Part shown: positions 1 to 64,000 of the stretch, piece by piece
Layout of the letters: every line of letters begins with the position of its first letter
Numbering within the stretch: position 1 is the first letter of the stretch
From: Patescibacteria group bacterium
GTDB lineage: Bacteria; Patescibacteriota; Minisyncoccia; Phycocordibacterales; UBA12445
Assembly: GCA_003504275.1 (NCBI GenBank)
Contig: DOAO01000014.1
Location: 8,889-72,888 of the forward strand
Length of the DNA stretch: 64,000 bases
Reading direction: 5' to 3'
Translations under genes and position numbers: made by a program
The notes under the pieces: model-generated
The model's database searches: none
What the model saw: only the letters and a program-made list of their open reading frames with translations
Told to the model about the DNA's origin: nothing

Positions 1-249
1 AAAGAAAAAGGTTCTGAAATAGAAGTCAATGAGGCAAAAAGTTGTTCCGAGAGGTTGATCTGATTTAAAAACGAATCTTTCTTATTTTCTTCATTAGTTA
101 TTCTTGGCAATCTCACAGACAAAAGAACTAAATTTAAAGAATCAAAGTTTTTCTTTTTTCTAAAAATAAAAAAATAAACAGCTATCAAAACCACAACTAT
201 AGCTATAGGCAAAAATATATTCATAAAACTTATATTAAAAACGAACTAT

Positions 250-645
250 TTATTTAACTATTCCTTCAGCTTTCAATTTTTCATATAGCTTATCTGTTAA
301 GGCATCATGGAACATATCTATAACGTATGGTTCATTCAACATCGCATCTTTCATTGCTGATTCCATGCTGGTGGAAAAAACTTTTTCCAAAAGACTGTTG
401 ACAACATTCGTAGTATTTTCATCTGCGCTATCCAAATAGCTCCCCACGGTATCATTTGTTTTTGTACCAGAAGTACTTGGAACATAGGAAGGGGAGGTCT
501 CGCTCATTTTCTCGCCCACAGCTTGTCTGATTATTTCTTTTTCTTCAACAAATCCCTTTTCAGACTCTAAAATATGCCTTTTGTTTTCTATTTGTTTTGT
601 TAATTCGGCTATTTCTGCTTCTATTTTATTTTGATATCCTTCCAT
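250..645 (-). CDS. hypothetical coiled-coil protein
   Basis: 131-aa ORF, heptad-like charged composition; no recognisable catalytic motif. Confidence 0.4.
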   Translation of the reverse strand: MEGYQNKIEAEIAELTKQIENKRHILESEKGFVEEKEIIRQAVGEKMSETSPSYVPSTSGTKTNDTVGSYLDSADENTTNVVNSLLEKVFSTSMESAMKDAMLNEPYVIDMFHDALTDKLYEKLKAEGIVK

Positions 646-649
646 TTTT

Positions 650-1096
650 TTATTTTTCTAATTCGCTGATATCTATCTCTACTTTTTCTAATTCATTCTT
701 TAAAAAATTTATTTCTCCCTCCATAACCTTATTTAAGGAGGAATTATTTTCTTTTTTCAATATACGATTAACCCAATTAACAATTGAGGACTCTCCCTTG
801 GAAGACAATTCATATTCTCTTTCTGCCGTATTTATTCGATTAATAAGTTCCTCTCTTGTTTCTTTAAGTTCACTAAGCTCTTTTTTCTTACTCTCATTAA
901 ATTCGTCTTTTATTTCCGAACGGAGGTTCTCTATTTTAGATGGTGTAACTTCTTCTTTTGGTTTGACGTCTGAAACCGACTCAACCTTCAAGAGGGGAGA
1001 AGATTCTTTCTTACGTTTTTCTTTTTTCTTTGGAGACTCCAATATCTCTAATTTCTCTTTTTTCATCCTGTAGTAGAATTTTAGTTTATTAAACAT
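650..1096 (-). CDS. hypothetical Lys/Glu-rich coiled-coil protein
   Basis: 148-aa ORF immediately upstream of and co-oriented with 250..645; highly charged. Confidence 0.4.
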   Translation of the reverse strand: MFNKLKFYYRMKKEKLEILESPKKKEKRKKESSPLLKVESVSDVKPKEEVTPSKIENLRSEIKDEFNESKKKELSELKETREELINRINTAEREYELSSKGESSIVNWVNRILKKENNSSLNKVMEGEINFLKNELEKVEIDISELEK

Positions 1097-1237
1097 CCCT
1101 TCATCTGGATAAAGTTAGTTTACTACTTCTTAATAATAGCATTTTAAAATTTAACTTTCCAAAAAATATCACCTCAGTTTCATAAGTCGTAAGTTTTTGA
1201 TATTATTCAAATATAAATTATCAATTAAGATAAGAAA

Positions 1238-1504
1238 ATGGACGAAAATATCGAAAAAACAGAAGAACAGAAGGTTTTGGAAGAAAAACAGCTCAGAAAA
1301 AGCACTGATTTAGAGTATTTGGCTGTTGTATTAGGAAGAGTAAGGATTGCCAAAGAAAAACTAGAAACTCTAAATACATATATAGAGAAGTATGAAGATA
1401 CTTTTATGGAGTGGCAAAATGATTATGACAAGAAAGACCTGGAAGATTGCACAAAAAAGCTGGAGGAAATAATCGAGAGAATATCATCGTCAAATAAATT
1501 ATAG
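1238..1504 (+). CDS. hypothetical protein
   Basis: 88-aa ORF followed by an intrinsic terminator. Confidence 0.4.
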   Translation: MDENIEKTEEQKVLEEKQLRKSTDLEYLAVVLGRVRIAKEKLETLNTYIEKYEDTFMEWQNDYDKKDLEDCTKKLEEIIERISSSNKL

Positions 1505-1513
1505 GATTTAAAA

Positions 1514-1541
1514 AACTGGTTTCCGTGGGAACCAGTTTTTT
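1514..1541 (+). terminator. rho-independent terminator
   Basis: hairpin aactggtttccgtgggaaccagtt followed by a T-run. Confidence 0.6.
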
Positions 1542-1551
1542 AAATTAATAT

Positions 1552-1587
1552 CTGGATTGCCACGGGCTTTCGCCCTCGCAATGACAG
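1552..1587. repeat. half copy of palindromic repeat family (ctggattgccacgggctttcgccctcgcaatgac)
   Basis: same module recurs at 3640-3681 (inverted), 40836-40923 and 51190-51327. Confidence 0.6.
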
Positions 1588-1637
1588 CAAGAAAGAAAAT
1601 GTTTTTAAAGTCTCGTTCACTGTGATATATTGTTTTC

Positions 1638-3620
1638 GTGGAAAATAAATTAAACGAGCTTAATGAAAGACAAAAAGAGGCGGCCCAGCATAAAGATGGG
1701 CCTCTTTTAATTATTGCAGGAGCGGGAGCGGGAAAAACAAAAACAATCGCACACAGAATCGCAAACCTCATCAAAGAAGGTGTGGAACCGAGACATATTC
1801 TCGCAGTAACATTCACAAACAAAGCAGCGAAAGAAATGGCGGACAGGGTTCGCATACTTCTACCGATAGATGGGGTAGGAGGAACACCTGTACTTTGCAC
1901 ATTCCACTCTCTCGGAGTGAGAATTCTTAAGGAAAATGCCGAAGCAATTGGCAGAAGTAAATTTTTTTCAATCTTAGACAGCGACGAATCTTTCGCCTTT
2001 TTCAAACGAGCGACAAGAGAGGTGGGAATGGACCCAAAAGAGATAAATATGAAGGGAATCTCAAACATTGTCTCTGCGAACAAAAATAAAATGATAGATA
2101 TGTCCGACTATCAGCGTGAATCCGCGCCCGGATATTTCAAGGACACCGTTTTGAAAATATGGAAAAAATACGAAGAGCTTTTAAAAGAAAATGAAGCGTA
2201 CGATTTTGACGATCTCATTTTAAAAACTGTTCATTTGCTTCAAAATAAAAAAGAGATACTAAATTATTATCAGACGCTCTGGAAATATATACATATAGAT
2301 GAGTATCAAGACACAAATACCTCACAGTACGAGCTTTCACGGTTACTCGCCGAGAAACATGGGAACATTTGCGTAGTCGGAGATAGCGACCAGTCAATAT
2401 ATGGCTGGAGATGCGCCGATTTCAGAAATATCCTTAATTTTGAACAGAATTTCCCCGGCGCCAAGACTGTGCTCCTCGAGCAAAACTACCGCTCGACAGG
2501 TAACATACTCGACTTGGCGAACAGGGTTATTCGCAAAAACAAGTTACGCAAAGAAAAAAACTTATTTACAGAAAATAAAGAGGGAGAAAAAATAACTCTC
2601 TTTGAAGCACTAGATGAAAACGATGAAGCAAACTTCGTCGTGCAAAAATGCCGTGACCTAACAACCAAGAAAGGGGTGCGACCATCGGAGATTGCTGTCT
2701 TGTATCGTGCAAACTTTCAATCACGAGCACTCGAAGAGCATTTCATTCGAGCAGGTCTACCTTACCAAGTCCTCGGCACGAGATTTTATGAGAGAAAAGA
2801 AATAAAAGATATTATTGCTTTCATAAAGTTCGCACTAAATACAAAAGACAATCTTTCTCTCGCGAGAATAATAAATGTTCCGCCTCGCGGTATCGGAAAG
2901 GTGACTCTTGAAAAAATAATTGCAGGGAAGGAAGGGGAGCTTCCCGCAGGAACTAGAGAAAAAATTAAGGACTTCAGAAATAAAGTAGAAAAAATTCGAG
3001 AAGTTTTGTTAAACAGTAAACTTTCCGAATCAATCAAACATATTGTGAAAGTGACAGGACTAGATATGTCTCTCAAGGAAGAGGGGAAAGAGGAGGGAAT
3101 GGAAAGACTTGAGAACATTAGAGAACTCGCGAACATTACGACAAAATATAATTCGCTCACAAACGAAGAGGCGATACAAAAATTCCTCGAAGACACATCA
3201 CTTATGTCAGATCAAGATGCAATAATGGACAGACAGGCGAGAGATGGAGTAAGGCTTATGACCGTCCACTCCGCAAAAGGGCTTGAATTTAAATACGTTT
3301 TTGTGACAGGGTTAGAACAAGATCTCTTCCCACACAGAGGATGGGGAGATGCCGAGGATACAGATACGGAAGAGGAGAGAAGACTATTTTATGTTGCAAT
3401 CACAAGAGCAAAAGAGAAGCTTTTCATCTCCTACGCAGCTTCCCGAATGATTTTCGGCTCAAGGCAAATGAAAATGCCTTCAGAATTCCTGGAAGATATC
3501 GACGATACAATCGCAGATGTAGAAAAAAACGAAAATAATCTCTATGAAGGGCACAGCCGTGGGGGAGGTAGCAGTTGGCAGAAGAAAGAAGATGATATTA
3601 TCTGGGACTGTTTGGTGTAA
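1638..3620 (+). CDS. ATP-dependent DNA helicase, UvrD/PcrA/Rep family
   Basis: Walker A GAGAGKT near N-terminus, DEYQDT motif II, C-terminal VTRAKEKL; 660 aa; GTG start. Confidence 0.85.
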   Translation: MENKLNELNERQKEAAQHKDGPLLIIAGAGAGKTKTIAHRIANLIKEGVEPRHILAVTFTNKAAKEMADRVRILLPIDGVGGTPVLCTFHSLGVRILKENAEAIGRSKFFSILDSDESFAFFKRATREVGMDPKEINMKGISNIVSANKNKMIDMSDYQRESAPGYFKDTVLKIWKKYEELLKENEAYDFDDLILKTVHLLQNKKEILNYYQTLWKYIHIDEYQDTNTSQYELSRLLAEKHGNICVVGDSDQSIYGWRCADFRNILNFEQNFPGAKTVLLEQNYRSTGNILDLANRVIRKNKLRKEKNLFTENKEGEKITLFEALDENDEANFVVQKCRDLTTKKGVRPSEIAVLYRANFQSRALEEHFIRAGLPYQVLGTRFYERKEIKDIIAFIKFALNTKDNLSLARIINVPPRGIGKVTLEKIIAGKEGELPAGTREKIKDFRNKVEKIREVLLNSKLSESIKHIVKVTGLDMSLKEEGKEEGMERLENIRELANITTKYNSLTNEEAIQKFLEDTSLMSDQDAIMDRQARDGVRLMTVHSAKGLEFKYVFVTGLEQDLFPHRGWGDAEDTDTEEERRLFYVAITRAKEKLFISYAASRMIFGSRQMKMPSEFLEDIDDTIADVEKNENNLYEGHSRGGGSSWQKKEDDIIWDCLV

Positions 3621-3639
3621 GGGTACTCTCTACTATTCT

Positions 3640-3681
3640 CCGTCTTTGCGAGGGGCAAAGCCCCGTGGCAACCTACCAATG
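3640..3681. repeat. inverted half copy of the palindromic repeat (ccgtctttgcgaggggcaaagccccgtggcaacc)
   Basis: reverse complement resembles 1552-1587; brackets the helicase gene. Confidence 0.55.
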
Positions 3682-3762
3682 TTGACGGTGAAACGAAGCA
3701 ATCCAGTAATCTAGCACCTCCTCTTCAATATCGAATAGAGCAGACAAGCTCCGCAAAAACAA

Positions 3763-3797
3763 CACGAAAGCCATCTTATTGAGGGCTTTCGTGTTTT
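3763..3797 (+). terminator. rho-independent terminator
   Basis: 10-bp stem cacgaaagcc/ggctttcgtg followed by TTTT. Confidence 0.6.
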
Positions 3798-3894
3798 AAA
3801 TAATTTTATACAACACAATATTCAACATAGAAGCTTGCATTTATTTAAACTGTGAATTATAATACAAAATTATAAATAGAATTCCAGAAATCAA

Positions 3895-4851
3895 ATGAAA
3901 ATTATATCCTTATTTGCAGGTGCTGGTGGCATGGATCTTGGTTTTTTGAAAGCAGGTCATAAGATTATTTGGGTAAACGACAATGACCCGGATTCCTGTT
4001 TAACTTACGAAAAAAATTTTAATCATAAACCAGTATGCAGAGATATCGAAGACGTCTTGTCTTCTGAAATACCGAATGGAGATGTTGTAATAGGGGGCTT
4101 TCCTTGCCAGGGATTCTCGATAGCCAATCCGTACAGAAACACCGAAGATGGTAGAAACAAATTATATCTTGAGCTTTTGAGAGTAATAAGAGATAAAAAA
4201 CCAAAATATTTTATTGCTGAAAATGTTGCCGGAATTTGCTCTATAGGCGGTTATGAAAATAATGAGGATAAGAAAAATCACACGGGCAGAGTTTTTAAAA
4301 CCATTCTACAAGAGCTAAAAAATGCCATACCTAATGGTTATAACGTGGAATTTAAAATATTGAATACCGCAGACTTTGGCGTCCCCCAACAAAGACGTCG
4401 AGTTATTATTTTAGGTACAAGAATGGATATTAAGAAAAAACTTTCTCATCCAGAACCAACACATTCAAAAACCGGAGACAAAAATTTACCTAAATGGAAA
4501 ACAGTAAAAGATGCAATTTTTGATCTTCCAATAACCCCTAATGACAAAATTCCAAATCACATAGGAACAAAACACAAAGTTAAGATAAATGGACATATCG
4601 GCAATAGAGCAACAAAATGGAACGAACCATCGCCCACAATTGTTGGTAGAGGAGGGGGAACAGGTGGCCCTGTTATTATTCCACACCCCAGCCTAAAGAG
4701 ACGCATGACACCGAGAGAAACCGCCAGGATACAATGTTTTCCAGACGATTTTATTTTTGAAGGTTCAATCTCCTCACAATACAGACAAATAGGCAATGCC
4801 GTTCCATATTTACTGGCGTATCACATTGCTAAAAATATACCTAAAAATTAA
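3895..4851 (+). CDS. DNA (cytosine-5)-methyltransferase (type II R-M M subunit)
   Basis: motif I FAGAGG, motif IV GFPCQGFS, motif VI ENV, motif X QIGNAVP. Confidence 0.85.
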   Translation: MKIISLFAGAGGMDLGFLKAGHKIIWVNDNDPDSCLTYEKNFNHKPVCRDIEDVLSSEIPNGDVVIGGFPCQGFSIANPYRNTEDGRNKLYLELLRVIRDKKPKYFIAENVAGICSIGGYENNEDKKNHTGRVFKTILQELKNAIPNGYNVEFKILNTADFGVPQQRRRVIILGTRMDIKKKLSHPEPTHSKTGDKNLPKWKTVKDAIFDLPITPNDKIPNHIGTKHKVKINGHIGNRATKWNEPSPTIVGRGGGTGGPVIIPHPSLKRRMTPRETARIQCFPDDFIFEGSISSQYRQIGNAVPYLLAYHIAKNIPKN

Positions 4852-5453
4852 ATAAATTTTTTCTTTAAGAAATCGTATATATTTCTTTGGGTTTGCTCAT
4901 CAGTATCTTTAACTCGGTCAAACAGGGTTATCGATATTAAATCGTTATTTTTTGCACCTTCATTACAAACGTTACACATGGTTATAAAATCATCCTTGGT
5001 GAGAATCTTGTCTGTAGCTTCTCCTTCTTTTCTCTTGTGCGCTATTTTATGCCCTACATGCAATTTTATTTTATGGCCTGATTTAAAAGGGTCATCATCC
5101 TCAATAGTCCTTCCACATGTTTGGCATGTGAAATTATCCCTAGAGAATACTTCAAACATTATCTTCTTATTAACCCCTCTGGACCTAATTTTCTTGGGGT
5201 CAGGATCTTTATCTAAAAGAACCCATTCGTCCACTTTTAAATTTAATCCTGTCTTATCGTTATCTTTATGATTTACGATATTATAACCAAGCTCATCTCT
5301 CAACTCGAAAATTCTTCTAATATTGTGAGAAATTGGTTTACCGCTTGTTCCGGTCAGCTGTGCTAATTCTTCAGATCTTACAATTTTTCCCAGCTTAGAC
5401 CGAAAAAGATCTAATGCCTTATCAATATAAGATTTTTGTTTTTTATCTTTCAT
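4848..5453 (-). CDS. HNH-motif endonuclease, candidate restriction enzyme
   Basis: CQTCG...HVGHKIAH...CNVCN HNH/zinc-finger signature; N-terminal wHTH-like region; convergent with the MTase with a 4-bp 3' overlap; coupled to upstream C-protein gene. Confidence 0.5.
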   Translation of the reverse strand: MKDKKQKSYIDKALDLFRSKLGKIVRSEELAQLTGTSGKPISHNIRRIFELRDELGYNIVNHKDNDKTGLNLKVDEWVLLDKDPDPKKIRSRGVNKKIMFEVFSRDNFTCQTCGRTIEDDDPFKSGHKIKLHVGHKIAHKRKEGEATDKILTKDDFITMCNVCNEGAKNNDLISITLFDRVKDTDEQTQRNIYDFLKKKFI

Positions 5454-5454
5454 G

Positions 5455-5676
5455 TTACTTTAAAAAATATCCCAAATCTTTATTATAAATTTTTGCAAAT
5501 TCTTTCAGCGAGACAATATCAATGCGACACTGACCGGCTTCGATCTTAGAAAGATAAGATTGAGTTTTTCCTAAAATCTTCACTACTTCAACTTGGCTTA
5601 AGCCTTTATCAATACGAGCCTTTTTAAGTTGCTCTATCATACTCTTATGCTCTTTAGAAAATATTATTTTTCTCAT
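5455..5676 (-). CDS. HTH XRE-family controller (C) protein
   Basis: 73 aa, helix-turn-helix LSQVEVVKILGKTQSYLSKIE; stop 1 bp before the endonuclease start. Confidence 0.6.
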   Translation of the reverse strand: MRKIIFSKEHKSMIEQLKKARIDKGLSQVEVVKILGKTQSYLSKIEAGQCRIDIVSLKEFAKIYNKDLGYFLK

Positions 5677-5940
5677 ATGTTTATATAATAATATTCCATT
5701 GTGTTATATTCCAAATTGTCATATTTAACTACATTTTTTATTTACCCAAAATTAACTACGCTCCTAGAACAGGTAAAAAACGGGAAAGTAATCTCTTTCG
5801 ATAACGATAAAGGTGCCCTAAACCATCTCCACAAAATATCTAAGAAATAATTAACGAGTTTTTAATTTGAATTTTAAGCGATTCCTCGGTAAACTCGGAA
5901 TGACGAGAGATGAATTGGTAAAAAAGATAAAATAAAAAAC

Positions 5941-6741
5941 ATGAACAACCCACACCCTAAAAAATCACTGGGGCAGAACTTTTTAACGTCGCTATCCGCT
6001 CTAAGTAAAATAATAGAGACAGCGGGGCTTTCATCTGACGATATTGTACTAGAGATAGGACCGGGGAAGGGGGCACTCACAGCAGAGATACTTAAAAGCG
6101 GGGCGAAGGTCCTCGCGATAGAAAAAGACAACGAGCTTGTATCTTTTCTTTGCGAAAAATTTCAAAAAGAAGTGGAATTGGGACAACTCATAATCAGAAA
6201 TGAGGATATTTTGGATCTTATTCCTGAGGGTGAGCCGATAATAAAAAATAAATATAAAATAATAGCCAATATTCCGTATTACATCACGGGACAAATAATA
6301 AAAAAGTTTTTAACTGCAACCCATAAGCCGACAAAGATGGTTCTTCTCGTCCAGAAAGAGGTCGCAGAGAGAATTGTGGCTAAGGATGACAAAGAAAGCA
6401 TCCTCTCACTCAGTGTAAAAGCTTATGGCGAACCGAAATATATCCTTAAGGTAAGCCGCGGTTCTTTCTTTCCCGCACCAAATGTTGATTCGGCGATAAT
6501 ACTTATAGACAACATAAAAGAAAACTTTAAAAAGGGGGAAGAAAAAATGTTTTTTGATATCTTGCACGCCGGTTTCGGTCAAAAAAGAAAATTCTTACTT
6601 GGCAATTTGGTAAAAGTGTTTGGGAACAAAGAGAAGTTGACCGAAATATTTAATAAATACAAAATAGATTTAAAGGTGAGGGCGGAAGATTTGAAATTGG
6701 AAGATTGGAGAAAAATAACAGAGGCTATCGGAAATTTATAA
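5941..6741 (+). CDS. rsmA: 16S rRNA (adenine1518/1519-N6)-dimethyltransferase RsmA/KsgA
   Basis: LGQNFL signature, SAM-binding EIGPGKGALT, NIPY motif. Confidence 0.9.
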   Translation: MNNPHPKKSLGQNFLTSLSALSKIIETAGLSSDDIVLEIGPGKGALTAEILKSGAKVLAIEKDNELVSFLCEKFQKEVELGQLIIRNEDILDLIPEGEPIIKNKYKIIANIPYYITGQIIKKFLTATHKPTKMVLLVQKEVAERIVAKDDKESILSLSVKAYGEPKYILKVSRGSFFPAPNVDSAIILIDNIKENFKKGEEKMFFDILHAGFGQKRKFLLGNLVKVFGNKEKLTEIFNKYKIDLKVRAEDLKLEDWRKITEAIGNL

Positions 6742-8273
6742 AACATCAAAAAAAAATGAAAGAGGGAAACAATTTTGAGCAACCAAAAAATAAAGAGGAA
6801 GAAAATAAATTTAAAATTATTGCCTCTAAAAATTTTGAAGAATTATACCAAACGCTAGATAAGGTTGGGGGGTTAAATGGTTCAAAAAAATCTTACGAAG
6901 CTTCCGAGCTAAAAGAGATAATAGATAAAGTCAGGGGAGGTAAGCTTGATATTAGTTATATCACCCGCACAGATGGACTAAGAGACAAGGTTGAAAGTTT
7001 GATAAAAACGAAAGAGAGCGCACCGGAGAATAAGGAGGAAATAAAAAAAGACCCCAATAATTTTAAAATTGAAACGTTAGAAGAAACTGAATCTAAAGAA
7101 ATTCTTGTAAGAACAGAAATACATGGGGATGATTTTAATGGTCAACTTTTAACAAAAGAAATTTTAGAGAAGGAGGACTTAATTCCAAAATACAAAATCG
7201 GAATGGATAATTCCGTAAACTGTTATTTATCTAAAGGATACGATATAGGGCAGGGAAGAATCGCCGTGATTGCTTATGTGGAAAAAGACGGAAAAATAAA
7301 GGCTTGTTCGTATTATCGAAGTAATTCACAGGGTGTTTGGCGTTATTTACCCGACTACACAGTAAACGAAAATGGAAAAATGAAATGGTATGGAAAGGGA
7401 TATGGAGAAGAGAGTTTAACATTACCGATAGTGACACAAAAAGCACTTTCAAAAATTATTAGCAATCTCCCCATAATAAAAACAGAAGAAAGTCCTGAAC
7501 TTATTTTTGCGGGTACAACTAAAAAATTTGGCAAATTTGATGCTGATTATTATGAAGAAACAAAAGAAGAGTCCAAAAAACTGAGTAATTTAAACTATAA
7601 AGAAGAAAGAAAAACTCCACCTGAACAAATTCAGCTCAAAAAAGAAGAAACTCCGGATTTTTCAACGGTTTTAGCGAATTGGGAGGAGGTAACGAGTCTA
7701 TATGGAAAAATTTCTATTGAAGTTTTTCCTTCAAAAGATGGCATATTAAAATTTATGTTTTGCAAAGATTCTGTGGGCAGGGTTTGGATTGGGGGAATTG
7801 AAGATAACAGCGAAATACAGTCAACGGGCTTAAGAAAGACATGGATAGACGGTGGCGACCTGTCTACTCCAGCTTATGAATATCCAATTCAAATAGAAGA
7901 GTATGGTAATCCTGAAGTAATAAAAGTGGTTGGAAGGACTATGTATATTGACGCTTATGAAAATTATCTCAAAAAAATACCAATTATTAAGGAGTATTTG
8001 AAAACAAGAGTAAAAAAGGATGAAGAATCAGCGAATAAAACCGTGGAAAGTAAATTAACGATTGGCAATTCCAAAAACTTTATCGAGCTATATCAGGCAC
8101 TGGAACAAATAGGTGGGGTACAAGGCTCAAAACAATTCTATAGTGCTTCCCAGCTAAAAGACATAATTGAGAGGGTTAGAAAAGGTGAGCTTAATATCAA
8201 TTATGTTACGAATACTCACAGCTTAAGGGATAAGGTAATTGACCTTATTGGAATAGAAGAGTTAAAAAGATAA
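6705..8273 (+). CDS. hypothetical protein with duplicated ~60-aa terminal modules
   Basis: N-terminal SKNFEELYQTLDKVGGLNGSK...LRDKVESLI is paralogous to C-terminal SKNFIELYQALEQIGGVQGSK...LRDKVIDLI; start may be the internal Met at 6756. Confidence 0.5.
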   Translation: MEKNNRGYRKFIKHQKKMKEGNNFEQPKNKEEENKFKIIASKNFEELYQTLDKVGGLNGSKKSYEASELKEIIDKVRGGKLDISYITRTDGLRDKVESLIKTKESAPENKEEIKKDPNNFKIETLEETESKEILVRTEIHGDDFNGQLLTKEILEKEDLIPKYKIGMDNSVNCYLSKGYDIGQGRIAVIAYVEKDGKIKACSYYRSNSQGVWRYLPDYTVNENGKMKWYGKGYGEESLTLPIVTQKALSKIISNLPIIKTEESPELIFAGTTKKFGKFDADYYEETKEESKKLSNLNYKEERKTPPEQIQLKKEETPDFSTVLANWEEVTSLYGKISIEVFPSKDGILKFMFCKDSVGRVWIGGIEDNSEIQSTGLRKTWIDGGDLSTPAYEYPIQIEEYGNPEVIKVVGRTMYIDAYENYLKKIPIIKEYLKTRVKKDEESANKTVESKLTIGNSKNFIELYQALEQIGGVQGSKQFYSASQLKDIIERVRKGELNINYVTNTHSLRDKVIDLIGIEELKR

Positions 8274-8352
8274 ATCTCAAAAGATATCCACAGCTTTTCA
8301 CACTTTATCAACAAATAAAGTGGTATAATAAATTGGGGATTTTTCTAACCTA

Positions 8353-9117
8353 ATGGATTATCTACCAAGTAAAAACTTTATCAAAAAAATTCTTGCGATA
8401 TCCCTTGTAACATTAGGATGGTTTTACTTTTTCGGAGAAAAAAATACCTCAAAACAAGATTTGGTAGAGGATAGTGGGGGAATAATAGTATTTTCTAGGA
8501 CAGGAAACAACTCCTCTTCTAATATGGATAGCGTTAATAGCTGGGGAGATCTTTCAAAAGAAAAAATATTAGAAAATGACTCACTCGCTTCAGTAACGAA
8601 AGGCTTAAATGACAATAATATTTTAAGCGGACTTGAAAGAACTGCGGTTAATGAATTAAATTCTTTTAAAGGAGCGAAGAAATCAGACTACGAAAATTAT
8701 GGTAAGGGCCTGGTGGCCATACTTAAACCATATTCAACGCCTGGCCTTCCAAACGAGAGGGAAATAACGATGGAAGCATTAAGTAGCGGTAACGCAACAG
8801 ATCTTAAAAATGTTGCCATGATGAGCCAACTCCACTTTGTCATTGCAGGAGAACTCAAAAAATTAAAAGTTCCGGAAGAGATAAAATTTAAACACCTTTT
8901 TCTTTTAAATGATATAGAGACACTATCCTATGCCGATCAGCTAATGGTAAATGCTTTTGACGACACAAAAAAAGGAATAGATGCCATTAATTTATACAAA
9001 TCAACGACAAATAGATTTATAAATTCCATTATTGATATAAACAAATTTTTTACAGAACAAAACATTGATTTCAGTAAAAATGAAAAAATAAAGATATACA
9101 TAAACGGAATACAATAA
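8353..9117 (+). CDS. hypothetical membrane-anchored protein
   Basis: N-terminal hydrophobic segment AISLVTLGWFYFF. Confidence 0.4.
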   Translation: MDYLPSKNFIKKILAISLVTLGWFYFFGEKNTSKQDLVEDSGGIIVFSRTGNNSSSNMDSVNSWGDLSKEKILENDSLASVTKGLNDNNILSGLERTAVNELNSFKGAKKSDYENYGKGLVAILKPYSTPGLPNEREITMEALSSGNATDLKNVAMMSQLHFVIAGELKKLKVPEEIKFKHLFLLNDIETLSYADQLMVNAFDDTKKGIDAINLYKSTTNRFINSIIDINKFFTEQNIDFSKNEKIKIYINGIQ

Positions 9118-9121
9118 AAAA

Positions 9122-11731
9122 ATGAGAAAGACGGATGAAAAATTTAAAATAGTTTTCAAAAATATTTCGATACTTTTATTTATCGTCGCTTTTTCAATAT
9201 ATCCGACAAAAATATTTGCACAATCAATTCTTCCTTCCGGAACAGGTCTTGACCAGTTCTTATCGGGAAATTTTAACGCTGATGGCGCTAAACAATTCTT
9301 GGAATTAATTCGAAGACAAGCAGCCGACGCCGTATCAAATATGCCGATCATCTCTAACACTCAAACAAACTTCGAAAATAATCTTGCTAAATATAGATCA
9401 TTCCTTGACCAGCTCGGGGGACAAGGTAAAAACATAGGCGACCTCTTAAATCTTGCACAAAGCATCAGCCCTGCAAACGTAGGCTCTCAAATATCTCAAA
9501 TACAGGGTCTTGTATCTACTATTACTTCCTTCAAAGGAGGTGGAGGGGCCTCTGATATCTTAAACGTCTTCTCTCAATTAGAGTCATTAGGCGTTCCCGG
9601 TTTTAGCCAGGCAAATAATGAAATAACAAAAGGAATAAGCAATCTTGGTAGTATAGATAAAGGAATAACCGATATTGCAAAAGAAGTCACAAACATATCA
9701 AGTGCAGCTTCAGAACTTCAATCTGCACAACAGACTCTCCAAAACTTAAAAACATTTGGTGGTTCAAGTTCTGAAGCAATAAAGAAAGCCGAGGGCGCTG
9801 TTGCTGATGCTCAAAAAAAATTAAATGACATTGTCGGCTCAACTGAACAAAAAGCAGGTGGATTTTTCGACCAGGTCAACAATGTTGCCGACACAGAAGC
9901 TATAAGTGACGAATTCCAAACAGCAGGACTTCCTGGCGAAGGAAAAGAACAATCCGTTTGTGATAAACCATCTCCGGGTGTTACTGGTGGAGGAGGTGGT
10001 AATGGTGTGCCAGTGATAGAACAACCAGGACCATTACTTGACCTTACTGGTAAACTTGTAGACTTTACATCAAATATCAGAACAATAAATAAAGAGACTT
10101 GCAAAAAAATAGAACAGCTCTGGAAGAAAGAGTTTGAGCTAGACAAAAAAGTTAAAGAGAAATCTCAAGAAACACTTGAAAAAATTAAAAAAGAATTAAA
10201 AGAATTCCGTGAAAAAGGAAGAAAAGCCTCAAATGATTTAAAGGCTGAGAAATCTTTTTATCCTACAATTTCTGAGTTCATAAAAGAGGAGACCGAAGCA
10301 GCAAGGAATAAGCACTTAAACCAACTAGAAAAAACAAAAGTTAACGACAAGGTAAAAGAGGTTTTTAAAAAGCAAAATGAACTTGATAAAAATGATTCTG
10401 CAAGTTATCTGGCAAGAGTAAGCCCAACAATCGACACCGAAAAAGTTGTCGAACAGGCTAAGGAGCAAAAGGGTGCAACATACTTTGATAGCCTTAAAAA
10501 AATAGCCGACCCAAGAAACAATATTTCTGGTCAATATTTGATACAACTATCGGAAAAACAGACAATGGAGGCAACTGCGGCAAAAAATGCACAAGATGAA
10601 TATGTTTCCGGACAGGGAATCATCGGAACCAAAAAATGTATAAAAACAATAAAAACTGACAGTGGCGAGATGTGTACAGAATGGGAGATTATAACTCCAG
10701 CAAAATTGTTTGGAGGTCTCCAGGAAGAGGCTTATAAGGACAACTTCAAACAAACGGCTAACGCTGACGACATCTCTCACGAAGCCGAAACAACAACAGC
10801 ATCAGGAGAAAAAAAGAAAATCTCAAATCTTGCAGAAGATTATACTAAAGACATAGCGGAGTCATCTGGGGCAGAAGGAAGTGGCCCAGGAGGTACTGAA
10901 GGTGGCGGAAGTAATTACACCAACAATAATTCTACCGTAAACACAGGCGGGGATACAATAAACGAAATTATTAATGAAGGTGGAGGTGGCGACGGAGGTT
11001 TTGACTTATTAGACCTAATAAGTCAAATAGTAAACATGGGCGACAGCGAAGAGCCTGAGTCAAGCACACCAATATCCATACCGCCACCTACTGTTTCATT
11101 TAATACAACCAATAACGGTATGTTTAGCACAAAACTAAATTGGTCTGCGAATGGCGCTGTTTCCTGCAGAGCAACAAATGATTGGATAACCTATTTAGGT
11201 TTCGGCATAGCGACAACTGCCTCCGAAATATTAATTCAAAAAGATGAAGAAATAGAAACAGATGCTTCTTACAATATAGAACATCCATCTGCCTTCTCTT
11301 TTGCTGTAAATGTAACAGGTGGTAATAGAGTGATTCCTGGCCAGATATTACAACCTGCTACGACAACTGTTACTAAAGAGGCGACGGGATTAAAACAAAC
11401 AATAAACTATATTCCAAACATAACAGGAGTTATTGATGGTGATATTTTTAGTATCTATATAAATAGTGATCAAATAATTACGGTGTCTTACTCTGATGGA
11501 GACACACAAGCCGACTTGGTTGCGAAAATAAAATCAGCAATGGATAGCGTCAATCCGACGACAGAAAAAGGTAAAATCTACAGCGCCATAACAAAAACAA
11601 TCAACCAAAACACCCTTACTCTGACAAAAACAGTTCCAAATATACCCGCTTCTGCAATTTATGAACTCGCATGCAAAAATACAGCGGACAAAGAAACAAC
11701 AAAGAAGGTAACAATAGAATTTTTTAAATAA
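9122..11731 (+). CDS. large secreted Gly-rich protein (T4SS-like cluster)
   Basis: Sec-type signal peptide, GGGGNG runs, coiled-coil middle; 869 aa. Confidence 0.5.
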   Translation: MRKTDEKFKIVFKNISILLFIVAFSIYPTKIFAQSILPSGTGLDQFLSGNFNADGAKQFLELIRRQAADAVSNMPIISNTQTNFENNLAKYRSFLDQLGGQGKNIGDLLNLAQSISPANVGSQISQIQGLVSTITSFKGGGGASDILNVFSQLESLGVPGFSQANNEITKGISNLGSIDKGITDIAKEVTNISSAASELQSAQQTLQNLKTFGGSSSEAIKKAEGAVADAQKKLNDIVGSTEQKAGGFFDQVNNVADTEAISDEFQTAGLPGEGKEQSVCDKPSPGVTGGGGGNGVPVIEQPGPLLDLTGKLVDFTSNIRTINKETCKKIEQLWKKEFELDKKVKEKSQETLEKIKKELKEFREKGRKASNDLKAEKSFYPTISEFIKEETEAARNKHLNQLEKTKVNDKVKEVFKKQNELDKNDSASYLARVSPTIDTEKVVEQAKEQKGATYFDSLKKIADPRNNISGQYLIQLSEKQTMEATAAKNAQDEYVSGQGIIGTKKCIKTIKTDSGEMCTEWEIITPAKLFGGLQEEAYKDNFKQTANADDISHEAETTTASGEKKKISNLAEDYTKDIAESSGAEGSGPGGTEGGGSNYTNNNSTVNTGGDTINEIINEGGGGDGGFDLLDLISQIVNMGDSEEPESSTPISIPPPTVSFNTTNNGMFSTKLNWSANGAVSCRATNDWITYLGFGIATTASEILIQKDEEIETDASYNIEHPSAFSFAVNVTGGNRVIPGQILQPATTTVTKEATGLKQTINYIPNITGVIDGDIFSIYINSDQIITVSYSDGDTQADLVAKIKSAMDSVNPTTEKGKIYSAITKTINQNTLTLTKTVPNIPASAIYELACKNTADKETTKKVTIEFFK

Positions 11732-11734
11732 AAA

Positions 11735-13948
11735 ATGAATTTTTGGATAAAAAATAAAAAAATATTGGCGATAATCTTCGTTTTAATTCTTTGTTTTTTT
11801 AATTTTCCCCAAAAAACAAGTGCCGACACGGGAAGTTTCTTATATAATGCCTACAATAATATATTTGGAGAGACGGACATTGGTGCAAATGAAAAAAATG
11901 ACGACATACTACGAGAGAAATTTTTAAATAAAATAGAAAGTCTTAATGCTAAAAAACAAGCAAAAACTATTACCCACGAAGAAGCCACACAACTAGCAAA
12001 TGCTAAAAAAGCATTTGACGATTTTAATACAAAAAATACAAACAAGGATAGCGATCCATCTGCAGGCGCAACCCCAAATTCGTGTACTTTGTTATCGTGG
12101 AGTGTTGGGGCTTGTCTTGAATATGGAATTGCGTGGATTCTTTCTAAGGTAGTTTGGTTGTTCTCTTTTGTTGTGGAAATATCGGCAATGTTTTTTGAAT
12201 TTAGTGTTGATCAATCAATAAATAGTATTGCAAAATACGCCGATTCTAGCGGTGTCCTGACGGCCTGGAAGGTATTGAGGGACACAACAAACATGCTTTT
12301 CCTTATGATAATGATGTATATAGCCATAGGAACAGTGCTTCAATTAGAGGGTGTGAATTGGAAAAAACAAATCGGGGCAATAATAATGGCTGCTATACTT
12401 ATAAATTTCAGCATGACAATCACAAGAGTTGTAGTTGATGTAACTAACGTTTTTGCTGTTTATTTTTATGAACAAGCCAAGGGTGGCGAAAATGGACCGG
12501 GAGTAGCTACTTTAATGTTCCAAAGCCTTAAACTGGAGGACAAAATTTCAAATAAACAGAGTACAAATGTCAGCGATGCAATTTCTCTCGGTACTATAAC
12601 GATAGGCTCAATTGGTAGCATCGTGCTAATGTTGGCAGGTTCTTATGTTCTTTTCCTCGGTGGATTTTTATTTATCATACGTCTTATTTCGTTAATTTTT
12701 TTGATGATACTGTCACCTCTGCCCTGGATAGGAATCGCGGTACCAAAATATGGGGGTAAAATAAGCGGAAACTACTGGGAAAAATTAATGAATCAAGCTC
12801 TTTTTGCTCCTGCATATACATTTTGTCTATATTTTGTAATGAAATTTATATCCTGCGCAGATATTGTTAGTATAGGGAGGGGTGGTTCTATGGAAATGCT
12901 TATGTTTAACATGATAACCATAAGCTTGATGTTTGGTGCTGTTATCGTAGCCAAAGAACTAGGAGCCTCAGGTATGGGCTTGGCACAGACCGGAGCTAAA
13001 ATGGCAATGGGGACAACCCTCGGAGCTGGTATAGGAGCGCTAAGTTTAGCTAAAGGTACTTTAAGCGGAACTTACAAAGGATTAACCACAACACCAGCAC
13101 CAGGACAAGGAAGAACCGCCGCTGTTTTCTCAAATATTGGAACGGAATGGAGTAAGACTGGGGGAGGACTAAAAACAAAAGTGGGGATGGCGTACGATAC
13201 GGCCAAAGAAAAACTTAAGAGCCCCCTTGAATTAACTGGGGATTTGATCAAGTCGGGTACAGGGTTTGATATTATGCCTGGAGAAAAAGAAAGAAAAGAA
13301 CAGGAAAAAGCCGAAAAAGAATACAAAAAGAAACGGGAAATTGAAGCGGCAAAGACACAGCTTAATAATGATTCTAGCGTTATTTCTCAACTCAATATTG
13401 ATGAATCAAAACTCAATACAGCAGATCCAAACTATGCCAACGATAAGTTGAAAATTGATAATGCCAAGAGGGCTGCGGAAAAACGAATACGAGAGAACCT
13501 TCAATATTTCAAGGGAGACAAAATACTTGAACTCGGAGAAAAAATGCTTACAGCACAAGGAAACGAAATTGCTAAATGGATGGATGAAGCTCAATCTAAG
13601 GCTGTTATAGAAAAGAGTGACTTTGACCCTACAAAAGTAGCCGGCATAAAGAATGCTTTGTTTGATAATGAATTTAATACGAGAGGAAAGAGGGTTGTGG
13701 AAACGGATATAGTTCAAAATAGATGGGCGGGTATTGCAAATGATGCAACAGGTGATGCCTTAAAACAAAAATATATAGGAGAGATGGCTTCTAAGAACAT
13801 AGCCGAATTACCAGAAAACATTCTACTTGAAGATTATTCAATTGAAGCAATGAAAGAAAATGATTTAAAGAAAATTAGAGAGACAAGAGGAAATGTCTTA
13901 GCAGACAAAGTAAAAGCAAAAGGAATAGCCCAAGGGAAAACATGGTAA
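11735..13948 (+). CDS. polytopic membrane protein, VirB6/TrbL-like
   Basis: signal/TM N-terminus, at least 6 hydrophobic helices in the central part, long hydrophilic charged C-terminus; position next to VirB4. Confidence 0.45.
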   Translation: MNFWIKNKKILAIIFVLILCFFNFPQKTSADTGSFLYNAYNNIFGETDIGANEKNDDILREKFLNKIESLNAKKQAKTITHEEATQLANAKKAFDDFNTKNTNKDSDPSAGATPNSCTLLSWSVGACLEYGIAWILSKVVWLFSFVVEISAMFFEFSVDQSINSIAKYADSSGVLTAWKVLRDTTNMLFLMIMMYIAIGTVLQLEGVNWKKQIGAIIMAAILINFSMTITRVVVDVTNVFAVYFYEQAKGGENGPGVATLMFQSLKLEDKISNKQSTNVSDAISLGTITIGSIGSIVLMLAGSYVLFLGGFLFIIRLISLIFLMILSPLPWIGIAVPKYGGKISGNYWEKLMNQALFAPAYTFCLYFVMKFISCADIVSIGRGGSMEMLMFNMITISLMFGAVIVAKELGASGMGLAQTGAKMAMGTTLGAGIGALSLAKGTLSGTYKGLTTTPAPGQGRTAAVFSNIGTEWSKTGGGLKTKVGMAYDTAKEKLKSPLELTGDLIKSGTGFDIMPGEKERKEQEKAEKEYKKKREIEAAKTQLNNDSSVISQLNIDESKLNTADPNYANDKLKIDNAKRAAEKRIRENLQYFKGDKILELGEKMLTAQGNEIAKWMDEAQSKAVIEKSDFDPTKVAGIKNALFDNEFNTRGKRVVETDIVQNRWAGIANDATGDALKQKYIGEMASKNIAELPENILLEDYSIEAMKENDLKKIRETRGNVLADKVKAKGIAQGKTW

Positions 13949-13990
13949 GCCTAAACCCCTGAAGAGAAAAAAGTTAAAAAAGTTAAATTT

Positions 13991-14665
13991 ATGAACCAAG
14001 AACCAACACTACTAGAAATTTTTAAATCGGGACCAATTGCCGCCATAGATAAAAATGGGCCTCAAAATACAGTGCACGACAAAAATAAATTAAATGATAT
14101 ATATGACAACCTTCCCGAAGATATAAAGAATGCTATTGCTTCTGTCGATTCATCTGAATCTATATATGAAATAGGCAACAAATTCAAACTACATATGGAT
14201 CAAATCGCACAACTTGGAGCAGAAACAGGATTTGTATTGCTTGGAGTCACTGATCCGATGGAATTTGTAGCAAATGTAAGCCGTGTCTTAAACATAGACA
14301 AGACACTTGCTAGCCAAATAGTGACCGACATAAATGAAAAAATATTTGTTCCCGTTAAGGAGTCGTTGAGACAAATACACTCACAAACCCCGGTTAATAA
14401 ACCTGTTTTAGCTACAACCCCAAATATCATTAAAAATGTTTCAGCCATGGAATTAAATGTTCCAAAGAAAACTGTTGATATATTAAAAGGGAATATCCCA
14501 ATAGCAGAAAAAAGGCAAAATACAGAGATACTGGGATTTAGTTCAGAAAAAAAAGATACAGACAATCTCAACATTATGGAAGAAAAGATGAATGGAAGTT
14601 TCTCTATTCCAAAGTCTGAAAATGGCATAAGCAAACAATCAGATCCATATAGAGAACAAATATAA
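13991..14665 (+). CDS. hypothetical protein
   Basis: 224-aa ORF in the cluster. Confidence 0.4.
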   Translation: MNQEPTLLEIFKSGPIAAIDKNGPQNTVHDKNKLNDIYDNLPEDIKNAIASVDSSESIYEIGNKFKLHMDQIAQLGAETGFVLLGVTDPMEFVANVSRVLNIDKTLASQIVTDINEKIFVPVKESLRQIHSQTPVNKPVLATTPNIIKNVSAMELNVPKKTVDILKGNIPIAEKRQNTEILGFSSEKKDTDNLNIMEEKMNGSFSIPKSENGISKQSDPYREQI

Positions 14666-14688
14666 AGAAGGAAGGTGATGGTTTTTGT

Positions 14689-14777
14689 GTCATTGCGAGA
14701 TTTGAAAATTTTAAAAAAGAAGATCAATCTCTTTTTTAGGAGGTTGAGCTTCCAAAATTTTAAAATCTCGCAATAAC
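14689..14777. repeat. 89-bp palindromic element, TIR GTCATTGCGAG (copy A1)
   Basis: near-identical copies at 15253-15341 and 34962-35050. Confidence 0.8.
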
Positions 14778-14813
14778 AAAAAGAGGAGGGTAAAAATTCA
14801 TTATTCTTATAAA

Positions 14814-15233
14814 ATGCAATTCCAAGTACCACAATTTATTGAAATAGAAGATAAGGTCATAGGACCGTTTACTTTTAGACAATTCCTTTTTCTTTTAGGA
14901 GCGGGAGGAGGAAGTTTCGCCATATACAGAATTATTCCAGCTCCATTTTCATACCTCCTTATCGCCCCCGTTGCAGGACTGGGCCTGGCCCTCGCTTTCT
15001 ATAAAGTAAATAATCGTCCCTTCACAACAATGGTTGAGTCATGGTTCAAATTCAGTCTTGGAAATAAAAGATATTTATGGAAAAAAGAAGCCACAACAAT
15101 AAAAAAAGAGGCTATGGAAATAGAAGGAATGATAAACAAAACAACTATTCCAAAACCGATAGTACCCAAGTTGACCGCCGGTAAATTAAAAGATATTGCA
15201 TGGAGTTTAGATATTAAGGAAAAGATTAAGTAG
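14814..15233 (+). CDS. small two-TM membrane protein (VirB3-like candidate)
   Basis: 139 aa, two hydrophobic helices; bracketed by two copies of the 89-bp element. Confidence 0.4.
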   Translation: MQFQVPQFIEIEDKVIGPFTFRQFLFLLGAGGGSFAIYRIIPAPFSYLLIAPVAGLGLALAFYKVNNRPFTTMVESWFKFSLGNKRYLWKKEATTIKKEAMEIEGMINKTTIPKPIVPKLTAGKLKDIAWSLDIKEKIK

Positions 15234-15252
15234 GAATTAAGATAAAGGACTC

Positions 15253-15341
15253 GTTGTTGCGAGATTTGAAAATTTTAAAAAAGAAGCTCAACCTCTTTTT
15301 TAGAAGGTTGAGCTTCCAAAATTTTCAAATCTCGCAATGAC
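15253..15341. repeat. 89-bp palindromic element (copy A2)
   Basis: gttgttgcgagatttgaaaatttt...ctcgcaatgac. Confidence 0.8.
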
Positions 15342-15558
15342 AAAAAATAGGAAACGAGGTGCAAGGGTGTTAAAATAATGAAGAGGAACGTAAAGCGAAA
15401 AGCGAAAAATGCAAAATAACAATTTAAAATTAAAAAGAAACAAAAAAAATACCATCAAGGTCGAATATTTTAATAATAAAAAGCGAAAATACAACTTTTT
15501 TACTTTGATTTTTACACTGTTGTTTTTCGCTTTTAGTTTTTAGTTTTACACTTTTAAA

Positions 15559-16212
15559 ATGGCTGAAGCTAAAGCAACACAAGATTTTGTACAAGTTAAG
15601 GAAATAAGAGACGGCATCGTCGTTCTAAAAGACGGAACAATGCTTATGATTTTCATGTGCTCGTCCTTAAACTTCGCTCTAAAATCGGCAGATGAGCAAC
15701 AGGCGATAACCTTACAATATCAAAACTTCTTAAATTCCCTTGATTTTACCTTTCAAATAGTTGTCCAATCCCGACGACTGGACATTAGGCCATATTTAAC
15801 ATCTCTTTCCGAAAGAATGGGACTTCAATCTAATGAACTTCTAAAAATACAATTAAAAGAATATATAAATTTTATAAGAAGCTTTACAGAAGGAGTGAGT
15901 ATAATGGAGAAAAGTTTCTATGCGGTAGTTCCATATCAACCACCAATATTTCAGGCATCTGGCAATGGCGGGGGAGTAGCATCAAAAATATTCAATATCT
16001 TTGGAGGAAAAACCGACAGTCGAGAACAAAAAAAACAAGAACTTTTAACTTTTGAAGAAAACCGAACTCAATTAGAGCAAAGGGCCAGTGTTGTTTCGCA
16101 AGGATTAATGAGATGCGGTGTCAGATCTGTTGCGCTTGGTACAGAAGAATTGATAGAGCTTTTTTATAAAATATTCAATCCGGAAGAATCAGGCGGTGTT
16201 CCAAAGTTTTAA
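15559..16212 (+). CDS. hypothetical protein upstream of VirB4
   Basis: 217 aa; same frame as VirB4 but separated by two in-frame stops. Confidence 0.45.
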   Translation: MAEAKATQDFVQVKEIRDGIVVLKDGTMLMIFMCSSLNFALKSADEQQAITLQYQNFLNSLDFTFQIVVQSRRLDIRPYLTSLSERMGLQSNELLKIQLKEYINFIRSFTEGVSIMEKSFYAVVPYQPPIFQASGNGGGVASKIFNIFGGKTDSREQKKQELLTFEENRTQLEQRASVVSQGLMRCGVRSVALGTEELIELFYKIFNPEESGGVPKF

Positions 16213-16242
16213 TTTGTAATTGATAATTCGTAATTAACTAAT

Positions 16243-18042
16243 ATGGCCATATTTGGTGGAAAAGAAGAAAATAAAATAGAAGCGGTACTTCCTCAAGATA
16301 TTTATTCTAGTGGAACTCTTGAGTTACGTGACGTTATTTCACCGTCAGCTCTTGAAATTGGCTCTAATAGTATGAAAATAGGAGAGAAGGTGGCAAGGAC
16401 TTTCTATGTTATCTCTTACCCTAGGTTTCTAGCGGAAAATTGGTTTTCTCCAATCATAAATTTAGACAAAATATTTGATATTTCACTTATAATACATCCG
16501 ATAGACACATCAATGGTTTTGAGACAGCTTCAAAAGAAGCTTGCCGAAGTGCAAAGTCAAATACACGCCAATGAAACAAAAGGATTAGTTCGAGACCCAA
16601 TGCTTGATACAGCATATCAAGACATAGAGTCACTAAGAGACCAATTACAACAAGCAAGGGAGAGAGTATTTGATGTTGGTCTGTATATGACTATTTATGC
16701 TAGTTCTGAGGAAGAATTAAACAAAGTAGAGGCGGAGGTAAAAACAATAATGGAATCAAGGCTGGTATATGTTAAACCGGCACTTTTCCAGCAAGAAGAA
16801 GGATTTGATAGTGTTATTCCTATTGCTTCGGATAAATTATCGGTCAACACAAAATTAAATTCCTCTCCACTATCTAGTATCTTCCCATTTATCTCTTTTG
16901 ATTTAACCTCCAACAAAGGAATTCTTTATGGAATAAATAGACATAATTCCAGTTTAATAATTTTTGACAGATTTTCTTTGGAAAACTATAACTCTGTCAT
17001 CTTCGCAAAATCAGGTTCAGGAAAATCTTACTTCACAAAACTGGAGATTTTGAGATCGTTAATGTTTGACGTAGATGTTATTATTATCGACCCAGAAAGA
17101 GAGTATGAGTACTTAGCTGAAGCTGTCGGTGGAAGATTTTTCAACATTTCATTGTCTTCAGAACACCATATTAATCCTTTTGACCTGCCTTTTGTGAGAG
17201 ACGATGAAGCTCCTGCGGATGTTTTAAGATCTCATATAATAAATCTAGTCGGGCTTTTCAGAATAATGATGGGAGGAATGACTCCCGAGGAAGACGCTGT
17301 AATGGATAATGCCATTAGGGAGACTTACGCCCTAAAAGATATTACAGCAGAGTCTGATTTCTCATCTGCAACACCGCCACTTCTCTCAGACCTTGAGCTT
17401 GTTCTCGCAGGAATGGATGGAGGAGCTTCACTTGCGCAAAGACTCCTCAAATACACACAAGGAACATGGGCCGGTTTCTTAAATAGACCAACAAACGTCG
17501 ATATAAACAAAAAATTCGTAGTATTTTCTGTCAGAGACATGGAAGATGAACTCAAGCCTGTCGCAATGCATATTGTAATGAACAATATTTGGGGTTCTGT
17601 CAGAAGAGAACTAAAAAAGAGAATGCTTATCGTTGATGAAGCCTGGTGGATGATGAAATCTCCTGATACGGCCTCATTTATGTTGAGCCTAGCCAAAAGA
17701 GGTAGAAAATATTTCCTGGGCCTCACTACTATTACTCAGGACGTGAAAGACTTTTTGGAATCACCGTACGGAGTACCAATCATCACAAACTCTTCAATGC
17801 AAGTACTATTCAAACAGTCAACAGCATCCATAGATATAGTTCAAAAGACATTTAACCTCACGGATGAAGAAAAATATTTATTACTGGAATCCAACGTAGG
17901 GGAGGGGATATTTTTTGCAGGACTCAAGCATGTTGCAATAAAAGTTATTGCTTCATACACAGAAGATCAGATAATCACGTCAGACCCATCACAGCTTTTG
18001 TCCATAAAAAGATCAAAAGAAGAATTGAAGGCAAGCGAATAG
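16243..18042 (+). CDS. virB4: VirB4/TrbE/TraC-family secretion ATPase
   Basis: Walker A AKSGSGKSY, Walker B LIVDEAWWMM (the DEAW signature), CagE/TrbE/VirB4-like N-domain. Confidence 0.7.
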   Translation: MAIFGGKEENKIEAVLPQDIYSSGTLELRDVISPSALEIGSNSMKIGEKVARTFYVISYPRFLAENWFSPIINLDKIFDISLIIHPIDTSMVLRQLQKKLAEVQSQIHANETKGLVRDPMLDTAYQDIESLRDQLQQARERVFDVGLYMTIYASSEEELNKVEAEVKTIMESRLVYVKPALFQQEEGFDSVIPIASDKLSVNTKLNSSPLSSIFPFISFDLTSNKGILYGINRHNSSLIIFDRFSLENYNSVIFAKSGSGKSYFTKLEILRSLMFDVDVIIIDPEREYEYLAEAVGGRFFNISLSSEHHINPFDLPFVRDDEAPADVLRSHIINLVGLFRIMMGGMTPEEDAVMDNAIRETYALKDITAESDFSSATPPLLSDLELVLAGMDGGASLAQRLLKYTQGTWAGFLNRPTNVDINKKFVVFSVRDMEDELKPVAMHIVMNNIWGSVRRELKKRMLIVDEAWWMMKSPDTASFMLSLAKRGRKYFLGLTTITQDVKDFLESPYGVPIITNSSMQVLFKQSTASIDIVQKTFNLTDEEKYLLLESNVGEGIFFAGLKHVAIKVIASYTEDQIITSDPSQLLSIKRSKEELKASE

Positions 18043-18069
18043 TGTGCGGGTAGTTTAATATTTAAAAAA

Positions 18070-18468
18070 ATGAAAGAGAATAAGAACAAAATGACGTCTG
18101 TCCACTGGTTCATACTTTTTCAATTCGCCGTTATTTTTGATGTAATAGGGTGGATATTGGCATTAGGTATAGATGTCGCCACATTTGGTGTTGCTGGTGT
18201 TATTTTAAACCTAACTGCCGTAATGGTATTTTTAACCTTTGCTCTCGTATGGAGAAATAAAGGAATCGGCGACTTTAAATTTCTAACTTCTATGGGGAAA
18301 AACTTTCTAGTGGAGGGGATTCCTTTTGCCGGCACCATATTACCAATGTGGATTTCATTTATTTATAGAGCGAGAAAAAGTTATATAAAATCATCCGGAA
18401 CATCGTTGGCTGGAATTGTAGCAGGAGCTTCTGGACAAAAAATAGAAAACAAAATGGCACAAGCATAA
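18070..18468 (+). CDS. small polytopic membrane protein
   Basis: 132 aa, 3-4 hydrophobic helices. Confidence 0.45.
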   Translation: MKENKNKMTSVHWFILFQFAVIFDVIGWILALGIDVATFGVAGVILNLTAVMVFLTFALVWRNKGIGDFKFLTSMGKNFLVEGIPFAGTILPMWISFIYRARKSYIKSSGTSLAGIVAGASGQKIENKMAQA

Positions 18469-18471
18469 AAT

Positions 18472-19476
18472 ATGAGAAAAAAAATACTTAAGACAATAAT
18501 AGCGTTCATTTTATTCTCTCCACTAATTGGATTGACAGCAACGGTTTACCCAAGTATCGGAGGTAACGTTATGTTTACCCTTGAACCAAAAAATCCAGGC
18601 CCCAACTCTCAAGCAACGATAAAGGTTTCTAGTTATGTAATAGACACGACCGAGGCAAATATTTCATGGTATTTGGGAGACAAATTAGAAATGGAAGGCA
18701 TTGGAAAAGATATTTTCTCTTTTAAAACAGGGTCCATAGGAAAACCTATTATAATAAAAATGATAGCTGATATTAATGGTCAAAGAATGGGCCGAGCGAT
18801 TTCAATAATTCCAGCCGAAGTTGATATCGTATGGGAAGCTAATACATACGTACACCCCTCTTATAAAGGAAAGGCGATGGCCTCCCCAAAAAGCTCCATA
18901 AAAATAATAGCAATACCTCAATTCAAAACAGAAAACGGAACAACAATTCCAACAAACGAGCTTAAATATGAATGGAAAAAAGGAACAGCGATTATTCTTT
19001 CTGGGCTCGGAAAAAATATTTTTAACACAGACATTGGTAGCCCACTAGCAGAGGAGGAGATAAAACTTTTGGTTTCTGACAGAAACGGGCAAATAACGAC
19101 GGAAAAAATAATAACCATTATTCCGGAAGACCCTGAAATTATTTTTTACAAAGAAAACCCAACGGAAGGGACTGAATATAATAATTCACTGACTGGATAT
19201 GTAAATTTAGAAGAAAAAGAAATTAGCGTAAGAGCAGAACCGTTTTTCTTCTCTTATCCAAGTTCAGCAAAAGAAGCCAACCTTATGTTTAGCTGGAATA
19301 TAAATGAAAAAGGAGTCCTACCAAATGATGGAACGCCAAAAATAATTACATTAAGAAATGAATCGGGGCAAGGATTAACGTCTAGTATTTCTCTGTCTAT
19401 CAAGAACGCCTACAAAGTATTTCAAGAGGCAACAAACGATTTTATATTGGAATCAACAGCGGGATTTAAATTTTAA
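18472..19476 (+). CDS. secreted protein
   Basis: signal peptide-like N-terminus. Confidence 0.45.
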   Translation: MRKKILKTIIAFILFSPLIGLTATVYPSIGGNVMFTLEPKNPGPNSQATIKVSSYVIDTTEANISWYLGDKLEMEGIGKDIFSFKTGSIGKPIIIKMIADINGQRMGRAISIIPAEVDIVWEANTYVHPSYKGKAMASPKSSIKIIAIPQFKTENGTTIPTNELKYEWKKGTAIILSGLGKNIFNTDIGSPLAEEEIKLLVSDRNGQITTEKIITIIPEDPEIIFYKENPTEGTEYNNSLTGYVNLEEKEISVRAEPFFFSYPSSAKEANLMFSWNINEKGVLPNDGTPKIITLRNESGQGLTSSISLSIKNAYKVFQEATNDFILESTAGFKF

Positions 19477-19479
19477 AAT

Positions 19480-19965
19480 ATGATTAGAAAAAATACAAAA
19501 AAAATAATTATTCTAATATTTGTTTTATCGTTGCCTATAATTTCTTTTGCCGCAAAATATACACTCCTTGAAACATTCAGTGACACACAACAAAAAGTTG
19601 TTACAAATCCTATGGAATATATAACAAGCTTATATTGGTATGTTCTGGGGCTAACGGTGGCACTTTCTATATTGATGATGATTGTTGGAGGTCTTGAATA
19701 CACGCTTACTTGGGCCAGCGAAAGCAAAAAAGGTGAAGCAAAAAATAGAATAGAAAACGCAATAATTGGACTTTTAATAGCTTTAACTGCCTATTTATTA
19801 CTTAATACAATAAATCCAAAATTAGTTGCCTTCAACCTAAATGAAGCTGGGATAAGTTGTGAAACAGCACCGGCAGGAGGAGTTACTACTGGAATTACCG
19901 CGGGAGTCAATGCGGGATTTGTTCAGGGAAAAGCCACAGGAGGGGGGGGTTATAGTGAATTTTAA
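19480..19965 (+). CDS. VirB2/TrbC-like pilin candidate
   Basis: signal peptide plus two hydrophobic segments, the topology typical of T4SS pilins; G8 tract near the 3' end. Confidence 0.4.
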   Translation: MIRKNTKKIIILIFVLSLPIISFAAKYTLLETFSDTQQKVVTNPMEYITSLYWYVLGLTVALSILMMIVGGLEYTLTWASESKKGEAKNRIENAIIGLLIALTAYLLLNTINPKLVAFNLNEAGISCETAPAGGVTTGITAGVNAGFVQGKATGGGGYSEF

Positions 19966-19971
19966 ATAAAT

Positions 19972-21300
19972 ATGAACAATCAAAACTATCGCACACTAAT
20001 AATTGTAATATCACTGGTCATAATATTAGTCGTTGTACTAACCGTATTTCTCCTTTCTAGGCAAGAAACTGTTCCAGAACCAACGGTGACACAAAGTGCA
20101 CCATCTTCCACAGAAACAAAAAGTAATACGAGTTCCTTTCCAACATCAGAAAATGTAACTTCAACAGAGAAAGAAACCGCCCCAACCACACAAAATATTA
20201 TTCCGGAAATAAACCCCACCGAACAAGAAGTGGCGGTAACAGAAGAAGGGACAATCGTTGGAGAGATAAAAAATACAGCAGATATTGCCACCGGAGGAAT
20301 GACTTTTATTGAAAAAGATAGAAATGGAACTAAAACAACCTTTGTTAGATATATAGAAAAAGGAACAGGTCACATAAAAGAAATCGCTTTTGATGAAAAT
20401 ATTCCTACAAAAGTTTCAAATTACACAATACTAGGAATAGTCAATTCCTTATGGAGCAAAGACGGATCTTCTGTTGTTATAAGAAGATTAGATGGTGTAG
20501 ATAATAATATTCAAACAGTTTATGGAATAATAGAAACAGGTTCAAGTACTTCAACTATGCCGGAAGGGGAGGTAGGTACGCTAAACGGAACGATTCTTCC
20601 TTCAAATACTATTGATGTAGCAGTGTCACCTCAGGGAGATAGGCTATTTTATTTAATTAAAAATGGCGATTCAGTGACGGGAGCTGTTTCTGATTTTAAA
20701 GGAACTGACCCTTTCAACAAAAAAATAAATATTTGGAATTCACCTATATCAGAGTGGCAAATAACCTGGCCAAAACAAGACCAAATAATGTTATTAACCA
20801 AACCCGCCTATAATGTTTCCGGTATTCTTTATTCCCTCCTCGTTCCAAAAGACAACAAACAAGAGAAGTTACTCGGTGATATTACAGGATTAACTGCAAT
20901 TGTAAGCAATAGTGGTAAAAAAATAATATATTCAGAAACCACAGGTTCTGGTTTTATGACTTATATCTTAGACAAACAAAATAATGAATTAAAAGTATTT
21001 CCTGCAAAGACCCTACCAGAAAAATGTGTCTGGAGTAAAACAAACGAGAACGTTGTTTATTGTGGGGTTCCAAAAAATATAATTGGCTCAAAATATCCCG
21101 ATTCTTGGTATAAGGGGATAATATCATTTAATGACGATATCTACAGAATAGACCTGGACGTTAACTCAAAAAGAAAGATAGTGGTAACAGGTCAACCTGA
21201 TGGATTGGATGCAACAGGGCTCATATTAAGCACTAATGAAGACTACTTATCGCTCATCAACAAGAAAGATGGAAAGATTTGGACAATTAAATTAAAGTAA
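19972..21300 (+). CDS. membrane-anchored protein with Ser/Thr-rich linker and probable beta-propeller domain
   Basis: N-terminal TM helix, low-complexity S/T/E/P linker, repeated beta-strand-like blocks. Confidence 0.45.
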   Translation: MNNQNYRTLIIVISLVIILVVVLTVFLLSRQETVPEPTVTQSAPSSTETKSNTSSFPTSENVTSTEKETAPTTQNIIPEINPTEQEVAVTEEGTIVGEIKNTADIATGGMTFIEKDRNGTKTTFVRYIEKGTGHIKEIAFDENIPTKVSNYTILGIVNSLWSKDGSSVVIRRLDGVDNNIQTVYGIIETGSSTSTMPEGEVGTLNGTILPSNTIDVAVSPQGDRLFYLIKNGDSVTGAVSDFKGTDPFNKKINIWNSPISEWQITWPKQDQIMLLTKPAYNVSGILYSLLVPKDNKQEKLLGDITGLTAIVSNSGKKIIYSETTGSGFMTYILDKQNNELKVFPAKTLPEKCVWSKTNENVVYCGVPKNIIGSKYPDSWYKGIISFNDDIYRIDLDVNSKRKIVVTGQPDGLDATGLILSTNEDYLSLINKKDGKIWTIKLK

Positions 21301-21304
21301 ACAG

Positions 21305-21336
21305 AAACCGCCCCACTTGTTGGGGCGGTTTTTTAA
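21305..21336 (+). terminator. intrinsic terminator between the convergent cluster and yidC
   Basis: accgcccca-cttgt-tggggcggt hairpin followed by TTTTTT. Confidence 0.7.
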
Positions 21337-21360
21337 TTCATGATTCTTTATTCCTGCTTC

Positions 21361-22080
21361 TTATCTAATTTTCTCAGCCTTTCTTTTTACCATGACTTCA
21401 TGAGCAATACTAAAAGCATTGCTTGTTATCCAAAAAACGGAAACCGCTGCATTAAGCTTAGCGGCTATAAAGATTATAAAAATAGGCAAAAAATACTTAA
21501 TTTGCCAATTCATACTTTTGGCAAAATCATCAGCAAAAGAGGGGTTCTTGTCTTTTATTTTTGGCAATTCTGGAACGGAAAGTTTTGTTTGAATAAATTG
21601 TGTTAAACCAACTAAAATAGCTAAATAGATATTAGATTCGGAAAGATCAATTAGGCCTAAAAACATTGTGTTTATGGTTGATGGTATTAAATTAAAAGAA
21701 AAAATTACAGGGGAAGTAAGGTCTATGTTGTTGCTAAATATATAATAGAGAGCAATAAACATCGGGAGTTGAATAAAAAGCAAAAAAATACTGGCAAAAG
21801 GATTAACTCCATGTTCCTTGTATAAATTCATTATTTTAACAGCCTGCTCTTCTTGTTTACCTTTATATAATTCTTTTATTCTTCTGATTTCCGGATCTAT
21901 TTCTTTAAGTTTTCTTTGAGCCTTTATAGAAATATGAGAAAGAGGCAAAATTAAAATTTTTATTAAAACAGTAAGAACAACAACGGCCAAACCGAAGTCA
22001 TTGCTAGGGGAGAGTGCGCTTAGAAGCACAATAGCGTTATAAAGAGGGTAATAAAAAATATCAAAAATAAAAGAAAACAT
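21361..22080 (-). CDS. yidC: membrane protein insertase YidC/Oxa1 (short form)
   Basis: multi-TM protein with conserved YidC core; classic rpmH-rnpA-yidC synteny. Confidence 0.8.
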   Translation of the reverse strand: MFSFIFDIFYYPLYNAIVLLSALSPSNDFGLAVVVLTVLIKILILPLSHISIKAQRKLKEIDPEIRRIKELYKGKQEEQAVKIMNLYKEHGVNPFASIFLLFIQLPMFIALYYIFSNNIDLTSPVIFSFNLIPSTINTMFLGLIDLSESNIYLAILVGLTQFIQTKLSVPELPKIKDKNPSFADDFAKSMNWQIKYFLPIFIIFIAAKLNAAVSVFWITSNAFSIAHEVMVKRKAEKIR

Positions 22081-22143
22081 TTTTAGAAAGAATTAAGAGT
22101 TATGAATAAAGAATTAAGCCCACTCAAAAAAATAACAACTTTT

Positions 22144-22479
22144 TTATAGTAACACTTTAGCCACATTTAACAAAGAAATAATCTCCTTTTCAAGATCCGC
22201 AAAAGATACTTTGTTTGCTCCTTCTTTAGCAAAGAAAGCTCCCATAAAACCTGGATTAATTTTGTCCTTCAGTTTTCTTACAATATGACGGCCTCTTCTT
22301 TTAAATAAATTTCTTTCTATTGCTTTCTTTGCAATCTTTCCAGACACAACAAAAGAAAAACAGCTTGGAAGCATCTCTTCTTTAGAAAGGACGACGTACT
22401 TGAAAGACAAAAGAGGGGAATAGATATTCTTACCCTTTTTAAGAATTGTTTCAAAATTTTCTCTGCTCACTTTTAACAT
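22144..22479 (-). CDS. rnpA: ribonuclease P protein component
   Basis: 111-aa basic protein with KRRGRHIVRK; position between rpmH and yidC. Confidence 0.7.
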   Translation of the reverse strand: MLKVSRENFETILKKGKNIYSPLLSFKYVVLSKEEMLPSCFSFVVSGKIAKKAIERNLFKRRGRHIVRKLKDKINPGFMGAFFAKEGANKVSFADLEKEIISLLNVAKVLL

Positions 22480-22566
22480 TATATTTAAAGAATAGAATAA
22501 AAAAGAAAAAATTACGAATTAAGCATTCGTAATTTTTATTATTTTTAAAAAATCATTTAGACAGGA

Positions 22567-22701
22567 TTAGACAGTCAATTTACTCCTACCTTTTCTTCTT
22601 CTTCTTTGGACAACTTTCTTGCCCCCAGGAGTTCCTTGTCTAACCAAAAAACCGTGTGTTTTGGCTCTCTTTCTCTTTTTAGGATTATATGTCTTTGACA
22701 T
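22567..22701 (-). CDS. rpmH: 50S ribosomal protein L34
   Basis: 44-aa ORF absent from the track (<60 aa); translates to [44 protein letters not shown], a clear L34. Confidence 0.85.
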
Positions 22702-22832
22702 TCCTCGATATTATCTTGTTTTTATTAAAAATGCAAGTAAATGTCTTTATCAAAAGACATTTACGCCGTCCCGTAGGAAATTTCTAATCAAAAACAAACA
22801 AAGAAAGAACTGGGCCGTTAGACCGTCTACAG

Positions 22833-22933
22833 GTGTCTGCCTATATTTGGCAGACCTGTCTACAAGCCTGCCTGTCCGGTAGGCAGGTGCCGATGTTAAT
22901 CCCCATCGGCTGTCGATGTAAGTTCCATCGACC
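22833..22933. repeat. repeat module C (ccgtctacaggtgtctgcc...cctgtccggtaggcaggtg...catcgac)
   Basis: related copies inside 51190-51327, 31684-31772 and 43735-43790. Confidence 0.6.
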
Positions 22934-22939
22934 GCTATC

Positions 22940-23331
22940 GTGAAAAACAATAAAAATAACCAAAATAATTTATTCGAATTTTCCTACAGGGACAAGAGAT
23001 TTACCTTTTTTCACAATTTTTCTCTTATTTCACTGGGATTTACCTCGCTAAATTAAAGGTGGTAAATAAAAAATAAAAATCAGACAACCTTTCTTCCTAT
23101 TATTTTAATATATAATAAAATCTTTCCTATAAAAAAATCTATTTTTATCGTTCAAAACACAAATAATAAACAAATAAACAATTTAAGAAGAAGCGTCAAT
23201 AATAAAGTAAACAAAGAAGAAAAACTTCCTCTAAAGTTATCCACACATAATCCACCTATTATAAACAAAAAAGTCTAGTTCCATTTTCAAAGTCCAGGCA
23301 TATAATTATCTTTGTAGGATCTAAATTAAAC
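22940..23331. promoter_or_regulatory. oriC candidate (AT-rich DUE plus DnaA boxes) upstream of dnaA
   Basis: perfect DnaA box TTATCCACA at 23237-23245, near-box TAATCCACC at 23248-23256, long AT-rich tract 23040-23230. Confidence 0.6.
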
Positions 23332-24717
23332 ATGACTGATTATAAAAAAATTTGGGATGAGGCTCTTCTAGAAATAGAAATAGGTGTCTCAAAAGCAAAC
23401 TTCAGTACGTGGTTTAAAAACACTTATATATCAAAACAAGAAGAGGGGACTATATATATAAATGTTCCGAGTGCTTTTGTAAAAGACTGGCTTCAAAACA
23501 AATACCACAAATTAATATTAAAAGCTCTCCGCGAAATAATACCTGATATTAGAGGAGTAGAATATATTATTCAAAAAGATCCTCAGGCTCCAAAGGAAAT
23601 TACATTAGAAACAGAGAACAAATCAGTCTCGGCTCAATTAAAATTTAACGAACCTTATGTAAATAGAGAAGACAATCTTAATCCAAGGTATGTTTTTGAT
23701 GGTTTTATTGTTGGTCCATTCAACGAACTAGCTTATGCAGCAGCTCAAGCTGTTATAAAAAACCCTGGCTCTACATATAACCCTCTTTATATATATGGTG
23801 GTACCGGTTTAGGAAAAACTCACCTTATTCAAGCAATAGGAAATCATATAAAAAAGAGTAAACCAAACTCAAAAGTTTTTTACTTAGCCTCTGAAAGATA
23901 TGTAACTGAGATTATTAACTCAATTACAAATAACACAATAAATATTACCAAAGAAAAGTATAAAAAATACGATGCCCTTATTATTGACGATGTTCAGTTC
24001 TTCTCTAAAAAAGATAAAGTTCAAGAGGAAATGTTCCATTTGTTCAACGATTTTTATAATAACAATAAACAAATAATCTTTTCTTCAGATAAACCCCCTA
24101 AATATATTCAAGACCTTGAAGAAAGACTGCGATCTAGATTTGAAGGAGGAATGATAGTTGATATATCAAAACCGGAATATGAGTCAAAAATGGCCATTCT
24201 TAACAATAAACTGAAAGCCTTAAATTGTTCGCTTCCGTCTGAAATATTGGATTTTATTGCTTCTAGTGTTCAAGAGAGCATTAGAGAGTTAGAAGGTATC
24301 CTAAATGCCGTTATTTGTCAGTCTCAACTTAAAAATAGAGAATTAACGGTGAGTGATGTTAAAACTCTTCTTAAAAATAATTCCAGACAACAGAAAAGCT
24401 TATCAATAAAAGATATCGTTAGAATTATAGCTGAATTTTATAATGTTGAGGAAAAACATTTGTACGAAAAAACTAGAAAAAGAGAAGTTGTTAAACCGAG
24501 ACAGATAGCAATGTATATTCTGAGAGAGAATTATAATTCTTCTTACCCTCAAATAGGGGAGAAACTAGGGGGAAGAGACCATACTACTGTTATGCATGCT
24601 TGTGAAAAAATTAAAGAGGACATTAAAAAGAGTGATAATTTAATGAGAGAGATTGATCAAATAAAAACATTACTCTTTGGCCCGGAAAGCAGGATGTCTT
24701 CGGCTGTCTCTATATAG
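23332..24717 (+). CDS. dnaA: chromosomal replication initiator DnaA
   Basis: Walker A GGTGLGKTHL, AAA+ core, C-terminal DnaA-box binding domain. Confidence 0.9.
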   Translation: MTDYKKIWDEALLEIEIGVSKANFSTWFKNTYISKQEEGTIYINVPSAFVKDWLQNKYHKLILKALREIIPDIRGVEYIIQKDPQAPKEITLETENKSVSAQLKFNEPYVNREDNLNPRYVFDGFIVGPFNELAYAAAQAVIKNPGSTYNPLYIYGGTGLGKTHLIQAIGNHIKKSKPNSKVFYLASERYVTEIINSITNNTINITKEKYKKYDALIIDDVQFFSKKDKVQEEMFHLFNDFYNNNKQIIFSSDKPPKYIQDLEERLRSRFEGGMIVDISKPEYESKMAILNNKLKALNCSLPSEILDFIASSVQESIRELEGILNAVICQSQLKNRELTVSDVKTLLKNNSRQQKSLSIKDIVRIIAEFYNVEEKHLYEKTRKREVVKPRQIAMYILRENYNSSYPQIGEKLGGRDHTTVMHACEKIKEDIKKSDNLMREIDQIKTLLFGPESRMSSAVSI

Positions 24718-25001
24718 TTTTCCACAATGATGGTCATAAATATATATTAAGACTGTTAAAAACGTGGGGATAAAGATGAGGAAAGTTGTGTGAATAATGG
24801 GAAGAACTATTCATCCTTTTTTACAACAGGAATTAATCCCAAATTAATAATTTTAGAGTCACAAAGTATTACACAGGGGCACTTCAAAAATTACATTAAC
24901 AGTAAAAGATAAATTGAAGTTATTAACATATCAACAGAGCTAATAGTAGTAATAATTTTTTTATATAAATATATTTACACAACTAAAAAGAAAAAAAATT
25001 T
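24718..25001. promoter_or_regulatory. dnaA-dnaN intergenic DnaA-box cluster (second oriC module)
   Basis: TTTTCCACA at 24718-24726; TGTGAATAA (reverse complement TTATTCACA) at 24791-24799; TGGGGATAA about 24753-24761. Confidence 0.5.
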
Positions 25002-26105
25002 ATGAAAGCAGAGTGTATAAAAGAAAAATTAAAAGAAGCTGTATTTCAAGTAGGAAAGATCTCTGCTAAAAATTTATCTTTGCCGATTTTGGAATCTATT
25101 CTTATTGAAGCAAAAGGCTCAGAGATAGTTCTTAAGGCTACCAATCTAGATATCGGTTTAGAAGTTAGAATACCTGCAAAAGTTGAAAAACCTGGAGCGG
25201 TGGCTGTGCCAGGTTATTTATTGGGTGGTTTTATACAGATGTTAGAAGGAGATAATGTTGTTCGTTTGGAGGCCATAAATAACAATCTTTCGGTTTCTAC
25301 AAAAAAGAATTCCACTCTTATTAAAAGTTATTCTGCTGACGAATTCCCTAATATTCCAAGAGTTGAAGAAAAAGAAGAATCTCTCAGTATTGAAGCATTT
25401 AAAATAGTTTCTGGTATTAAAGCTGTTTCTTTTTCTGCTTTAGCTTCAGATATAAAGCCGGAAATTTCCAGTGTGTATATCTATGTGGATAACGGTAAAC
25501 TATATTTTGTATCTACAGATTCATCCAGATTAGCTGAAAAAAAGTTTGATATTAAAAGCGAATCAAATTTCTCTTCCTCTATTATCCCTATAAAGAATGC
25601 TAATGAACTGGTTAGAATAATGGAAAATATAACAGGGGATGTCATTCTTGATTTTAATAAGAATCAAATGTCCGTTTCAAATCCCCAAATATATTTTACT
25701 TCTAGGGTTGTTGGAGGGATTTTTCCTGACTACAGACAAATAATACCTAAAGAAAAGAAAACCGAAGTTGTTGTTTTAAAACAGGAAATGGTTGATTCTA
25801 TAAAATTATCTTCTATTTTTTCTGATAAATTCAATCAAGTAACATTTAAAATAATTCCCTCCGATAGTTTTTTCGAAATTAGTTCAAGAAATCAGGACAA
25901 AGGAGAAAGTGTTACAAAAATAGATGCCACTCTAGAAGGGGAAGATATTGATATGAGCTTTAATTCGAGATTTTTTCTTGATTGTCTTAATTCTATTAAA
26001 GAAGATAGTATAAGTATTTCTTTTAATGGTCACCAGAGACCCGTAATAATAAAGGGGATTGGCGATGAATCATTCACATACCTTTTGATGCCGATGATTA
26101 AGTAG
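25002..26105 (+). CDS. dnaN: DNA polymerase III beta subunit (sliding clamp)
   Basis: 367 aa, three-domain clamp pattern; position after dnaA. Confidence 0.85.
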   Translation: MKAECIKEKLKEAVFQVGKISAKNLSLPILESILIEAKGSEIVLKATNLDIGLEVRIPAKVEKPGAVAVPGYLLGGFIQMLEGDNVVRLEAINNNLSVSTKKNSTLIKSYSADEFPNIPRVEEKEESLSIEAFKIVSGIKAVSFSALASDIKPEISSVYIYVDNGKLYFVSTDSSRLAEKKFDIKSESNFSSSIIPIKNANELVRIMENITGDVILDFNKNQMSVSNPQIYFTSRVVGGIFPDYRQIIPKEKKTEVVVLKQEMVDSIKLSSIFSDKFNQVTFKIIPSDSFFEISSRNQDKGESVTKIDATLEGEDIDMSFNSRFFLDCLNSIKEDSISISFNGHQRPVIIKGIGDESFTYLLMPMIK

Positions 26106-26109
26106 ATAT

Positions 26110-26370
26110 ATGCAAAGCATCTCTTTCTTTCTCGATAGGTTTAAAAAATTTTCCAGACCGGATATTCAAATAAGAGAATCCGTTTCTAAAGCTATAAAAA
26201 GTGAAATAGGCGCAGATGTTCCTGAAAAAGATATCTCGGTAAAAGAGGGAGTGGTGTATATAAAAACTCACAATTCTATTCTCAAGAATGAGCTTTTTCT
26301 CAAAAAGAAAAACATTCTGGATACTATCCAGAATGTTTGCGGAATAAAGAATATAAGGGATATTAAATAG
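26110..26370 (+). CDS. small hypothetical protein after dnaN (DUF721/DciA-like position)
   Basis: 86 aa; position only. Confidence 0.3.
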   Translation: MQSISFFLDRFKKFSRPDIQIRESVSKAIKSEIGADVPEKDISVKEGVVYIKTHNSILKNELFLKKKNILDTIQNVCGIKNIRDIK

Positions 26371-28900
26371 AAACCTTAAATATAGAATTACTTTCTCCTG
26401 AATTTCTTACAGTATCGTAAATGACCACTTTTAGTTCATTTATGACTTTTATTTGTGGTAATTCGGATGGAACAAAATAAAATGAGAAAGGAGCTGTTCT
26501 TGAAGAACCTATAAAAGTATTATTTATAAAGAAATCGGCCTGCGTAATGGGATATTTTGATTGTCCCACCGCTGTAAAAAATACTCCTATTTTTTCATTT
26601 AAAGAATATTCTTTATTTTGATCCGGAGAAACGATATTTATTTTTGGTGCAAAATCAGGCCCATGAATATTATCTGTGGCGGTCGGTATTACATTTACTG
26701 ATTCTTCCATTATTCCTTGAGAAGATACCCACTTCCTAATAGAAGTTTCCCAAGCGGTAAACTGTGGGTCTTGCTGTGGATATATTGGCGCAGGGCCCAT
26801 AGGATCTCTTTTATTCAACCAATAAAGAATAGTATGGACTTGTGTAACAGTTTTTTTCTCTTTCATTTCAGGAGGGGTATATTCAGTAGCCAGTTTTCCG
26901 GACGCCTTATCTATAATATATTCAAATCCTCCTTTCCAATCGCCCCTTAGTACTGGTTTTATACCTTCTTCGTTTAAGGGTGCCGGTTTTGTGAATTTTT
27001 CTACAGGAAGAGTTGGTAAAACTTTATCCATAAAAGCCCTCCACATTGGAGCTGTTATCATTCCGGCCACTTTTTTAACCATAGGAGTGTTGTCGTTGTT
27101 TCCAACCCATACTCCTAGTGCGAAGTTTGGTGTGTATCCTACAACCCAAGCGTCTTTTGTATCATTTGTTGTTCCTGTTTTTGAAGCAACTTCTCTGTCA
27201 TAGAATCGAAGCGGAGAGTTTTCTCCATAAGCCGGTAATTTGGCAGTAAAATCAGACAAAACATCATTTATTTGTCTGGCAACATTCTCATCCAAAACCC
27301 TTACCCCGTTTTGTGAATACTCTTCGAGAGTAAATCCTTCAGAATCAACAACTTTTAATATTGGAGTTGATGGGTTTCTTATTCCATCATTAGCAAAAAC
27401 AGAATAAGCGTTAGTCATATCAAGTGGAGTTACTTCTCCACCACCGAGGACGAGTGTTAAACCATATTGATTTGCGTCTGTGAGCCCCGTAATACCGAGT
27501 TCACGAGCAGTTTGGATAGCATCCTCAATACCTACTAAATAAAGCAATTTGATTGAAGGGATGTTGATAGATTGTGCCAGTGCATTTTTTAAATTAATAG
27601 GTCCTCTGTATATTTCATCATAGTTTTGTGGCATATAACAATCGGCAGGATCAACCTCAGAAGATATTGGAAAACCTTCAGGAGTACAAGTCGTTTGAAA
27701 TTCTGTAGGAAGATCAAAAAGAACGGTTTCTGGTGTGTACCCTTTTTTGAAGGCTGTTGCATAAACAAATGGTTTAAAAGAGGATCCTGGCTGTCTGTGT
27801 GCTAAGGTTACATTGAAATTACCGTCATTTGTGGTATCGAAATAGTCTCGAGAACCAATCATTACTAATATTTGTCCTGTTTTTGGGTCAATTCCTACCA
27901 TTCCCGCATTTTTAGCATTGAAATTGGTTTCGTTTATTTTTCCATATTCGGTAACTACATTTTCAGCCTCTTTTTGAAGCTCCCAATCAAGCGTTGTTGT
28001 TACATTTAGTCCGCCTGTTTCCAGTGCTTCTTTTCCATATTTATTTTCAAGATAACTTCTCACATATTCCACAAAGTGTGGCGCTTTTATTCCTCCTTTT
28101 TCTTCTCTCGGAATAAACACAACCTGTTCCTTTTTTGCTTTCTCAGCTTCTTCTGCTGTTATAAAATTTAATTCAACCATTCTGTTCAATACAACATTTT
28201 TTCTTTCATCCAATTTTTCCTTGTTTTGTCCGTAAGGGGAGTAGAAAGTAGGGGCTTGTGGGAGTGCTGCCAAATAAGCAGATTCTGCTAAAGTCACGTC
28301 TTTCGCTGACTTGTTAAAAAATCTTTGAGAGGCTTCCTCAACACCATAGACAGTTCCTCCATAAGGAGATTCGTTTAAATAAAGAGAGAGAATTTCTTCT
28401 TTGCCCATAGCTCTTTCAAGTTTTATCGCCAAAATCCACTCTTTTATTTTTCTTGTATAGCTTTTTTCCTGAGTTAAAATAGAGTTTTTTATTACCTGCT
28501 GAGTGATAGTGGAACCTCCTTGAACTTTGCTCCCGGATGTAAGGTTAACAAAAACCGCTCTAACAATAGCCATTGGTTTTATTCCGTAATGGTTGTAAAA
28601 ATCAGAGTCCTCAATAGCAACCGCTGCGTTTTTTATATCCTTAGAGATGTCTTCGTAGGGGATAACTTTTCTTTTTATATCTTGATGTATATCGTAAAGA
28701 AGTATTTTTCCTGTTTTGTCGAATATTTTTGTTGATTGAGCAACTTTTCTGGCTTCGAATGATCCGAAATCAGGAATTTTTAGGTTCGCAACCCAGATTA
28801 TTCCTGCGCCCATTGCTAAAAATACTAAAATTACCCCTATTATTAAAATTCTTTCAATTTCCTTCTTTATAAACCTAAATACTTTAGTGCTTTTTTTCAT
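26363..28900 (-). CDS. class A penicillin-binding protein (transglycosylase/transpeptidase)
   Basis: N-terminal TM, glycosyltransferase motif GGSTITQQ, transpeptidase SSFKP (SxxK). Confidence 0.85.
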   Translation of the reverse strand: MKKSTKVFRFIKKEIERILIIGVILVFLAMGAGIIWVANLKIPDFGSFEARKVAQSTKIFDKTGKILLYDIHQDIKRKVIPYEDISKDIKNAAVAIEDSDFYNHYGIKPMAIVRAVFVNLTSGSKVQGGSTITQQVIKNSILTQEKSYTRKIKEWILAIKLERAMGKEEILSLYLNESPYGGTVYGVEEASQRFFNKSAKDVTLAESAYLAALPQAPTFYSPYGQNKEKLDERKNVVLNRMVELNFITAEEAEKAKKEQVVFIPREEKGGIKAPHFVEYVRSYLENKYGKEALETGGLNVTTTLDWELQKEAENVVTEYGKINETNFNAKNAGMVGIDPKTGQILVMIGSRDYFDTTNDGNFNVTLAHRQPGSSFKPFVYATAFKKGYTPETVLFDLPTEFQTTCTPEGFPISSEVDPADCYMPQNYDEIYRGPINLKNALAQSINIPSIKLLYLVGIEDAIQTARELGITGLTDANQYGLTLVLGGGEVTPLDMTNAYSVFANDGIRNPSTPILKVVDSEGFTLEEYSQNGVRVLDENVARQINDVLSDFTAKLPAYGENSPLRFYDREVASKTGTTNDTKDAWVVGYTPNFALGVWVGNNDNTPMVKKVAGMITAPMWRAFMDKVLPTLPVEKFTKPAPLNEEGIKPVLRGDWKGGFEYIIDKASGKLATEYTPPEMKEKKTVTQVHTILYWLNKRDPMGPAPIYPQQDPQFTAWETSIRKWVSSQGIMEESVNVIPTATDNIHGPDFAPKINIVSPDQNKEYSLNEKIGVFFTAVGQSKYPITQADFFINNTFIGSSRTAPFSFYFVPSELPQIKVINELKVVIYDTVRNSGESNSIFKVSI

Positions 28901-28971
28901 TATATTGAAACAATAACACGTTTTTATGTCATTGGCGAATTTTTCTTGTAATTTAAATGTGCTAAATTAAT

Positions 28972-30165
28972 GTGATGGAAAATAAAGAAAAAATTAATCA
29001 ATTATTAACACGCGGGGTGGAAAATATATATCCCTCGGTTGATTTTTTAAAGGCTAAGTTAGAAAGGGGAGAGAAACCGGTTATTTATCTAGGTATTGAT
29101 CCGACGGGGCCGACACTCCACCTGGGACATGCTATAGCTTTAAAGAAGCTAGGCGAATTTCAAGCTCTTGGATGTAAAATAATTCTTCTTATTGGTGATT
29201 TTACTGCAATGATAGGCGATCCGACAGACAAGAAAGCGACAAGAAAACAACTAACTCGCGAAGAGGTTTTAAATAACTGTAAATTATACAAAAAACAAGC
29301 ATCAGTTTTTTTGAATTTTAAAGGAAGCAATCCTGCCGAACTTAAATATAATTCAAAATGGCTCGCAAAAATGAATTTTGAAGAAGTGCTTAGTTTGGCC
29401 TCAAAGATGACAGTAAGCCAGATGCTAGAACGAGATATGTTCGAAAATAGGATGAAAGAGGGGAGGCCGATATTCCTTCATGAATTTATGTATCCTCTTA
29501 TGCAGGGATATGACAGCGTTGCTATGGATGTTGATGGCGAATTGTGCGGAAACGATCAGACTTTCAATGCTCTTGTGGGAAGGAATTTGATGAAAGAGCT
29601 TAAGAATAAGGAAAAATTTGTAATTACGATGAAGCTTTTGACTGACAATGCCGGTACAAAGATGGGAAAGACTGAGGGCAATATGTTGGCACTCATAGAT
29701 GATTCGAATATGATGTTTGGAAAAGTGATGAGCTGGGAAGATTCTTTGATGTGGAATGCTTTTTTGCTTTGTACGAATGTTAGCGAACAAGAAATTGAAA
29801 AGATGAAAGAGGAGATTGTCGGTGGTAAAAATCCGAGAGATATAAAGATGAGGTTGGCTTATGAAATTGTGAGAATTTATTACGGCGACGATAAGGCTGA
29901 AAAGGCTGCAAAAGATTTTGTTAATACTTTTCAAAAAAAAGAAATACCGGATGAGATAGAGGAGGTTAATGTGACGGTAGGGGAAATGCTCGTTGATATT
30001 TTGAGCGCAAAAGAGCTAGTAAAGTCAAAGTCTGATTTTAGAAGACTTGTCGAAGAGGGGGCGGTGTCTATTGATGGAGAAAAGATTTCTGATTTTCAGA
30101 TAAAAATAGAAAAAATTCCGGTTGTTATAAAAATTGGTAAAAAGAGATTTATTAAGCTTGTTTAA
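28972..30165 (+). CDS. tyrS: tyrosine--tRNA ligase
   Basis: HIGH-type motif HLGH, KMSKS-type motif KMGKT, C-terminal S4 domain. Confidence 0.9.
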   Translation: MMENKEKINQLLTRGVENIYPSVDFLKAKLERGEKPVIYLGIDPTGPTLHLGHAIALKKLGEFQALGCKIILLIGDFTAMIGDPTDKKATRKQLTREEVLNNCKLYKKQASVFLNFKGSNPAELKYNSKWLAKMNFEEVLSLASKMTVSQMLERDMFENRMKEGRPIFLHEFMYPLMQGYDSVAMDVDGELCGNDQTFNALVGRNLMKELKNKEKFVITMKLLTDNAGTKMGKTEGNMLALIDDSNMMFGKVMSWEDSLMWNAFLLCTNVSEQEIEKMKEEIVGGKNPRDIKMRLAYEIVRIYYGDDKAEKAAKDFVNTFQKKEIPDEIEEVNVTVGEMLVDILSAKELVKSKSDFRRLVEEGAVSIDGEKISDFQIKIEKIPVVIKIGKKRFIKLV

Positions 30166-30174
30166 GCTACTAAA

Positions 30175-30792
30175 ATGGCTAAATCATTTGAGGGAGGAGG
30201 AAGTGGATATACAGGAGGAGTTCTCGAATGGGAGCTTTTTGGAGATGTTAACAAAATGAAAGTTGAAGAAGCTGTGGAGGAAATGAATCTCACCATTAAA
30301 GAAAAGGAAGAATTTAAAAATAATGGCTATCTTACATATGATAGGTCCATTGAATTAGCTAAAAAAATTCAAAAACAGGAAGGAGGATCTAGCCCCTCTG
30401 ATCCAAAGAATAAGTTTGCAAACGATCTTCATGCTACTTTGGCTGAAAAATTAGACCTTGAAGATATGGAAGACCTTAATTTTTACAGTGCGCTAAAAAC
30501 CCCATTGGATATAAAACATGGCATTGATTCTTTTTTTGAAATAAATTATGAAGTTGAAAAGGATGATAAGAAAGAAGAAAAGTCTGCTTTAGTAACTCTT
30601 GATGTAACAATGAGGGGAGAGCTATCAAAGAATCAAAAGGCAAATGTAATAATAAGAATGCAAGGTGGTGCACCTGATCCTGATGAGGCTGACTATGAAC
30701 AAAAACTTGAACAAATTGCTGAAGCAATAAAAAAAGCTTTTGAAAACATAAAAAATGGTAATAAATTTTTTAAAACCGATGTTACTGTTTAG
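30175..30792 (+). CDS. hypothetical acidic protein
   Basis: 205-aa ORF 10 bp after tyrS. Confidence 0.4.
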   Translation: MAKSFEGGGSGYTGGVLEWELFGDVNKMKVEEAVEEMNLTIKEKEEFKNNGYLTYDRSIELAKKIQKQEGGSSPSDPKNKFANDLHATLAEKLDLEDMEDLNFYSALKTPLDIKHGIDSFFEINYEVEKDDKKEEKSALVTLDVTMRGELSKNQKANVIIRMQGGAPDPDEADYEQKLEQIAEAIKKAFENIKNGNKFFKTDVTV

Positions 30793-30820
30793 GTTAGGTG
30801 TTGATTATAAAATTTTTTAG

Positions 30821-30859
30821 CAACAAAAAACGCTCTAAAAATTAGAGCGTTTTTTGTTG
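30821..30859. terminator. bidirectional intrinsic terminator
   Basis: caacaaaaaacgctctaa-aaat-tagagcgttttttgttg extended palindrome with A-run and T-run. Confidence 0.7.
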
Positions 30860-30867
30860 CTAATCTT

Positions 30868-31053
30868 TTATATACCGTCACTCCCAACCCCAAGGTCTAG
30901 TCCAAGCACGGCTTCTGGATTGAAATCGTCATCGCTTCCGACAATCCCATCGAGGGCGTCTTCGCTAAGAGCGGTATCCATATCCTCATCAAAGCTTTCG
31001 TAAATTTCTGTGGACTCACCTTCTTCTTTTTGTGGTTTTTTTAGTTTAGGCAT
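30868..31053 (-). CDS. small acidic hypothetical protein
   Basis: 61-aa ORF upstream of ruvC. Confidence 0.3.
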   Translation of the reverse strand: MPKLKKPQKEEGESTEIYESFDEDMDTALSEDALDGIVGSDDDFNPEAVLGLDLGVGSDGI

Positions 31054-31151
31054 TTCTTTTATGCTAAAACTCTATAAAAACTTATAATCTTCTACTATAT
31101 AACAGTTAGATAAACATTATTAGCAAAGTCTGAATTATTTTGCAAGGATTT

Positions 31152-31688
31152 TTATTTGCCCACCGTTTGCCTTTCTATAGCAAGACAGGTTATCGCTACC
31201 GCACAGGCATCAAACTCATCATCCTCCATCTTTTTTTTCTCCCCCTTACTGAAGTTTTTGATAAGCAAAGGGACCATTTTTGAAACTTGATTTTTATCTG
31301 CTTTACCGTATCCCACAATGGCCATCTTTACTTGAAGCGGTGTATATTCATGGGTGTTCAGTCCGTTATTTTTGGCTATATATGTGGCTACGCCCTTTAT
31401 TTCAGATACTCCCATAGCTGTTTTCTGGTTTGTTGTAAAAAAAAGTTTTTCAATTGCCAGTGTATCTGGTTTATATTTTTTAATAATTCTATCAAACTCA
31501 GAACCTATTATGAACATTCTTTCAGAGAGGGGGAGTTTGGCTGAAGATCTTAGACAGTCGGAAAAAATTAGTTCATCAAAACCACCCCTTTTTTCTAGGA
31601 TGGCGACACCGAATTTATCATAGCCTGGGTCGACACCGATTACTTTCATAAAAGATGATTTAAGATTAATTCTTTGATTTTTCGTCAT
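31152..31688 (-). CDS. ruvC: crossover junction endodeoxyribonuclease RuvC
   Basis: N-terminal VIGVDPGYDKFGVAIL RNase H-fold motif. Confidence 0.8.
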   Translation of the reverse strand: MTKNQRINLKSSFMKVIGVDPGYDKFGVAILEKRGGFDELIFSDCLRSSAKLPLSERMFIIGSEFDRIIKKYKPDTLAIEKLFFTTNQKTAMGVSEIKGVATYIAKNNGLNTHEYTPLQVKMAIVGYGKADKNQVSKMVPLLIKNFSKGEKKKMEDDEFDACAVAITCLAIERQTVGK

Positions 31689-31772
31689 TGCGAGAGTAAC
31701 AATAACGAGAGGGATTGCTTCGTTCCACCGTCTACGGGTGTCGACGTTAATCTCCGTCGACCTCGCAATGAT
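31684..31772. repeat. palindromic element with GTCATTGCGAG TIRs carrying module C
   Basis: gtcattgcgagagtaac...ccgtctacgggtgtcgacgttaatctccgtcgacctcgcaatgatgac. Confidence 0.7.
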
Positions 31773-31786
31773 GACCCATCTCCTAT

Positions 31787-32326
31787 TTATCCTAAATTGG
31801 AAACGTTGGTGTATATGTTCTCCACATCCTCATGATTGTCTATTTTTTCTAGGAGTTTTTCTAGCGCCACTTTATCGGTCTCGCTTACTTCCATAGGCAT
31901 CTTGGCTACCCATTCTCCTTCAACTTTATCGAACGCCCAAATAACTGAGCCCTCTGCTCCGAATGTTCCTCCTGCATCTGATATTATGTGTTTCATCTCT
32001 GGGCTCATCCTGTTTTTATTATCAGTGATGCCTTCTACAATTATTGCAGCTCCGCCTGGACCATATGCTTCGTATCTGACTTCTGTCATTTCAGCTCCTC
32101 CTACACCTGTACCCTTGGCCACGGCTCCATCTATCTTGTCGTTTGGCATATTTGCCTCCCTTGCTTTTTCAATAGCTTTTCTAAGGGAAGGATTGTTTTT
32201 GTCTCCCTTTGCGAGTTTGGATTCAACTGTTATTTTTTTTGAGAGCATCGCGAAGACCTTGCTCTTTTTTGCATCATCCGCACCTTTTTGATTCTTTATT
32301 TTTGACCACTTATTGTGTCCTGACAT
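31787..32326 (-). CDS. yebC: YebC/PmpR-family protein (shortened)
   Basis: N-terminal MSGHNKWSKIK, GAVAKGTG, YEAYGPGGAAIIVE; 179 aa versus the usual ~240. Confidence 0.75.
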   Translation of the reverse strand: MSGHNKWSKIKNQKGADDAKKSKVFAMLSKKITVESKLAKGDKNNPSLRKAIEKAREANMPNDKIDGAVAKGTGVGGAEMTEVRYEAYGPGGAAIIVEGITDNKNRMSPEMKHIISDAGGTFGAEGSVIWAFDKVEGEWVAKMPMEVSETDKVALEKLLEKIDNHEDVENIYTNVSNLG

Positions 32327-32524
32327 ACGAAGTAAATTTAAAATTTAAAAATAAAAATGCAAAATTGAAGTTTAAAATTCAAAAATTGCAAAATAACCAT
32401 TAATAATCTTATATACCCACTATATGAGATTAAAAAAGTGTTGTAAAGCGTGGCTTGGAATTGAATGGATGAAAATAATCAATAATAAAAAAACCAACAC
32501 ACTTTGTGTTGGTTGTTCTTGTTT

Positions 32525-33043
32525 CTATTTTTCGGCCTCTTTTAAAAGGCAGTTAGATAAAATTTCTACCAATCCTTCTTCGTGCTCGGTTTTATCCTTA
32601 AGTCTTTTTGGAGAAAATCTTAAAGGGACCACCTTAGGAAGTTCAAATCTGCATGTTAGGGGTTGTTCTTTGTCGGCTTCTAATAGATGTAGAGCTTTTA
32701 TATTGTTACGTGGTCGCCTGATTGCTTCTTGCAAATCTTTAAAAGATTCATATTCCGTAGTTTTATAAAGAAAAAGCCTTATTCTTTTTGGTTCTCTACC
32801 GCAACCTCTTCCCGACACTGTTCGGTATCCTAAAGCGAAATAGGCGACTATTTTATTGTTTTTTATTATTCGGATAGATTTATTTATTTCATATCCGCAA
32901 ATACAAGATTCATTACAATCGCTACACCTATCGTACCCAACGTAATAATTAGTTCCAGATACCATTAAGCCACCGGCTTTTTGATGAATTCTTTCAAAAG
33001 TTTTTTCAACCAATTCAACTGATTTAAGTATTTTTCCGCTCAT
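32525..33043 (-). CDS. Cys-rich hypothetical protein (metal-cluster-like)
   Basis: CSDCNESCICG cysteine cluster. Confidence 0.35.
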   Translation of the reverse strand: MSGKILKSVELVEKTFERIHQKAGGLMVSGTNYYVGYDRCSDCNESCICGYEINKSIRIIKNNKIVAYFALGYRTVSGRGCGREPKRIRLFLYKTTEYESFKDLQEAIRRPRNNIKALHLLEADKEQPLTCRFELPKVVPLRFSPKRLKDKTEHEEGLVEILSNCLLKEAEK

Positions 33044-33495
33044 TCAAATCCCTCCTTGTTTTTATTTTATTTAAGATTTGGCAAACAAACAAGAGCAAAT
33101 ATAAAAGCACGGTAAGAAGGCTAGAATCATGAGAAAGATTCCTAGCAGGGAGAATGGGTCTATGTCCTTTGGTTCTGAAAAATAACCTGCTGAGTATTGA
33201 TATGGTAAATTTAAGTCCTTAGGTCGATGGTCAATCTTTTTTGGATTTGGAATCATAAGCTCCCTCCTTTTTTTACCCTCCTAAATTTTTTACCAAACAA
33301 ACTGTAATCATGGGACATATTATTACGTCATTTAATTACATTTATCCGTGACTTATTTTATATCCGAAAATTTTGGCGGGTTAATTTTACCCCATCAAGT
33401 AAAATTTTGATTGCTTAATCAAAATTTAGAATTTTTAAAAAATTCTTACTTGACGGGGTGAATTTTCAAACAACTTATTGGGTACAAGTAAAGCA

Positions 33496-33534
33496 CAAAA
33501 AAGGTTGATGGTCAATAATTTTGACCATCAACCT
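33496..33534 (-). terminator. intrinsic terminator downstream of ruvB
   Basis: 14-bp perfect stem aggttgatggtcaa/ttgaccatcaacct followed by a T-run on the minus strand. Confidence 0.7.
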
Positions 33535-33552
33535 TTGATTTATAACCATAGA

Positions 33553-34584
33553 TTAAAACAATTTATCTTTCGGTATCTCAATATTCAGGTGTTCGTAAGC
33601 TTTTGGTGTTGCCGATCTGCCTCTTGGGGTTCTTTCTAGGAAGCCGAGCTGTATGAGATAAGGCTCATTGACCTCTTCTATCGTGTCCATTTCTTCTGAA
33701 ATAGCAGCTCCGATTGTACCAAGACCGACGGGTCCACCACCGAATTTATTTATTATTGTCTCGATTATCTTTCTGTCTATTATTGTTAGTCCCGCGTGAT
33801 CAATGCCGAGGAGCTCGAGCGCTTCTCCCACAGTCTCTTTGTTTAGATCTTGCTGTTTGACCTGAGCATAGTCGCGACACCTCTTCAGGAGATGGTTTGC
33901 GATTCTTGGAGTAAATCGACTTCTTCTGGAAATTTCTTTTGCCGCTTCTTCTTCCAAAGAGACGCCGAGAATTTTTGATGATCTGTTTATAATTCTTTCT
34001 ATTTCTTCGTCAGTGTAAAATTCTAAACGGAAAGTTCCTCCCGAGAAACGTGAGCGCAGGGGAGAGGAGAGGAGCGCTATTTTGGTAGTAGCAGCGATCA
34101 TGGTAAACGGAGGAAGCTCGAGTTGTATTGTTCTTGCTGATGGACCCTTGCCGATAATAATATTTAACATTCCAGATTCCATTGCAGGATAAAGTACCTC
34201 TTCAATGAGTTTATTCAGTCTGTGTATTTCGTCTATAAATAAGATATCTCCTGCAGAAAGATTTGTGAGAAGTGACGCAAGGTCGCCAACTTTTTCAATC
34301 GCAGGTCCCGATGTTATTTTTATTTGAGAATTGTTTTCTTTGGAAATAAGGTGGGCGAGTGTAGTCTTTCCGAGCCCTGGCGGACCATAAAAAAGGAGGT
34401 GCTCAGGAGGCTGTTGTCTCTCTTTTGCGGCACCCAATAATATCTTTAAATTCTCTTTAATTTTCTCTTGCCCGACGTAGTCATCCCATCGGTCCGGACG
34501 GAGTGTTTTATCAAGAAAAACCTCGCTTTTTTGCGAGGAAGTATCCTCAAGTTCCATCTCGTTTTCCAGGGGAGTGCTTGACAT
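33553..34584 (-). CDS. ruvB: Holliday junction branch migration ATPase RuvB
   Basis: Walker A GPPGLGKTT, AAA+ core, C-terminal winged helix. Confidence 0.9.
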   Translation of the reverse strand: MSSTPLENEMELEDTSSQKSEVFLDKTLRPDRWDDYVGQEKIKENLKILLGAAKERQQPPEHLLFYGPPGLGKTTLAHLISKENNSQIKITSGPAIEKVGDLASLLTNLSAGDILFIDEIHRLNKLIEEVLYPAMESGMLNIIIGKGPSARTIQLELPPFTMIAATTKIALLSSPLRSRFSGGTFRLEFYTDEEIERIINRSSKILGVSLEEEAAKEISRRSRFTPRIANHLLKRCRDYAQVKQQDLNKETVGEALELLGIDHAGLTIIDRKIIETIINKFGGGPVGLGTIGAAISEEMDTIEEVNEPYLIQLGFLERTPRGRSATPKAYEHLNIEIPKDKLF

Positions 34585-34961
34585 TTTTTTTCTTTTATGC
34601 TAACCTTGTTTTCATCCGACGATATTTGTTTACAAAGACAGTCTTACGTGTTATCAATTGTCTTTGGCAATAATAATATAATTTATTTATTTTTGCCTTG
34701 TTTGTTGATAAATCTATTCGGATAAAGATAGAGAATTTGGCTCTCTAAGCAATAAAACTTACGGGTTTAAATGGTTTTTTACGGAGGACGCTCTGGTCTT
34801 CACCTTAGAGTGAAATCGCTGGAACTATCCTACAAAAAAATCTAACTTTTGATGCATCATCAAAAGAATTGCTTAGAGAATCAAATGCTCTATACATAAC
34901 TGCTTAGTTTACACTGGGCAGTTATTTTTTTATTTTCCTTTTAAAGAACTAAACCCTCTCC

Positions 34962-35050
34962 GTCATTGCGAGATTTAAAAATTTTGGAAGCTCAACCTCC
35001 TAAAAAAGAGGTTGAGCTTCTTTTTTAAAATTTTCAAATCTCGCAATGAC
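34962..35050. repeat. 89-bp palindromic element (copy A3, inner hairpin flipped)
   Basis: gtcattgcgagatttaaaaattttggaagctcaacctcc...ctcgcaatgac. Confidence 0.8.
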
Positions 35051-35062
35051 GAAACACTCCTT

Positions 35063-36760
35063 TTAATACTCTTCCTCTGCCATCTTCAACTCAACAACTC
35101 TTTCCAGCTCTTCAATCGATGTCATTCCTTGTAAAACTTTCAGTATTCCGTGCTCCCTCATATCTAATATCCCTTGTTTGTTTGATGCGATCTTAATATC
35201 TCTGGCGTTTACTTGATCTGTAATAACCCTACTTACATCCGCATCAACAATTATTGCTTCAAAAACTCCCGTTCTTCCTTTATAACCGACACCATTACAT
35301 ACTTCACACCCTTCTCCAGCGACCCATACTTGCTTTCCATCCGGGACAACAATATCTGGTCTCTTTTCTTTAATTAATTTTGAAACTAATTCAATCATTT
35401 TTGCATCCTCTTCCTTTGGTAAAGCCTGTTTCTTACAGGTGTCGCACAGTTTCCTGACAAGTCTTTGGGCAATAGTTAAAGTAAGGGCTGAGCTTATAAT
35501 CTTCGGATTAACCCCAAGGTCTACAAGTCTTGGGATAGCACCAGCGGCGTCATTGGTGTGCAGGGTGGAGAAGACGAGGTGTCCTGTAAGAGCAGAATTG
35601 ATGGCAATCTTGGCTGTTTCTGTATCTCGGATTTCTCCGACCATTATAATATCCGGGTCTTGTCTAAGAGCCGATCTGAGTCCCTCTAGGAATGTATAAC
35701 CAGCATCTTCGTTGACCTGTGTCTGAGAAAGCCCTTTCATGTGATACTCAACAGGGTCTTCTATAGTGATTATCTTTGTTTCGGAATCATTTACTTTTCT
35801 AAGGAAGGCATAAAGAGTGGTTGTTTTACCGGAGCCTGTCGGACCTGTCGTAAGAATTAGGCCGTTTGGTTTTTTAATTTCATCTAAGAATATTTTGAGT
35901 AGTTTTTCCTCGATGCCCATATCTTCAAGATTTACGGAAATAGAATTCGGATCAAGTAATCTCATAACTATCGTTTCTCCATAAACACCCGGAAGAACTG
36001 ATGTTCTAACTTCTATATCTCTATCTTTTGCTGATATCGTAAATCTTCCATCCTGAGAACTCTTTTTTACGTTAAGTTTAAGGGCGGAAATGAGTTTGAT
36101 TCTTGAGACGATGAGCTTATAGATATGATGATCAAAGAAATCTATATCATGAAGCATACCGTCTAGTCGGTATCTTAATCTTACAAATTCTTCTTGAGGT
36201 TCAAGATGGATGTCTGAAGCCTTTGTTGCAAGTGCTCCAGCGATAACGATTTCTAATATTCTTGAAACACCCTGACTTTTGTTTCCTGTTGTTAGTTCTT
36301 TTATTTGGTCTTTAACGTCTCCAACGGTCTTTGTTTTTAAAATTACAGATGCTAAGAGTTCTGGTGATATGTCTACAAGTCCGGCTTTAGTCTCTGCCGC
36401 TAGTGATATCTCTTTGTATCGTCCCCAGGCCCTCTCAAGACTTACCTGTGAGCCCATAAATAGTGTAGGAATATATCCCCGATTCTTAAGGTCGTTCAAA
36501 ACTTCATTTAGGGTTGGGTTATTTGGAGAAAAGATTATGACGCTAATTTTTTTTCCGGTCATTTGGAATCCTGCTATTTGCGCATCCCTGGCCACTTTTT
36601 CTTCAATAAGTCTTAAGGCGTCAGTGTTTATTGAAATGGTACTGAGATCTACATAAGGAATACCGTATTTTCCCGACAATATCTGCGCGAGGTCTTCCGC
36701 CTCTCGGATTTTAGTTTCTTCTAGTTTTTTTAAGCTTTGTGTGTCGTCAAAAATTGGCAT
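35063..36760 (-). CDS. pilB: type IV pilus / type II secretion assembly ATPase PilB/GspE family
   Basis: Walker A GPTGSGKTTT, tetracysteine CDTC...CEVC motif. Confidence 0.8.
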   Translation of the reverse strand: MPIFDDTQSLKKLEETKIREAEDLAQILSGKYGIPYVDLSTISINTDALRLIEEKVARDAQIAGFQMTGKKISVIIFSPNNPTLNEVLNDLKNRGYIPTLFMGSQVSLERAWGRYKEISLAAETKAGLVDISPELLASVILKTKTVGDVKDQIKELTTGNKSQGVSRILEIVIAGALATKASDIHLEPQEEFVRLRYRLDGMLHDIDFFDHHIYKLIVSRIKLISALKLNVKKSSQDGRFTISAKDRDIEVRTSVLPGVYGETIVMRLLDPNSISVNLEDMGIEEKLLKIFLDEIKKPNGLILTTGPTGSGKTTTLYAFLRKVNDSETKIITIEDPVEYHMKGLSQTQVNEDAGYTFLEGLRSALRQDPDIIMVGEIRDTETAKIAINSALTGHLVFSTLHTNDAAGAIPRLVDLGVNPKIISSALTLTIAQRLVRKLCDTCKKQALPKEEDAKMIELVSKLIKEKRPDIVVPDGKQVWVAGEGCEVCNGVGYKGRTGVFEAIIVDADVSRVITDQVNARDIKIASNKQGILDMREHGILKVLQGMTSIEELERVVELKMAEEEY

Positions 36761-36894
36761 TTGTTTGTTCTTATATGCTTATTCTACTTTTTTTCTTTTT
36801 ATAGACAAACTTTTTATCAACAGGATATGTTTTTTAATTTTGCGCAAATTCACCCTGTTATGTAAAATTTTAAATTATTTGTTAATATTTTCTA

Positions 36895-37152
36895 ATGTTT
36901 CACTATATTTATGTTTTAAAATCGAGGAAAGATGGTAAGAAATATGTTGGTTATACAAATAATTTAAAGTTTAGATTTGAGCAACATCAGAAGGGAAAAG
37001 TTGAATCAACGAGAAATAGGGGACCCTTTGAATTAATTTATTCCGAAGCATGTCTTAATCAACAGGATGCAATAAGGCGTGAAAAATATTTAAAAACTAT
37101 TTATGGCAAGAGGTTTATCAAGAGTAGGCTCAAATCTTACTTAACAGGGTAA
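36895..37152 (+). CDS. GIY-YIG nuclease-family protein
   Basis: N-terminal YIYVL...GKKYVGYTNNL GIY-YIG motif. Confidence 0.6.
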   Translation: MFHYIYVLKSRKDGKKYVGYTNNLKFRFEQHQKGKVESTRNRGPFELIYSEACLNQQDAIRREKYLKTIYGKRFIKSRLKSYLTG

Positions 37153-37176
37153 AATTTTAGTGCTAATATCCTTTTT

Positions 37177-37632
37177 GTGAAGATAACAACAAAAAATTTA
37201 GAAGAAACGCATGATGTCGCAAAAGATTTTGTGGCTTCTTTGAATGCGATAATGAAGAATGACCAAATGCACGAAGGTGCTATCGTTATTGGCCTTTCTG
37301 GTGACCTTGGTTCGGGAAAAACATCATTTGTTCAGGGGGTCGCAAAACATTTCGATATAGATGACAAAATAATCAGTCCGACTTTTGTTATTCAGAAAAG
37401 ATATGAGATGAAGAATCATAAAAATTTTAAAAATCTGGTACACATAGATGCATATCGTTTGGAGAGGCCGGAAGAAATAATTCGCATTGGTTGGCACGAT
37501 CTTATCAAAGAGAAGGGGAATGTTATTTTTGTTGAATGGCCTGAGAAAATAGCCCCGCTTTTGCCTGAAGGTTCTAAAAAGATAGTTTTTGAATTTATTG
37601 ACCCTGAAACCAGAAAACTAGAGATTATTTAG
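37177..37632 (+). CDS. tsaE: tRNA threonylcarbamoyladenosine biosynthesis protein TsaE
   Basis: P-loop GLSGDLGSGKTSF typical of YjeE/TsaE; GTG start. Confidence 0.75.
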   Translation: MKITTKNLEETHDVAKDFVASLNAIMKNDQMHEGAIVIGLSGDLGSGKTSFVQGVAKHFDIDDKIISPTFVIQKRYEMKNHKNFKNLVHIDAYRLERPEEIIRIGWHDLIKEKGNVIFVEWPEKIAPLLPEGSKKIVFEFIDPETRKLEII

Positions 37633-37661
37633 AAAAAAGCCATATTTTACCACCTTTTGGG

Positions 37662-37700
37662 GATAAAACATTGATAAATACCTATATTTATCAATGTTTT
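37662..37700 (+). terminator. intrinsic terminator
   Basis: aaaacattgataaata...tatttatcaatgtttttt. Confidence 0.65.
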
Positions 37701-37715
37701 TTAACGTTTAGGGTT

Positions 37716-37744
37716 GACAAATAGGACGATTGGGTGTATAATGC
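37716..37744 (+). promoter_or_regulatory. sigma70-like promoter
   Basis: TTGACA-17nt-TATAAT consensus match, followed by RBS aaaggagg and ATG at 37807. Confidence 0.6.
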
Positions 37745-37806
37745 AAAGAGAAAGATTAACAAAGTTTTCAACAATGTTCTTTTAAAATGTAAAAGGAGGA
37801 GTTTAA

Positions 37807-38232
37807 ATGAAGAATTTTATTATCTCGGCTTTCATTGTAACTTTTTTGACTACTACGGCACTGTATCTTTCAAAGGTTTTATTAAACAATTCTTGTTTCA
37901 GTTACACCAGCCAGTTTGTACTCGGTTTTGTACAGATCGCTATCATGTCGGTATCTGTCAAATACTTTTTTGATTCAACTTTAAAAATTTTGGTTGCTAC
38001 CTCGGTCGCGCTGACCGCATATACCTTTTCCTTCAGTTTTGTTTATTTAAATACTCTCTGGTTGACAGTAGCGTTATTGCCAGCAATTATATCCCTGTTC
38101 CTTCTTGCTGACATAAGAGATAGTCTTGAGGTGGAAGAAAAAGAAAAAATGAAATACGTCAAACAGGCAGTCACGTTAATGCTCACAGAGTTCATTATTC
38201 TTTCTGTCGCAATAATTCATCTCGCAAAATAA
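37807..38232 (+). CDS. hypothetical 4-TM membrane protein
   Basis: 141 aa hydrophobic. Confidence 0.45.
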   Translation: MKNFIISAFIVTFLTTTALYLSKVLLNNSCFSYTSQFVLGFVQIAIMSVSVKYFFDSTLKILVATSVALTAYTFSFSFVYLNTLWLTVALLPAIISLFLLADIRDSLEVEEKEKMKYVKQAVTLMLTEFIILSVAIIHLAK

Positions 38233-38414
38233 ACTCCTTTTTAAATCGTTTAAGCCCTCGTTAATTCGGGGGTTTTTTAATGCTTTTTTGGACGTTCTAT
38301 GTCTAAAAATGGGAAAAGAAAACTTCATATTCTACTCTTTACAAAAAGACATAAACTCTCGGAGACTTCTAACTGGGTGTTTGAATTTTATAGTTTACAG
38401 TACATAATATACGG

Positions 38415-40823
38415 ATGAAAACAGCTTCAGATAAACACGAATTTAAGAGAAGAATTGTACTTCTTGATGTACACGCGATACTTCATCGCGCTTATCACGC
38501 GCTTCCAGATTTTACAACATCAAAAGGTGAGCCTACGGGTGGTCTATATGGACTCTCTTCGATGCTTATAAAAATAATTGGCGAACTGAAGCCCGATTAT
38601 ATTGCTGCTTGTTATGATTTGCCAGAGCCGACTTTTAGGAAGAAACTTTATGATGCATACAAGGCGGGGAGGAAGGAGACCGATACTGCTCTTATTGACC
38701 AGATAATACGCTCACGTGATGTGTTTACCGCTTTTAACATACCTATTTATGAAAAGGCTGGTTTTGAAGCTGACGATATGATTGGCACAATAGCCGAAAT
38801 GGCGAAGAAAGAAAAAGATTTACAGATTGTCATTGCCTCAGGAGACTTGGATACAACTCAGCTTATAGAAGACGAGAAAGTTGTCGTCTACACTCTTCAC
38901 AAAGGAATAAAAGATACAATTATTTATGATGAGAAAGGAATAGAAGAAAGATACGGTTTTGGTCCGAAATTTATGGCGGACTTCAAGGGGCTTCGTGGAG
39001 ATCCTTCAGATAATATAATTGGCATAAAGGGAATCGGCGAGAAGACTGCCGAGACACTTATAAAAAACTTTGGAACGATAGAGGGAATTTATGAGGCCCT
39101 AAAGAAAGATGAAAATATTTTACTCAAGGCCGGTATAAAGGCGCGAATGATAGAGCTTCTGAAAGAAGGGGAGGAAGAGGCACTTTTCTCAAAAAATCTG
39201 GCGACGATCAGACGTGATGCGCCAATTGATTTTTCTTTACCAAAAAAGACATGGCAAGGCGGTCTTGATATGGAGAAGGTTAAAAATTTGTTTTCCGTTT
39301 TAGAATTCAGGACATTATTTGGAAGAATGGAACAGCAGTTGGGAATTTTTGCTCCTACTCCCAACTTGGAAGCTTCGCTTCCAAGTGAAAATATAGATGG
39401 GGTGAATGAGGAGATAGACCCACTACGTCTTAAAAAGCTTTTTATTGCTCTTTGGCTTATAAATTCAGAACTAACGAATCCCAAACTTGAGGATATTTAC
39501 GCTTTTGGAGAGACAAAAGATATTAATGTTGCCGAGAAAAAAATATTAGAAAGAATAAAAGAGGATGGGCTTGAGAGGGTTTATTACGAAATTGAATTAC
39601 CCATTATTCCTATAATAGAAGATGCTGAAAAACGAGGAATACTTCTGGATGTTGATTATCTAAAGAAACTTTCAGAGGATTATCATAAAAAGCATAAAGC
39701 TCTCGAAAATAAAATATATGAACTAGCGGGAACCGAATTTAATATAAATTCGCCAAAGCAGATGGGTGAAATACTTTTTGAAAAAATGGCACTTTCAAAG
39801 AAGGGGATAAGGAAAACCGCCGGTGGCGCGATTTCTACAAAAGAATCCGAACTGGAAAAATTAAAAGATGCGAGTCCTATCGTTGCAGAAATATTGGAAT
39901 ATAGAGGTATTCAGAAACTACTTTCTACATATATAGACAATCTTCCTTTGTTGGTAGATGAGAAAAATCGTTTACACACACATTTAAATCAGACAGGTAC
40001 TACAACAGGTAGAATGTCGTCCACAGATCCAAATATGCAGAATATTCCGGCGAGAGGAGAGGAAGGTTCTGAGATAAGACGTGCGATACTAGCATCCCCC
40101 GGATACAAACTTGCAGCTTTTGATTATTCTCAGATAGAGATGAGGGTACTGGCTTATCTGACCGACGACGAGACACTTATACAGACCTTCAGAGATGGTA
40201 AAGATATTCATTCCTCGGTGGCGTCAAAAGTGTTTGGCGTTCCGGAAGATAAAGTTACAAAAGAAATGAGGCGTCAGGCTAAAGTTATAAATTTCGGAAT
40301 AATATACGGAATGGGAATTAAGGCTCTCAAGAAAAACCTCGGTTCCACGATGGAGGAGGCGGAAACATTTCACAATAATTATTTTGAGAAGTTCCCGAAA
40401 GTAAAAGAATATTTTGAAAGAATAAAACAAGAGGCTCACGACAAAGGATACACAACTACTTATTTTGGAAGGCGCAGATATTTCCCCGAGATAAATTCTC
40501 ATTTGCCATATATTCGCTCAGAGTCAGAGAGGATGGCTATGAATGCGCCAATACAGGGCACAGCTACGGCTGATATTATAAAACTCGCTATGGCGCACGT
40601 TGACGGTAAGCTTCGCGAGGAAAAGCTTCCAAGCGATAAAATACATCTTCTTCTACAAGTTCACGATGAGCTTGTTTATGAGGTAAAGGACGATGAGGAT
40701 ATCGCGAATATTGTCGGTCTCATAAAACACGCGATGGAAAATGTTGTTTCCATAAATTTACCGCTACTTGTGAATGCATATACGGGAGATAATTGGAGCG
40801 AATTGAAAGAAGTTAAAAGTTGA
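38415..40823 (+). CDS. polA: DNA polymerase I (5'-3' exonuclease plus polymerase; reduced/absent 3'-5' exo)
   Basis: motif B RRQAKVINFGIIYG, motif C LLQVHDELVYE; 802 aa. Confidence 0.85.
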   Translation: MKTASDKHEFKRRIVLLDVHAILHRAYHALPDFTTSKGEPTGGLYGLSSMLIKIIGELKPDYIAACYDLPEPTFRKKLYDAYKAGRKETDTALIDQIIRSRDVFTAFNIPIYEKAGFEADDMIGTIAEMAKKEKDLQIVIASGDLDTTQLIEDEKVVVYTLHKGIKDTIIYDEKGIEERYGFGPKFMADFKGLRGDPSDNIIGIKGIGEKTAETLIKNFGTIEGIYEALKKDENILLKAGIKARMIELLKEGEEEALFSKNLATIRRDAPIDFSLPKKTWQGGLDMEKVKNLFSVLEFRTLFGRMEQQLGIFAPTPNLEASLPSENIDGVNEEIDPLRLKKLFIALWLINSELTNPKLEDIYAFGETKDINVAEKKILERIKEDGLERVYYEIELPIIPIIEDAEKRGILLDVDYLKKLSEDYHKKHKALENKIYELAGTEFNINSPKQMGEILFEKMALSKKGIRKTAGGAISTKESELEKLKDASPIVAEILEYRGIQKLLSTYIDNLPLLVDEKNRLHTHLNQTGTTTGRMSSTDPNMQNIPARGEEGSEIRRAILASPGYKLAAFDYSQIEMRVLAYLTDDETLIQTFRDGKDIHSSVASKVFGVPEDKVTKEMRRQAKVINFGIIYGMGIKALKKNLGSTMEEAETFHNNYFEKFPKVKEYFERIKQEAHDKGYTTTYFGRRRYFPEINSHLPYIRSESERMAMNAPIQGTATADIIKLAMAHVDGKLREEKLPSDKIHLLLQVHDELVYEVKDDEDIANIVGLIKHAMENVVSINLPLLVNAYTGDNWSELKEVKS

Positions 40824-40835
40824 AGGTTCTTTAGC

Positions 40836-40923
40836 GTCATTGCGAGCCGAAGGTGTGGCAATCCAGATTTTGTTCCGTATTATTTCCTGGATTGCCACGG
40901 TCTAAAGACCTCGCAATGACAGC
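40836..40923. repeat. full palindromic element (TIR GTCATTGCGAG, inner ctggattgccac modules)
   Basis: gtcattgcgagccgaaggtgtggcaatccag...cctggattgccacggtctaaagacctcgcaatgacagc. Confidence 0.75.
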
Positions 40924-40973
40924 AAAATTTATTTTTTGACTTTATAACCTGATAACATTAAAACATTATAACT

Positions 40974-41708
40974 ATGTACTACCTCCTACACGGAAAAGAC
41001 ACCGCCAATAGCAGAAAAAAGATGAGCGACACTATCGCGTCTTTTCAAAAAAAGAACCCCCATTCAAATATTTTTCGTATGGGTACGGACGATTTTAGCT
41101 CCAGTGCTTTTTTGGAACACATAGGGGGGCAAAGTTTGTTTGCCGACAAGTTCCTTATAATTTTAGATGGAGTATGTAAAAACGAAGAAGCCAAGGAATT
41201 TATTTTTGATAATCTCAAAACGACAGCATCTTCTCATAATGTTTTTATATTTATTGAAGAGGATTTGAAAAAGCCTGAAACTACAAAGTTTGAGAAGTAT
41301 GCTGAAAAAGTTTTTAAATTTGATATTCCGGAAGACAAAAAGGGAGAGAAGGGATTTAATATTTTTTCTATATGTGACGCACTAGGTGAGAAGGACAAGA
41401 AAAAGCTCTGGGTTGTTATGAACAAAGCAGAGAGAGCTGGAATCAGTGCGGAAGAAATATTTTGGAAGCTTTCTTGGCAGATAAAGAACATGCTTTTGGC
41501 GAAGGTGGCTATTGAAAAGGGGGATAGAGCTGTAGAGAAATTAAAAATAAGCCCCTTCGTGCTTTCAAAGGCAAAAAGATATGCCAATAATTTTACAGAA
41601 TCTGAACTCAGGGGTCTTTTTGGAAAGACAGTGACGCTTTATCATGAATCCAGACGAGGATTCTCTGATTTTGATACGGCACTAGAGGCTTTTATATTGG
41701 GGCTTTAG
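40974..41708 (+). CDS. hypothetical protein (possibly clamp-loader delta-like)
   Basis: 244 aa; location after polA only. Confidence 0.3.
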   Translation: MYYLLHGKDTANSRKKMSDTIASFQKKNPHSNIFRMGTDDFSSSAFLEHIGGQSLFADKFLIILDGVCKNEEAKEFIFDNLKTTASSHNVFIFIEEDLKKPETTKFEKYAEKVFKFDIPEDKKGEKGFNIFSICDALGEKDKKKLWVVMNKAERAGISAEEIFWKLSWQIKNMLLAKVAIEKGDRAVEKLKISPFVLSKAKRYANNFTESELRGLFGKTVTLYHESRRGFSDFDTALEAFILGL

Positions 41709-41764
41709 AAAAATGCTTGTTTTTAAGACTTTTTTGACTATCTGCTTAATTGATATCAAATTAC

Positions 41765-41793
41765 TTGACAAAATTATTATAATTTGATATACT
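41765..41793 (+). promoter_or_regulatory. sigma70-like promoter driving candidate ncRNA
   Basis: TTGACA-17nt-TATACT. Confidence 0.5.
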
Positions 41794-41799
41794 CAAAGA

Positions 41800-42112
41800 A
41801 GATAAAAAATGAATATGCGTCAATTTGAATCCTTGTTAAGTTTCGCCTTGAGCAAACTTAGTCAGGAAGGAACCCTCCGTTAAGCGCATCTTCATTTGTT
41901 CGTTGAAAATCGAGGCCTCCGTTTGCGTTAGTTGTGAAAAGCTTACCCTGACAGTGGGTAGGGATAAGCACCTTGATATATCAAGGAAGTCTCTTGAAGG
42001 ATCTATCTTTCTCACGAAAGACGATTTCTTCTCATTGATTGAGTGTTTGGGTTAAAAACTGCAGCTTTACGCGCGGAAAACAAACTGGTCGTCTAATAAC
42101 GACCAGTTTTTT
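41800..42112 (+). ncRNA. candidate structured ncRNA of unknown family
   Basis: own promoter and own intrinsic terminator (42082-42112), multiple internal hairpins, no long ORF (only a 24-codon ORF). Confidence 0.3.
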
Positions 42113-42222
42113 ATTTTTTGTATAGTTATTAATAAGATTGACTCAGTACTTCTTTATTGTAATAATGACCCAAAATAGTTGTTTGAAATAATAAATAGCT
42201 AAAAGCAAAAAGGAGGGTACTT

Positions 42223-42525
42223 ATGCTCGATAATTTTCTGGAGGCTTTGGATAAATATACACAAAATATCTTGGAACATCTTAGGTTTAAGAAAGAGATA
42301 GAGGAAAAATACCATATTACTCATTATTATATGGAAACTTTTATTTATCCTGGCTGGATAACGGTTACCAAATTTGGAATAAGCGATAACGATTGGAATA
42401 AATTGTTCCGTCAAAAAAGAGATATAAAAAATCTTGAAAATTTTCTTGAACTAACAGAAGAAGAACGTCTTACATGCCAGGAAGCTGCAGGAGAAATTTT
42501 CTTGGCTGAATGTCAGAAAAAATGA
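42223..42525 (+). CDS. small protein, tandem paralog 1
   Basis: strong RBS aaaggaggg; shares KxxQxxLxxHLxF...YY and LELT(E/Q)EE motifs with the next two ORFs. Confidence 0.5.
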   Translation: MLDNFLEALDKYTQNILEHLRFKKEIEEKYHITHYYMETFIYPGWITVTKFGISDNDWNKLFRQKRDIKNLENFLELTEEERLTCQEAAGEIFLAECQKK

Positions 42526-42827
42526 GGGAGGAAGTTTCTATGATTAAAAACATCTCGGAGGTTCTCAAAAAGTATAAGCAAAAACTTCGGGAACACCTGA
42601 GTTTCCTTGAAAGCATAAAGAGTTATTACAGTCTTCAGTGTTTTGACGAACACATCTATTATTGGGGCCAAAAACTCGGAATTGGAAATGCGGACTGTGA
42701 AAAAATAGCATATCAGCGTCATGAATTGAGTGGTATCAGTGAAGTTCTTGAATTGACACAAGATGAGATTGATCAATACTACGATGAAGCAAAAGCTTTA
42801 ATCGCGACTGAATATCAGAAAAAATAG
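42510..42827 (+). CDS. small protein, tandem paralog 2
   Basis: RBS gagggagg; paralogous motifs. Confidence 0.5.
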   Translation: MSEKMREEVSMIKNISEVLKKYKQKLREHLSFLESIKSYYSLQCFDEHIYYWGQKLGIGNADCEKIAYQRHELSGISEVLELTQDEIDQYYDEAKALIATEYQKK

Positions 42828-42839
42828 AGGAGGTGGGTT

Positions 42840-43103
42840 ATGGTTTTGGATATATCTAAGGCTGTTTCTGTTTATAAACAAAAGCTACTCGCTTATTTAA
42901 AGCTTTGCGAGGAAATGGAGAAAAAATACAACATCAAGGAGACCAACAGCGTTCTTCCATATTTCTATAAATTAAGTGATTATGACTGGAAGGAGCTTGA
43001 TACTAAGAGTAAAGAGCTTATCGCAATAGAAGAAGTTCTGCATTTTACAAAGGAAGAGATTGACTCTTTTTTAAAAGAAGAAAGAGAGTCGCTAGAGAAA
43101 TGA
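42840..43103 (+). CDS. small protein, tandem paralog 3
   Basis: RBS agaggaggtggg; paralogous motifs. Confidence 0.5.
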   Translation: MVLDISKAVSVYKQKLLAYLKLCEEMEKKYNIKETNSVLPYFYKLSDYDWKELDTKSKELIAIEEVLHFTKEEIDSFLKEERESLEK

Positions 43104-43196
43104 TAAAAATACAACCGTCGGATATTCCGGCGGTTTTTTATTAAATAAAATACCTCCCTGGCAGGGGAGGTAAAGATTTTAGGTAGCGATAAGAGT

Positions 43197-43604
43197 TTAA
43201 CTTTTAATGGTAATTATCGCAGGTTTGGCGTGGTTTGTTCGAGGAAATGTTGTAATCTCTTCAAGTCGTACACAAACAACAAATTCTCCTTCTACTCCGC
43301 CCATGGAAACTGTTACTGGTAGTAGTTTACCTCCGACGTTAAATCCGATGATTATGGCGATTCCCTCTCCTGTGTATTTGCTTGAAATGCGTACAATCAT
43401 TCCTCTTTTTAATTTTCTATCGTCTCGCGTAATTACGCTATCGATTTCTCCGTCTCTAAAATTTATTATTTGGAAATCGGTATTATTGGTGGGAAGTGCA
43501 ATTGAAACTTTTTTTCCATGGAAACTGGCAATCCTTGCCTGGGTTATTGCCTGAGATAGACCTAAAGGATTAATTTTCATAAGTATTCCTCCTTTAATTT
43601 TCAA
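43197..43604 (-). CDS. hypothetical protein
   Basis: 135-aa ORF convergent with the paralog trio. Confidence 0.4.
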   Translation of the reverse strand: MKIKGGILMKINPLGLSQAITQARIASFHGKKVSIALPTNNTDFQIINFRDGEIDSVITRDDRKLKRGMIVRISSKYTGEGIAIIIGFNVGGKLLPVTVSMGGVEGEFVVCVRLEEITTFPRTNHAKPAIITIKS

Positions 43605-43993
43605 AATAACTATTTATTTAACAAAAAACTACCATTTATCTGAATGAAAGTAAAGATAAAAAAATTTGGACATGGAACGTCCAAATTGATAAAGAAGGTT
43701 ACTTATTCTGTTGCAAGGAATCTTTAGTCGCCGAGATATAGGCGACACCTGTAGACGGGCTACGCGAACAGTATCCCGATTGGAGGAATCTTCGCCTACG
43801 TTTAGAAAAGACAGGAATCGGTCACAAATCACTAAGCTTTTTATTTCGCTATGCTCATAAAAATCAAAGTGTTCGCGACCCCGCCTCAGCTCCCATTCTT
43901 GCAGAATGGGTCCCACTTCCAGCTTTCGATTCCTGCTGGGCGCTACAAAACAAAAAACACCCAAATGCTTTCGCATTTGAGGTGTTTGTTTTG

Positions 43994-44066
43994 TGCGCCC
44001 AGCAGGAATCGAACCTGCGACCATTTGCTTAAAAGGCAACTGCTCTACCAGCTGAGCTATGGGCGC
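43994..44066 (-). tRNA. tRNA-Lys (anticodon TTT)
   Basis: reverse complement GCGCCCATAGCTCAGCTGGTAGAGCAGTTGCCTTTTAAGCAAATGGTCGCAGGTTCGATTCCTGCTGGGCGCA; anticodon loop CTTTTAA; no encoded CCA. Confidence 0.85.
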
Positions 44067-44316
44067 AAAATATTATCTATTTTTCGAAATTAACAAAATT
44101 CGTTTTACTGATATAAACACTACCAATTCTTGCCCCGTAACGAAGTTACCTTGGGGAGCTATGGGCGCTTATATGTAAAAAGACAATAACAAAAAATATT
44201 AATATTGTCTATATTATATAACTAATTTTCATTATTTTATACCACTTAAGGAATAATTAGCTAAAATTTTTACGGACAAAGAAAACCGCCACAGGTGTCT
44301 GTGGCGGGGATGCGAG

Positions 44317-45786
44317 TTAGTCTTCTTTTCTAGGCTCCGAAGTTTTTTCGGGAATTTCTAATATTGGATTGGGAGAAAATTTTTTAATAACAACCTTTTC
44401 TTTTTTCTTTCCGTTTGAGTCCACGGTCTTAATATCAATGCTTATTCTGTCTCCGGCAATTATACCGCCGTTCTCGGCTTTGATGACAAGGTTTATTAGA
44501 GCTGAAGCAATCTTTGCCGAGATGACATTCTCTATTGGACGAGCACCCAAGGATCTGTTCATGGGGTCTCTTGTTTCCTTGAATATATAATTGCGGATAG
44601 CCTTAGTGAACTCTATTTTGAGATTAGGTATTGTTTTCTTGAAGCGGGTCATAAGTATGAACAGTTGGTTGTCAATTATTTTTTTGATGTCGTTATCCTC
44701 AAGTGGATGGAAAACAATAAAATTTTCTTTACCGATCCTGCCTATGAGTTCGGTGGGGAAGTGAGGAGAATTTTCAACTTTTTTAATGACAACGTCATAT
44801 ATTGAGTCTTTAGAATCTCTCTCCTCTTCCTTTTCTTCTTTGGTGTTGTATCCGATTTGTCCGCCTCTACCCGAAAGTTTTTTGGCTATTTCTTCCGAGC
44901 CTATGTTTGAGGTCATAAAAACGAAGCAATTTCTGAAGTTGATACGATTTCCGTTTGCAAGCGGAACTATACCATTATCAAACATCGGAAGAAGCGCCCT
45001 CGTTATTTTGGGGTGCATCTTTTCTATTTCGTCAAAAAGAACGATACTGACAGGGAGAGTTTCTTGGCTCTCTTTTTTGTTTTTGTTACTACTGTGGATT
45101 ATGTCTTTGATCTTTTGGTCAAGCTCTTCGATCTTTAATTCGTTCCATTCTTTTTCGCGCGTGAGCCTACCTGTTTCTTCAAAATAAGTTATCTCCTCTT
45201 CAAGAGTTACTTCTTTTTTATCTATCGCTAGGTCGAGTTTATCCAAATCTTCCTGAATTTTTTTGTTTCTGTCTTTGAGTTTTTGTATTTCTACAACGAT
45301 AAGAAGCATTTCAAATCTGTCTTTTTCGTTAATCTCAAAATTAGGTTTTTCTTCTTCAAGTCTTTGTTTTTCTTTTCTTAACTCTTCTTCAAGCTTTATT
45401 CCCCAAAAATTTAATTTATCTTGAGAGAGTTCTGGTTCGCCATTGAAGCCTACATAACCCGGCGGTGAACCGATAAGTCTGGATATGGAATGTTCTTCCT
45501 GGTAAGTGGAGCAATCAATCCTAATAAAGGCGTCAGGATTATTTAAAAGCATATGAGCAAACATTCTTGCGAGGTATGTTTTTCCTACACCGGACGGTCC
45601 GAGAAAGCAAAGCACCCCTGCGGGTTTCATTTTGTCTCTTAAGCCGTGTTTGTACGCGGCTAATTTGCTGGCTAATTTTTCTTTGGCTCGCATTTGTCCT
45701 ATTACATTGCGATCAAAAAAATCAAAATACCCTAACTCTTCCTGACTGAGAGATTCATGGTCAAGCGGCGTCCACATAGCAATCAT
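44317..45786 (-). CDS. ClpA/ClpB D2-like AAA+ ATPase with coiled-coil insertion
   Basis: Walker A GPSGVGKTYLA, Walker B VLFDEIEKMHP, sensor-1 FVFMTSN, sensor-2 GARPIEN; ~120-aa charged coiled-coil between GYVG and Walker B. Confidence 0.65.
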   Translation of the reverse strand: MIAMWTPLDHESLSQEELGYFDFFDRNVIGQMRAKEKLASKLAAYKHGLRDKMKPAGVLCFLGPSGVGKTYLARMFAHMLLNNPDAFIRIDCSTYQEEHSISRLIGSPPGYVGFNGEPELSQDKLNFWGIKLEEELRKEKQRLEEEKPNFEINEKDRFEMLLIVVEIQKLKDRNKKIQEDLDKLDLAIDKKEVTLEEEITYFEETGRLTREKEWNELKIEELDQKIKDIIHSSNKNKKESQETLPVSIVLFDEIEKMHPKITRALLPMFDNGIVPLANGNRINFRNCFVFMTSNIGSEEIAKKLSGRGGQIGYNTKEEKEEERDSKDSIYDVVIKKVENSPHFPTELIGRIGKENFIVFHPLEDNDIKKIIDNQLFILMTRFKKTIPNLKIEFTKAIRNYIFKETRDPMNRSLGARPIENVISAKIASALINLVIKAENGGIIAGDRISIDIKTVDSNGKKKEKVVIKKFSPNPILEIPEKTSEPRKED

Positions 45787-45944
45787 CTCCTTTTTAACCC
45801 AAATTTATTTATATTCTGTTTTAATGACAAGGAACTGTATCTATTTTATCCTACTTGGCTATACGGCGTTGTCAAACCCCCACTACAATTAAGCCAATTT
45901 TCTGTATACAGAAAATTGGCTTAATTGTAGTAGTGGGGAGGGGT

Positions 45945-46343
45945 TTATAAAGGGAGGTCTATCGCATATAGGCCAGGACCGGAAAAAAGAAGAGAGAGGG
46001 TAATTATTAGCATAAGGAGGTCGTATTTAAGTTTTTGCCAGTCTCCATCTCTGAGAGAGACTGCCATATTAAAGAGTGATAACAAACCGGCAACCAATGC
46101 CCACAGCTGAGTGTAAATTCCAAAAACAAGAGCAAGTCCTGAAATTATTTTTAGAGAACCTGTGGATGTGTTTAATAATTTTATACCGTTCTTTTTTTTA
46201 ATATCTTGCCACCCATCACCTAGAAATATTAAACCAACAGACAATCTCAATATGAGTGGAGCGTACTGCTGGTAGTTGTATAATTCCGGGAAAATGCTTA
46301 GTATCTTCTTGAAACCAAAATATTTTATGAGTATGTTTTCCAT
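45945..46343 (-). CDS. DoxX-family membrane protein
   Basis: 132 aa, 3-4 TM. Confidence 0.5.
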   Translation of the reverse strand: MENILIKYFGFKKILSIFPELYNYQQYAPLILRLSVGLIFLGDGWQDIKKKNGIKLLNTSTGSLKIISGLALVFGIYTQLWALVAGLLSLFNMAVSLRDGDWQKLKYDLLMLIITLSLLFSGPGLYAIDLPL

Positions 46344-46394
46344 ATTTATACCGTTAAGTAAGATTCAAATAATATTTAAATATTAGCATAATTT

Positions 46395-46883
46395 ATGAAA
46401 GCCAAAAATAAAACAAAAGAATTGTATTTAATACTAGACGATATCAGAAGCAATTTTAATGTCGGTTCTATTTTTCGTATTGCTGACTGTGCTGGTGTAA
46501 GGAAAATATTTTTGGGTGGTATAACTCCGACGCCTGTTGATCGATTTGGTAGGGACAACAGCGAACTCAAAAAAGTTTCTCTAGGAGCAGAAGACACTGT
46601 GTTCTGGGAAAAAGTTTCATCTGTTTCTCGTTTGATAAATAAACTAAAGAAAGACGGATTTGAAATTGTTTCTCTAGAGCAATCAAATAATTCTATTGAT
46701 TATAAAAAATTTAAATTAAAACAAAATACCGCTCTTATACTCGGCAATGAAGTTGCTGGTGTTAAAAAAAATATATTAAAATCTTCCGATAAAATAATCG
46801 AGATCAAAATGAAAGGGAAGAAGGAATCGCTCAATGTAGCTGTGGCTACCGGAATCACTGTCTTCAGGTTATTGAACGTTTGA
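46395..46883 (+). CDS. SpoU/TrmH-family RNA 2'-O-methyltransferase
   Basis: LILDDIRSNFNVGSIFRIADCAGV SPOUT motifs. Confidence 0.7.
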   Translation: MKAKNKTKELYLILDDIRSNFNVGSIFRIADCAGVRKIFLGGITPTPVDRFGRDNSELKKVSLGAEDTVFWEKVSSVSRLINKLKKDGFEIVSLEQSNNSIDYKKFKLKQNTALILGNEVAGVKKNILKSSDKIIEIKMKGKKESLNVAVATGITVFRLLNV

Positions 46884-46898
46884 CAGTTTAATCGTTTT

Positions 46899-47840
46899 TT
46901 ATTTTTTTAGCGCCTGATGTGTTTCACAGAAGTGCGCACTCCTGCCTCCGACTTTAGTGCGAAGGATGACACCTTTGCATCCTTTCTTTTTACATACCTT
47001 GCCCGTTTGCCTATATACGAGATGGCAATTTTGATATTTACCCCTTTCTCCTTCTATGTTTCTAAAGTCAGACATTGAATCTCCTCCCATCTTTATGGAC
47101 CTATCGAGAATATTTCTTGTAGCTTTAAAAATATTTTTGAAATCTTGCTCCGAAATGTTTTTCAGACGTTCTTTTGGATTTATTCCAGATTGCCAAAGTA
47201 TCTCGTCGGAGTAGATATTGCCGATGCCGGAAATTATTTCTTGCGTCATAAGTATCTGTTTTATCGCTCCATCTTTTTTCTTCATCAGAGCCTTTTTAAA
47301 ATCCGTGAAACTAAAATTTTCTTTCATTGGGTCGGGGCCGAGGTGTTTAAGGTCTTTTGATTCAAATTCTTTTCCTTTATCAAGGAGAACAACTTTTCCA
47401 AATTTTCTCACATCAGAAAAAGCGAGTTCGTAACCGTTAGAAAGATAAAAAATAATATGTAGAAATTTGTTATATGGATCAGAAAGGGGAGTACCTTCTT
47501 TTATGGGTTTCCAAATTAATTTATTATTTTCTTTTTCTTGTTTCCACTTTCCGTACAGAAGATGCCCTGTCATTTTCATATGGAAAAGAAGAGTTTTGTT
47601 TCCTGAAAGATGAGTTAAAACATTTTTGCCGACTCTCTCTGATTTTAATATTTTTTTTCCGATAACTTCTTTTTTGAATTGTTTGTAATACTCAGGATTT
47701 TTTAATGATCTAATATCTTGCTTACGCAGACCAGTCTGTCTGCCGGTAGGCAGATCGGTCCAAACGTCTTTTATGGTAAGACCTTTTACTTTTTTATTTA
47801 ATCCAAAAACAATAGTTGTTACCTCTGGTAACTCAGGCAT
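46899..47840 (-). CDS. formamidopyrimidine-DNA glycosylase / endonuclease VIII family
   Basis: N-terminal MPELPEV catalytic Pro, H2TH region, C-terminal zinc finger CKKKGCKG...CETHQ. Confidence 0.75.
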   Translation of the reverse strand: MPELPEVTTIVFGLNKKVKGLTIKDVWTDLPTGRQTGLRKQDIRSLKNPEYYKQFKKEVIGKKILKSERVGKNVLTHLSGNKTLLFHMKMTGHLLYGKWKQEKENNKLIWKPIKEGTPLSDPYNKFLHIIFYLSNGYELAFSDVRKFGKVVLLDKGKEFESKDLKHLGPDPMKENFSFTDFKKALMKKKDGAIKQILMTQEIISGIGNIYSDEILWQSGINPKERLKNISEQDFKNIFKATRNILDRSIKMGGDSMSDFRNIEGERGKYQNCHLVYRQTGKVCKKKGCKGVILRTKVGGRSAHFCETHQALKK

Positions 47841-47883
47841 GGTAGTTTCAAAAACGATTTAAGATTTATAATTTATTCTTTCG

Positions 47884-47924
47884 TCATTGCGAGGTCGACG
47901 GAATAGTCGTCGACCTCGCAATGA
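47884..47924. repeat. minimal palindromic element with the family TIR
   Basis: gtcattgcgaggtcgacggaatagtcgtcgacctcgcaatgac. Confidence 0.75.
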
Positions 47925-47950
47925 CGGCAAACCCAAAGAGATGGCTAATT

Positions 47951-49282
47951 TTATTTTTTAAATTTCTCAAGAGCTAGTGCGAGAATCTCTTCTTCCGCCA
48001 CCCTCTTATCACTCCAAGGAATTTTATTTCCTTTTGCTTTCATTATGAATGGGTCAGTTCCTTTACCTGTGATTATTACAGCATCTCCAGCTTTTGCAGA
48101 TCTGATTGCCTCTCTGATTGCCTCTCTTCTATCCAAGATAATTTTTGGTTTATGATCTTTCATTCCTCCCGCTACGCATTTTATGATTTCCTCTGAGTCA
48201 TCGTCGTATGGGTCTTCGTCTGTGAGAATTATTTCGTCGCAATTTTTGTCGGCGACTTCTCCCATGAGTGGTCTCTTCCATTTATCTCTTCCTCCACCAC
48301 AGCTTCCGAGAACGCAAATTTTTCTGTCGTCTTTAAAAATTTTATAAACTTTTTCTAAAGAATCTGCAGTGTGTGCGTAGTCGACTATAACTGAAAAGTC
48401 AGGAAAAATTCCGTTACCTAAAGTTTTATTATTATCTTCTGTTTTGAATTTGCTTAAATCTATTTCTACTTTTTCCAATCTTCCGGGAATGAATTTTAAT
48501 TTTTCGATTGCTTTTTTAATTGTTTCTGTTTTTATTCCCTGGCTTTGTGCGAATTTTGCAGCAGCCAAAATATTATAAATATTGAATTCTCCCGGTAAAT
48601 AAGTTTGAACTCTTGTTCCGAACAAATTTATCACAGAACCTTCTTTGGCTAGAGTGAACGGCTCCGCTTCTTTTATGGAGTAGGTGATTTTGTTTGGTAC
48701 ATTTATTGCCATAAACTTCTCGGCTTTTTCATCATCTTTGTTTGCGATAATTATCTTGCTTGACTTCTGCGAATGTTCGAGCCTTTTTGCTATCTGAAGT
48801 TTTGCCCCTAAATATTTTTCAAAAGAACCATGAGACTCGATGTGCTCGGGGGAGATGTTCGTGAATATTAGCGCATTCATGTCGACAAACCTGTGCCTAT
48901 AATTTTTTGCACCTTCTGACGTCATCTCTATTATCGCGTAATCGCATTTTTTAATGACGGCATCACGTAGGAATTTTTGAACAAAGAATCTTCCCGGCAT
49001 TGTCATCTTCAGCATATTCGGACGCGATTCGTTTCCAATTTTAAATCTGACGGTCGATAATATCGCTGTTTTGTATCCGGCCTCCTCCAGGATGGCGTTT
49101 AGTATTTCCGCTGTAGATGATTTTCCTTTTGTGCCGGTTATCCCGATAACAAATATTTCTCTAGAAGGTTTGCTGTATACTATATTTCCTGTAAGGGATA
49201 GTAAGAAGTGGTAAATAGGTACTAATTTATCAAAGGCAGATCTGGGAATTATGCTTTTTATTTTGTTTAGTGTTTTTTCCAT
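47951..49282 (-). CDS. Mur ligase family protein (MurE-like)
   Basis: ATP-binding GITGTKGKSST, DYAHTADSLEKV, GGGRDKWKR. Confidence 0.6.
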   Translation of the reverse strand: MEKTLNKIKSIIPRSAFDKLVPIYHFLLSLTGNIVYSKPSREIFVIGITGTKGKSSTAEILNAILEEAGYKTAILSTVRFKIGNESRPNMLKMTMPGRFFVQKFLRDAVIKKCDYAIIEMTSEGAKNYRHRFVDMNALIFTNISPEHIESHGSFEKYLGAKLQIAKRLEHSQKSSKIIIANKDDEKAEKFMAINVPNKITYSIKEAEPFTLAKEGSVINLFGTRVQTYLPGEFNIYNILAAAKFAQSQGIKTETIKKAIEKLKFIPGRLEKVEIDLSKFKTEDNNKTLGNGIFPDFSVIVDYAHTADSLEKVYKIFKDDRKICVLGSCGGGRDKWKRPLMGEVADKNCDEIILTDEDPYDDDSEEIIKCVAGGMKDHKPKIILDRREAIREAIRSAKAGDAVIITGKGTDPFIMKAKGNKIPWSDKRVAEEEILALALEKFKK

Positions 49283-49333
49283 AATATATATTTACTGAAT
49301 CCTCGATCTGGTCGGGGATGACATTAAAAAATG

Positions 49334-49909
49334 TTACTTTCCTAATTCCTTTAACGCCCACTTCACTCTCTGTGATAATCCTTTTAATTCCGTCGGCATA
49401 TTTTTAATTGCCTTTCTCGCATCATTTGCAGTGTAGCCAAGAGACTTGATAGCCATAATAATATCAGATTCTTCTTTAAGGAATTCTCCGTCGCCGTCTT
49501 CTCCTTCTCTCATTTTATCTTTAAGTTCCAAAACAATTTTCTCAGCATTTTTAGCTCCAATACCCGAGACCTGTGTTAGATAAGAAATATCTTTCGAGGC
49601 GATAGCTTTTTTGAGGGTTTGGGTGGGGGCGATGGACATTATTCCAAGAGCTTTCTTCGGCCCGATACCAGAGACGGAAATAATTTTCTCGAAGAAATCT
49701 AGGTCATTTCTGTCCTCGAAGCCATAAAGGTCGAGTGCGTCCTCTTTAACCGAAAGATAAGTAAAAAGTGAAACCGTTTTGGTTTCTTCTTTCTCAAACT
49801 GGAAAAGCAGGTCTTTTGTAACCGCCACCTTAAAGCCAATGCCCGAAACGTTTATTATTACGAATTTGTCGCCAATATGAGATAATTTACCTTCAATTTG
49901 AGATATCAT
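49334..49909 (-). CDS. ruvA: Holliday junction DNA helicase RuvA
   Basis: N-terminal OB fold (IEGKL..VIINVSGIGF), HhH motifs, C-terminal domain. Confidence 0.8.
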   Translation of the reverse strand: MISQIEGKLSHIGDKFVIINVSGIGFKVAVTKDLLFQFEKEETKTVSLFTYLSVKEDALDLYGFEDRNDLDFFEKIISVSGIGPKKALGIMSIAPTQTLKKAIASKDISYLTQVSGIGAKNAEKIVLELKDKMREGEDGDGEFLKEESDIIMAIKSLGYTANDARKAIKNMPTELKGLSQRVKWALKELGK

Positions 49910-50074
49910 TTGAAAAAGAATTATGAATTAAGAATTATGAGTTAAGAATACCAAAGCTAGGCTAATATTGCGAGTGGTTACAAAGTCTTGCTTTTTTAGA
50001 TATATTGATGTAGTATTTATCTCGCAGTAAATTTTTGGCGTAATTCTTTATTCATAATTCATTATTCTTAAAGT

Positions 50075-50344
50075 ATGGCAATAACAAAGTCAGCAAAGAA
50101 AGCAGCAAGAGGATCTCTAAGAAAGAGAGTCTTCAACCTAAGGAGAGCGGGAGCCATGAGATCTTCTATAAAGGATGTCAGAAAGTTAGTTGTGGCTAAA
50201 AATATTGACGAAGCCAAAAAGAACTTGTCAGAGGCTTACAAAGCAATAGACAAGGCTATGAAGAAGGGGGTTATAAAGAAAAATACAGCTGCCAGAAAGA
50301 AATCAAGACTTGCACAGCTCGTCAAGAAGGCTTCAGTAAAATAA
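50075..50344 (+). CDS. rpsT: 30S ribosomal protein S20
   Basis: 89-aa basic helical protein with KSAKKA...RKRV and TAARKKSRL. Confidence 0.85.
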   Translation: MAITKSAKKAARGSLRKRVFNLRRAGAMRSSIKDVRKLVVAKNIDEAKKNLSEAYKAIDKAMKKGVIKKNTAARKKSRLAQLVKKASVK

Positions 50345-50352
50345 CAAATTTA

Positions 50353-50385
50353 AAAACACCTTATCAAACGATAAGGTGTTTTTTA
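50353..50385. terminator. bidirectional intrinsic terminator
   Basis: aacaccttatc-aaac-gataaggtgtt with flanking A-run and T-run. Confidence 0.7.
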
Positions 50386-50841
50386 TTTGGTAATCTCCCA
50401 GCTTATGTCTCTTTCATCCCGACTGATCTCTCTGAAACCTACGGATTTGTTTAATTTTATAACAGGCTCATTTCTAGGATCGGTAGAGGCCGTCATTCTC
50501 TTGAGGCCGAGTTCTTTGAATCCATAATCTATTAAATATTTTAGAGATATTTTTCCTATACCTTTACCGCGATAGTCATCTTCGCCAATCATAATAAATG
50601 CAACCGCTTCTTTATCTATGTCGGAGAGCCCCATGAAACCTATCGGTTTTTCATCGTCGAAAATTGTAAAGAATTTTTTGTAAGGATTTTGTTCGTATCT
50701 ATCATACCAAACGGTTTGCTCTTCAGTAGTCGTTTCGTGTTCTGGATTTTCAATAGCGTATTTGTTTGCTTCGCGATTGTTAAGCCACTTAACTCTAAGC
50801 GGTATTTCTTCTCTTGAGTGTGGTTTGAACGAAATTATCAT
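50383..50841 (-). CDS. GNAT-family N-acetyltransferase
   Basis: acetyl-CoA motif RGKGIGKISL; start trimmed to the Met at 50841 because the track's N-terminal extension translates across a tRNA gene. Confidence 0.6.
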   Translation of the reverse strand: MIISFKPHSREEIPLRVKWLNNREANKYAIENPEHETTTEEQTVWYDRYEQNPYKKFFTIFDDEKPIGFMGLSDIDKEAVAFIMIGEDDYRGKGIGKISLKYLIDYGFKELGLKRMTASTDPRNEPVIKLNKSVGFREISRDERDISWEITK

Positions 50842-50923
50842 TATTGAGAGCGTTGTGGTGTTTAGGGTAGGGAATCTCGCCCGAACACATTTTTTATATA
50901 AACTCTTGTTTAATATCCCTTCG

Positions 50924-50997
50924 GCAGGAATCGAACCTGCATCAGAAGCTCCGCAAGCTCCTATTCTATCCATTAAACTACGAAGGGACTTGGTTTT
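50924..50997 (-). tRNA. tRNA-Arg (anticodon GCG, probable)
   Basis: reverse complement TCCCTTCGTAGTTTAATGGATAGAATAGGAGCTTGCGGAGCTTCTGATGCAGGTTCGATTCCTGCCGAAGGGAT; perfect acceptor and T-arm, anticodon loop TTGCGGA; D-stem has one mismatch. Confidence 0.6.
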
Positions 50998-51044
50998 ACT
51001 ACACAATAGGATTCTCTCTTTTTCTATCTTGATCAAAAAATGTG

Positions 51045-51135
51045 AGTGGGCAAACCTACATCAGGAGATTATAAGTCTTCTGTTCCCCGCCCGACTGAAT
51101 GGCTTCAGCCGTTCGGGCGGGTATCCATTAAACTA
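51045..51135 (-). pseudogene. degenerate tRNA-like sequence with embedded GC-rich hairpin
   Basis: shares 5' half CTCGTAGTTTAATGGATA and TGATG.AGGTT with the adjacent tRNA-Arg but lacks a T-arm; carries the cccgcccgactgaatggcttcagccgttcgggcggg palindrome. Confidence 0.35.
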
Positions 51136-51189
51136 CGAGAGGTGTTTTGAAAATAGCACAAAAGGGGAAAAATAAAAAGTTTATTGTTT

Positions 51190-51327
51190 GTCTTTGCGAG
51201 TGAAACTAAGCCGTCTACAGGTCTGCCTGTCCGGTAGGCAGGTGTCGATGTGAATTCCATCGACCAACCCAGAGACCACTTCAAGTAAATCCTGGATTGC
51301 CACGGGCTTCGCCCTCGCAAAGACGGT
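51190..51327. repeat. composite palindromic element (TIR GTCTTTGCGAG...CTCGCAAAGAC enclosing module C and the ctggattgccacggg module)
   Basis: gtctttgcgagtgaaactaagccgtctacaggtctgcctgtccggtaggcaggtgtcgatgtgaattccatcgac...cctggattgccacgggcttcgccctcgcaaagacgg. Confidence 0.75.
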
Positions 51328-51368
51328 AGCGAATGGATGACGGAAATTAGGAAATATGTAGATTATGA

Positions 51369-51878
51369 TTAAAAGCCAATATACTCAGAAATAATATCCG
51401 ACATGGCCTTCTCGTGATATTCTTCTTGAATATATCTTGATAGATAATCTTTAACTAATTCCACATCAACATCTCCTAGTGGAATTATTATTTGTGGCAA
51501 AAAGGCGCGGTCTGATTTTATTGAGAGTTCGTTGATTTGAGTTATCTCTCCATCTGCTTCGTATATCCAAAAAGATTCAATTCTTCCATAAGGATAAATT
51601 GTGTTCTTAATGATTACTCCTCTCGGGGTTAACCTCACGCGGACATGACTAGGACCTTTTATTTTGAACATTATCATTGTGATTCCTGCCATGAGGGAGA
51701 ATGCTCCAAAAACAACGTTGTTATAATAAAAAGAAGTAGCAGAGGCGATTATCGCAATGAGTCCAACTGCCCAATACCAATCGTTGCTGACCGGCTTGTG
51801 CTCATACTCAAAAGTTTCCCATGATATTTCCGTGGTGCCTCTTATAGGATTTAAAATTTCTGTTTCATTATTATTCAT
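51369..51878 (-). CDS. membrane protein (two TM plus PH-like C-terminal domain?)
   Basis: 169 aa with two adjacent hydrophobic helices. Confidence 0.4.
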   Translation of the reverse strand: MNNNETEILNPIRGTTEISWETFEYEHKPVSNDWYWAVGLIAIIASATSFYYNNVVFGAFSLMAGITMIMFKIKGPSHVRVRLTPRGVIIKNTIYPYGRIESFWIYEADGEITQINELSIKSDRAFLPQIIIPLGDVDVELVKDYLSRYIQEEYHEKAMSDIISEYIGF

Positions 51879-52177
51879 CCCATTAGAAGCAGGTCGCGTT
51901 CGCGCCTACTAAAATTAATTTATTAAAAATATTGAGACCTTTTTTCATAATTAACCATACTTAAGAAAATTAACAGCGAACACGGCTTCTAGCGGGACAG
52001 GTTATTAAATTATAACATCCCATTAAAAGTTCCACAAAATTATGTGGTCTGTTTTTGTTTATCCGCGAAGCGCCTTCGGCTCCTGTAGTGAGTATGTTGT
52101 CTTTAATTTACAAACTTTTAACGGGACAGGCACCCCCTTTAACTTTTGTATCGTTTTTGCTAGTATCCTTAAATGTT

Positions 52178-52267
52178 GGAAGGGTGGCAGAGCGGTCGAT
52201 TGCACCAGTCTTGAAAACTGGAGTCTCCGCAAGGGGACCGTGAGTTCGAATCTCACCCCTTCCGCCA
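52178..52267 (+). tRNA. tRNA-Ser (anticodon TGA), CCA encoded
   Basis: GGAAGGGTGGCAGAGCGGTCGATTGCACCAGTCTTGAAAACTGGAGTCTCCGCAAGGGGACCGTGAGTTCGAATCTCACCCCTTCCGCCA; long variable arm, perfect acceptor. Confidence 0.9.
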
Positions 52268-52356
52268 AGACAATTTATTATCGGAGTCAACTCATTTGTC
52301 TATGACGAATGTGCGACCCGAGTGCCTAAGTTGGACGAGTTTAACCTATCATTAAT

Positions 52357-53025
52357 ATGAATTCCAGAATTCGTGAAGCAATATATAGCATAGGCGAAAG
52401 ACTAACAACAGATAGTTCATATTCAAAATATGATGATTTGGAATGTAATTTATCTGAGGGCATTATTCCAAGAGGATTAATGTATGAAGAGGATAATCGA
52501 AATGTTGATGCAGTAGGATGTGTTATGGTTGGCCTTAACCCAGGCAAGGCAACTAAAAAAGAGCAAGATTTTTTTAAATCCGAACCACTTTCTTACGAAA
52601 GATTTTTGTTGTATTGGAAAGAAAACGTACTTCAACATCCTTACTACAAACGACTTAGAAAACTTGCTGATGAGCTAGAGTTCGACGGTCCTATCCTATG
52701 GACTGAACTTGTGAAATGCCAAGGCAAAGAAAATGGACAATTGACCGTGCAGACAATTAGAGATGATATCAATAAATATCTTTTTCCCGAGTTAGAGAAT
52801 ATTCCTGCTAATTGGCCATTATTCGGAATTGGCAACCAAGCTTTTGAAATATTGAGTTATCGTTTCCCCGATAGATTAGTTTTAGGAATTCCGCATCCGA
52901 CAGGGTCATATGGACTATTTCCAAAATTATTTGAAGGTCAAAAAATAAGACAGGATATTTTTAACCATACCAAGAAGATTTTAACATCTAAAGAAAAAAT
53001 TGCCGTAAAATTAGGTAAGTTTTAA
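52357..53025 (+). CDS. hypothetical protein with faint UDG-superfamily-like motifs
   Basis: GLNPGKATKKEQ (resembles UDG motif A GxxPGxxE) and GIPHPTGSYG (resembles motif B HPSP) at appropriate spacing. Confidence 0.3.
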   Translation: MNSRIREAIYSIGERLTTDSSYSKYDDLECNLSEGIIPRGLMYEEDNRNVDAVGCVMVGLNPGKATKKEQDFFKSEPLSYERFLLYWKENVLQHPYYKRLRKLADELEFDGPILWTELVKCQGKENGQLTVQTIRDDINKYLFPELENIPANWPLFGIGNQAFEILSYRFPDRLVLGIPHPTGSYGLFPKLFEGQKIRQDIFNHTKKILTSKEKIAVKLGKF

Positions 53026-53076
53026 TTAGTATCGCTATAAAAATAATAAATAAAAACGACAACTTTGCTGTTGTTT

Positions 53077-54075
53077 TTATTTTGTCCAAAGAACCTCGTA
53101 TTTAAACCCTACATGTTTTTCAGATTCCTGTCTTCTGTCTTCTGGTACCGACACTACAATTCTTTTATCTCCTGCAAACGGCTCAGCATGCAGGTTGCAT
53201 AGATAAACCATCAATAGTTCAAAAATTGTTAACAAACTTAGAGTTGTTGATTCCATAAAGACAGCAATCTGCATTTTAGATAGATTATATTCCTTACCCT
53301 TGTACGATATGGAGGGTAGATCAATGTTGTTCGTAAGATTTAATTTATAATTTTCTACCGTAAAAACATCGTCCCGCAATTCACCGTATGGATGTTCTAT
53401 TTTGTTTCGTATTGTGCGAGTTTTTTCCGTAAATTTTTTAAATGTTTGAATGAAAATAGTAAAAGGATCATCATCGCCCAATTCGGTTTTGATTGTTTTA
53501 CACAAAAGTTCTTCCCACCCTTTCCCTTTAACGTCTGGATAAAATAAGTTGGTAATTTCCATGATTGATCTCATTGCATGATCGGTATTTGAGATGAACC
53601 CCTTTACCTTTTGTTCCAAGTTTGGAAGCGCTGGTATTTGAAGACTCTTTCCTTGCGAAGAGATACTAGAGGTTATGCTTTCTTCTTCAGCTATATATTC
53701 GTCCTTTAGTTTATCTAGCGCAGTAATTTCTCTCAAGAAAGAAAGTGAAATACTTATGCCTTTATTATGATCTACACTTTTGGGTAGGGTATGTTCTTTA
53801 AATAGAAAACTAGCTTGTTGAAATGTTCTGCCAACAAATTCATTATCCGAACCATATGGAAGTATGTGCTGTACATTGTGGTCTATATTTGGGTTTGTTC
53901 TCTGTGGGTCAACTGAATCAGCCATTAAAACCATGCGGATATTCTTTCTGGTAATACACATAAGTTGGTCATCTACTCCCACAAGAGCAGATAAGTTGTC
54001 GCCAACTTCTGATCCAACATTAAAAGCACCCCCTTGGGAACGGTATGCAAATGGATCGTTATTACCTGAGTTCAT
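53077..54075 (-). CDS. hypothetical protein (island cargo)
   Basis: 332-aa ORF co-oriented downstream of the recombinase. Confidence 0.4.
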   Translation of the reverse strand: MNSGNNDPFAYRSQGGAFNVGSEVGDNLSALVGVDDQLMCITRKNIRMVLMADSVDPQRTNPNIDHNVQHILPYGSDNEFVGRTFQQASFLFKEHTLPKSVDHNKGISISLSFLREITALDKLKDEYIAEEESITSSISSQGKSLQIPALPNLEQKVKGFISNTDHAMRSIMEITNLFYPDVKGKGWEELLCKTIKTELGDDDPFTIFIQTFKKFTEKTRTIRNKIEHPYGELRDDVFTVENYKLNLTNNIDLPSISYKGKEYNLSKMQIAVFMESTTLSLLTIFELLMVYLCNLHAEPFAGDKRIVVSVPEDRRQESEKHVGFKYEVLWTK

Positions 54076-54099
54076 AAACTTATTATAACAATTTTTTAT

Positions 54100-55422
54100 C
54101 TAATCCATGAAGGTTAATCCTTTATCTTTGTAAATTATTCTCGATCTTAGATTCGCCAGTAATTCTCTTTTTTCGCCAACCGTACCCTCTTTGAGGATAT
54201 ACTTGGCGAAATTTCTTATATCAGTATCCTGATTGTTTTTAATCTTTTCTGTTGCACCAAGCACTGATCTTTGGAAGATGTTAAATCTCGCAATTTCATC
54301 CTCCAGTTTCTGTCTCATACCCAACTCATTGATATTTACCTTGTCCAATATCTTGAGTAGTTCAGTTATCAAATCTTCTTCGCGTATATAATGATTCTTG
54401 CAGTTTCTATCTCTCGCTCTGCTACATGAATAGTAGATGTATTTAGCGTGCGTTCCATCCTTGAGCTGTTTCCACTTTTCCTCGGCAGATATTCCGCTTC
54501 CACAATATCCGCAAGTAAATAATTTAGTAAATGCGAATTCTCTATTTTCTCTTTGTATATTATCTCGTTTCAGTTGCGCCTGAGCTTTTTCAAATAGTTC
54601 TTGTGTAATTAATGGCTCGTGTTTCCCTTGATACCAATTACCGCTACCTTTCGGTGATTCAAATGTTCCGTAGTAAAAATGGCTTTCCAGTATCCGATAC
54701 ACACCAGCAAGTGTTAGTGGTTTGTTTCCTCTTGTGTAAAAATTGGCTTCAAATCGAAGCCAATTGTATATCTTTCTACCACTTAGTTTTTCGTATGCCA
54801 CTTTTTCAAATATCTTTTTAATCACTGGCGCTCTTTGCGGATCAACTATTACTTGGCATTTCTTATCCATGTGTTTTTGATTCAGGTATCCAAGCGGTGC
54901 TACGCCCGGCCATAATCCCATTTCAACTCTCGTTCGTAGTCCACGCTTCACGTTTACACCCCTGTTATCATTCTCAAGTTTTGCTTGTGATCCGAGAATC
55001 ATCAGCAAGAATTTTTCGTTTGGATTGTTTGAAAACTTTTGACCGAATGTTCTTATTTCTTGGAGAAGTCCTGCATCCATTAAGTCCACGATCTTGCCGA
55101 GGTCACCAGCATTTCTACTGATACGATCGGGTGCCCATGTGAGAATAGCGTTATACTTTTTGGCTCGTATTTCATCTACAATTTCGTTAAAGACTGGTCT
55201 TTGCCCAGTTTCCTTAGCTGAATGACTTTCTCGCTTCATACAAACTACCTCTAAACATTCTCGCTCGGCAAGCTGAAGCATCTCTTTTATCTGCGAATCT
55301 ATGGAAAGTATCTGTCTTTCCTCGGATTCTGTTGATTTACGGGCATATAGGCAATACCTGACTTTGACCGCTTGAGGCTGTATTTGGGGCACCTCATAAC
55401 CTTTTGGGGCTGTTATTTTCAT
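54100..55422 (-). CDS. large serine recombinase (resolvase/integrase family)
   Basis: N-terminal resolvase motif YARKSTESEERQILSIDSQ (catalytic Ser), recombinase domain, Cys-rich zinc ribbon (CGYCGS...CSRARDRNC). Confidence 0.8.
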   Translation of the reverse strand: MKITAPKGYEVPQIQPQAVKVRYCLYARKSTESEERQILSIDSQIKEMLQLAERECLEVVCMKRESHSAKETGQRPVFNEIVDEIRAKKYNAILTWAPDRISRNAGDLGKIVDLMDAGLLQEIRTFGQKFSNNPNEKFLLMILGSQAKLENDNRGVNVKRGLRTRVEMGLWPGVAPLGYLNQKHMDKKCQVIVDPQRAPVIKKIFEKVAYEKLSGRKIYNWLRFEANFYTRGNKPLTLAGVYRILESHFYYGTFESPKGSGNWYQGKHEPLITQELFEKAQAQLKRDNIQRENREFAFTKLFTCGYCGSGISAEEKWKQLKDGTHAKYIYYSCSRARDRNCKNHYIREEDLITELLKILDKVNINELGMRQKLEDEIARFNIFQRSVLGATEKIKNNQDTDIRNFAKYILKEGTVGEKRELLANLRSRIIYKDKGLTFMD

Positions 55423-55532
55423 ATATCTAATGAATGACGCAACTCGCCTCAGGAGTCCAGAGCGTCCCGAGTAGATAAGCTGTAGATAAGTAAATTACCC
55501 ATATTATACGGCTTAAGCTACTATACAGACCT

Positions 55533-57278
55533 ATGAAAACCTATGAACATTTGACATTATATTTGGAGTCTGATAGACTTGTATTAAACAATATGAGAAA
55601 AGACATACAAGAAAAACTAAAAGGAATGCTGGAGTTACTCTCTATCGGTCAGGTAGCAGAGATTTTTAGCATTCACCAAGACACTTTAAGAAACTGGGAG
55701 AAAGACGGCACCCTCGTTCCCCTTAGAGTTGGCCCACGCAAAGATCGCAAATATCGTCCGCAAGATATTCAAGCGATCGTGGACAAAATGGGTAGCAAAT
55801 TAACCCTGCCCCAACTTGAAGCTTTCCTTTGGAAGAGTGCAGATATTCTTCGAGGGAAAATTGATAGTTCGGATTATAAAAAATATATCTTCGGTCTTTT
55901 GTTTTATAAACGAATGAGTGATGTGTGGGATGAAGAATACGAATCAGTAATGAAAGGATATAACGATAAGATAATCGCTGGCGCCGACTATAATCACCGT
56001 TTTCAAGTTCCAAAGGATTGCAAATGGGCAGTTGTTACTGAACAAGCAGAAAGTATCGGTCAAAAGTTAAATGATATTTTTGAAAAACTCGCCAATGCCA
56101 ATAGTCCAAAGTTGGACAGAATCTTTGATGATCTTGATTTTTCAAATAGAGATCGTTTTCCAAATGAAACACTCCAAAGACTTATTAACCACTTTTCTCA
56201 ATATAATTTTGGTAATACCTATATCAGCTCCGATCTCTTGGGTGATGCTTACGAATATCTCATCAAACAATTCGCGGCAGATGCAGGGAAAAAAGGTGGG
56301 GAGTTCTACACGCCTCGTGAAGTTGAAAAAGTTATTATCGGAATTTTAAAACCCCACCAGAAAGATCATATATATGATCCAACTGCTGGATCAGGGGGCT
56401 TCCTGCTTGAAGCATATGATTACTTAAAACATAAATCTGGTGAAAAGATTGCCAAAACACTCTATCTTTATGGGCAAGAATTAAATATCAGTACTTTTGC
56501 CATCGCAAAAATTAATATGTTTTTACATGGTCTTGATAGTGCTGACATTCGCCGTGGCGACACACTCGCTAATCCGCAGTTTCTAACACAAAATGGCAAT
56601 CTACAAACATTCGACATCGCGGTCGCAAATCCTCCCTACTCAATTAAAGATTGGGAGTCAGAAATTTTCAGAACAAACAAATATGGACGACTTGAGGGAT
56701 ACGATATGCCTCCTGAAAAAAATGCGGATTACGCTTTTGTTTTGCATATCATTAAATCAATGAACGTAAACGGCAGGGCTGGTATTGTACTTCCTCATGG
56801 GGTTCTATTCCGAGGCGGTGCTGAGGGGCGTATTCGTGAGCAGATTCTTAAAAACGATCTTATTGAAGCCGTTATCGCTTTGCCAGCTAAACTTTTCTAT
56901 GGCACAGGCATTCCAGCCGCGGTTTTGATTCTTAATAAAAATAAACCAGAAAATAAGAAAAATAAGGTTTTGATTATTGATGCTGAGAAAGACTTCCTTG
57001 AGGGTAAAAATCAAAACTCTCTTAGGTCACAGGATATAAATAAAATTGTAAAAGCATATGATGTTTATTCTGATATCGAAAAATATGCACGGGTAGTTGA
57101 TATAAAAGAAATTACTGAGAATAACTATGATTTAAATATTAATCGATACATTGACACTTCTGAACAGGAAGAGGTAATCGATGTTAAATCTGCGTGGGAT
57201 GATTTAAAGAAACTAGAAAAAGAGCGTGAGACAATAAATAAAAAAGTCGACGGATTTCTTAAGGAATTAAATTATTAA
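55533..57278 (+). CDS. hsdM: type I restriction-modification N6-adenine DNA methyltransferase HsdM with N-terminal MerR/excisionase-like HTH extension
   Basis: HsdM_N pattern LEAFLWKSADILRGKID from residue ~86, SAM motif DPTAGSGGFL, catalytic NPPYS; residues 1-85 form an HTH (IGQVAEIFSIHQDTLRNWEKDGTL). Confidence 0.85.
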   Translation: MKTYEHLTLYLESDRLVLNNMRKDIQEKLKGMLELLSIGQVAEIFSIHQDTLRNWEKDGTLVPLRVGPRKDRKYRPQDIQAIVDKMGSKLTLPQLEAFLWKSADILRGKIDSSDYKKYIFGLLFYKRMSDVWDEEYESVMKGYNDKIIAGADYNHRFQVPKDCKWAVVTEQAESIGQKLNDIFEKLANANSPKLDRIFDDLDFSNRDRFPNETLQRLINHFSQYNFGNTYISSDLLGDAYEYLIKQFAADAGKKGGEFYTPREVEKVIIGILKPHQKDHIYDPTAGSGGFLLEAYDYLKHKSGEKIAKTLYLYGQELNISTFAIAKINMFLHGLDSADIRRGDTLANPQFLTQNGNLQTFDIAVANPPYSIKDWESEIFRTNKYGRLEGYDMPPEKNADYAFVLHIIKSMNVNGRAGIVLPHGVLFRGGAEGRIREQILKNDLIEAVIALPAKLFYGTGIPAAVLILNKNKPENKKNKVLIIDAEKDFLEGKNQNSLRSQDINKIVKAYDVYSDIEKYARVVDIKEITENNYDLNINRYIDTSEQEEVIDVKSAWDDLKKLEKERETINKKVDGFLKELNY

Positions 57279-57279
57279 T

Positions 57280-58437
57280 ATGACCATATCTCAAAATACA
57301 ATTCCAAAAGGATGGTCTGTAAAACAAATTGGTGATCTGTTGAATTTTGAACGGCCTGATAATTATATTGTCGAGAGCGAAAGCTATAATCAAAAAAACA
57401 ATATTCCAGTTCTCACGGCTAACAAATCTTTTATTTTAGGTTATACAAACGAGGATTTTGGTATATACAAAAATATTCCAGCTATCATTTTTGATGATTT
57501 TACTACTGATAGTAAGTTCGTGGATTTTCCATTTAAAGTTAAGTCTTCTGCTATTAAAATTTTGAAATCTAAAGAAGAGAATTATGATTTAAGATTTGTT
57601 TATGAATTGATGAAGTCGATTAATTTTCAAATCGCTAATCATAAACGACACTATATCTCTCAGTATCAATATTTAGAAGTAAAAATGCCACCGATTGCGG
57701 AACAAAAAAAGATCGCAGAAATTTTGTCTACCGTTGATGAAGAAATTCATAAGACCAGTGAAATAATTGCTCAAACTGAAAATTTAAAAAATGGGATTTC
57801 GAAACACCTTTTCACAAGAGGTGTTGGACACGATAAATTTCAGAAGACGAAGATCGGAGACATTCCAAAAGAATGGAATTTTTTGAAAATGAAAGATATT
57901 TGTACGGTAAGCCAAGGATTACAGATCCCTATCTCTAAAAGATTTAAGGATCCAGGAGAAAACAGATATAAATATATTACTCTTAAAAATATCAAAGAAG
58001 ATACTTATGAATACATAGAATCACCCAAAGAAAGCGTGATTTGTAAAAAAGATGATGTTCTCATGACAAGAACTGGTAATACTGGTGTAGTTGTTACTGA
58101 TGTGGAAGGTGTCTTTCATAATAATTTTTTTCTTATTGATTTTGACCGAAAGAGAATAGATAGAAACTACCTAGTTTATTATTTGAGAGGCGAGCCAATC
58201 AAAAAACTTTTGTTGGAGCGAGCAGGCACAACAACTATACCAGACCTTAATCACGGCGCTTTTTACGGAATACATTTTTTATTACCAGATTTAACCGAAC
58301 AAAGAAAGATTTCAGACATTTTATCCTCAATCGACAACAAAATACTGTTTAATAAAGAAATGAGAGCCAAACTTACTGATCTTAAAAAGGGATTAATGCA
58401 GGATTTGTTAAGTGGAAACAAAAGAGTAAAGGTATGA
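57280..58437 (+). CDS. hsdS: type I R-M specificity subunit HsdS
   Basis: two TRDs separated by conserved MPPIAEQKKIAEIL and C-terminal LLPDLTEQRKISDIL repeats. Confidence 0.75.
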   Translation: MTISQNTIPKGWSVKQIGDLLNFERPDNYIVESESYNQKNNIPVLTANKSFILGYTNEDFGIYKNIPAIIFDDFTTDSKFVDFPFKVKSSAIKILKSKEENYDLRFVYELMKSINFQIANHKRHYISQYQYLEVKMPPIAEQKKIAEILSTVDEEIHKTSEIIAQTENLKNGISKHLFTRGVGHDKFQKTKIGDIPKEWNFLKMKDICTVSQGLQIPISKRFKDPGENRYKYITLKNIKEDTYEYIESPKESVICKKDDVLMTRTGNTGVVVTDVEGVFHNNFFLIDFDRKRIDRNYLVYYLRGEPIKKLLLERAGTTTIPDLNHGAFYGIHFLLPDLTEQRKISDILSSIDNKILFNKEMRAKLTDLKKGLMQDLLSGNKRVKV

Positions 58438-59240
58438 GCCAAATTCAACAAACAACAGAAGACTTGCAAAAACAACTTGATTCACAGTTGGAGCTTTTAA
58501 GTGTACTGTCTGATTTATATGATCAAGGACAAACCGTGGTTGCAAAATCAATCGCATCCTCAATAAGGGTTCTATTACATAAAACTCAGCAGTCTCACTC
58601 CTTACTGTCCCAACTTAAGTTAGAAGATACGGATTTTTTTGATTCATGCCTTGTTGATGGCATCCCTGAAGATTATGAGAAAGTAAAAAGGTTAGGTAGC
58701 TACGCCGGACTTTTTGGAATTGGTATCAGCAGTGAGGAAACCACTTATGTGCCATATCTGGATGATATCCCTGGCAAGAACCCAAAGCACGCTAAGTACG
58801 AGGATTATTGGAATAGAATTGTTTTTTACGACAAAAATAACGGTACTTTTACACGTAAAGAGATTGTTCTTGCCGTAGCGAATAAAGATGGTGGTTCGCA
58901 TGTCGATCCATTTTTGGATAAGAAGTATGTTGATTTAGCTAAAAATAATTCTCTTGGATGGGAAGGGTCGGCAAACAACCAACAACATAAACCGCCAGAA
59001 GGTGCCGAGCTGGCGGCAATGAGACAAATAGCCCACGAAGTTTTACGTACTTTTGTAAAAAATTATCCTCAAAAGAAAATGTCTTACGGAGGTAAAAAAC
59101 CATTTGCTGTAATGGCTGGAACAGGACCAATAATTGGTATTAAAAAAAGAAACCCGAAAGATTTAGTACCAAAGGTTGGCAGAAACGATAAATGCCCGTG
59201 CGGAAGTGAAATAAAGTATAAAAAGTGTCATGGTAAATAA
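58434..59240 (+). CDS. SEC-C-motif protein embedded in the type I R-M operon
   Basis: 268 aa; ATGA overlap with hsdS stop; N-terminal coiled coil; C-terminal CPCGSEIKYKKCHG zinc-binding SEC-C motif. Confidence 0.5.
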   Translation: MSQIQQTTEDLQKQLDSQLELLSVLSDLYDQGQTVVAKSIASSIRVLLHKTQQSHSLLSQLKLEDTDFFDSCLVDGIPEDYEKVKRLGSYAGLFGIGISSEETTYVPYLDDIPGKNPKHAKYEDYWNRIVFYDKNNGTFTRKEIVLAVANKDGGSHVDPFLDKKYVDLAKNNSLGWEGSANNQQHKPPEGAELAAMRQIAHEVLRTFVKNYPQKKMSYGGKKPFAVMAGTGPIIGIKKRNPKDLVPKVGRNDKCPCGSEIKYKKCHGK

Positions 59241-59241
59241 T

Positions 59242-59952
59242 ATGAAATTTAACGAACAAATTATTTATAAGCAATACCCCTTAAGGAGTAATTTTGATTT
59301 TCAACATGCCACTCCATTTGATTGGGCGACCATTGGTACTTTTTCAGCCATTATTGTTGCTTTATTGATAGCATTATTTCAGGATCGGATTAGAGAATTG
59401 TGGAATCGGGCAGAACTAGAAATAAAGATTTCTATGACTCCTCCTGATTGTCATAAAATAGGACTTCATGGACAGAACGGAAATTTTATTCAGAATTGTA
59501 TTTATTTACGAGCACGAGTTACAAACGTTGGTAGAAAACCTGCGGAAAATACAGAGATTATGATTTCTAAATTATGGGAAATAGATGAATTAGGAAATGA
59601 AAAAATTGTGGAAACTTTTTTGCCAATGAATTTAGCATGGAGCCATTACAGAACTAACAATATTCGTATTCCTGCCGGCGTATTTAGACATTGTGACATT
59701 GGTGATATTCGAGATCTTATTCACCACACAGAAACACAAATGAGATTTGATATTATTGTGCAACCATACAGAGTTGACGGAGATAAATATCCAAACATAG
59801 TTAGTTCTGGAAAATATAAATTTGAGCTCATCACATCGGCAGATAATGCCATTTCCAGTCAATCTTTATGGGAACTAGAATTTGATAAAGTGTGGGTGGA
59901 AGATGAAAAAGAAATGTTGGAAAAACATATACACATAAAGAAAATAATATGA
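59242..59952 (+). CDS. single-TM membrane protein embedded in the type I R-M operon
   Basis: track ORF 59230..59952; likely start at 59242 (MKFNEQ, identical initiation context to hsdR); TM helix TIGTFSAIIVALLIALF; TGA overlaps the hsdR ATG. Confidence 0.45.
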   Translation: MKFNEQIIYKQYPLRSNFDFQHATPFDWATIGTFSAIIVALLIALFQDRIRELWNRAELEIKISMTPPDCHKIGLHGQNGNFIQNCIYLRARVTNVGRKPAENTEIMISKLWEIDELGNEKIVETFLPMNLAWSHYRTNNIRIPAGVFRHCDIGDIRDLIHHTETQMRFDIIVQPYRVDGDKYPNIVSSGKYKFELITSADNAISSQSLWELEFDKVWVEDEKEMLEKHIHIKKII

Positions 59953-62861
59953 AATTTAACGAACAATATACAATTGAATACCACATCATAAAATTCATAC
60001 GAGAAAAACTCGGTTATGAATATATTCCTGCGGAAGAATTTTCTAAACTCCGCTCTTTTGAAACCGAGTATGTTATTACTTCCCATCTTTTAGAAGCGGT
60101 AAAGAAAATCAACAATATTGACGATGTTGTCGCGCAAAGCATTGTAAGAGAAGTTAAAAAGTCAGACACGAACGAAGCGTTTCTACTTGCCATGCGAAAC
60201 GGTATCAATTTGAAAGATCCAAACACCGGCAATTTTCGTGACTATAAGATAGTTGATTTTGATAATCCAGAAAACAATCACTTCGTTATTACTAATCAAT
60301 TCTATTTTGAAGGAGTAACCGAAAATATCCGACCCGATGTATTAATTTTTCTTAATGGTTTACCGATTTGCGATATTGAAGCCAAAAGCCCCACTGCTTC
60401 CAGTAGTGTTAACTTTGAAAACGCGATTGACCAACTAAAGCGATACGAGAAAGTCGCACCAAAGCTTTTCTTGCCTAACTGCCTTAATATCGCTACCGAT
60501 GGCCTCAAAACCGTTTATGGAGCGACTTATTCCCCAAAGCAGTACTTCCTTGCTTGGCGCGAAGACCCACAGGTAGAAAAGAAAGTTTTTGAAGAAGAAC
60601 TTGATTCCACGCTTTTCTTTTTGCTTGATCAAAAACAGATTCTTGATCTTATTAAAAACTTTATTGTCTTTGAGAAAAAGAAAGACGGGATTACTAAAAA
60701 GATTACCAGATATCAGCAATTTTACGCGGCCAATAAAATCGTTGCTCGTGTTCAAGACGGCGAGAGAAAGAAGGGTTTGATTTGGCATACACAAGGGTCC
60801 GGCAAAACACTCACGATGTTTTTCACGGCGTGGAAGCTTCGCTATAACCCTGAATTGAAAAATCCCAAGGTATTTATTTTGATTGACCGTATTGATCTTG
60901 ATGATCAAGTTTACGAAGAATTTGAAAGCTGGGGTGGACAAAACCTCGTCAGAGTGGAGTCACGCAAAGACCTTGAGAAGAAAATCAAAGGAGCCGACCG
61001 AGGTATCTTTATTTCAACTATTCAGAAATTCAGCGAGTTGGAAGAGATAGAAAATATCGATGGTAACGTTATTGTGCTTTCTGACGAAGCCCACCGAGAC
61101 AACGAGGGTGTTTCAGCAATTAAAATGCGTAATGCTTTTAAGGATGCTTTCTTTTTTGGATTTACTGGAACACCAATTGATAAGCTAACTCTCAATACTC
61201 ACAGAAACTTCGGCGAAGAAGGAGAACGTTATCTTGATTATTATTCCATTCAGCAAGCCATTGATGATGGCGCTACTTTGCCAGTTACTTATGAAGCCCG
61301 TCTTTCCAAATTCTTTATTGATGAGGAAAAAGTGGATCAACAATTTAATGAACTTACTGTCGACTTGAATGATAAGCAAAAAGAATTGCTCACTAAAAAA
61401 TACGGCAAAAAGGAGGCTCTGGTTAAGTTAGACAAAAGGATGGAAGCGGTTGCTCAAGATATTATTGAGCATTACAAACTTTACGTTTTGCCAAATGGAT
61501 TTAAAGCTCAGGTCGTTTGTTATGACCGCGAAGCCACAGCAAAATACAAACAACTTTTTGATAAGTTAGTCCCAGCTGAATGGTCTGAGGTTGTCTATTC
61601 CCCAGGAGATCCCAATAGCGAAAGTGATGATTTAAAGAAATACAATACCAATAAACAGAAGCGAGAGAAAATAATTGAACAATTCAAGGATCCAAGTCAT
61701 CCACTTAAATTTTTACTTGTCTGCGACATGCTTTTGACTGGCTTTGACGCTCCAGTTGAACAGGTAATGTATTTGGACAAACCACTTCGTGATCACAACC
61801 TACTTCAAGCAATCGCCCGTACAAACCGAGTGTTTCCAAACAAAGGATGCGGAAAGATTATTGATTACTACGGCGTGACTAAAAACCTTTACGACGCACT
61901 TAATTTTGACGAGAGTGTGGTTGATAGCGCCATGGTGGATATCAACCGTCTCAAAGAAGAATTTTCAAAAGTTATCGGCGAAATAATGGAATTGTTTGTA
62001 GGAGTAAATATTGAAGATCCATCCATAGACAACTTGCGCCGATGCCTGAAGATATTTATTGAAAATCAAAGTAAACAGCAATATTTCAAAGATAAATACA
62101 GCCGACTCAAAATGTTGTTTGAGATTCTTTCGCCTGATCCATTCTTAATGGAGTACCTCCGCAAGTTTGAATGGATTACCAGTTTTTATTTGGCATTCGT
62201 AAAAGAATTCCAAATTGATGATGTGGATGCTTTTTCACTTGCCGAATACGGAGAGAAAATAAAAAGCTTGATTCAACAGAAGATTGACTACGAGGGCATC
62301 ACTAAAAACTTCCGAGAATTAAATATCCACGATTTAGCTACCCTAAACAAATTGGATAAACTTCCCGAAGAAGAGAAAGCTCTTAATCTTGAAAAAATGT
62401 TAAAGCGTGAGATTTCAATTAACATTGATACTCATCCGGCATTCAAAAAATTCAGCGAGCGACTTATTGCTATTCGTGTTGAGTTTGAAAAACATCAGAT
62501 TGATTTGGCGGAAAGAATAAAACGCTACTACGAACTTCTAAACGATATCAAAACAAAGACAGAAGAAGCAAAGGAGTTGGGTTACACCCTCCGCGAATAT
62601 GGCCTGTTTGTAATCTCCGATGAGTTTATTAGCGAATCTGACAAGGATGTTGTTAAGGAGTTTGTAAAAGAAATGGCCGCACGACTTGAAGATGTTCTTG
62701 ATGAGAATTGGCAAGATTCATCAAAAAGAGAAGAGTTTCTCAAAGAAGCAAAACGAACTCTGCAAGAATTGATTCTTAAGGATTACAAAGACAAAATAAA
62801 AGTTTCTGATTTCCACAAATATCTCAATAGGCTAGTGGATGTTGTAATAAAGCGATTTTAA
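59949..62861 (+). CDS. hsdR: type I restriction enzyme R subunit HsdR
   Basis: helicase motif I GSGKT, DEAH box LSDEAHRD, motif III TGTP, motif VI QAIARTNR. Confidence 0.85.
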   Translation: MKFNEQYTIEYHIIKFIREKLGYEYIPAEEFSKLRSFETEYVITSHLLEAVKKINNIDDVVAQSIVREVKKSDTNEAFLLAMRNGINLKDPNTGNFRDYKIVDFDNPENNHFVITNQFYFEGVTENIRPDVLIFLNGLPICDIEAKSPTASSSVNFENAIDQLKRYEKVAPKLFLPNCLNIATDGLKTVYGATYSPKQYFLAWREDPQVEKKVFEEELDSTLFFLLDQKQILDLIKNFIVFEKKKDGITKKITRYQQFYAANKIVARVQDGERKKGLIWHTQGSGKTLTMFFTAWKLRYNPELKNPKVFILIDRIDLDDQVYEEFESWGGQNLVRVESRKDLEKKIKGADRGIFISTIQKFSELEEIENIDGNVIVLSDEAHRDNEGVSAIKMRNAFKDAFFFGFTGTPIDKLTLNTHRNFGEEGERYLDYYSIQQAIDDGATLPVTYEARLSKFFIDEEKVDQQFNELTVDLNDKQKELLTKKYGKKEALVKLDKRMEAVAQDIIEHYKLYVLPNGFKAQVVCYDREATAKYKQLFDKLVPAEWSEVVYSPGDPNSESDDLKKYNTNKQKREKIIEQFKDPSHPLKFLLVCDMLLTGFDAPVEQVMYLDKPLRDHNLLQAIARTNRVFPNKGCGKIIDYYGVTKNLYDALNFDESVVDSAMVDINRLKEEFSKVIGEIMELFVGVNIEDPSIDNLRRCLKIFIENQSKQQYFKDKYSRLKMLFEILSPDPFLMEYLRKFEWITSFYLAFVKEFQIDDVDAFSLAEYGEKIKSLIQQKIDYEGITKNFRELNIHDLATLNKLDKLPEEEKALNLEKMLKREISINIDTHPAFKKFSERLIAIRVEFEKHQIDLAERIKRYYELLNDIKTKTEEAKELGYTLREYGLFVISDEFISESDKDVVKEFVKEMAARLEDVLDENWQDSSKREEFLKEAKRTLQELILKDYKDKIKVSDFHKYLNRLVDVVIKRF

Positions 62862-62863
62862 TT

Positions 62864-63433
62864 ATGAAGAAAAAAATCGAGCTACACAAAAAGAAAGTCG
62901 AATACACCCTCAAGGTGAGCAAGCGAGCCAGGCGGATGAGACTGGCTATCTATTGTGATGGCAATTTTGTGGTTACTGCTCCGCGAAATATGAGCGATAA
63001 TATCATCGAGCAATTCATAATTAGAAAATCGCAGTGGATACTTGATAAGTTGGATTATTTCAAAAGCATTTCTGGGCAAGTATTCGCTAAAGGCACTAAA
63101 AAGGATTATACGGAATACAAAGACCATGCAATGGCTTTAGCTGAAAAGCGAATTGAATATTTTAATAAAACTTACGGTTTTAGATTCAACAAGATAAATA
63201 TAAAAAACCAGAAAACTCGTTGGGGTAGCTGTTCAAGAAAAGGTAATCTGAATTTTAATTACAAAATCGCTCTACTCCCCGAGAAATTGGCTGACTATAT
63301 TATAGTTCACGAGCTATGTCACCTAAAAGAATTTAACCACTCACAAAAATTTTGGAATCTGGTTGCCAAAATGATGCCTGATTATCTTGAGATCAGGAAT
63401 GAGCTGAAAAGGAGCGGAATTAAGTCTGTCTAA
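62864..63433 (+). CDS. DUF45/YgjP-family zinc metallohydrolase
   Basis: HELCHLKEFNH HExxH motif; common accessory of type I R-M loci. Confidence 0.65.
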   Translation: MKKKIELHKKKVEYTLKVSKRARRMRLAIYCDGNFVVTAPRNMSDNIIEQFIIRKSQWILDKLDYFKSISGQVFAKGTKKDYTEYKDHAMALAEKRIEYFNKTYGFRFNKINIKNQKTRWGSCSRKGNLNFNYKIALLPEKLADYIIVHELCHLKEFNHSQKFWNLVAKMMPDYLEIRNELKRSGIKSV

Positions 63434-63462
63434 AAACAGGAAAAAATGATAAAATAGTAAAT

Positions 63463-64000
63463 ATGGAGAAGCATTTATTGAACAGTAAAGTTCAAAAATT
63501 AAAGGCTATTGATTTCTTCTGCTCAGGTGGTGGGATGAGTTTTGGTATGCAACAAGCTGGAATTGATGTTATTGCTGGAATAGATTTTGATCCAGACTGC
63601 AAAGAAACATATGAATCTAATATAAAAGGGGCAAAATACATACTCGCGGATGTTTCTAAACTAAAAGAAGCAGACCTTTCGAAAGAAATCGACATTAAAA
63701 AGAATGATGATAATTTAATTTTGATCGGATGTAGTCCTTGCCAGTATTGGACGATTATTCGTACAAGTAAAAATAAATCAGAAAAATCAAAGGATTTACT
63801 CCACGAATTTCATCGCTTTGTAAAATACTATAATCCTGGATATGTCGTTGTTGAAAATGTGCCAGGTATTTTAAATAAACAAAAAGAAAGTGGACTCAAT
63901 CTGTTTGTAGACGATTTGAAAAAAAGAGGATACGCTGTCCATTACAAGGTTGTACACCTTAATGAGTATGGTGTTCCAGAAACAAGGAAAAGATTTTCTT
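63463..64000 (+). CDS. DNA (cytosine-5)-methyltransferase (5' part; continues beyond the window)
   Basis: motif I FFCSGGGMSFG, motif IV GCSPCQYWT, motif VI ENVPG; not in the ORF track because it is truncated by the window end. Confidence 0.75.
   Translation, partial: MEKHLLNSKVQKLKAIDFFCSGGGMSFGMQQAGIDVIAGIDFDPDCKETYESNIKGAKYILADVSKLKEADLSKEIDIKKNDDNLILIGCSPCQYWTIIRTSKNKSEKSKDLLHEFHRFVKYYNPGYVVVENVPGILNKQKESGLNLFVDDLKKRGYAVHYKVVHLNEYGVPETRKRFS

Follow-up and report, generated by a model that had tools for sequence, protein, structure and literature searches.

The co-oriented gene cluster lying next to dnaA in the analysed window (the whole 64-kb stretch of DNA under study) is probably the form taken in Paceibacteria by the vertically inherited, chromosomal type IV secretion system (T4SS) of Patescibacteria, a system derived from MPF-FATA (pCF10/CD1110-like) conjugation machinery with loss of its DNA-processing parts. 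Observed here were the identities of four components (VirB4, TrsD, PrgI and the pilin), the fold of the propeller, the conserved synteny and a window free of any relaxase or coupling protein (T4CP); assembly, substrate, direction of transport and a role in host contact would follow from published work or by analogy. As these findings match those of Quinonero-Coronel et al. 2025 (PMC12102498) and Wang et al. 2023 (PMC10633639), the type of locus is already known. Three details appear to be new, namely five conserved accessory families, fusions of the pilin with peptidoglycan-hydrolase domains in relatives, and palindromes of REP-like type on either side of prgI.

Features of the T4SS locus and its surroundings (positions within the window)
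Feature	Position	Strand	Evidence or remark
Co-oriented gene cluster as first delimited	9122-21300	+	all ORFs named in the first-pass annotation found
p254, N-terminally membrane-anchored, first gene of conserved unit	8353..9117	+	family position conserved
p869, large secreted hypervariable protein	9122..11731	+	TM/signal segment residues 8-26
p737, extended VirB6-like polytopic membrane protein (moderately supported)	11735..13948	+	TM prediction, AF2, Foldseek, hhalign
p224, conserved soluble protein	13991..14665	+	no TM predicted
REP-like palindromic element copy A, p224-prgI spacer	14693..14782	.	90-nt repeat, family D1
PrgI/VirB3-family small membrane protein	14814..15233	+	PF12666
REP-like palindromic element copy B, prgI-trsD spacer	15257..15346	.	
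TrsD-like protein, 217 aa	15559..16212	+	NF045975, NF045971, NF041427, PF26593
VirB4 ATPase without N-terminal domain	16243..18042	+	NF045971, PF19044, PF12846
p132, small polytopic membrane protein, variable accessory gene	18070..18468	+	2-3 TM segments
p334, signal/anchor segment, then three tandem beta-rich repeats of ~100 aa	18472..19476	+	TM residues 5-23
VirB2-like T4SS_pilin, 161 aa	19480..19965	+	PF18895
p442, TM-anchored beta-propeller (predicted)	19972..21300	+	AF2 and Foldseek
GC-rich hairpin between convergent p442 and yidC	21305..21331	.	11-bp stem, 7 GC pairs, T-runs on both sides
Origin-proximal context, outside the machine	21361..26105		yidC (-), rnpA (-), rpmH (-), dnaA (+), dnaN (+); Pfam annotations
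rpmH	22567-22701	-	
dnaA	23332-24717	+	starts 2 kb downstream of cluster
dnaN	25002-26105	+	after dnaA

The first-pass annotation had described a minimal T4SS-like cluster starting at 9122, and the ORFs of 869, 737, 599, 161 and 442 aa which it named were all recovered on the + strand. All cluster ORFs are intact and tightly packed, with intergenic gaps of 3-48 bp except for the two gaps around prgI. The conserved unit, in contrast to that description, opens one gene earlier, at 8353, with p254, a member of whose family occupies the equivalent position in 37 of the 37 relatives covering it. The term 'minimal' is arguable as well, because the conserved gene families of the unit number ten. Comparison with 80 species-level Paceibacteria genomes, the best 80 of 578 VirB4 relatives in GTDB species genomes as ranked by VirB4 (72-79% identity), revealed the fixed order uvrD, ksgA, p254, p869 family, VirB6-like protein, p224, PrgI, TrsD, VirB4, p334, pilin, propeller, yidC-rnpA and dnaA-dnaN. 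Identity among relatives is higher for VirB4 (74%) than for DnaA (56%) and DnaN (45%). The fixed gene order together with a VirB4 more conserved than DnaA argues for a vertically inherited core machine rather than a mobile element.

Between the cluster and dnaA lie rpmH, rnpA and yidC on the - strand, and this yidC-rnpA-rpmH/dnaA-dnaN context is common to about 55-62 of 57-64 relatives. The hairpin that separates p442 from yidC is likely a bidirectional terminator closing the cluster. One perfect DnaA box was found at 23237 and three boxes with one mismatch at 24718-24797. Transcription of the cluster head-on to leftward replication, as previously claimed, is a matter of geometry alone and would follow from an oriC placed in the rpmH-dnaA or the dnaA-dnaN spacer; GC skew in the window tracks the coding strand, shows no switch at 23 kb and so does not reveal the direction of the fork.

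The 599-aa protein carries the Walker A motif SGSGKS and, as annotated before, a DEAW Walker B motif within MLIVDEAWW. It matched the conjugation family NF045971 (conju_CD1110) with 370.2 bits (cutoff 325) at model positions 183-733 of 752, was also matched by PF19044 and PF12846, and shares 26% identity over 567 aa with residues 215-772 of pCF10 PrgJ (E 1e-40). The alternative grouping with FtsK/HerA clades, raised in the first-pass annotation, can be set aside because the strong matches were all to VirB4/TraC/TrbE families and none to FtsK or HerA; the neighbouring genes likewise matched T4SS families (PrgI, T4SS_pilin and TrsD/VirB4-N). By profile, the protein is thus confirmed as a VirB4 of the Gram-positive CD1110 type. 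A second part of the motor had been overlooked, namely the 217-aa TrsD-like protein, which matched NF045975 (VirB4_plasma) at positions 102-222 (E 1.4e-8), NF045971 at positions 2-101 (E 2e-5), TrsD NF041427 (E 3e-3) and, in precomputed Pfam data, PF26593 (TraC-like). It is kept in 80/80 relatives with 55% identity. At the level of sequence these matches confirm a split VirB4, with TrsD as the N-terminal domain on a separate polypeptide and the 599-aa protein as the ATPase.

Of the membrane parts, the small PrgI/VirB3 protein was identified by PF12666 (E 9.7e-12, 45.7 bits, cutoff 27) and is kept in 73/74 relatives at a median identity of 45%. The p737 protein comprises an N-terminal hydrophobic segment judged by eye to be a signal peptide, a helical ectodomain, a bundle of ~6-7 TM helices and a hydrophilic tail of ~330 aa, in line with the long tail noted earlier; residues 413-515 form a disordered linker and residues 517-732 a helical C-terminal domain. 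The best PDB match of its AF2 model (mean pLDDT 74.8) was 7o3v_J from the R388 VirB5/VirB6 stalk (prob 0.99, TMt 0.44, and a weak Foldseek E of 0.08), which we assign to TrwI/VirB6 because chain J models 260 residues, more than the 226-aa TrwJ has. By hhalign, p737 aligned with the C-terminal half of pCF10 PrgH at a likewise weak prob of 62% (E 7.6e-5), and over the same segment with TrwI (E 1.5e-3). Pfam TrbL was matched by 5/26 members of its family, which is kept in 58/59 relatives. The earlier VirB6/TrbL-like assignment thus gains moderate support, with p737 as an extended VirB6. The gene for p132, for which the gene caller's start at 18091 gives 125 aa, has sequence homologues in only 3/81 relatives, but proteins that measure 107-324 aa and have 1-5 predicted TM segments take its position in ~45/80 relatives.

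Among the predicted surface parts, the pilin, previously recognised by its VirB2/TrbC topology, scored 29.7 bits against PF18895 (cutoff 26.6). Its signal peptide is followed by two hydrophobic helices and a tail of 50 aa rich in Gly, Thr and Ala (hydrophobic segments 9-27, 54-72 and 91-109). It is kept in 72/72 relatives, where PF18895 was detected in 61 orthologues and TrbC/VirB2 PF04956 in 6. Approximately 19 of the 72 orthologues carry NlpC/P60, YkuD, M15/VanY, SLT, Amidase_5 or 3D domains, and the median orthologue length is 329 aa versus 161 aa here. Pfam found no enzyme domain in the copy of this window. In most relatives the pilin measures 300-590 aa and often carries a fused peptidoglycan-active enzyme, a feature awkward for a simple polymerising pilin.

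The p334 protein, kept in 76/76 relatives, is extracytoplasmic and has invariant tryptophans (W66, W168, W275) spaced ~100 aa apart; its repeats are probably Ig-like, as its profile weakly matched Ig-like PDB entries including T4 Hoc (E 0.0027) and a capsid decoration protein. In agreement with the earlier annotation, the AF2 model of p442 (mean pLDDT 85.3, pTM 0.77) and its Foldseek matches to WD40 and TolB-type propellers (E down to 5e-10) confirmed the prediction of a membrane-anchored seven-bladed beta-propeller, with a strong N-terminal TM anchor and a disordered Ser/Thr/Pro-rich linker (~35-89). Its cysteines C352 and C364 are invariant; the protein is kept in 67/68 relatives, with PD40 in 3/56 and PG_binding_1 in 2/56 homologues.

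The p254 gene ends 4 bp before the next one. Its product matched no Pfam family and did not resemble the VirB8-like PrgL, and many relatives contain DxDxDG calcium-binding motifs. For p869, the proposed Sec signal stands, judged by eye with cleavage read as ...IFA/QS, while the description as Gly-rich does not, because glycine accounts for 8.7% overall and only four short poly-G tracts occur. A set of 5.8 billion clusters yielded only 2 homologues and one of 1.84 billion proteins 160 representatives, with no match in Pfam or PDB. In 33/37 relatives the equivalent position is occupied by a protein of 323-1146 aa that has a signal peptide; these proteins share a core of only ~115 aa (p869 residues ~450-560) with two conserved cysteines. 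The soluble p224, kept in 59/69 relatives, matched nothing in Pfam, NCBIfam or PDB and ends in a near-invariant DPYRE motif (D218 invariant; P219, Y220 and E222 nearly so). Conservation is highest in cytoplasmic and inner-membrane parts and falls to 26-37% in predicted surface parts, or to hypervariability in p869, which fits an exposure of the surface parts to a partner cell.

The REP-like copies A and B around prgI are 90 nt long and 94% identical. Their family, with the ends GTCATTGCGAG...CTCGCAATGAC, yielded 17 matches in the window versus 0.5 expected. The prgI-trsD spacer is unusually long (325 bp versus usually 0-30 bp in relatives) and was predicted to fold into a long nested hairpin (-80.5 kcal/mol, z -6.2).

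As stated in the first-pass annotation, relaxase, VirD4 and VirB11 are absent from the 64-kb window; pCF10 VirD4 and relaxase queries (tblastn) returned nothing there, and neither profile search nor comparison detected VirB8-like or VirB1-like components. As the analysis covered 64 kb of the genome, a VirD4 may lie further away; published work on Patescibacteria commonly places VirD4 homologues at a distance from virB4. The locus offers no identifiable substrate, effector or signal.

Taken together, TrsD and the 599-aa ATPase would form a two-piece VirB4 motor, which may dock at the membrane via PrgI/VirB3 and the extended VirB6-like channel protein. Outside the cell, the pilin, Ig-like p334, the tethered wall-spanning propeller, p254 and the fast-evolving p869 family would build or decorate a conduit or fibre across the wall; by analogy, this structure might touch a host cell and move macromolecules needed for the epibiotic lifestyle. 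That reduced T4SS-like loci are established CPR biology had been correctly stated: the same architecture, without relaxase and near dnaA, occurs across Patescibacteria (PMC12102498), Southlakia epibionticum cannot grow as an epibiont without the T4SS and its pilins (PMC10633639), and tubular structures reaching the host were reported for a cultivated member of the phylum (bioRxiv 10.64898/2026.06.21.733656). It was in Saccharimonadia, not in Paceibacteria, that essentiality and a role in host contact were demonstrated.

Could the system run in reverse, drawing host RNA/DNA or other macromolecules into the symbiont like archaeal Ced or Helicobacter ComB? We regard this as unlikely. VirB4 does match the DNA-import ATPase CedB (NF041017, E 2e-9), but its 36.6 bits, where the cutoff is 700, fall far short of its score for the conjugative CD1110 family, and the cluster holds no CedA-like or ComEC-like partner. 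The missing coupling protein and relaxase, both required for DNA export, the lack of nucleotide synthesis in Patescibacteria and the extreme conservation of VirB4, which fits a core nutritional role, speak for import. So does the above preprint, which describes host RNA uptake and host-penetrating tubes and suggests that the tubes may be T4SS pili; it leaves the uptake mechanism itself unsettled, however, and competence of S. epibionticum needs comEC and type IV pili, with comEC deletion leaving viability unaffected (PMC12857230).

An envelope remodelling or adhesion module, in which the 'pilin' is a two-helix anchor positioning peptidoglycan hydrolases and wall-binding proteins and neither pilus nor channel is formed, appears improbable. 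It would account for the peptidoglycan-active domains and greater length of pilin orthologues, for PG_binding_1 on some propellers and for the lack of hhalign similarity between the pilin and TrwL, the R388 VirB2 protein. Yet the strongest constraint comes from VirB4, VirB3 and the VirB6-like channel protein alongside, which are translocation or assembly parts; membrane-anchored hydrolases such as PrgK are normal in Gram-positive T4SSs, and the pilin copy here is enzyme-free. A conjugative ICE or integrated plasmid, or what recently remained of one, passing DNA between cells is hardly credible even though VirB4, PrgI and the VirB6-like protein have their closest characterised relatives among the conjugation proteins of Firmicutes plasmids and ICEs. 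The cluster is not adjoined by a relaxase, T4CP, integrase or repeat boundaries, its ORFs are undamaged, its GC content equals that of the flanks, and it occupies the identical slot between ksgA and yidC/dnaA in ~60 species with VirB4 conserved more than DnaA; the only recombinase of the window, next to a type I restriction-modification system, lies at a distance of 33 kb.

The inherited Patescibacteria T4SS, our preferred reading, can be compared with several known systems. It shares VirB2-type pilin, VirB3, VirB4 and VirB6 with the MPF-T systems R388 Trw and Agrobacterium VirB, and the p737 model has its best fold match in the R388 stalk, but it lacks the outer-membrane core (VirB7, VirB9, VirB10), VirB5, VirB8, VirB11 and VirD4, and its VirB6 is 'extended' by a large C-terminal domain. 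A separate TrsD related to the VirB4 N-terminus also characterises the Staphylococcus pGO1/pSK41 Trs subclass of MPF-FATA (PMC12102498), whose members, unlike the present locus, are conjugative plasmids with relaxase and T4CP and, according to the literature, without a VirB6 homologue.

With the MPF-FATA prototype, E. faecalis pCF10 Prg/Pcf, the locus has in common a monoderm architecture devoid of VirB7, VirB9 and VirB10, the VirB4 and PrgH similarities, and a collinear core: VirB6, VirB3, VirB4 and then a peptidoglycan hydrolase (pilin-fused in relatives) follow the order prgH-prgI-prgJ-prgK. The T4CP PcfC, relaxase PcfG, hydrolase PrgK, VirB8-like PrgL/PrgD and LPXTG adhesins of pCF10 were not detectable here; pCF10 in turn lacks a pilin, keeps its VirB4 in one piece, and is a mobile plasmid rather than a fixed chromosomal locus.

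Within the Patescibacteria-clade T4SSs (PMC12102498; S. epibionticum SEML1_0006-0019, PMC10633639), the single pilin gene differs from the arrays of 2-11 pilin genes common in Saccharimonadia/Microgenomatia, the peptidase/lysozyme genes downstream of virB4 in S. epibionticum have no counterpart here, and p254, the p869 family, p224, p334 and the tethered propeller form an accessory set not described in either study. In its VirB4 near the MPF-FATA class, TrsD, PrgI/VirB3, VirB6-like protein and PF18895 pilin close to virB4, with relaxase absent and T4CP not nearby, the locus agrees with these systems, and its chromosomal site by ksgA, rnpA, rpmH, dnaA and dnaN is exactly that reported for Paceibacteria.

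Family assignment of the 599-aa protein revealed the VirB4-type ATPase expected of a type IV secretion system (T4SS). This protein scored 370 bits against NCBIfam NF045971 (CD1110-family VirB4-like conjugal transfer ATPase; cutoff 325), matched TIGR02746 (E 5e-51) and TIGR00929 (E 3e-33) as well, and its other strong NCBIfam matches were all VirB4, TraC or TrbE families. The Walker A (SGSGKS) and Walker B (VDEAW) motifs are both intact. An identity as FtsK or HerA was rejected because HerA/DUF87 gave only a generic P-loop match (34.8 bits) and the strong matches were all of the VirB4 type; the VirB4 ATPase proposed in the first-pass annotation thus stands. Archaeal CedB was not matched at equivalog level by this protein (NF041017, 36.6 bits, cutoff 700). 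Its alignment with PrgJ, the VirB4 of the Enterococcus faecalis conjugative plasmid pCF10, showed 26% identity across 567 residues. Among curated families the Firmicutes CD1110 type fits best, and when GTDB was scanned with one genome for each species, 578 loci were found to encode VirB4 relatives, all in Patescibacteria MAGs. The best 80 of these loci, with 72-79% identity, were analysed by ORF calling and phmmer.

The alignment of the 599-aa protein with NF045971 is restricted to model positions 183-733. The 217-aa ORF preceding it matched the N-terminal region of VirB4_plasma (E 1.4e-8) and the TrsD model (E 3e-3), with scores below the curated cutoffs, which are set for full-length models; PF26593 is recorded for its product. 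TrsD was found directly upstream of virB4 in all 80 relatives (the best 80 of 578). A VirB4 devoid of its N-terminus, preceded by an ORF resembling VirB4 N-terminal regions, indicates that VirB4 is encoded here as two pieces.

The 139-aa PrgI/VirB3 protein encoded beside virB4 matched PF12666 (45.7 bits, cutoff 27), and a nearby 161-aa protein matched PF18895 (T4SS_pilin; 29.7 bits, cutoff 26.6), as did 61 of its 72 orthologues. The pilin profile gave no signal against TrwL, the VirB2 of plasmid R388, so that the pilin assignment rests on Pfam PF18895 and PF04956. In relatives the orthologue is mostly far longer (median 329 aa, n = 72), and about 19 of 72 carry peptidoglycan-active domains (NlpC/P60, YkuD, M15/VanY, SLT, Amidase_5 or 3D). 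A separate gene call bore out one such fusion of pilin and hydrolase. These fusions, which go unmentioned in the T4SS papers cited here, make one ask whether the 'pilin' always polymerises.

For the 737-aa protein p737 no direct Pfam match was obtained, and three independent lines, each weak, agree in suggesting a VirB6/PrgH-type channel protein. Among its relatives, 5 of 26 matched Pfam TrbL/VirB6. The C-terminal half of PrgH from pCF10 aligned with the family profile (hhalign probability 62%, E 7.6e-5), and TrwI, the VirB6 of R388, aligned with the same segment. The AlphaFold model (pLDDT 74.8) had a sole high-probability PDB match, 7o3v_J from the R388 stalk (Foldseek probability 0.99, E 0.08, TMt 0.44); as the 260 modelled residues of this chain exceed the 226 aa of TrwJ/VirB5, chain J must be TrwI/VirB6. 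The VirB6-like protein guessed from topology in the first-pass annotation is thereby moderately supported. The large helical C-terminal domain of p737 agrees with the 'extended VirB6' type known from earlier work (PMC12857230).

All ORFs named by the first-pass annotation are present on the + strand, co-oriented as it had claimed and tightly packed. The extent of the cluster required correction: the named ORFs hold, and the start moves from 9122 to 8353, where the conserved unit begins, because the family of the 254-aa protein p254 is present in 37/37 loci that include ksgA. Upstream the cluster is flanked by ksgA and uvrD, downstream by yidC, rnpA and rpmH (-) followed by dnaA and dnaN (+). 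The relatives share one fixed order, uvrD, ksgA, p254, the family of the 869-aa protein p869, VirB6-like, p224 (224 aa), PrgI, TrsD and VirB4, continued by an optional small membrane protein, p334 (334 aa), pilin, propeller, yidC-rnpA and dnaA-dnaN; the same order was found on two further contigs. Where a locus covers the position, the genes are nearly always present: VirB6-like 58/59, p224 59/69, PrgI 73/74, TrsD 80/80, p334 76/76, pilin 72/72 and propeller 67/68. Median identities to the window over the 80 loci were 74% for VirB4, 55% for TrsD, 56% for DnaA and 45% for DnaN, and 26-37% for the predicted exposed proteins. The VirB4 gene (16243-18042) is better conserved across these loci than that of DnaA (23332-24717) or DnaN. 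An identical VirB4 product is encoded on a 102-kb contig from Rifle aquifer groundwater (metagenome PRJNA268031), and the deposited entries UT05_C0003G0085 (737-aa protein) and UT05_C0003G0086 (869-aa protein) belong to 'Parcubacteria group bacterium GW2011_GWF2_38_76'; the window is accordingly assigned to the class Paceibacteria of the Patescibacteria.

Two readings of such a locus, a mobile element (ICE or plasmid) and a decaying remnant, were weighed against these data. No recombinase was found adjoining the cluster, and ksgA on one side and yidC-rnpA-dnaA on the other flank it identically in about 60 species. Synteny and conservation led us to reject an ICE or plasmid; the fixed order, the high presence and the conservation pattern together rule out both mobile element and remnant. 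They speak for a core machine passed on by vertical descent, whose predicted surface parts evolve fast.

The accessory proteins form the less familiar part of this machine. In the high-confidence AlphaFold model of the 442-aa protein p442 (pLDDT 85, pTM 0.77), a disordered Ser/Thr/Pro linker, about 55 residues long, joins a TM helix to a beta-propeller with seven blades; fold matches of the WD40/TolB type number in the hundreds (E down to 5e-10) and agree with the TM-anchored beta-propeller predicted from sequence. The p334 protein is built from three ~100-aa repeats that have invariant tryptophans and a weak similarity to Ig-like domains; soluble p224 terminates in a DPYRE motif that is nearly invariant, and DxDxDG calcium-binding motifs are frequent in relatives of p254. 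Positional equivalents of p869 are signal-peptide proteins of 323-1146 aa (33 loci), linked just transitively via a core with two conserved Cys (GGW..W...P.NNpyG...GqGFls..C...C..tTPGs.I...l.lADe.d.i..Al). This core has no Pfam or PDB match, and the p869 family counts just 160 representatives among 1.84 billion proteins. For the p869 core, p224 and p254, profiles searched in PDB and Pfam retrieved no known family; a Pfam scan of eight long p869-family relatives revealed no informative fused domain, and single-sequence PDB searches with p869, p737 and p442 retrieved only chance-level matches.

The cluster genes form three translationally tight blocks, and a strong GC-rich hairpin closes the cluster opposite yidC. 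Two 90-nt palindromes, 94% identical, bracket prgI. They belong to a window-wide intergenic family of nested palindromes with the ends GTCATTGCGAG...CTCGCAATGAC (17 matches against 0.5 expected), a third copy of which lies just 3' of pilB; these elements look REP-like or terminator-like. The prgI-trsD spacer measures 325 bp in the window against normally 0-30 bp in relatives, which identifies it as a local insertion, probably acting as terminator or RNA-stability element. The same spacer is occupied in one relative by a bAvd-family gene. Scans for consensus promoters and terminators performed no better than on shuffled sequence, two strong hairpins excepted, and Rfam returned three tRNAs only and no RNA family in the cluster spacers.

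From sequence, a replication origin probably adjoins the cluster: besides the dnaA-dnaN context there is a perfect DnaA box at 23237, and the spacer between dnaA and dnaN contains three further boxes that are near-perfect. If the origin lies there, the + strand cluster faces the leftward fork. GC skew changes with the coding strand over the whole window, shows no switch and hence cannot locate the origin, so that the head-on orientation claimed earlier is putative, a matter of geometry; the orientation of the cluster relative to dnaA-dnaN is conserved in about 60 species.

Coordinates of the cluster-associated elements and of further features of the window are compiled in the table. In the soluble protein encoded between ksgA and the cluster, an N-terminal segment of about 65 aa is clearly repeated at the C-terminus (NFEELYQ..GG..GSK..Y.AS.LK.II..VR.G.L.I.Y.T....LRDKV..LI). 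The possible island additionally holds two unknown ORFs and a YgjP-like hydrolase. The Dcm-type and HNH-motif genes (3895-5453) are a probable type II restriction-modification pair.

Features of the window and of two related loci (L003, L004)
Feature	Position	Strand	Context
Dcm-type cytosine methyltransferase	3895-4851	+	between uvrD and ksgA
HNH-motif protein	4848-5453	-	tail-to-tail with Dcm-type gene, overlapping
Soluble protein, 505-522 aa	6705-8273 (gene caller: 6756 start)		between ksgA and cluster; lineage-specific, 0/47 relatives
p869 core, ~115 aa	10439-10800 (residues ~440-560)		33 positional equivalents; sole shared part of hypervariable gene upstream of VirB6-like gene
Nested palindromes	1575, 3642, 14689-14777, 15253-15341, 31684-31772, 34962-35050, 40836-40920, 47883-47925, 51190-51324		intergenic
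46-nt repeat, 89% identity	22858-22903, 51213-51258		rpmH-dnaA spacer and near tRNA-Arg; contains own hairpin CCTGCCTGTCCGGTAGGCAGG
PilB/GspE-type ATPase, 565 aa	35063-36760	-	T2SSE + MshEN; 14 kb from cluster; between ruvB and tsaE
Possible integrated island	52178-63433		beside tRNA-Ser 52178-52267
Island: large serine recombinase	54100-55422	-	
Island: type I restriction-modification	hsdM 55533-57278, hsdS 57280-58437, hsdR 59949-62861		two inserted ORFs
Pilin fusion in relative (example)	L003:8588-9997		T4SS_pilin + YkuD
23S_rRNA_IVP/bAvd-family gene, 124 aa	L004:4528-4902		between prgI and trsD in one relative

A relaxase, a VirD4 coupling protein and VirB11 had been reported as lacking, which was borne out within the 64 kb. 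Neither the pCF10 relaxase PcfG nor MobC found a tblastn match at E<=0.1 in the window, and a relaxase domain is absent from every window ORF. PcfC, the VirD4 of pCF10, had no tblastn match at E<=1, and all window ORFs of at least 400 aa were otherwise identified. As VirB11 candidate the sole T2SSE ATPase was rejected, being of the PilB/GspE type with an MshEN domain; no further type IV pilus genes lie near this gene (35063-36760, -) within the window. The pCF10 proteins PrgK (hydrolase) and PrgL (VirB8-like) had no match in the 64 kb, and no cluster protein of the window contains a hydrolase domain of a VirB1-like protein or matches VirB9 or VirB10. As VirB8 candidates, p254 and p334 were rejected because their profiles aligned with PrgL at a probability below 1%; searches of Pfam, NCBIfam and PDB also revealed no VirB8-like (NTF2-fold) protein among the cluster proteins.

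Taken together, the observation was confirmed and its T4SS-like interpretation is supported. Of the readings, the best supported is a T4SS of monoderm type, shorn of the conjugative DNA-processing module and serving host interaction. In such a machine the split VirB4 would act as the drive on a VirB3/VirB6 platform, which a VirB2-like pilin and wall-spanning accessory proteins would complete. That it imports host macromolecules, as against exporting proteins, appears improbable. We likewise regard as unlikely an essential feeding conduit for host macromolecules (RNA or nucleotides, for example), in which the p869 family would set host specificity and the pilin, hydrolase-fused in relatives, would open envelopes. 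For a cultivated member of the phylum, a 2026 preprint (10.64898/2026.06.21.733656) describes tubular structures that penetrate the host, and uptake of host RNA.

A large part of bacterial diversity consists of Patescibacteria, which grow attached to other microbes; few of their machines have been shown to be essential for this lifestyle, and the T4SS is among them. The window offers a clean and complete Paceibacteria example and no new kind of system. Together with the 80 related loci it defines a conserved set of ten gene families, five of them uncharacterised envelope or accessory families: the tethered beta-propeller, the triple Ig-like protein, the DPYRE-tailed soluble protein, the membrane-anchored p254 and the hypervariable secreted family, which brings a new core domain of about 115 aa. 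The residual value lies in these conserved accessory families of Paceibacteria and in the fusions of pilin and hydrolase found in relatives, which are concrete structural and genetic targets for understanding how ultra-small symbionts tap their hosts.

Compared with the canonical monoderm T4SS of pCF10, the window is without detectable VirD4, VirB8-like and VirB1-like components, and compared with MPF-T systems without VirB11 or VirB9/VirB10 matches. In relatives with a hydrolase fused to the pilin orthologue, the order VirB6, VirB3, VirB4, hydrolase is collinear with prgH-I-J-K of pCF10. The closest counterpart is the Patescibacteria T4SS. In a survey of 3,035 genomes, Quinonero-Coronel et al. 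(2025; PMC12102498) found the Patescibacteria VirB4 to form a monophyletic clade nested in MPF-FATA, with TrsD as commonest partner, PrgI/VirB3, VirB6 and PF18895/VirB2-like pilins nearby, almost no relaxases and T4CPs rarely in the neighbourhood; in Paceibacteria these genes lie near dnaA, dnaN, rnpA, ksgA and rpmH. By Tn-seq, Southlakia epibionticum was shown to require the homologous T4SS and its pilins for growth as an epibiont (Wang et al. 2023; PMC10633639), and this work was summarised in a 2025 review (PMC12857230). Since these two studies describe the same system, the first-pass annotation correctly recognised an already described one and rightly treated such reduced loci as established biology of the CPR (Patescibacteria). 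The window shares with this clade PrgI beside virB4, the adjacent TrsD, the nearby PF18895 pilin and a neighbourhood free of relaxases.

What the first reader, a model, noticed from the sequence alone, without database searches (positions are those of the whole stretch)
14689..15341. Modular family of palindromic intergenic elements sharing the TIR GTCATTGCGAG/CTCGCAATGAC (at least 10 copies in 64 kb)
Seen in sequence: three near-identical 89-bp perfect palindromes sit at 14689-14777, 15253-15341 and 34962-35050, the third with its inner hairpin flipped. The same 11-bp termini also enclose different inner modules at 31684-31772, 40836-40923, 47884-47924 and 51190-51327 (the last with the variant GTCTTTGCGAG). 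Half copies lie at 1552-1587 and 3640-3681. The inner modules are themselves a recombining set (ctggattgccacggg...; ccgtctacaggtgtc...cctgtccggtaggcagg...catcgac), with free copies at 22833-22933 and 43735-43790. All copies are intergenic and often sit beside terminators. This looks like a MITE/REP-like mobile palindrome family with shuffled cargo hairpins. It is not a CRISPR array.
Basis: seen in the sequence. Interest (0 to 1): 0.65.

Follow-up and report, generated by a model that had tools for sequence, protein, structure and literature searches.

The report
Widespread REP-type palindromic repeat family
The window, from a groundwater Paceibacterota (candidate phyla radiation, CPR) bacterium, carries nine copies of a small non-coding palindromic repeat related to the known 'CGTC-tagged' REP repeats; the same end sequences turn up in at least eleven bacterial phyla and on viral contigs, and what spreads it is unknown.

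Summary
GTCATTGCGAG, allowing one mismatch, occurs 17 times against 0.5 expected. It marks seven two-ended elements and two single units, all 12-47 nt after a stop codon.

The 11-mer is not a transposon end. It is the 5' half of a roughly 35-nt REP-like unit: YGTC-ATTGC-GAG-[small hairpin]-GNNGCAAT-CCAG. Most elements are head-to-head pairs of such units. Some are chimeras with other GC-rich hairpins, or with a terminator-like hairpin.

The tag and the ends match the CGTC-tagged REPs of Di Nocera et al. 2013, most closely CGTC-3. The unit itself differs and is not one of their four families.

Orthologous spacers in five related genomes are empty (3-15 bp) or hold other CGTC-type dimers, so the elements come and go. 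No target duplication and no linked transposase was found.

Verdict: a new member of a known kind. It is most likely a non-autonomous element mobilised in trans as single-stranded DNA; that mechanism is inferred, not shown.

The parts
1552..1587 (-). Single REP-like unit. On the minus strand it reads CTGTCATTGCGAG-GGCGAAAGCCC-GTGGCAATCCAG.
   Evidence: As ssDNA it folds into an ATTGC/GCAAT stem plus a GGGC/GCCC mini-hairpin. It starts 47 nt after the stop of ORF 1238-1504, next to the terminator-like hairpin at 1506-1545.
3641..3675 (+). Single unit, variant tag: CGTCTTTGCGAG-GGGCAAAGCCCC-GTGGCAACC. A further partial ...CGAAGCAATCCAG follows at about 3690-3705.
   Evidence: It starts 21 nt after the stop of the UvrD-like ORF 1638-3620.
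5880..5905 (.). Degenerate small palindrome of a sister subtype, GATTCCTCGG-TAAA-CTCGGAATGACG. Compare TGTCATTCCTCGGCAAGCTCGGAATGACA in relative L252.
   Evidence: It is intergenic, and its predicted fold is weak.
14689..14777 (-). AT-rich subtype, copy 1. Outer GTCATTGCGAG stem, an AT-rich stem extension, and a degenerate GAAGMTCAAYCTC hairpin.
   Evidence: -23 kcal/mol, z -6.4. It starts 23 nt after the stop of ORF 13991-14665.
15253..15341 (-). AT-rich subtype, copy 2. Its inner hairpin plus T-run is terminator-like on the minus strand (15317-15282).
   Evidence: (z -8.9). It starts 19 nt after the stop of the PrgI-family ORF 14814-15233.
34962..35050 (+). AT-rich subtype, copy 3. It is the reverse complement of copies 1 and 2. 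Terminator-like on the plus strand (34986-35021 plus TTTTTT), antisense to pilB and ruvB.
   Evidence: (z -12.4). It lies 12 nt after the PilB stop. It is absent from the same spacer in L252 and L254-L257.
31684..31772 (.). Chimeric element: left terminus, an AT-rich filler, then GGGATTGCTTCG, the CCGTCTACGGGT module, the GTCGACG...CGTCGAC hairpin and the right terminus (CTCGCAATGAT).
   Evidence: z -4.2. It sits in the YebC|RuvC spacer, 14 nt after the YebC stop. That spacer is 7 bp and empty in L254 and L255, and holds other CGTC-type dimers in L252 and L257.
40836..40920 (.). Canonical head-to-head dimer: GTCATTGCGAG-CCGAAGGT-GTGGCAATCCAG-loop-CTGGATTGCCAC-GGTCTAAAGAC-CTCGCAATGAC.
   Evidence: four-way fold, -25.4 kcal/mol, z -7.8. 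It lies 12 nt after the PolA stop. The PolA|HolA spacer is 3 bp in L255 and 18 bp in L257.
47883..47925 (.). Minimal element: the two termini enclose only one GTCGACG-GAATAGT-CGTCGAC hairpin.
   Evidence: perfect 20-bp stem, z -11. Its spacer is 110 bp here and 15 bp in L257.
51190..51324 (.). Composite element: variant termini (GTCTTTGCGAG), the CCGTCTACAGGT module, two GC-rich hairpins and an intact right-hand unit.
   Evidence: z -3.7. An 80%-identical composite lies in another genome (L243 7889-7978).
31651..31683 (-). AT-rich tail (…AATCTTAAATCRTYTTT) between an element and the next start codon. It is shared with 47850-47882 and with the CGTC-3-like dimer of L257.
   Evidence: (repeat D12, 82% over 44 nt). 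Whether it belongs to the mobile unit is an inference.
47850..47882 (-). Second copy of the AT-rich tail, beside element 47883-47925.
   Evidence: (D12).
22833..22933 (+). Cluster of four GC-rich 7-9-bp-stem hairpins, headed by CCGTCTACAGGT. It has no GTCATTGCGAG terminus and lies upstream of dnaA.
   Evidence: D10; z -6.6.
43735..43790 (-). Module-only copy: CCGTCTACAGGT plus a GTCGCC...GGCGAC hairpin, read on the minus strand.
   Evidence: The fold is weak (z -1.5).

Best explanation
These are copies of a non-coding, non-autonomous REP-type repeat family.

**The unit.** The building block is a roughly 35-nt unit: YGTC tag, ATTGC, GAG, a small variable hairpin (commonly C-GNA-G, as in GCGAAGC), GNNGCAAT, then CCAG. 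Two units in head-to-head orientation form the usual 65-95-nt element. This resembles a REPIN or the 'HH dimer' of Di Nocera et al. It can fold either as one long hairpin or as a four-way structure.

**In this genome.** The family has diversified into a canonical dimer, single units, a minimal form and chimeras. In the chimeras, one unit is replaced by other GC-rich hairpins or by an AT-rich stem carrying a terminator-like hairpin.

**Shown.**
- The family is strongly non-random in the window.
- The elements sit 12-47 nt 3' of stop codons.
- They are present or absent at orthologous spacers in close relatives.
- The same termini and architecture occur across many phyla and on viral contigs.

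**Inferred.**
- Copies are made in trans by an enzyme that recognises the folded single strand and the YGTC tag. An HUH/Y1 (RAYT- or IS200-like) transposase is the leading candidate, by analogy with GTAG-tagged REPs.
- Insertions survive only in short spacers just after genes.
- Once inserted they act on transcripts as 3' hairpins. The AT-rich subtype may act as a strand-specific terminator.

The confidence given applies to the identification as a REP-type, trans-dependent repeat family related to the CGTC superfamily. I put the specific HUH/ssDNA mechanism at about 0.35.
For: - **Enrichment.** 17 matches against 0.5 expected.
- **Architecture.**
  - The base before the 11-mer is C in 63% and T in 34% of 368 termini.
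  - The inner motif is GAAGCAATC (394), GCGGCAATC (78) or GTGGCAATC (59) among 547 units.
  - Local hairpins with stems of 5 bp or more occur in 44 of 237 distinct segments, against 4.8 expected from shuffles.
  - Loops are dominated by GAA, GCA, GGA and GTA, that is GNA, plus AAA.
- **Folding.** Dimers fold far better than shuffles, z -3.7 to -12.4.
- **Breadth.** My estimate of the chance expectation for the genome scan is about 2. Taxa span Alpha-, Beta- and Gammaproteobacteria, Bacteroidota, Chloroflexota, Patescibacteria, Planctomycetota, Cyanobacteria, Desulfobacterota, Moduliflexus, Zixibacteria, Margulisbacteria and a Clostridiaceae MAG. It is also on alphaproteobacterial megaplasmids, unannotated.
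- **Turnover.**
  - YebC|RuvC is 7 bp in L254 and L255. The window has this family there, L252 a CGTC-1-like dimer, and L257 a CGTC-3-like dimer.
  - PolA|HolA is 3 bp in L255 against 150 bp here.
  - MurC-like|Fpg is 15 bp in L257 against 110 bp here.
- **Dispersal.** Contigs of another metagenome share only the elements (92-97% identity), not their flanks.
- **Core-genome restriction.** There are no copies in the genomic island of at least 22 kb, nor in the first 8 kb of the source contig.
- **Literature.** CGTC-tagged REPs have the same tag, an AT-starting stem, a CCA tail and HH dimers, and no dedicated transposase is known (PMC3733652).
- **Lineage.** It does encode Y1 transposases: L256 3022-3735, PF01797 at 30.8 bits.
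Against: - No transposase is linked to the elements.
  - None lies in the window or in 19 kb of additional contig.
  - No recurrent neighbour gene appears over 240 loci. The largest cluster covers 18 loci, and the genes sampled between elements are ordinary phage or housekeeping genes.
Its gene is flanked by a different palindrome.
  - The Y1 gene of relative L256 is likewise flanked by an unrelated palindrome.
- No excision or insertion event was observed directly. Filled and empty sites differ by more than the element, so exact junctions and any target motif could not be defined.
- The commonest single unit is not a significantly stable hairpin under standard DNA parameters (-2.7 kcal/mol, z about 0). 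CGTC-1 and CGTC-3 units are (z about -4.2 and -4.4). The special stability of GNA mini-hairpins rests on my own knowledge and is not modelled by the tool.
- Three different families in one spacer could reflect a hot spot, or conversion of one old insertion, rather than three independent insertions.
Confidence: 0.72

Rival explanations
1. These are host-selected transcript elements rather than mobile DNA. They would act as 3' hairpins that stabilise or terminate mRNAs, kept for that function and spread only by ordinary recombination.
For: - All nine window copies lie 12-47 nt after a stop codon.
- Across 100 elements in contigs of 55% GC or less, the median stop-to-element distance is 48 nt, and divergent spacers are under-represented, 5 of 75 against 52 of 381 in the background.
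- The AT-rich subtype has a hairpin plus T-run.
- REPs are reported to lie mainly downstream of genes (PMC3733652).
Against: - RNA function does not require the same 11-mer and 9-mer in eleven or more phyla with 33-73% GC.
- GC-rich copies have no T-run.
- The strong terminator side of the AT-rich copies faces antisense to the local operon in the two copies the scan flagged, 15253-15341 and 34962-35050.
- Orthologous spacers work with 3-15 bp and no element.
- No Rfam family matches above noise.
Confidence: 0.1
2. They are recognition or landing sites for a site-specific recombinase, or for another mobile element. The analogy is Neisseria dRS3 (a CGTC-1 REP) and the REPs targeted by IS110-family elements. 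On this reading they are maintained because other elements use them.
For: - CGTC-1 equals dRS3 according to PMC3733652. The dRS3 and IS110 targeting behaviour is from my own knowledge.
- One spacer (YebC|RuvC) holds three different CGTC-type dimers in relatives, which suggests a hot spot.
Against: - No IS, prophage junction or recombinase abuts any of the nine copies. The only recombinase, 54100-55422, lies in an island with no copies.
- Being a target explains persistence. It does not explain how copies multiply.
Confidence: 0.1
3. They are classical MITEs: deletion derivatives of a DDE-transposase insertion sequence whose terminal inverted repeats are GTCATTGCGAG.
For: The termini are inverted, and the sizes are 43-135 bp.
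Against: - No target-site duplication flanks any copy.
- Single units exist, with a conserved second motif, GCAATCC.
- Termini 300-3000 bp apart enclose ordinary genes, with no transposase.
- The palindrome extends into a YGTC tag, as in REPs.
Confidence: 0.04
4. They are an artefact: a segmental duplication, an assembly chimera or chance.
For: None beyond the fact that copies 1 and 2 lie only 564 bp apart.
Against: - Flanks are unrelated.
- The copies are identical in 8 independent assemblies.
- 0 of 100 shuffles reach the observed count.
Confidence: 0.01

Closest known systems
CGTC-tagged REPs, especially family CGTC-3 (Di Nocera, De Gregorio & Rocco 2013, BMC Genomics 14:522; PMC3733652)
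   Same: - 5' CGTC or TGTC tag.
- The stem starts with AT; in fact the same ATTGC...GCAAT ends.
- CCA(G) tail.
- Predominantly head-to-head dimers, often heterodimers.
- Extragenic, downstream of genes.
- Found in several phyla, including Bradyrhizobium and Micavibrio.
- No flanking transposase.
- CGTC-1-like and CGTC-3-like dimers occupy the same spacers in this bacterium's relatives.
   Different: - CGTC-3 is a continuous 9-bp stem with a 5-nt loop (ATTGCCGGG-CTCGA-CCCGGCAAT, deduced from the peptide VIAGLDPAIH). It is a stable hairpin on its own (z -4.4).
- Here the middle is GAG-[variable mini-hairpin]-GNN, and the commonest single unit is not stable by itself (z about 0).
- None of the peptides or sequences available for their four families matches GTCATTGCGAG. 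Their Figure 2 could not be read.
- They list 5 phyla, without Patescibacteria, Chloroflexota, Planctomycetota or Cyanobacteria for CGTC.
REPINs and GTAG-tagged REPs mobilised by RAYT tyrosine (HUH/Y1) transposases (Nunvar 2010, PMC2817692; Bertels & Rainey 2011, PMC3116915)
   Same: - Short imperfect palindromic units with a conserved 5' tetranucleotide.
- Inverted pairs as the replicating form.
- High copy number and intergenic location.
- No target-site duplication.
- Confined to the core genome.
   Different: - The tag is CGTC, not GTAG.
- No RAYT flanked by these units was found.
- The sequence is shared between phyla. As I understand the RAYT literature, REPIN-RAYT systems are lineage-specific and vertically inherited.
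Neisseria dRS3 and Rickettsia RPE-4/RPE-6 repeats (CGTC-1 and CGTC-4 in the 2013 classification)
   Same: The same superfamily tag and the same small-hairpin design. Relatives of this bacterium carry ATTCCCGC...GCGGGAAT dimers that are indistinguishable in design from dRS3.
   Different: The stem sequence differs. RPEs often sit in frame inside genes. Here only one doubtful intragenic module was seen (47717-47774).
E. coli BIMEs (mosaics of REP units)
   Same: Mosaic combination of palindromic units with other short motifs between genes.
   Different: The sequence and tag are unrelated. The protein partners known for BIMEs (own knowledge) were not tested here.

Membership tests
CGTC-tagged REP superfamily (Di Nocera 2013) | An unpaired CGTC tag (variants TGTC and CCTC) at the 5' end of the unit | tested here: met
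   C 63% and T 34% immediately before GTC in 368 termini. Window copies read CGTC or TGTC, except at two degenerate ends.
CGTC-tagged REP superfamily (Di Nocera 2013) | The stem begins with complementary A and T residues, and the unit ends in a short CCA-like tail | tested here: met
   ATTGC...GCAAT followed by CC(A/T)(G) in 531 of 547 units. Window examples are 40855-40866, 1552-1563 and 51292-51303.
CGTC-tagged REP superfamily (Di Nocera 2013) | The unit is a self-contained hairpin with an 8-9-bp stem and a 4-5-nt loop | tested here: not met
   The unit has a 5-bp outer stem, an internal loop and a variable mini-hairpin. The commonest unit folds at -2.7 kcal/mol with z about 0, against z -4.2 and -4.4 for CGTC-1 and CGTC-3 units.
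CGTC-tagged REP superfamily (Di Nocera 2013) | Mostly head-to-head dimers, with few tail-to-tail or head-to-tail | tested here: met
   Seven of nine window copies are two-ended with tags outward. The same holds in all collection hits, although that sample was selected by the search pattern.
CGTC-tagged REP superfamily (Di Nocera 2013) | Identity with one of the four published families, CGTC-1 to CGTC-4 | tested here: inconclusive
   The text and supplements give no match to ATTGCGAG. Peptides deduced for CGTC-1, -2, -3 and -4 differ. Figure 2, which holds the consensus sequences, is not held.
REP/REPIN-RAYT system | A cognate RAYT (Y1 transposase) gene in the genome, flanked by the same REPs | tested here: inconclusive
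   None lies in about 83 kb of the 102-kb source contig. None lies next to elements in 2.16 Mb of loci. The rest of the genome is not available.
REP/REPIN-RAYT system | A GTAG-type 5' tetranucleotide | tested here: not met
   The tag is YGTC.
REP/REPIN-RAYT system | Many dispersed extragenic copies, with insertion polymorphism between relatives | tested here: met
   Nine copies in about 50 kb of core sequence. Empty and filled orthologous spacers are seen.
MITE (DDE-transposon derivative) | Target-site duplication flanking the terminal inverted repeats | tested here: not met
   No direct repeat flanks any copy.
MITE (DDE-transposon derivative) | A parent IS with the same terminal inverted repeats | tested here: not met
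   Termini 300-3000 bp apart enclose ordinary genes.
CRISPR array | Regularly spaced direct repeats separated by unique spacers | tested here: not met
   The copies are inverted pairs scattered over 50 kb.
Intrinsic (Rho-independent) terminator | A GC-rich hairpin followed directly by a T-run | tested here: inconclusive
   Met by the inner hairpin of the AT-rich subtype (15317-15282 minus strand; 34986-35021 plus strand). Not met by the other six copies.
Any Rfam RNA family | A covariance-model match at the gathering score | tested here: not met
   Only three tRNAs reach gathering score in the window. Low-scoring generic hairpin (miRNA-precursor) matches appear at relaxed thresholds.

The most novel reading that the evidence does not exclude
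The GTCATTGCGAG...GCAATCC element may be one of the most widely distributed sequence-conserved non-coding elements in bacteria. It occurs in at least eleven phyla, on viral contigs and on megaplasmids. On this reading it is propagated by a still unidentified, horizontally spreading enzyme, or recognised by a near-universal host factor. That factor would read a folded single strand carrying a YGTC tag and a GNA mini-hairpin. This would be a REP system that breaks the 'lineage-specific, vertically inherited' rule of REPIN-RAYT pairs. The roughly 1-Mb genomes of Paceibacterota would be the easiest place to find the enzyme by co-occurrence.
Probability: 0.25. Interest if true: 0.7.

Novelty: new member of a known kind. 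Interest (0 to 1): 0.4.

Why it matters
- **An open question becomes testable.** REP-type repeats are a known class, and Di Nocera et al. (2013) already defined a CGTC-tagged superfamily with no known transposase. This family adds a differently built unit with the same tag and ends. It reaches Patescibacteria and several other phyla not listed for CGTC repeats, and it shows turnover between close relatives. Very small genomes could now be used to ask what mobilises CGTC-type REPs.
- **Annotation.** These GC-rich hairpins are unannotated in the public records I checked. From my own recollection, not tested here, they give rise to spurious short ORFs.
- **Assembly.** They are also a likely source of assembly breaks and misjoins in metagenomes (inference, not tested).

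Tried and rejected
- **Literature by sequence.** Searches for the DNA termini, for GGATTGCTTCG, and for peptides that the repeat would encode returned only primers and unrelated papers. Searching REP terms together with CPR terms found nothing relevant. The RepRanger paper does not mention the motif.
- **Rfam.** No match at gathering or relaxed thresholds.
- **Neighbour-gene clustering over 240 loci.** No recurrent family. ORFs between close termini are portal proteins, a GTA holin, NuoD and HTH proteins.
- **Y1 transposases.**
It belongs to a different REP type.
  - The Y1_Tnp gene in relative L256 is flanked by ATGAGYGAGGTTSAACCTCRCTCAT, which is absent from the window.
- **G·T versus A·C mismatch asymmetry in local hairpins.** This was meant to identify the folded strand. 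Only 6 informative cases were found, too few to use.
- **The inner module CCGTCTACAGGTGTC in viral contigs.** 18 hits, no more than I estimate by chance for a 15-mer, so there is no evidence that this module is widespread.
- **Lineage-specific AT-rich subtype in metagenomes.** Only two contigs of one sample carry it.
- **Rejected ideas.** CRISPR, segmental duplication, MITE, and the idea that the termini flank a cargo gene. The PrgI gene between copies 1 and 2 is an ordinary member of a type-IV-secretion-like operon.
Full report

Yes. GTCATTGCGAG with at most one mismatch occurs 17 times on both strands of the 64-kb window. Dinucleotide-preserving shuffles give 0.50 +/- 0.66, and none of 100 reach 17.

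Reading the sites gives seven two-ended elements: 14689-14777, 15253-15341, 31684-31772, 34962-35050, 40836-40920, 47883-47925 and 51190-51324. The last carries the GTCTTTGCGAG variant. There are two one-ended copies, at 1552-1587 and 3641-3675.

Two of the one-mismatch hits need comment.
- The hit at 21997 lies inside the YidC-like ORF and looks like chance.
- The hit at 5894 belongs to a degenerate small palindrome of a sister subtype. It resembles one in a relative.

Repeat finding shows that the copies share only the element itself, not their flanks. The two copies around the PrgI-family gene are identical in eight independent assemblies of the Rifle groundwater project PRJNA268031. So they are neither an assembly artefact nor a segmental duplication.

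- The 89-bp copies are not perfect palindromes. Two termini are degenerate, and ungapped self-complementarity is about 60%.
- The 'flipped inner hairpin' of the third copy is simply the whole element in the other orientation. It is 95.5% identical to the reverse complement of copies 1 and 2.

**2. Anatomy**

The 11-mer is not a free-standing terminal repeat. I scanned public collections for the exact pair GTCATTGCGAG-N40-70-CTCGCAATGAC. Both scans stopped at their limit of 120 contigs: viral contigs and one-genome-per-species GTDB contigs. My estimate of the chance expectation for the genome scan is about 2.

The retrieved elements come from DNA of 33-73% GC and share one architecture:

YGTC-ATTGC-GAG / variable segment / G(A|C|T)(A|G)GCAATC-C(A)(G) / variable loop / mirror image

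Numbers behind this:
- The base before GTC is C in 63% and T in 34% of 368 termini.
- The inner motif is GAAGCAATC in 394 of 547 units, GCGGCAATC in 78 and GTGGCAATC in 59.
- The variable segment forms a local hairpin far more often than shuffles. Stems of 5 bp or more occur in 44 of 237 distinct segments, against 4.8 expected.
- Its loops are mostly GAA, GCA, GGA and GTA, that is GNA, or AAA.
- The two arms often carry different local hairpins and different inner-motif alleles.

So the element is a head-to-head pair of two roughly 35-nt units, not a simple palindrome.

The window copy 40836-40920 is a textbook example. It folds as outer stem, two side hairpins and inner stem (-25.4 kcal/mol, z -7.8). 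The two 'half copies' are single units.

The other window copies are derivatives:
- 47883-47925 keeps only the outer stems around one hairpin.
- 31684-31772 and 51190-51324 keep one unit. The other is replaced by a CCGTCTACRGGT module plus 7-bp-stem GC-rich hairpins. The same modules occur without termini at 22833-22933 and 43735-43790.
- The three AT-rich copies keep the outer 11-mer. Inside they have an AT-rich stem and a 13-bp hairpin with a T-run.

A related composite (80% identity) and AT-rich copies (92-97%) lie in two contigs of another metagenome that share nothing else with the window.

**3. Context**

The window comes from a Paceibacterota (Parcubacteria, CPR) genome of 36% GC. Every one of the nine copies starts 12-47 nt after the stop codon of the upstream gene. 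Those genes include UvrD-like, PrgI, YebC, PilB, PolA and a Mur ligase.

I then looked at 100 elements from collection contigs of 55% GC or less.
- 56 lie between co-directional genes, 14 between convergent genes and 5 between divergent genes.
- The background for spacers longer than 20 bp is 279, 50 and 52.
- The median distance from stop codon to element is 48 nt.

No copy lies in the genomic island that starts at tRNA-Ser. That island carries a serine recombinase, a type I restriction-modification system and, beyond the window, a putative CBASS (SAVED and SMODS domains). No copy lies in the first 8 kb of the source contig either.

The terminator scan flags only the inner hairpin of the AT-rich subtype. 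In the two flagged copies, the strong side faces antisense to the surrounding operon. The GC-rich copies have no T-run.

**4. Do they move?**

The PolA-TsaE-PilB-RuvB-YebC-RuvC block is syntenic in five relatives whose PilB is 78-91% identical. Orthologous spacers differ as follows.

| Spacer | Window | Relatives |
|---|---|---|
| YebC\|RuvC | 98 bp, with 31684-31772 | 7 bp and empty in L254 and L255; CGTC-1-like dimer (CGTCATTCCCGCGGAGGCGGGAATCTA...) in L252; CGTC-3-like dimer (TGTCATTCCGGGCTCGACTCGGAATCCA...) in L257; a degenerate remnant in L256 |
| PolA\|HolA | 150 bp, with the canonical dimer | 3 bp in L255; 18 bp in L257 |
| MurC-like\|Fpg | 110 bp | 15 bp in L257 |
| PilB\|RuvB | AT-rich copy present | no copy in any relative |
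| DnaN\|next gene | 4 bp | CGTC-1-like dimer in L252 |

None of the relatives' 14-22-kb loci contains GTCATTGCGAG at all. So elements are gained and lost on the time scale that separates close relatives, and different families of the same design replace each other.

What is not shown is an actual event with exact junctions. Filled sites differ from empty ones by more than the element. No target duplication or target motif could be defined. An AT-rich tail (…AATCTTAAATCRTYTTT) next to three elements may travel with them (repeat D12).

**5. What is it, and how does it work?**

The design is the one defined for 'CGTC-tagged REPs' by Di Nocera, De Gregorio and Rocco (2013; PMC3733652). It has a conserved 5' tetranucleotide, a stem starting with AT, a CCA tail, head-to-head dimers that are often heterodimers, a position downstream of genes, occurrence in several phyla and no flanking transposase.

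Their CGTC-3 family even shares the ends. From the peptide VIAGLDPAIH in their Additional file 3, I deduce CGTC-ATTGCCGGG-CTCGA-CCCGGCAAT-CCA.

The present unit differs in the middle. Unlike CGTC-1 and CGTC-3 units (z -4.2 and -4.4), the commonest unit is not a stable hairpin on its own with standard DNA parameters (z about 0). Those parameters do not include the unusual stability of d(GCGNAGC) mini-hairpins. That stability is something I know from the work of Hirao and of Yoshizawa in the 1990s, and I could not test it here.

I therefore treat it as a relative of that superfamily, not as a member of one of the four published families. Their consensus figure is not available to me.

The most likely mechanism is copying in trans as folded single-stranded DNA by an HUH/Y1 transposase that cuts at the tag, followed by survival only in short post-gene spacers. 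This is by analogy with GTAG-tagged REPs and RAYTs (PMC2817692, PMC3116915). It is inference.

The search for a partner enzyme was negative.
- No transposase lies in about 83 kb of the source contig.
- No recurrent neighbour gene appears over 240 loci.
- One weak Y1 hit in 2.16 Mb belongs to another REP type.
- A Y1 gene in relative L256 is flanked by an unrelated palindrome.

This matches the 2013 statement that CGTC REPs lack a dedicated transposase. It leaves the question open.

**6. Rivals**

- **A purely RNA-level role.** 3' hairpins or terminators fit the positions. They cannot explain identical 11-mers and 9-mers across phyla, or why relatives manage with 3-15-bp spacers.
- **A role as landing sites for other elements.** This is plausible for persistence. 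dRS3 equals CGTC-1, and its use as a target is my own knowledge. It does not explain multiplication, and no junction was seen.
- **MITE.** The absence of target duplications and of a parent IS argues against it, as do the single units.
- **CRISPR, duplication and artefact.** All are excluded.

**7. Novelty and score**

The kind (REP or REPIN-like repeats, CGTC superfamily) is known. This family, its occurrence in CPR bacteria and on viral contigs, and the turnover between relatives are not described in the searchable literature.

The phylum-crossing sequence identity is the surprising part. As I understand it, REPIN-RAYT systems are lineage-specific. This could make the long-standing question of what mobilises CGTC repeats testable in very small genomes.

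I rate it a new member of a known kind, with interest 0.4.

Caveats:
- Some assignments rest on metagenome bins.
- The Helicobacter canis prophage match covers only half a unit.

Noticed in passing
window 34722-34894 (minus strand); L252 3978-4150, L254 7580-7751, L255 7642-7815, L256 11754-11928, L257 11838-12011: A block of about 170 nt between pilB and ruvB is almost invariant in six related genomes, while the DNA around it is not. It folds as a long rod (63 pairs, 4 with compensatory changes, G-U pairs on the gene-sense strand). No Rfam match appears even at E up to 10. It is a candidate structured RNA, possibly 6S-like.
   Followed up: partly
window 52178-64000, continuing in L277 to about 20570: A genomic island lies next to tRNA-Ser (52178-52267). 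It carries a large serine recombinase (54100-55422), type I restriction-modification genes (55533-62861), a SEC-C-motif protein and, beyond the window, two DNA methylases and a putative CBASS pair (SAVED and SMODS domains). It contains no copy of the repeat.
   Followed up: partly
L256 3011-3758: A relative carries a Y1 (IS200-like) transposase gene (PF01797, 30.8 bits) beside tRNA-Lys. The palindrome ATGAGYGAGGTTSAACCTCRCTCAT flanks it, and a third copy sits in frame inside the gene (peptide MSEVEPHS). This looks like a REPtron of a different repeat family. The core GAGGTTSAACCTC also follows the AT-rich elements in L242 and L243.
   Followed up: partly
window 22088-22120 and 50037-50069; L252 13162-13186 and 13571-13640: An AT-rich motif (AAGAATTAAGAGTTATGAATAAAGAATTAAG) occurs as an inverted pair 28 kb apart in the window. 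It resembles the two flanks of a PF05635 ('23S rRNA intervening-sequence protein') gene that is inserted between dnaN and dnaA in relative L252 but is absent here.
   Followed up: no
window 43925-43943 versus tRNA-Lys 43993-44066: An inverted partial copy of the 3' end of tRNA-Lys (TTCGATTCCTGCTGGGCGC) lies about 50 nt from the tRNA gene, inside a GC-rich stretch (43863-43953). It may be a remnant of an integration site or a tRNA-derived fragment.
   Followed up: no
window 47717-47774, inside ORF 46899-47840 (minus strand): A GC-rich hairpin resembling one of the repeat's inner modules (GTCTGCCGGTAGGCAGA) lies in frame near the 5' end of the Fpg/Nei gene (peptide DLPTGRQTGL). The Pfam N-terminal domain spans 150 residues against a 117-position profile, which suggests an insertion.
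   Followed up: no
window 22480-23331: The four-hairpin cluster at 22833-22933 lies in the rnpA-dnaA intergenic region, immediately upstream of dnaA. That makes it a candidate replication-origin region (my inference). DnaA boxes were not examined.
   Followed up: no
window 30806-30874 and 45877-45936: Two long near-perfect palindromes unrelated to the repeat family. The first is a 20-bp-stem bidirectional terminator-like hairpin. The second has 30-nt arms with no spacer.
   Followed up: no

What the first reader, a model, noticed from the sequence alone, without database searches (positions are those of the whole stretch)
41765..43103. Stand-alone ~320-nt structured transcript upstream of three tandem paralogous small proteins
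A near-consensus promoter (TTGACA-17-TATACT, 41765-41793) and a strong intrinsic terminator (42082-42112) delimit a ~320-nt region with many internal hairpins and no long ORF. A second promoter-like TTGACT-17-AATAAT follows. Three co-directional genes (100/105/87 aa) then each carry a very strong Shine-Dalgarno and share sequence blocks (K(Y/Q)KQKL.EHL.F...KY..., LELT(E/Q)EE...). The transcript is either an independent sRNA (6S, SRP-like; a GUCAGGAAGGAA stretch loosely recalls SRP domain IV) or a cis-regulatory leader/attenuator for the paralog trio. No RNase P or tmRNA hallmark motifs were found.
Basis: partly seen in the sequence, partly recalled or inferred. Interest (0 to 1): 0.55.

Follow-up and report, generated by a model that had tools for sequence, protein, structure and literature searches.

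The report
Orphan small-RNA-like unit on accessory islet
A roughly 300-base stretch with a good promoter and a strong terminator but no convincing gene sits beside three duplicated small genes on a 2-kb piece of DNA found only in this one groundwater Parcubacteria lineage; it belongs to no known RNA family, has no relatives, and is only a plausible candidate small RNA.

Summary
The sequence features are real. There is a TTGACA-17-TATACT promoter with a TGn extension (41765-41793), an 11-bp terminator with a T run (42082-42121), no Shine-Dalgarno (SD)-led ORF between them, a second promoter, and three paralogous SD-led genes.

The "highly structured" claim is weak. Without the terminator the fold z-score is -2.1, against a window-wide mean of -0.6 ± 1.7.

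No Rfam family matches, including SRP, 6S, RNase P, tmRNA and riboswitches. No homolog of the RNA turned up in any collection I could search.

The two closest relatives (PolA 85% and 78% identical) keep polA-holA...tRNA-Lys but lack the RNA and the trio. So 41709-~43807 is a lineage-specific islet.

The trio belongs to a very rare family of ~80-105-aa helical proteins. Elsewhere it is single-copy, with no similar RNA upstream, which argues against a conserved leader.

Only six of 54 genes in the window have an SD. Five are missing from one or both close relatives or have no homolog in any fetched locus; the sixth is shared with L006 only.

The RNA carries two CCUCCGUU anti-SD-like motifs.

Best reading, at moderate-to-low confidence: an independently transcribed orphan sRNA on acquired DNA, possibly pairing with SD regions. 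A non-functional relic is nearly as likely. Interest is low to moderate.

The parts
41765..41793 (+). Sigma-70-type promoter: TTGACA, 17-nt spacer, TATACT, with an extended -10 TG at 41785-41786. The predicted transcription start is about 41799-41801.
   Evidence: It is one of only two sites matching at least 11/12 in the 64-kb window. L006 has the same hexamers and spacing at a similar distance after holA.
41800..42081 (+). Body of the candidate RNA, about 280 nt. The MFE fold has a 5' domain (41807-41897) and a multibranched 3' domain (41918-42077). G+C is 0.41-0.44.
   Evidence: Fold z is only -2.13. There is no Rfam match and no homolog anywhere searched.
41809..41883 (+). 24-codon ORF (MNMRQFESLLSFALSKLSQEGTLR) about 10 nt from the predicted start. 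It has no SD, but it sits in the A-rich context that SD-less core genes of this genome also have.
   Evidence: Translation is untested, and no homolog could be looked for.
41874..41881 (+). First CCUCCGUU motif (anti-Shine-Dalgarno-like). Its upstream ACCC is unpaired and UCC is paired in the predicted ensemble.
   Evidence: This octamer occurs on the + strand only twice in 64 kb, both times in this RNA.
41916..41923 (+). Second CCUCCGUU motif, 42 nt after the first.
   Evidence: This site gives the best predicted 24-nt duplex with the paralog-1 initiation region (-18.8 kcal/mol, rank 1 of 54).
42082..42121 (+). Intrinsic terminator: 11-bp stem with 5 G-C pairs, 6-nt loop, then a T run.
   Evidence: It is also the first terminator-like site downstream of the holA stop codon.
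42138..42166 (+). Second promoter-like site, TTGACT-17-AATAAT (10/12, with TG), serving the three-gene operon.
42223..42525 (+). Paralog 1, 100 aa, with SD AAGGAGGG.
42540..42827 (+). Paralog 2, 95 aa counted from the SD-supported start (GAGGGAGGAAG). The longest ORF, from 42510, gives 105 aa.
   Evidence: The AlphaFold2 model is a four-helix protein with pLDDT 85.6.
42840..43103 (+). Paralog 3, 87 aa, with SD GAGGAGGTGGG, the strongest SD in the window.
43113..43135 (+). Terminator of the three-gene operon.
43197..43580 (-). Convergent orphan gene of 127 aa, SD-led (AAAGGAGGAA), with its own terminator at 43172-43151.
   Evidence: It matches no family and has no homolog in any fetched locus.
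41709..43807 (.). Lineage-specific islet between the holA stop codon and the conserved block next to tRNA-Lys. It holds the RNA, the trio and the 127-aa gene.
   Evidence: Similarity to L006 and L038 stops at 41709 and resumes at 43808 (L006) or 43981 (L038). L006 carries different, high-G+C cargo at the same spot.

Best explanation
The ~280-315-nt stretch at 41800-42112 is an independently transcribed, lineage-specific small RNA. It sits on a ~2.1-kb accessory islet inserted between holA and a tRNA-Lys gene in Parcubacteria bacterium GW2011_GWF2_38_76.

**Shown from sequence**
- A near-consensus extended -10 promoter and a strong intrinsic terminator bracket the stretch.
- No SD-led ORF lies between them.
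- G+C is raised relative to the flanking spacers.
- A separate promoter serves the downstream trio.
- The whole islet is absent from the two nearest relatives.

**Inferred**
- That the RNA is made and is stable.
- That it acts by base pairing through its two partly exposed CCUCCGUU motifs with the purine-rich SD regions of the few SD-led mRNAs in the cell. Those are mainly the adjacent trio, and the effect would be to lower their translation.

It is not a member of any described RNA family.
For: - **Expression signals.** Promoter and terminator are as described. The promoter is one of only two sites matching at least 11/12 in 64 kb.
- **No coding signal.** There is no SD-led ORF and no Pfam hit in any of six frames.
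- **Composition.** G+C is 0.41-0.44 against 0.29-0.30 in the flanks.
- **Fold.** z is -2.1, on the low side but not exceptional.
- **Motifs.** The two CCUCCGUU octamers are the only + strand copies in the window. CCUCC occurs about once per 1600 nt on that strand, so about 0.18 are expected in 280 nt and 2 are seen.
- **Predicted targets.** The 24-nt duplexes with initiation regions rank paralogs 1, 2 and 3 at positions 1, 2 and 6 of 54 genes.
- **SD usage.** SDs occur in only 6 of 54 genes, four of them on this islet.
- **Separate unit for the trio.** The downstream genes have their own promoter.
Against: - No homolog exists, so there is no conservation or covariation evidence at all.
- The folding energy of the body is within the normal range for this genome.
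- A single 11/12 promoter match is expected by chance about three times per window.
- The terminator could simply end the polA-holA transcript.
- The anti-SD observation is post hoc. The duplex ranking follows almost entirely from CCUCC meeting GGAGG.
- Both motifs are partly paired in the predicted ensemble.
- There are no expression data.
Confidence: 0.4

Rival explanations
1. It is a non-functional relic. The stretch is leftover spacer or decayed cargo of an acquired islet. The promoter belongs to the insertion hot spot or to a lost gene, and the terminator ends polA-holA transcription and insulates the trio. Any transcript is a by-product.
For: - The stretch is absent from both close relatives and has no homolog anywhere.
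- Fold z is unexceptional.
- L006 has the same promoter type at a similar distance after holA but drives entirely different, high-G+C cargo. That suggests the promoter is independent of the RNA.
- G+C of 0.41-0.44 is in the range of coding DNA here.
- A 67-codon stretch is open in frame 0.
Against: - No similarity to any protein family in six frames.
- No homolog of the longest open stretch among 5.8 billion proteins.
- No significant similarity to the adjacent paralogs.
- The paired CCUCCGUU motifs and the clean promoter-terminator bracket are not expected of random decay.
Confidence: 0.3
2. It is the mRNA of a very small protein. The 24-codon ORF at 41809-41883, about 10 nt from the predicted start, is translated by the SD-independent route that the core genes of this genome appear to use. 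The rest is a long structured 3' UTR.
For: - 48 of 54 genes in the window lack an SD and have A-rich upstream sequence like AAGATAAAAAATG.
- The ORF begins right after the promoter.
Against: - The peptide has no recognisable features and no homologs could be sought.
- All other genes on this islet use strong SDs.
- A 200-nt 3' UTR after a 75-nt ORF is unusual.
- ENA and JGI gene callers called nothing here.
Confidence: 0.12
3. It is a cis-acting leader or attenuator. Transcription from 41765 reads into the trio when the 42082 terminator is bypassed in response to some signal.
For: The orientation is the same, the terminator lies between promoter and genes, and only 110 nt separate the terminator from paralog 1.
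Against: - No Rfam cis-regulatory family matches.
- The trio has its own promoter-like site.
- I saw no upstream segment complementary to the 5' arm of the terminator (by inspection).
- Family members in other organisms are not preceded by a similar RNA, and two have only ~130-160-nt upstream gaps.
Confidence: 0.1
4. It is a decayed fourth copy of the paralog family. The unit length of about 313 nt equals one gene unit. By eye, frame 0 (SLEGSIFLTKDDFFSLIE) resembles the family's IE.VL.LTKEEI block.
For: - The unit length matches.
- BLASTP of frame 0 against paralog 1 and its relative gives 32-37% identity over 19-22 aa at the colinear position (E 0.1-0.4 in a five-sequence database).
Against: - The family HMM finds nothing here among 2470 six-frame fragments at E <= 50.
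- DNA-level nhmmer finds nothing.
- A frameshift-tolerant profile alignment scores 18.2 and 21.1. That is reached by 10% and 37% of other 321-nt genomic windows, and by 4% and 17% of shuffles.
Confidence: 0.05

Closest known systems
Promoter-to-terminator trans-acting bacterial sRNAs with C-rich seeds that pair with Shine-Dalgarno regions (for example the UCCC-motif sRNAs of Staphylococcus such as RsaE and RNAIII; named from my own knowledge)
   Same: It has the stand-alone promoter and intrinsic terminator, a size of a few hundred nucleotides, no convincing ORF, repeated C-rich motifs partly in loops, and predicted pairing to purine-rich ribosome-binding sites.
   Different: There is no sequence or Rfam relationship, no conservation, no expression data, and the motifs are only partly exposed. 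The host is a CPR bacterium whose core genes mostly lack an SD, so the potential target set would be unusually small.
   Same: It contains the string GUCAGGAAGGAA, which resembles part of GGUCAGGUCCGGAAGGAAGCAGC in helix 8 (the E. coli sequence is quoted from memory).
   Different: There is no helix-8 hairpin or GNRA loop around the string. It matches no SRP model even at E <= 10. It is absent from close relatives, which a housekeeping RNA would not be.
TIGR arrays of TIGR-Tas systems (PMC12045711), reported in CPR bacteria and phages
   Same: It is a non-coding stretch with several hairpins ending in a rho-independent terminator, in a CPR genome.
   Different: It has no tandem or interspaced repeat units. 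No Nop-domain (Tas) protein lies nearby, since Pfam finds nothing in the neighbouring proteins.
tRNA-adjacent genomic islets
   Same: Variable cargo lies beside a tRNA gene, with different cargo at the same site in a relative. tRNA-derived repeats lie at the edge, and the expression signals are foreign-looking.
   Different: There is no integrase and no direct att repeat flanking the islet. The tRNA-derived 19-mer is an inverted copy, not a direct one.

Membership tests
SRP RNA (bacterial small or large) | Match to the covariance model, including the helix-8 hairpin with GNRA loop and the symmetric loop | tested here: not met
   No SRP hit at gathering threshold or at E <= 10 on 41650-42250.
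SRP RNA / 6S RNA / RNase P RNA / tmRNA (housekeeping RNAs) | Presence in closely related genomes | tested here: inconclusive
   It is absent from the syntenic site in L006 and L038 and from all 100 fetched loci. The whole genomes of the relatives could not be searched.
6S RNA | About 180-nt extended hairpin with a large central bubble, and a match to RF00013 | tested here: not met
   No Rfam hit. The MFE structure is multibranched, not one long hairpin.
tmRNA | tRNA-like acceptor and T arm plus a tag reading frame | tested here: not met
   ARAGORN finds only three tRNAs in the window. There is no Rfam tmRNA hit.
RNase P RNA | P4 helix motifs and a match to the covariance model | tested here: not met
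   No Rfam hit.
Riboswitch or other described cis-regulatory leader | Match to a described aptamer or leader model | tested here: not met
   No cis-regulatory family at E <= 10 apart from an irrelevant PYLIS_1 match on the opposite strand.
Riboswitch or other described cis-regulatory leader | Recurs upstream of homologous genes in other genomes | tested here: not met
   Family members in L085-L088 have no similar upstream RNA.
Trans-acting sRNA (generic kind) | Own promoter and intrinsic terminator, no translated ORF | tested here: met
   The 24-codon ORF is not excluded.
Trans-acting sRNA (generic kind) | A discrete transcript is detected | not testable with these tools
   No RNA-seq data are available here.
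Trans-acting sRNA (generic kind) | Conserved structure with covariation | tested here: inconclusive
   No homolog was found, so no alignment is possible.
TIGR array (TIGR-Tas) | Tandem units with dual spacers, and an adjacent Nop-domain Tas protein (PMC12045711) | tested here: not met
   There are no tandem repeats, no repeat families inside the RNA, and no Nop domain in the neighbours.
Any Pfam, NCBIfam, PHROG or PADLOC family, for the three small proteins | Score above the family threshold | tested here: not met
   Only sub-threshold hits were found (DUF7085, 17.7 bits against a cutoff of 27). No PDB or BFVD fold match has E <= 0.001, and there is no significant PDB sequence match.

The most novel reading that the evidence does not exclude
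An islet-encoded RNA with two anti-Shine-Dalgarno (CCUCCGUU) sites selectively throttles translation of the few SD-led, horizontally acquired genes in a CPR bacterium whose core genes initiate without an SD. In effect it would be a built-in translational governor travelling with foreign cargo.
Probability: 0.12. Interest if true: 0.6.

Novelty: new member of a known kind. Interest (0 to 1): 0.3.

Why it matters
If it is real, it would be one of very few candidate regulatory sRNAs in the Candidate Phyla Radiation, where no sRNA biology is established.

The context may matter more than the RNA. In this window, canonical bacterial expression signals mark genes that are missing from one or both close relatives, while most core genes lack them. 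Those signals are near-consensus sigma-70 promoters and strong Shine-Dalgarno sites. That split could help flag acquired DNA in CPR genomes and raises questions about how they initiate translation.

As it stands, the RNA is an unconserved orphan candidate and does not open any long-standing question to a direct test.

Tried and rejected
**Known RNA families**
- Rfam at gathering and at E <= 10 gave nothing relevant. The RAGATH-22 match (24 bits against a cutoff of 120) is only the terminator plus A/T-rich spacer.
- TIGR-Tas was considered because it is reported in CPR bacteria. There are no repeat units and no Nop-domain protein nearby.

**Homologs of the RNA: none found by any route**
- nhmmer and blastn against 100 loci from GTDB genomes and metagenomes.
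- blastn against phages and plasmids, where only the promoter or a 32-nt chance match hit.
- An exact 29-mer in IMG/VR.
- The longest open frame as a protein query against 5.8 billion proteins, in case gene callers had called spurious ORFs over homologs.

**Trio searches that led nowhere**
- The trio profile in IMG/VR and in JGI metagenomes returned nothing. Alignment A2 was too diverse for that tool.
- Phage tblastn with paralog 2 found no match.

**Alternative identities for the stretch**
- The decayed fourth-paralog idea was not supported.
- A pseudogene of any Pfam family was not supported.
- It is not a repeat or MITE copy; there are no other copies in the window.
- Direct att-type repeats bounding the islet were not found.

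**Not attempted.** I did not build a single-sequence covariance model, because the only searchable DNA was loci where synteny already shows the RNA is absent.

Full report
**Source and setting**

The window is part of a 102-kb groundwater metagenome contig. Public records name the organism Parcubacteria group bacterium GW2011_GWF2_38_76, from the Rifle aquifer (PRJNA268031).

The finding lies just downstream of polA (38415-40823) and a holA-like gene (40974-41708, Pfam DNA_pol3_delta_C). It lies upstream of a minus-strand tRNA-Lys (43993-44066).

**Checking the observation**

All the named sequence features are present:
- TTGACA (41765-41770), a 17-nt spacer and TATACT (41788-41793), with a TGn extension at 41785-41786.
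- An 11-bp hairpin at 42082-42109 followed by TTTTTTATTTTTT.
- TTGACT-17-AATAAT at 42138-42166.
The SD-supported start of the middle gene is 42540 (95 aa). Gene callers gave 95 or 101 aa.

Between promoter and terminator there is no SD-led ORF, and none of the six frames matches Pfam.

I calibrated two points:
- **Promoter.** A match of at least 11/12 occurs only twice in the 64 kb, but shuffled sequence gives 3.1 ± 1.6. The site is persuasive because of its place and orientation, not on its own.
- **Structure.** The z-score of -4.05 for 41799-42116 falls to -2.13 once the terminator and U tract are removed. 290-nt windows across the whole 64 kb average -0.61 ± 1.68. So 'many hairpins' is not more than this genome gives by chance.

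G+C is raised in the body (0.41-0.44) against 0.29-0.30 in the flanking spacers.

**Known RNA families**

Rfam 15 finds only three tRNAs in the window at gathering thresholds. A permissive scan of 41650-42250 finds nothing for SRP, 6S, RNase P, tmRNA, riboswitches, T-box or ribozymes. ARAGORN finds no tmRNA.

GUCAGGAAGGAA is not embedded in an SRP-type hairpin.

TIGR arrays, which occur in CPR bacteria (PMC12045711), were considered. There are no repeat units and no Nop-domain protein nearby.

**Conservation**

A PolA-based scan of one genome per GTDB species returned 79 loci. A holA-based scan of JGI metagenomes returned 12 more. The RNA is found only in identical copies of the same population, L001-L004.

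The two closest relatives keep the flanks but not the RNA or the trio:
- L006 has PolA 85% and HolA 73% identical to the window.
- L038 has PolA 78% and HolA 60% identical to the window.
- Nucleotide similarity stops at the holA stop codon (41709). It resumes at 43808 in L006 and at 43981 in L038.
- L038 goes from holA almost straight to tRNA-Lys.
- L006 has, at the same spot, a different high-G+C cargo of SD-led small ORFs and a 309-aa ORF. That cargo sits behind a TTGACA-17-TATACT promoter with the same extension.

So 41709-~43807 is a lineage-specific islet at a variable site next to a tRNA gene. No integrase and no direct flanking repeats were found.

Further searches for the RNA all came back empty: phages, plasmids, IMG/VR, and a protein-database search with its longest open frame.

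**The three small proteins**

They form a very rare family:
- There are about 13 clusters among 5.8 billion proteins and 10 representatives among 1.84 billion. All are 80-106 aa, from metagenomes, unnamed and without Pfam domains.
- A 79%-identical relative on a 649-bp contig has two copies in the opposite order.
- In four other contigs the gene is single-copy in unrelated contexts. No similar RNA lies upstream. Two of them have only ~130-160-nt gaps and one has a 360-nt gap.
- AlphaFold2 on a 16-sequence alignment gives a confident four-helix protein (pLDDT 85.6).
- No significant match was found in PDB or BFVD folds, PDB sequences, Pfam, NCBIfam, PHROGs or PADLOC.

Their function stays unknown.

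**A hypothesis I raised and rejected**

The stretch is about 313 nt, one paralog unit long. By eye, frame 0 resembles the family's IE.VL.LTKEEI block, which suggested a decayed fourth copy.
- The family HMM finds nothing there among 2470 six-frame fragments.
- DNA profiles find nothing.
- A frameshift-tolerant profile alignment scores no better than 10-37% of other genomic windows.

**Context that changes the picture**

Measuring SD strength for 54 genes shows that only six have an SD:
- the three paralogs;
- the convergent 127-aa gene on the same islet;
- a 141-aa orphan at 37807;
- the ClpB-like AAA+ gene at 44317, counted from an alternative start.

The trio is absent from both L006 and L038, apart from the L005 relative. 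The 127-aa and 141-aa genes have no homolog in any fetched locus. The AAA+ gene shows only short, patchy nucleotide similarity in L006, which has a gene of similar size at the corresponding place, and none in L038.

The only two near-consensus promoters in the window precede the 141-aa orphan and this RNA. The islet therefore carries canonical expression signals that the core genome mostly lacks, which fits acquired DNA.

**Possible mechanism**

The RNA holds two CCUCCGUU octamers at 41874 and 41916. They are the only + strand copies in 64 kb. About 0.18 CCUCC are expected in 280 nt.

They are complementary to GGAGG-type SDs. The best 24-nt duplexes with initiation regions rank paralogs 1, 2 and 3 at positions 1, 2 and 6 of 54. 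In the predicted ensemble the motifs are partly unpaired.

This is a post hoc observation, and the ranking follows mainly from CCUCC meeting GGAGG. I treat it as the most likely mechanism if the RNA is functional, not as evidence that it is.

**Verdict**

| Reading | Confidence |
|---|---|
| Independently transcribed orphan sRNA on an acquired islet, possibly acting on SD regions | about 0.4 |
| Non-functional relic of islet cargo | about 0.3 |
| mRNA for the 24-codon ORF at 41809-41883 | about 0.12 |
| Leader or attenuator for the trio | about 0.1 |
| Decayed fourth paralog | about 0.05 |

It is not SRP RNA, 6S RNA, RNase P RNA, tmRNA, a described riboswitch or a TIGR array. Without homologs or expression data the case cannot be settled computationally. 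Interest is low to moderate.

Noticed in passing
whole window; SD-led genes at 37807-38232, 42223-43103, 43197-43580(-), 44317-45786(-): Only 6 of 54 genes have a Shine-Dalgarno site (duplex with the anti-SD at or below -12 kcal/mol); the other 48 have essentially none. The trio is absent from L006 and L038. The 127-aa and 141-aa genes have no homolog in any fetched locus. The AAA+ gene has only short nucleotide matches in L006 and none in L038.
   Followed up: partly
window 37714-37742 and 41765-41793: The only two sigma-70 sites matching at least 11/12 in 64 kb precede the orphan gene at 37807 (perfect TTGACA-17-TATAAT) and the candidate RNA. The total count is not above shuffles.
   Followed up: partly
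window 43808-43992; L006 4226-4331 and 4376-4542; L038 19470-19588: A conserved ~130-180-nt element lies beside tRNA genes and is duplicated in L006. It starts with CAGGAATCGGYCAC and ends with a perfect 19-nt inverted copy (43925-43943) of the tRNA-Lys 3' end (43995-44013). It contains a hairpin with compensatory changes between copies (CCCATTC/GAATGGG, TCCATTC/GAATGGA, CCCTTTC/GAAAGGG). It may be a tRNA-derived MITE-like element or a structured RNA. Neither tRNA finder nor Rfam calls it.
   Followed up: partly
window ~44158-44172 (minus strand): A 5' fragment of tRNA-Lys (GCGCCCATAGCTC) is repeated about 90 nt upstream of the intact gene. The surrounding stretch 44156-44218 is conserved in L006 and L038.
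   Followed up: no
window 34958-35056, within the intergenic gap 34585-35062: A near-perfect ~95-nt inverted repeat forms a hairpin of about 46 bp. The fold z-score of the gap is -11.7. Only spurious microRNA-precursor hits appear in Rfam.
   Followed up: partly
window 15201-15490 and 30801-31090: These windows, which fall largely in intergenic gaps, have fold z-scores of -6.5 and -6.2, far stronger than the candidate RNA, and no Rfam hit at gathering threshold.
   Followed up: no
L006 2644-4100: At the same site after holA, the closest relative carries different cargo of much higher G+C. It has two SD-led mini-ORFs (28 and 49 aa) and a 309-aa ORF with no NCBIfam match, behind a TTGACA-17-TATACT promoter.
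   Followed up: partly
L085 2458-3120: In the contig that holds a distant trio-family member, a 660-nt non-coding gap has a TTGACT-17-TATGAT promoter and a terminator. It precedes six tandem small genes of 84-117 aa that do not match the trio-family profile (the first starts like a lipoprotein). There is no Rfam hit and no similarity to the candidate RNA.
   Followed up: partly
window 44317-45786(-): A ClpB-like AAA+ gene (AAA_2, ClpB_D2-small) matches the PADLOC DolB model of the Dodola defence system at E 7e-24. L006 has a gene of similar size at the corresponding place, with only short nucleotide matches. L038 has no match here.
   Followed up: no
L005 36-641: The only close relative of the trio (79% identity) has a paralog-2-like gene followed by a paralog-1-like gene, the reverse of the window's order. 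This suggests a dynamic tandem array.
   Followed up: no
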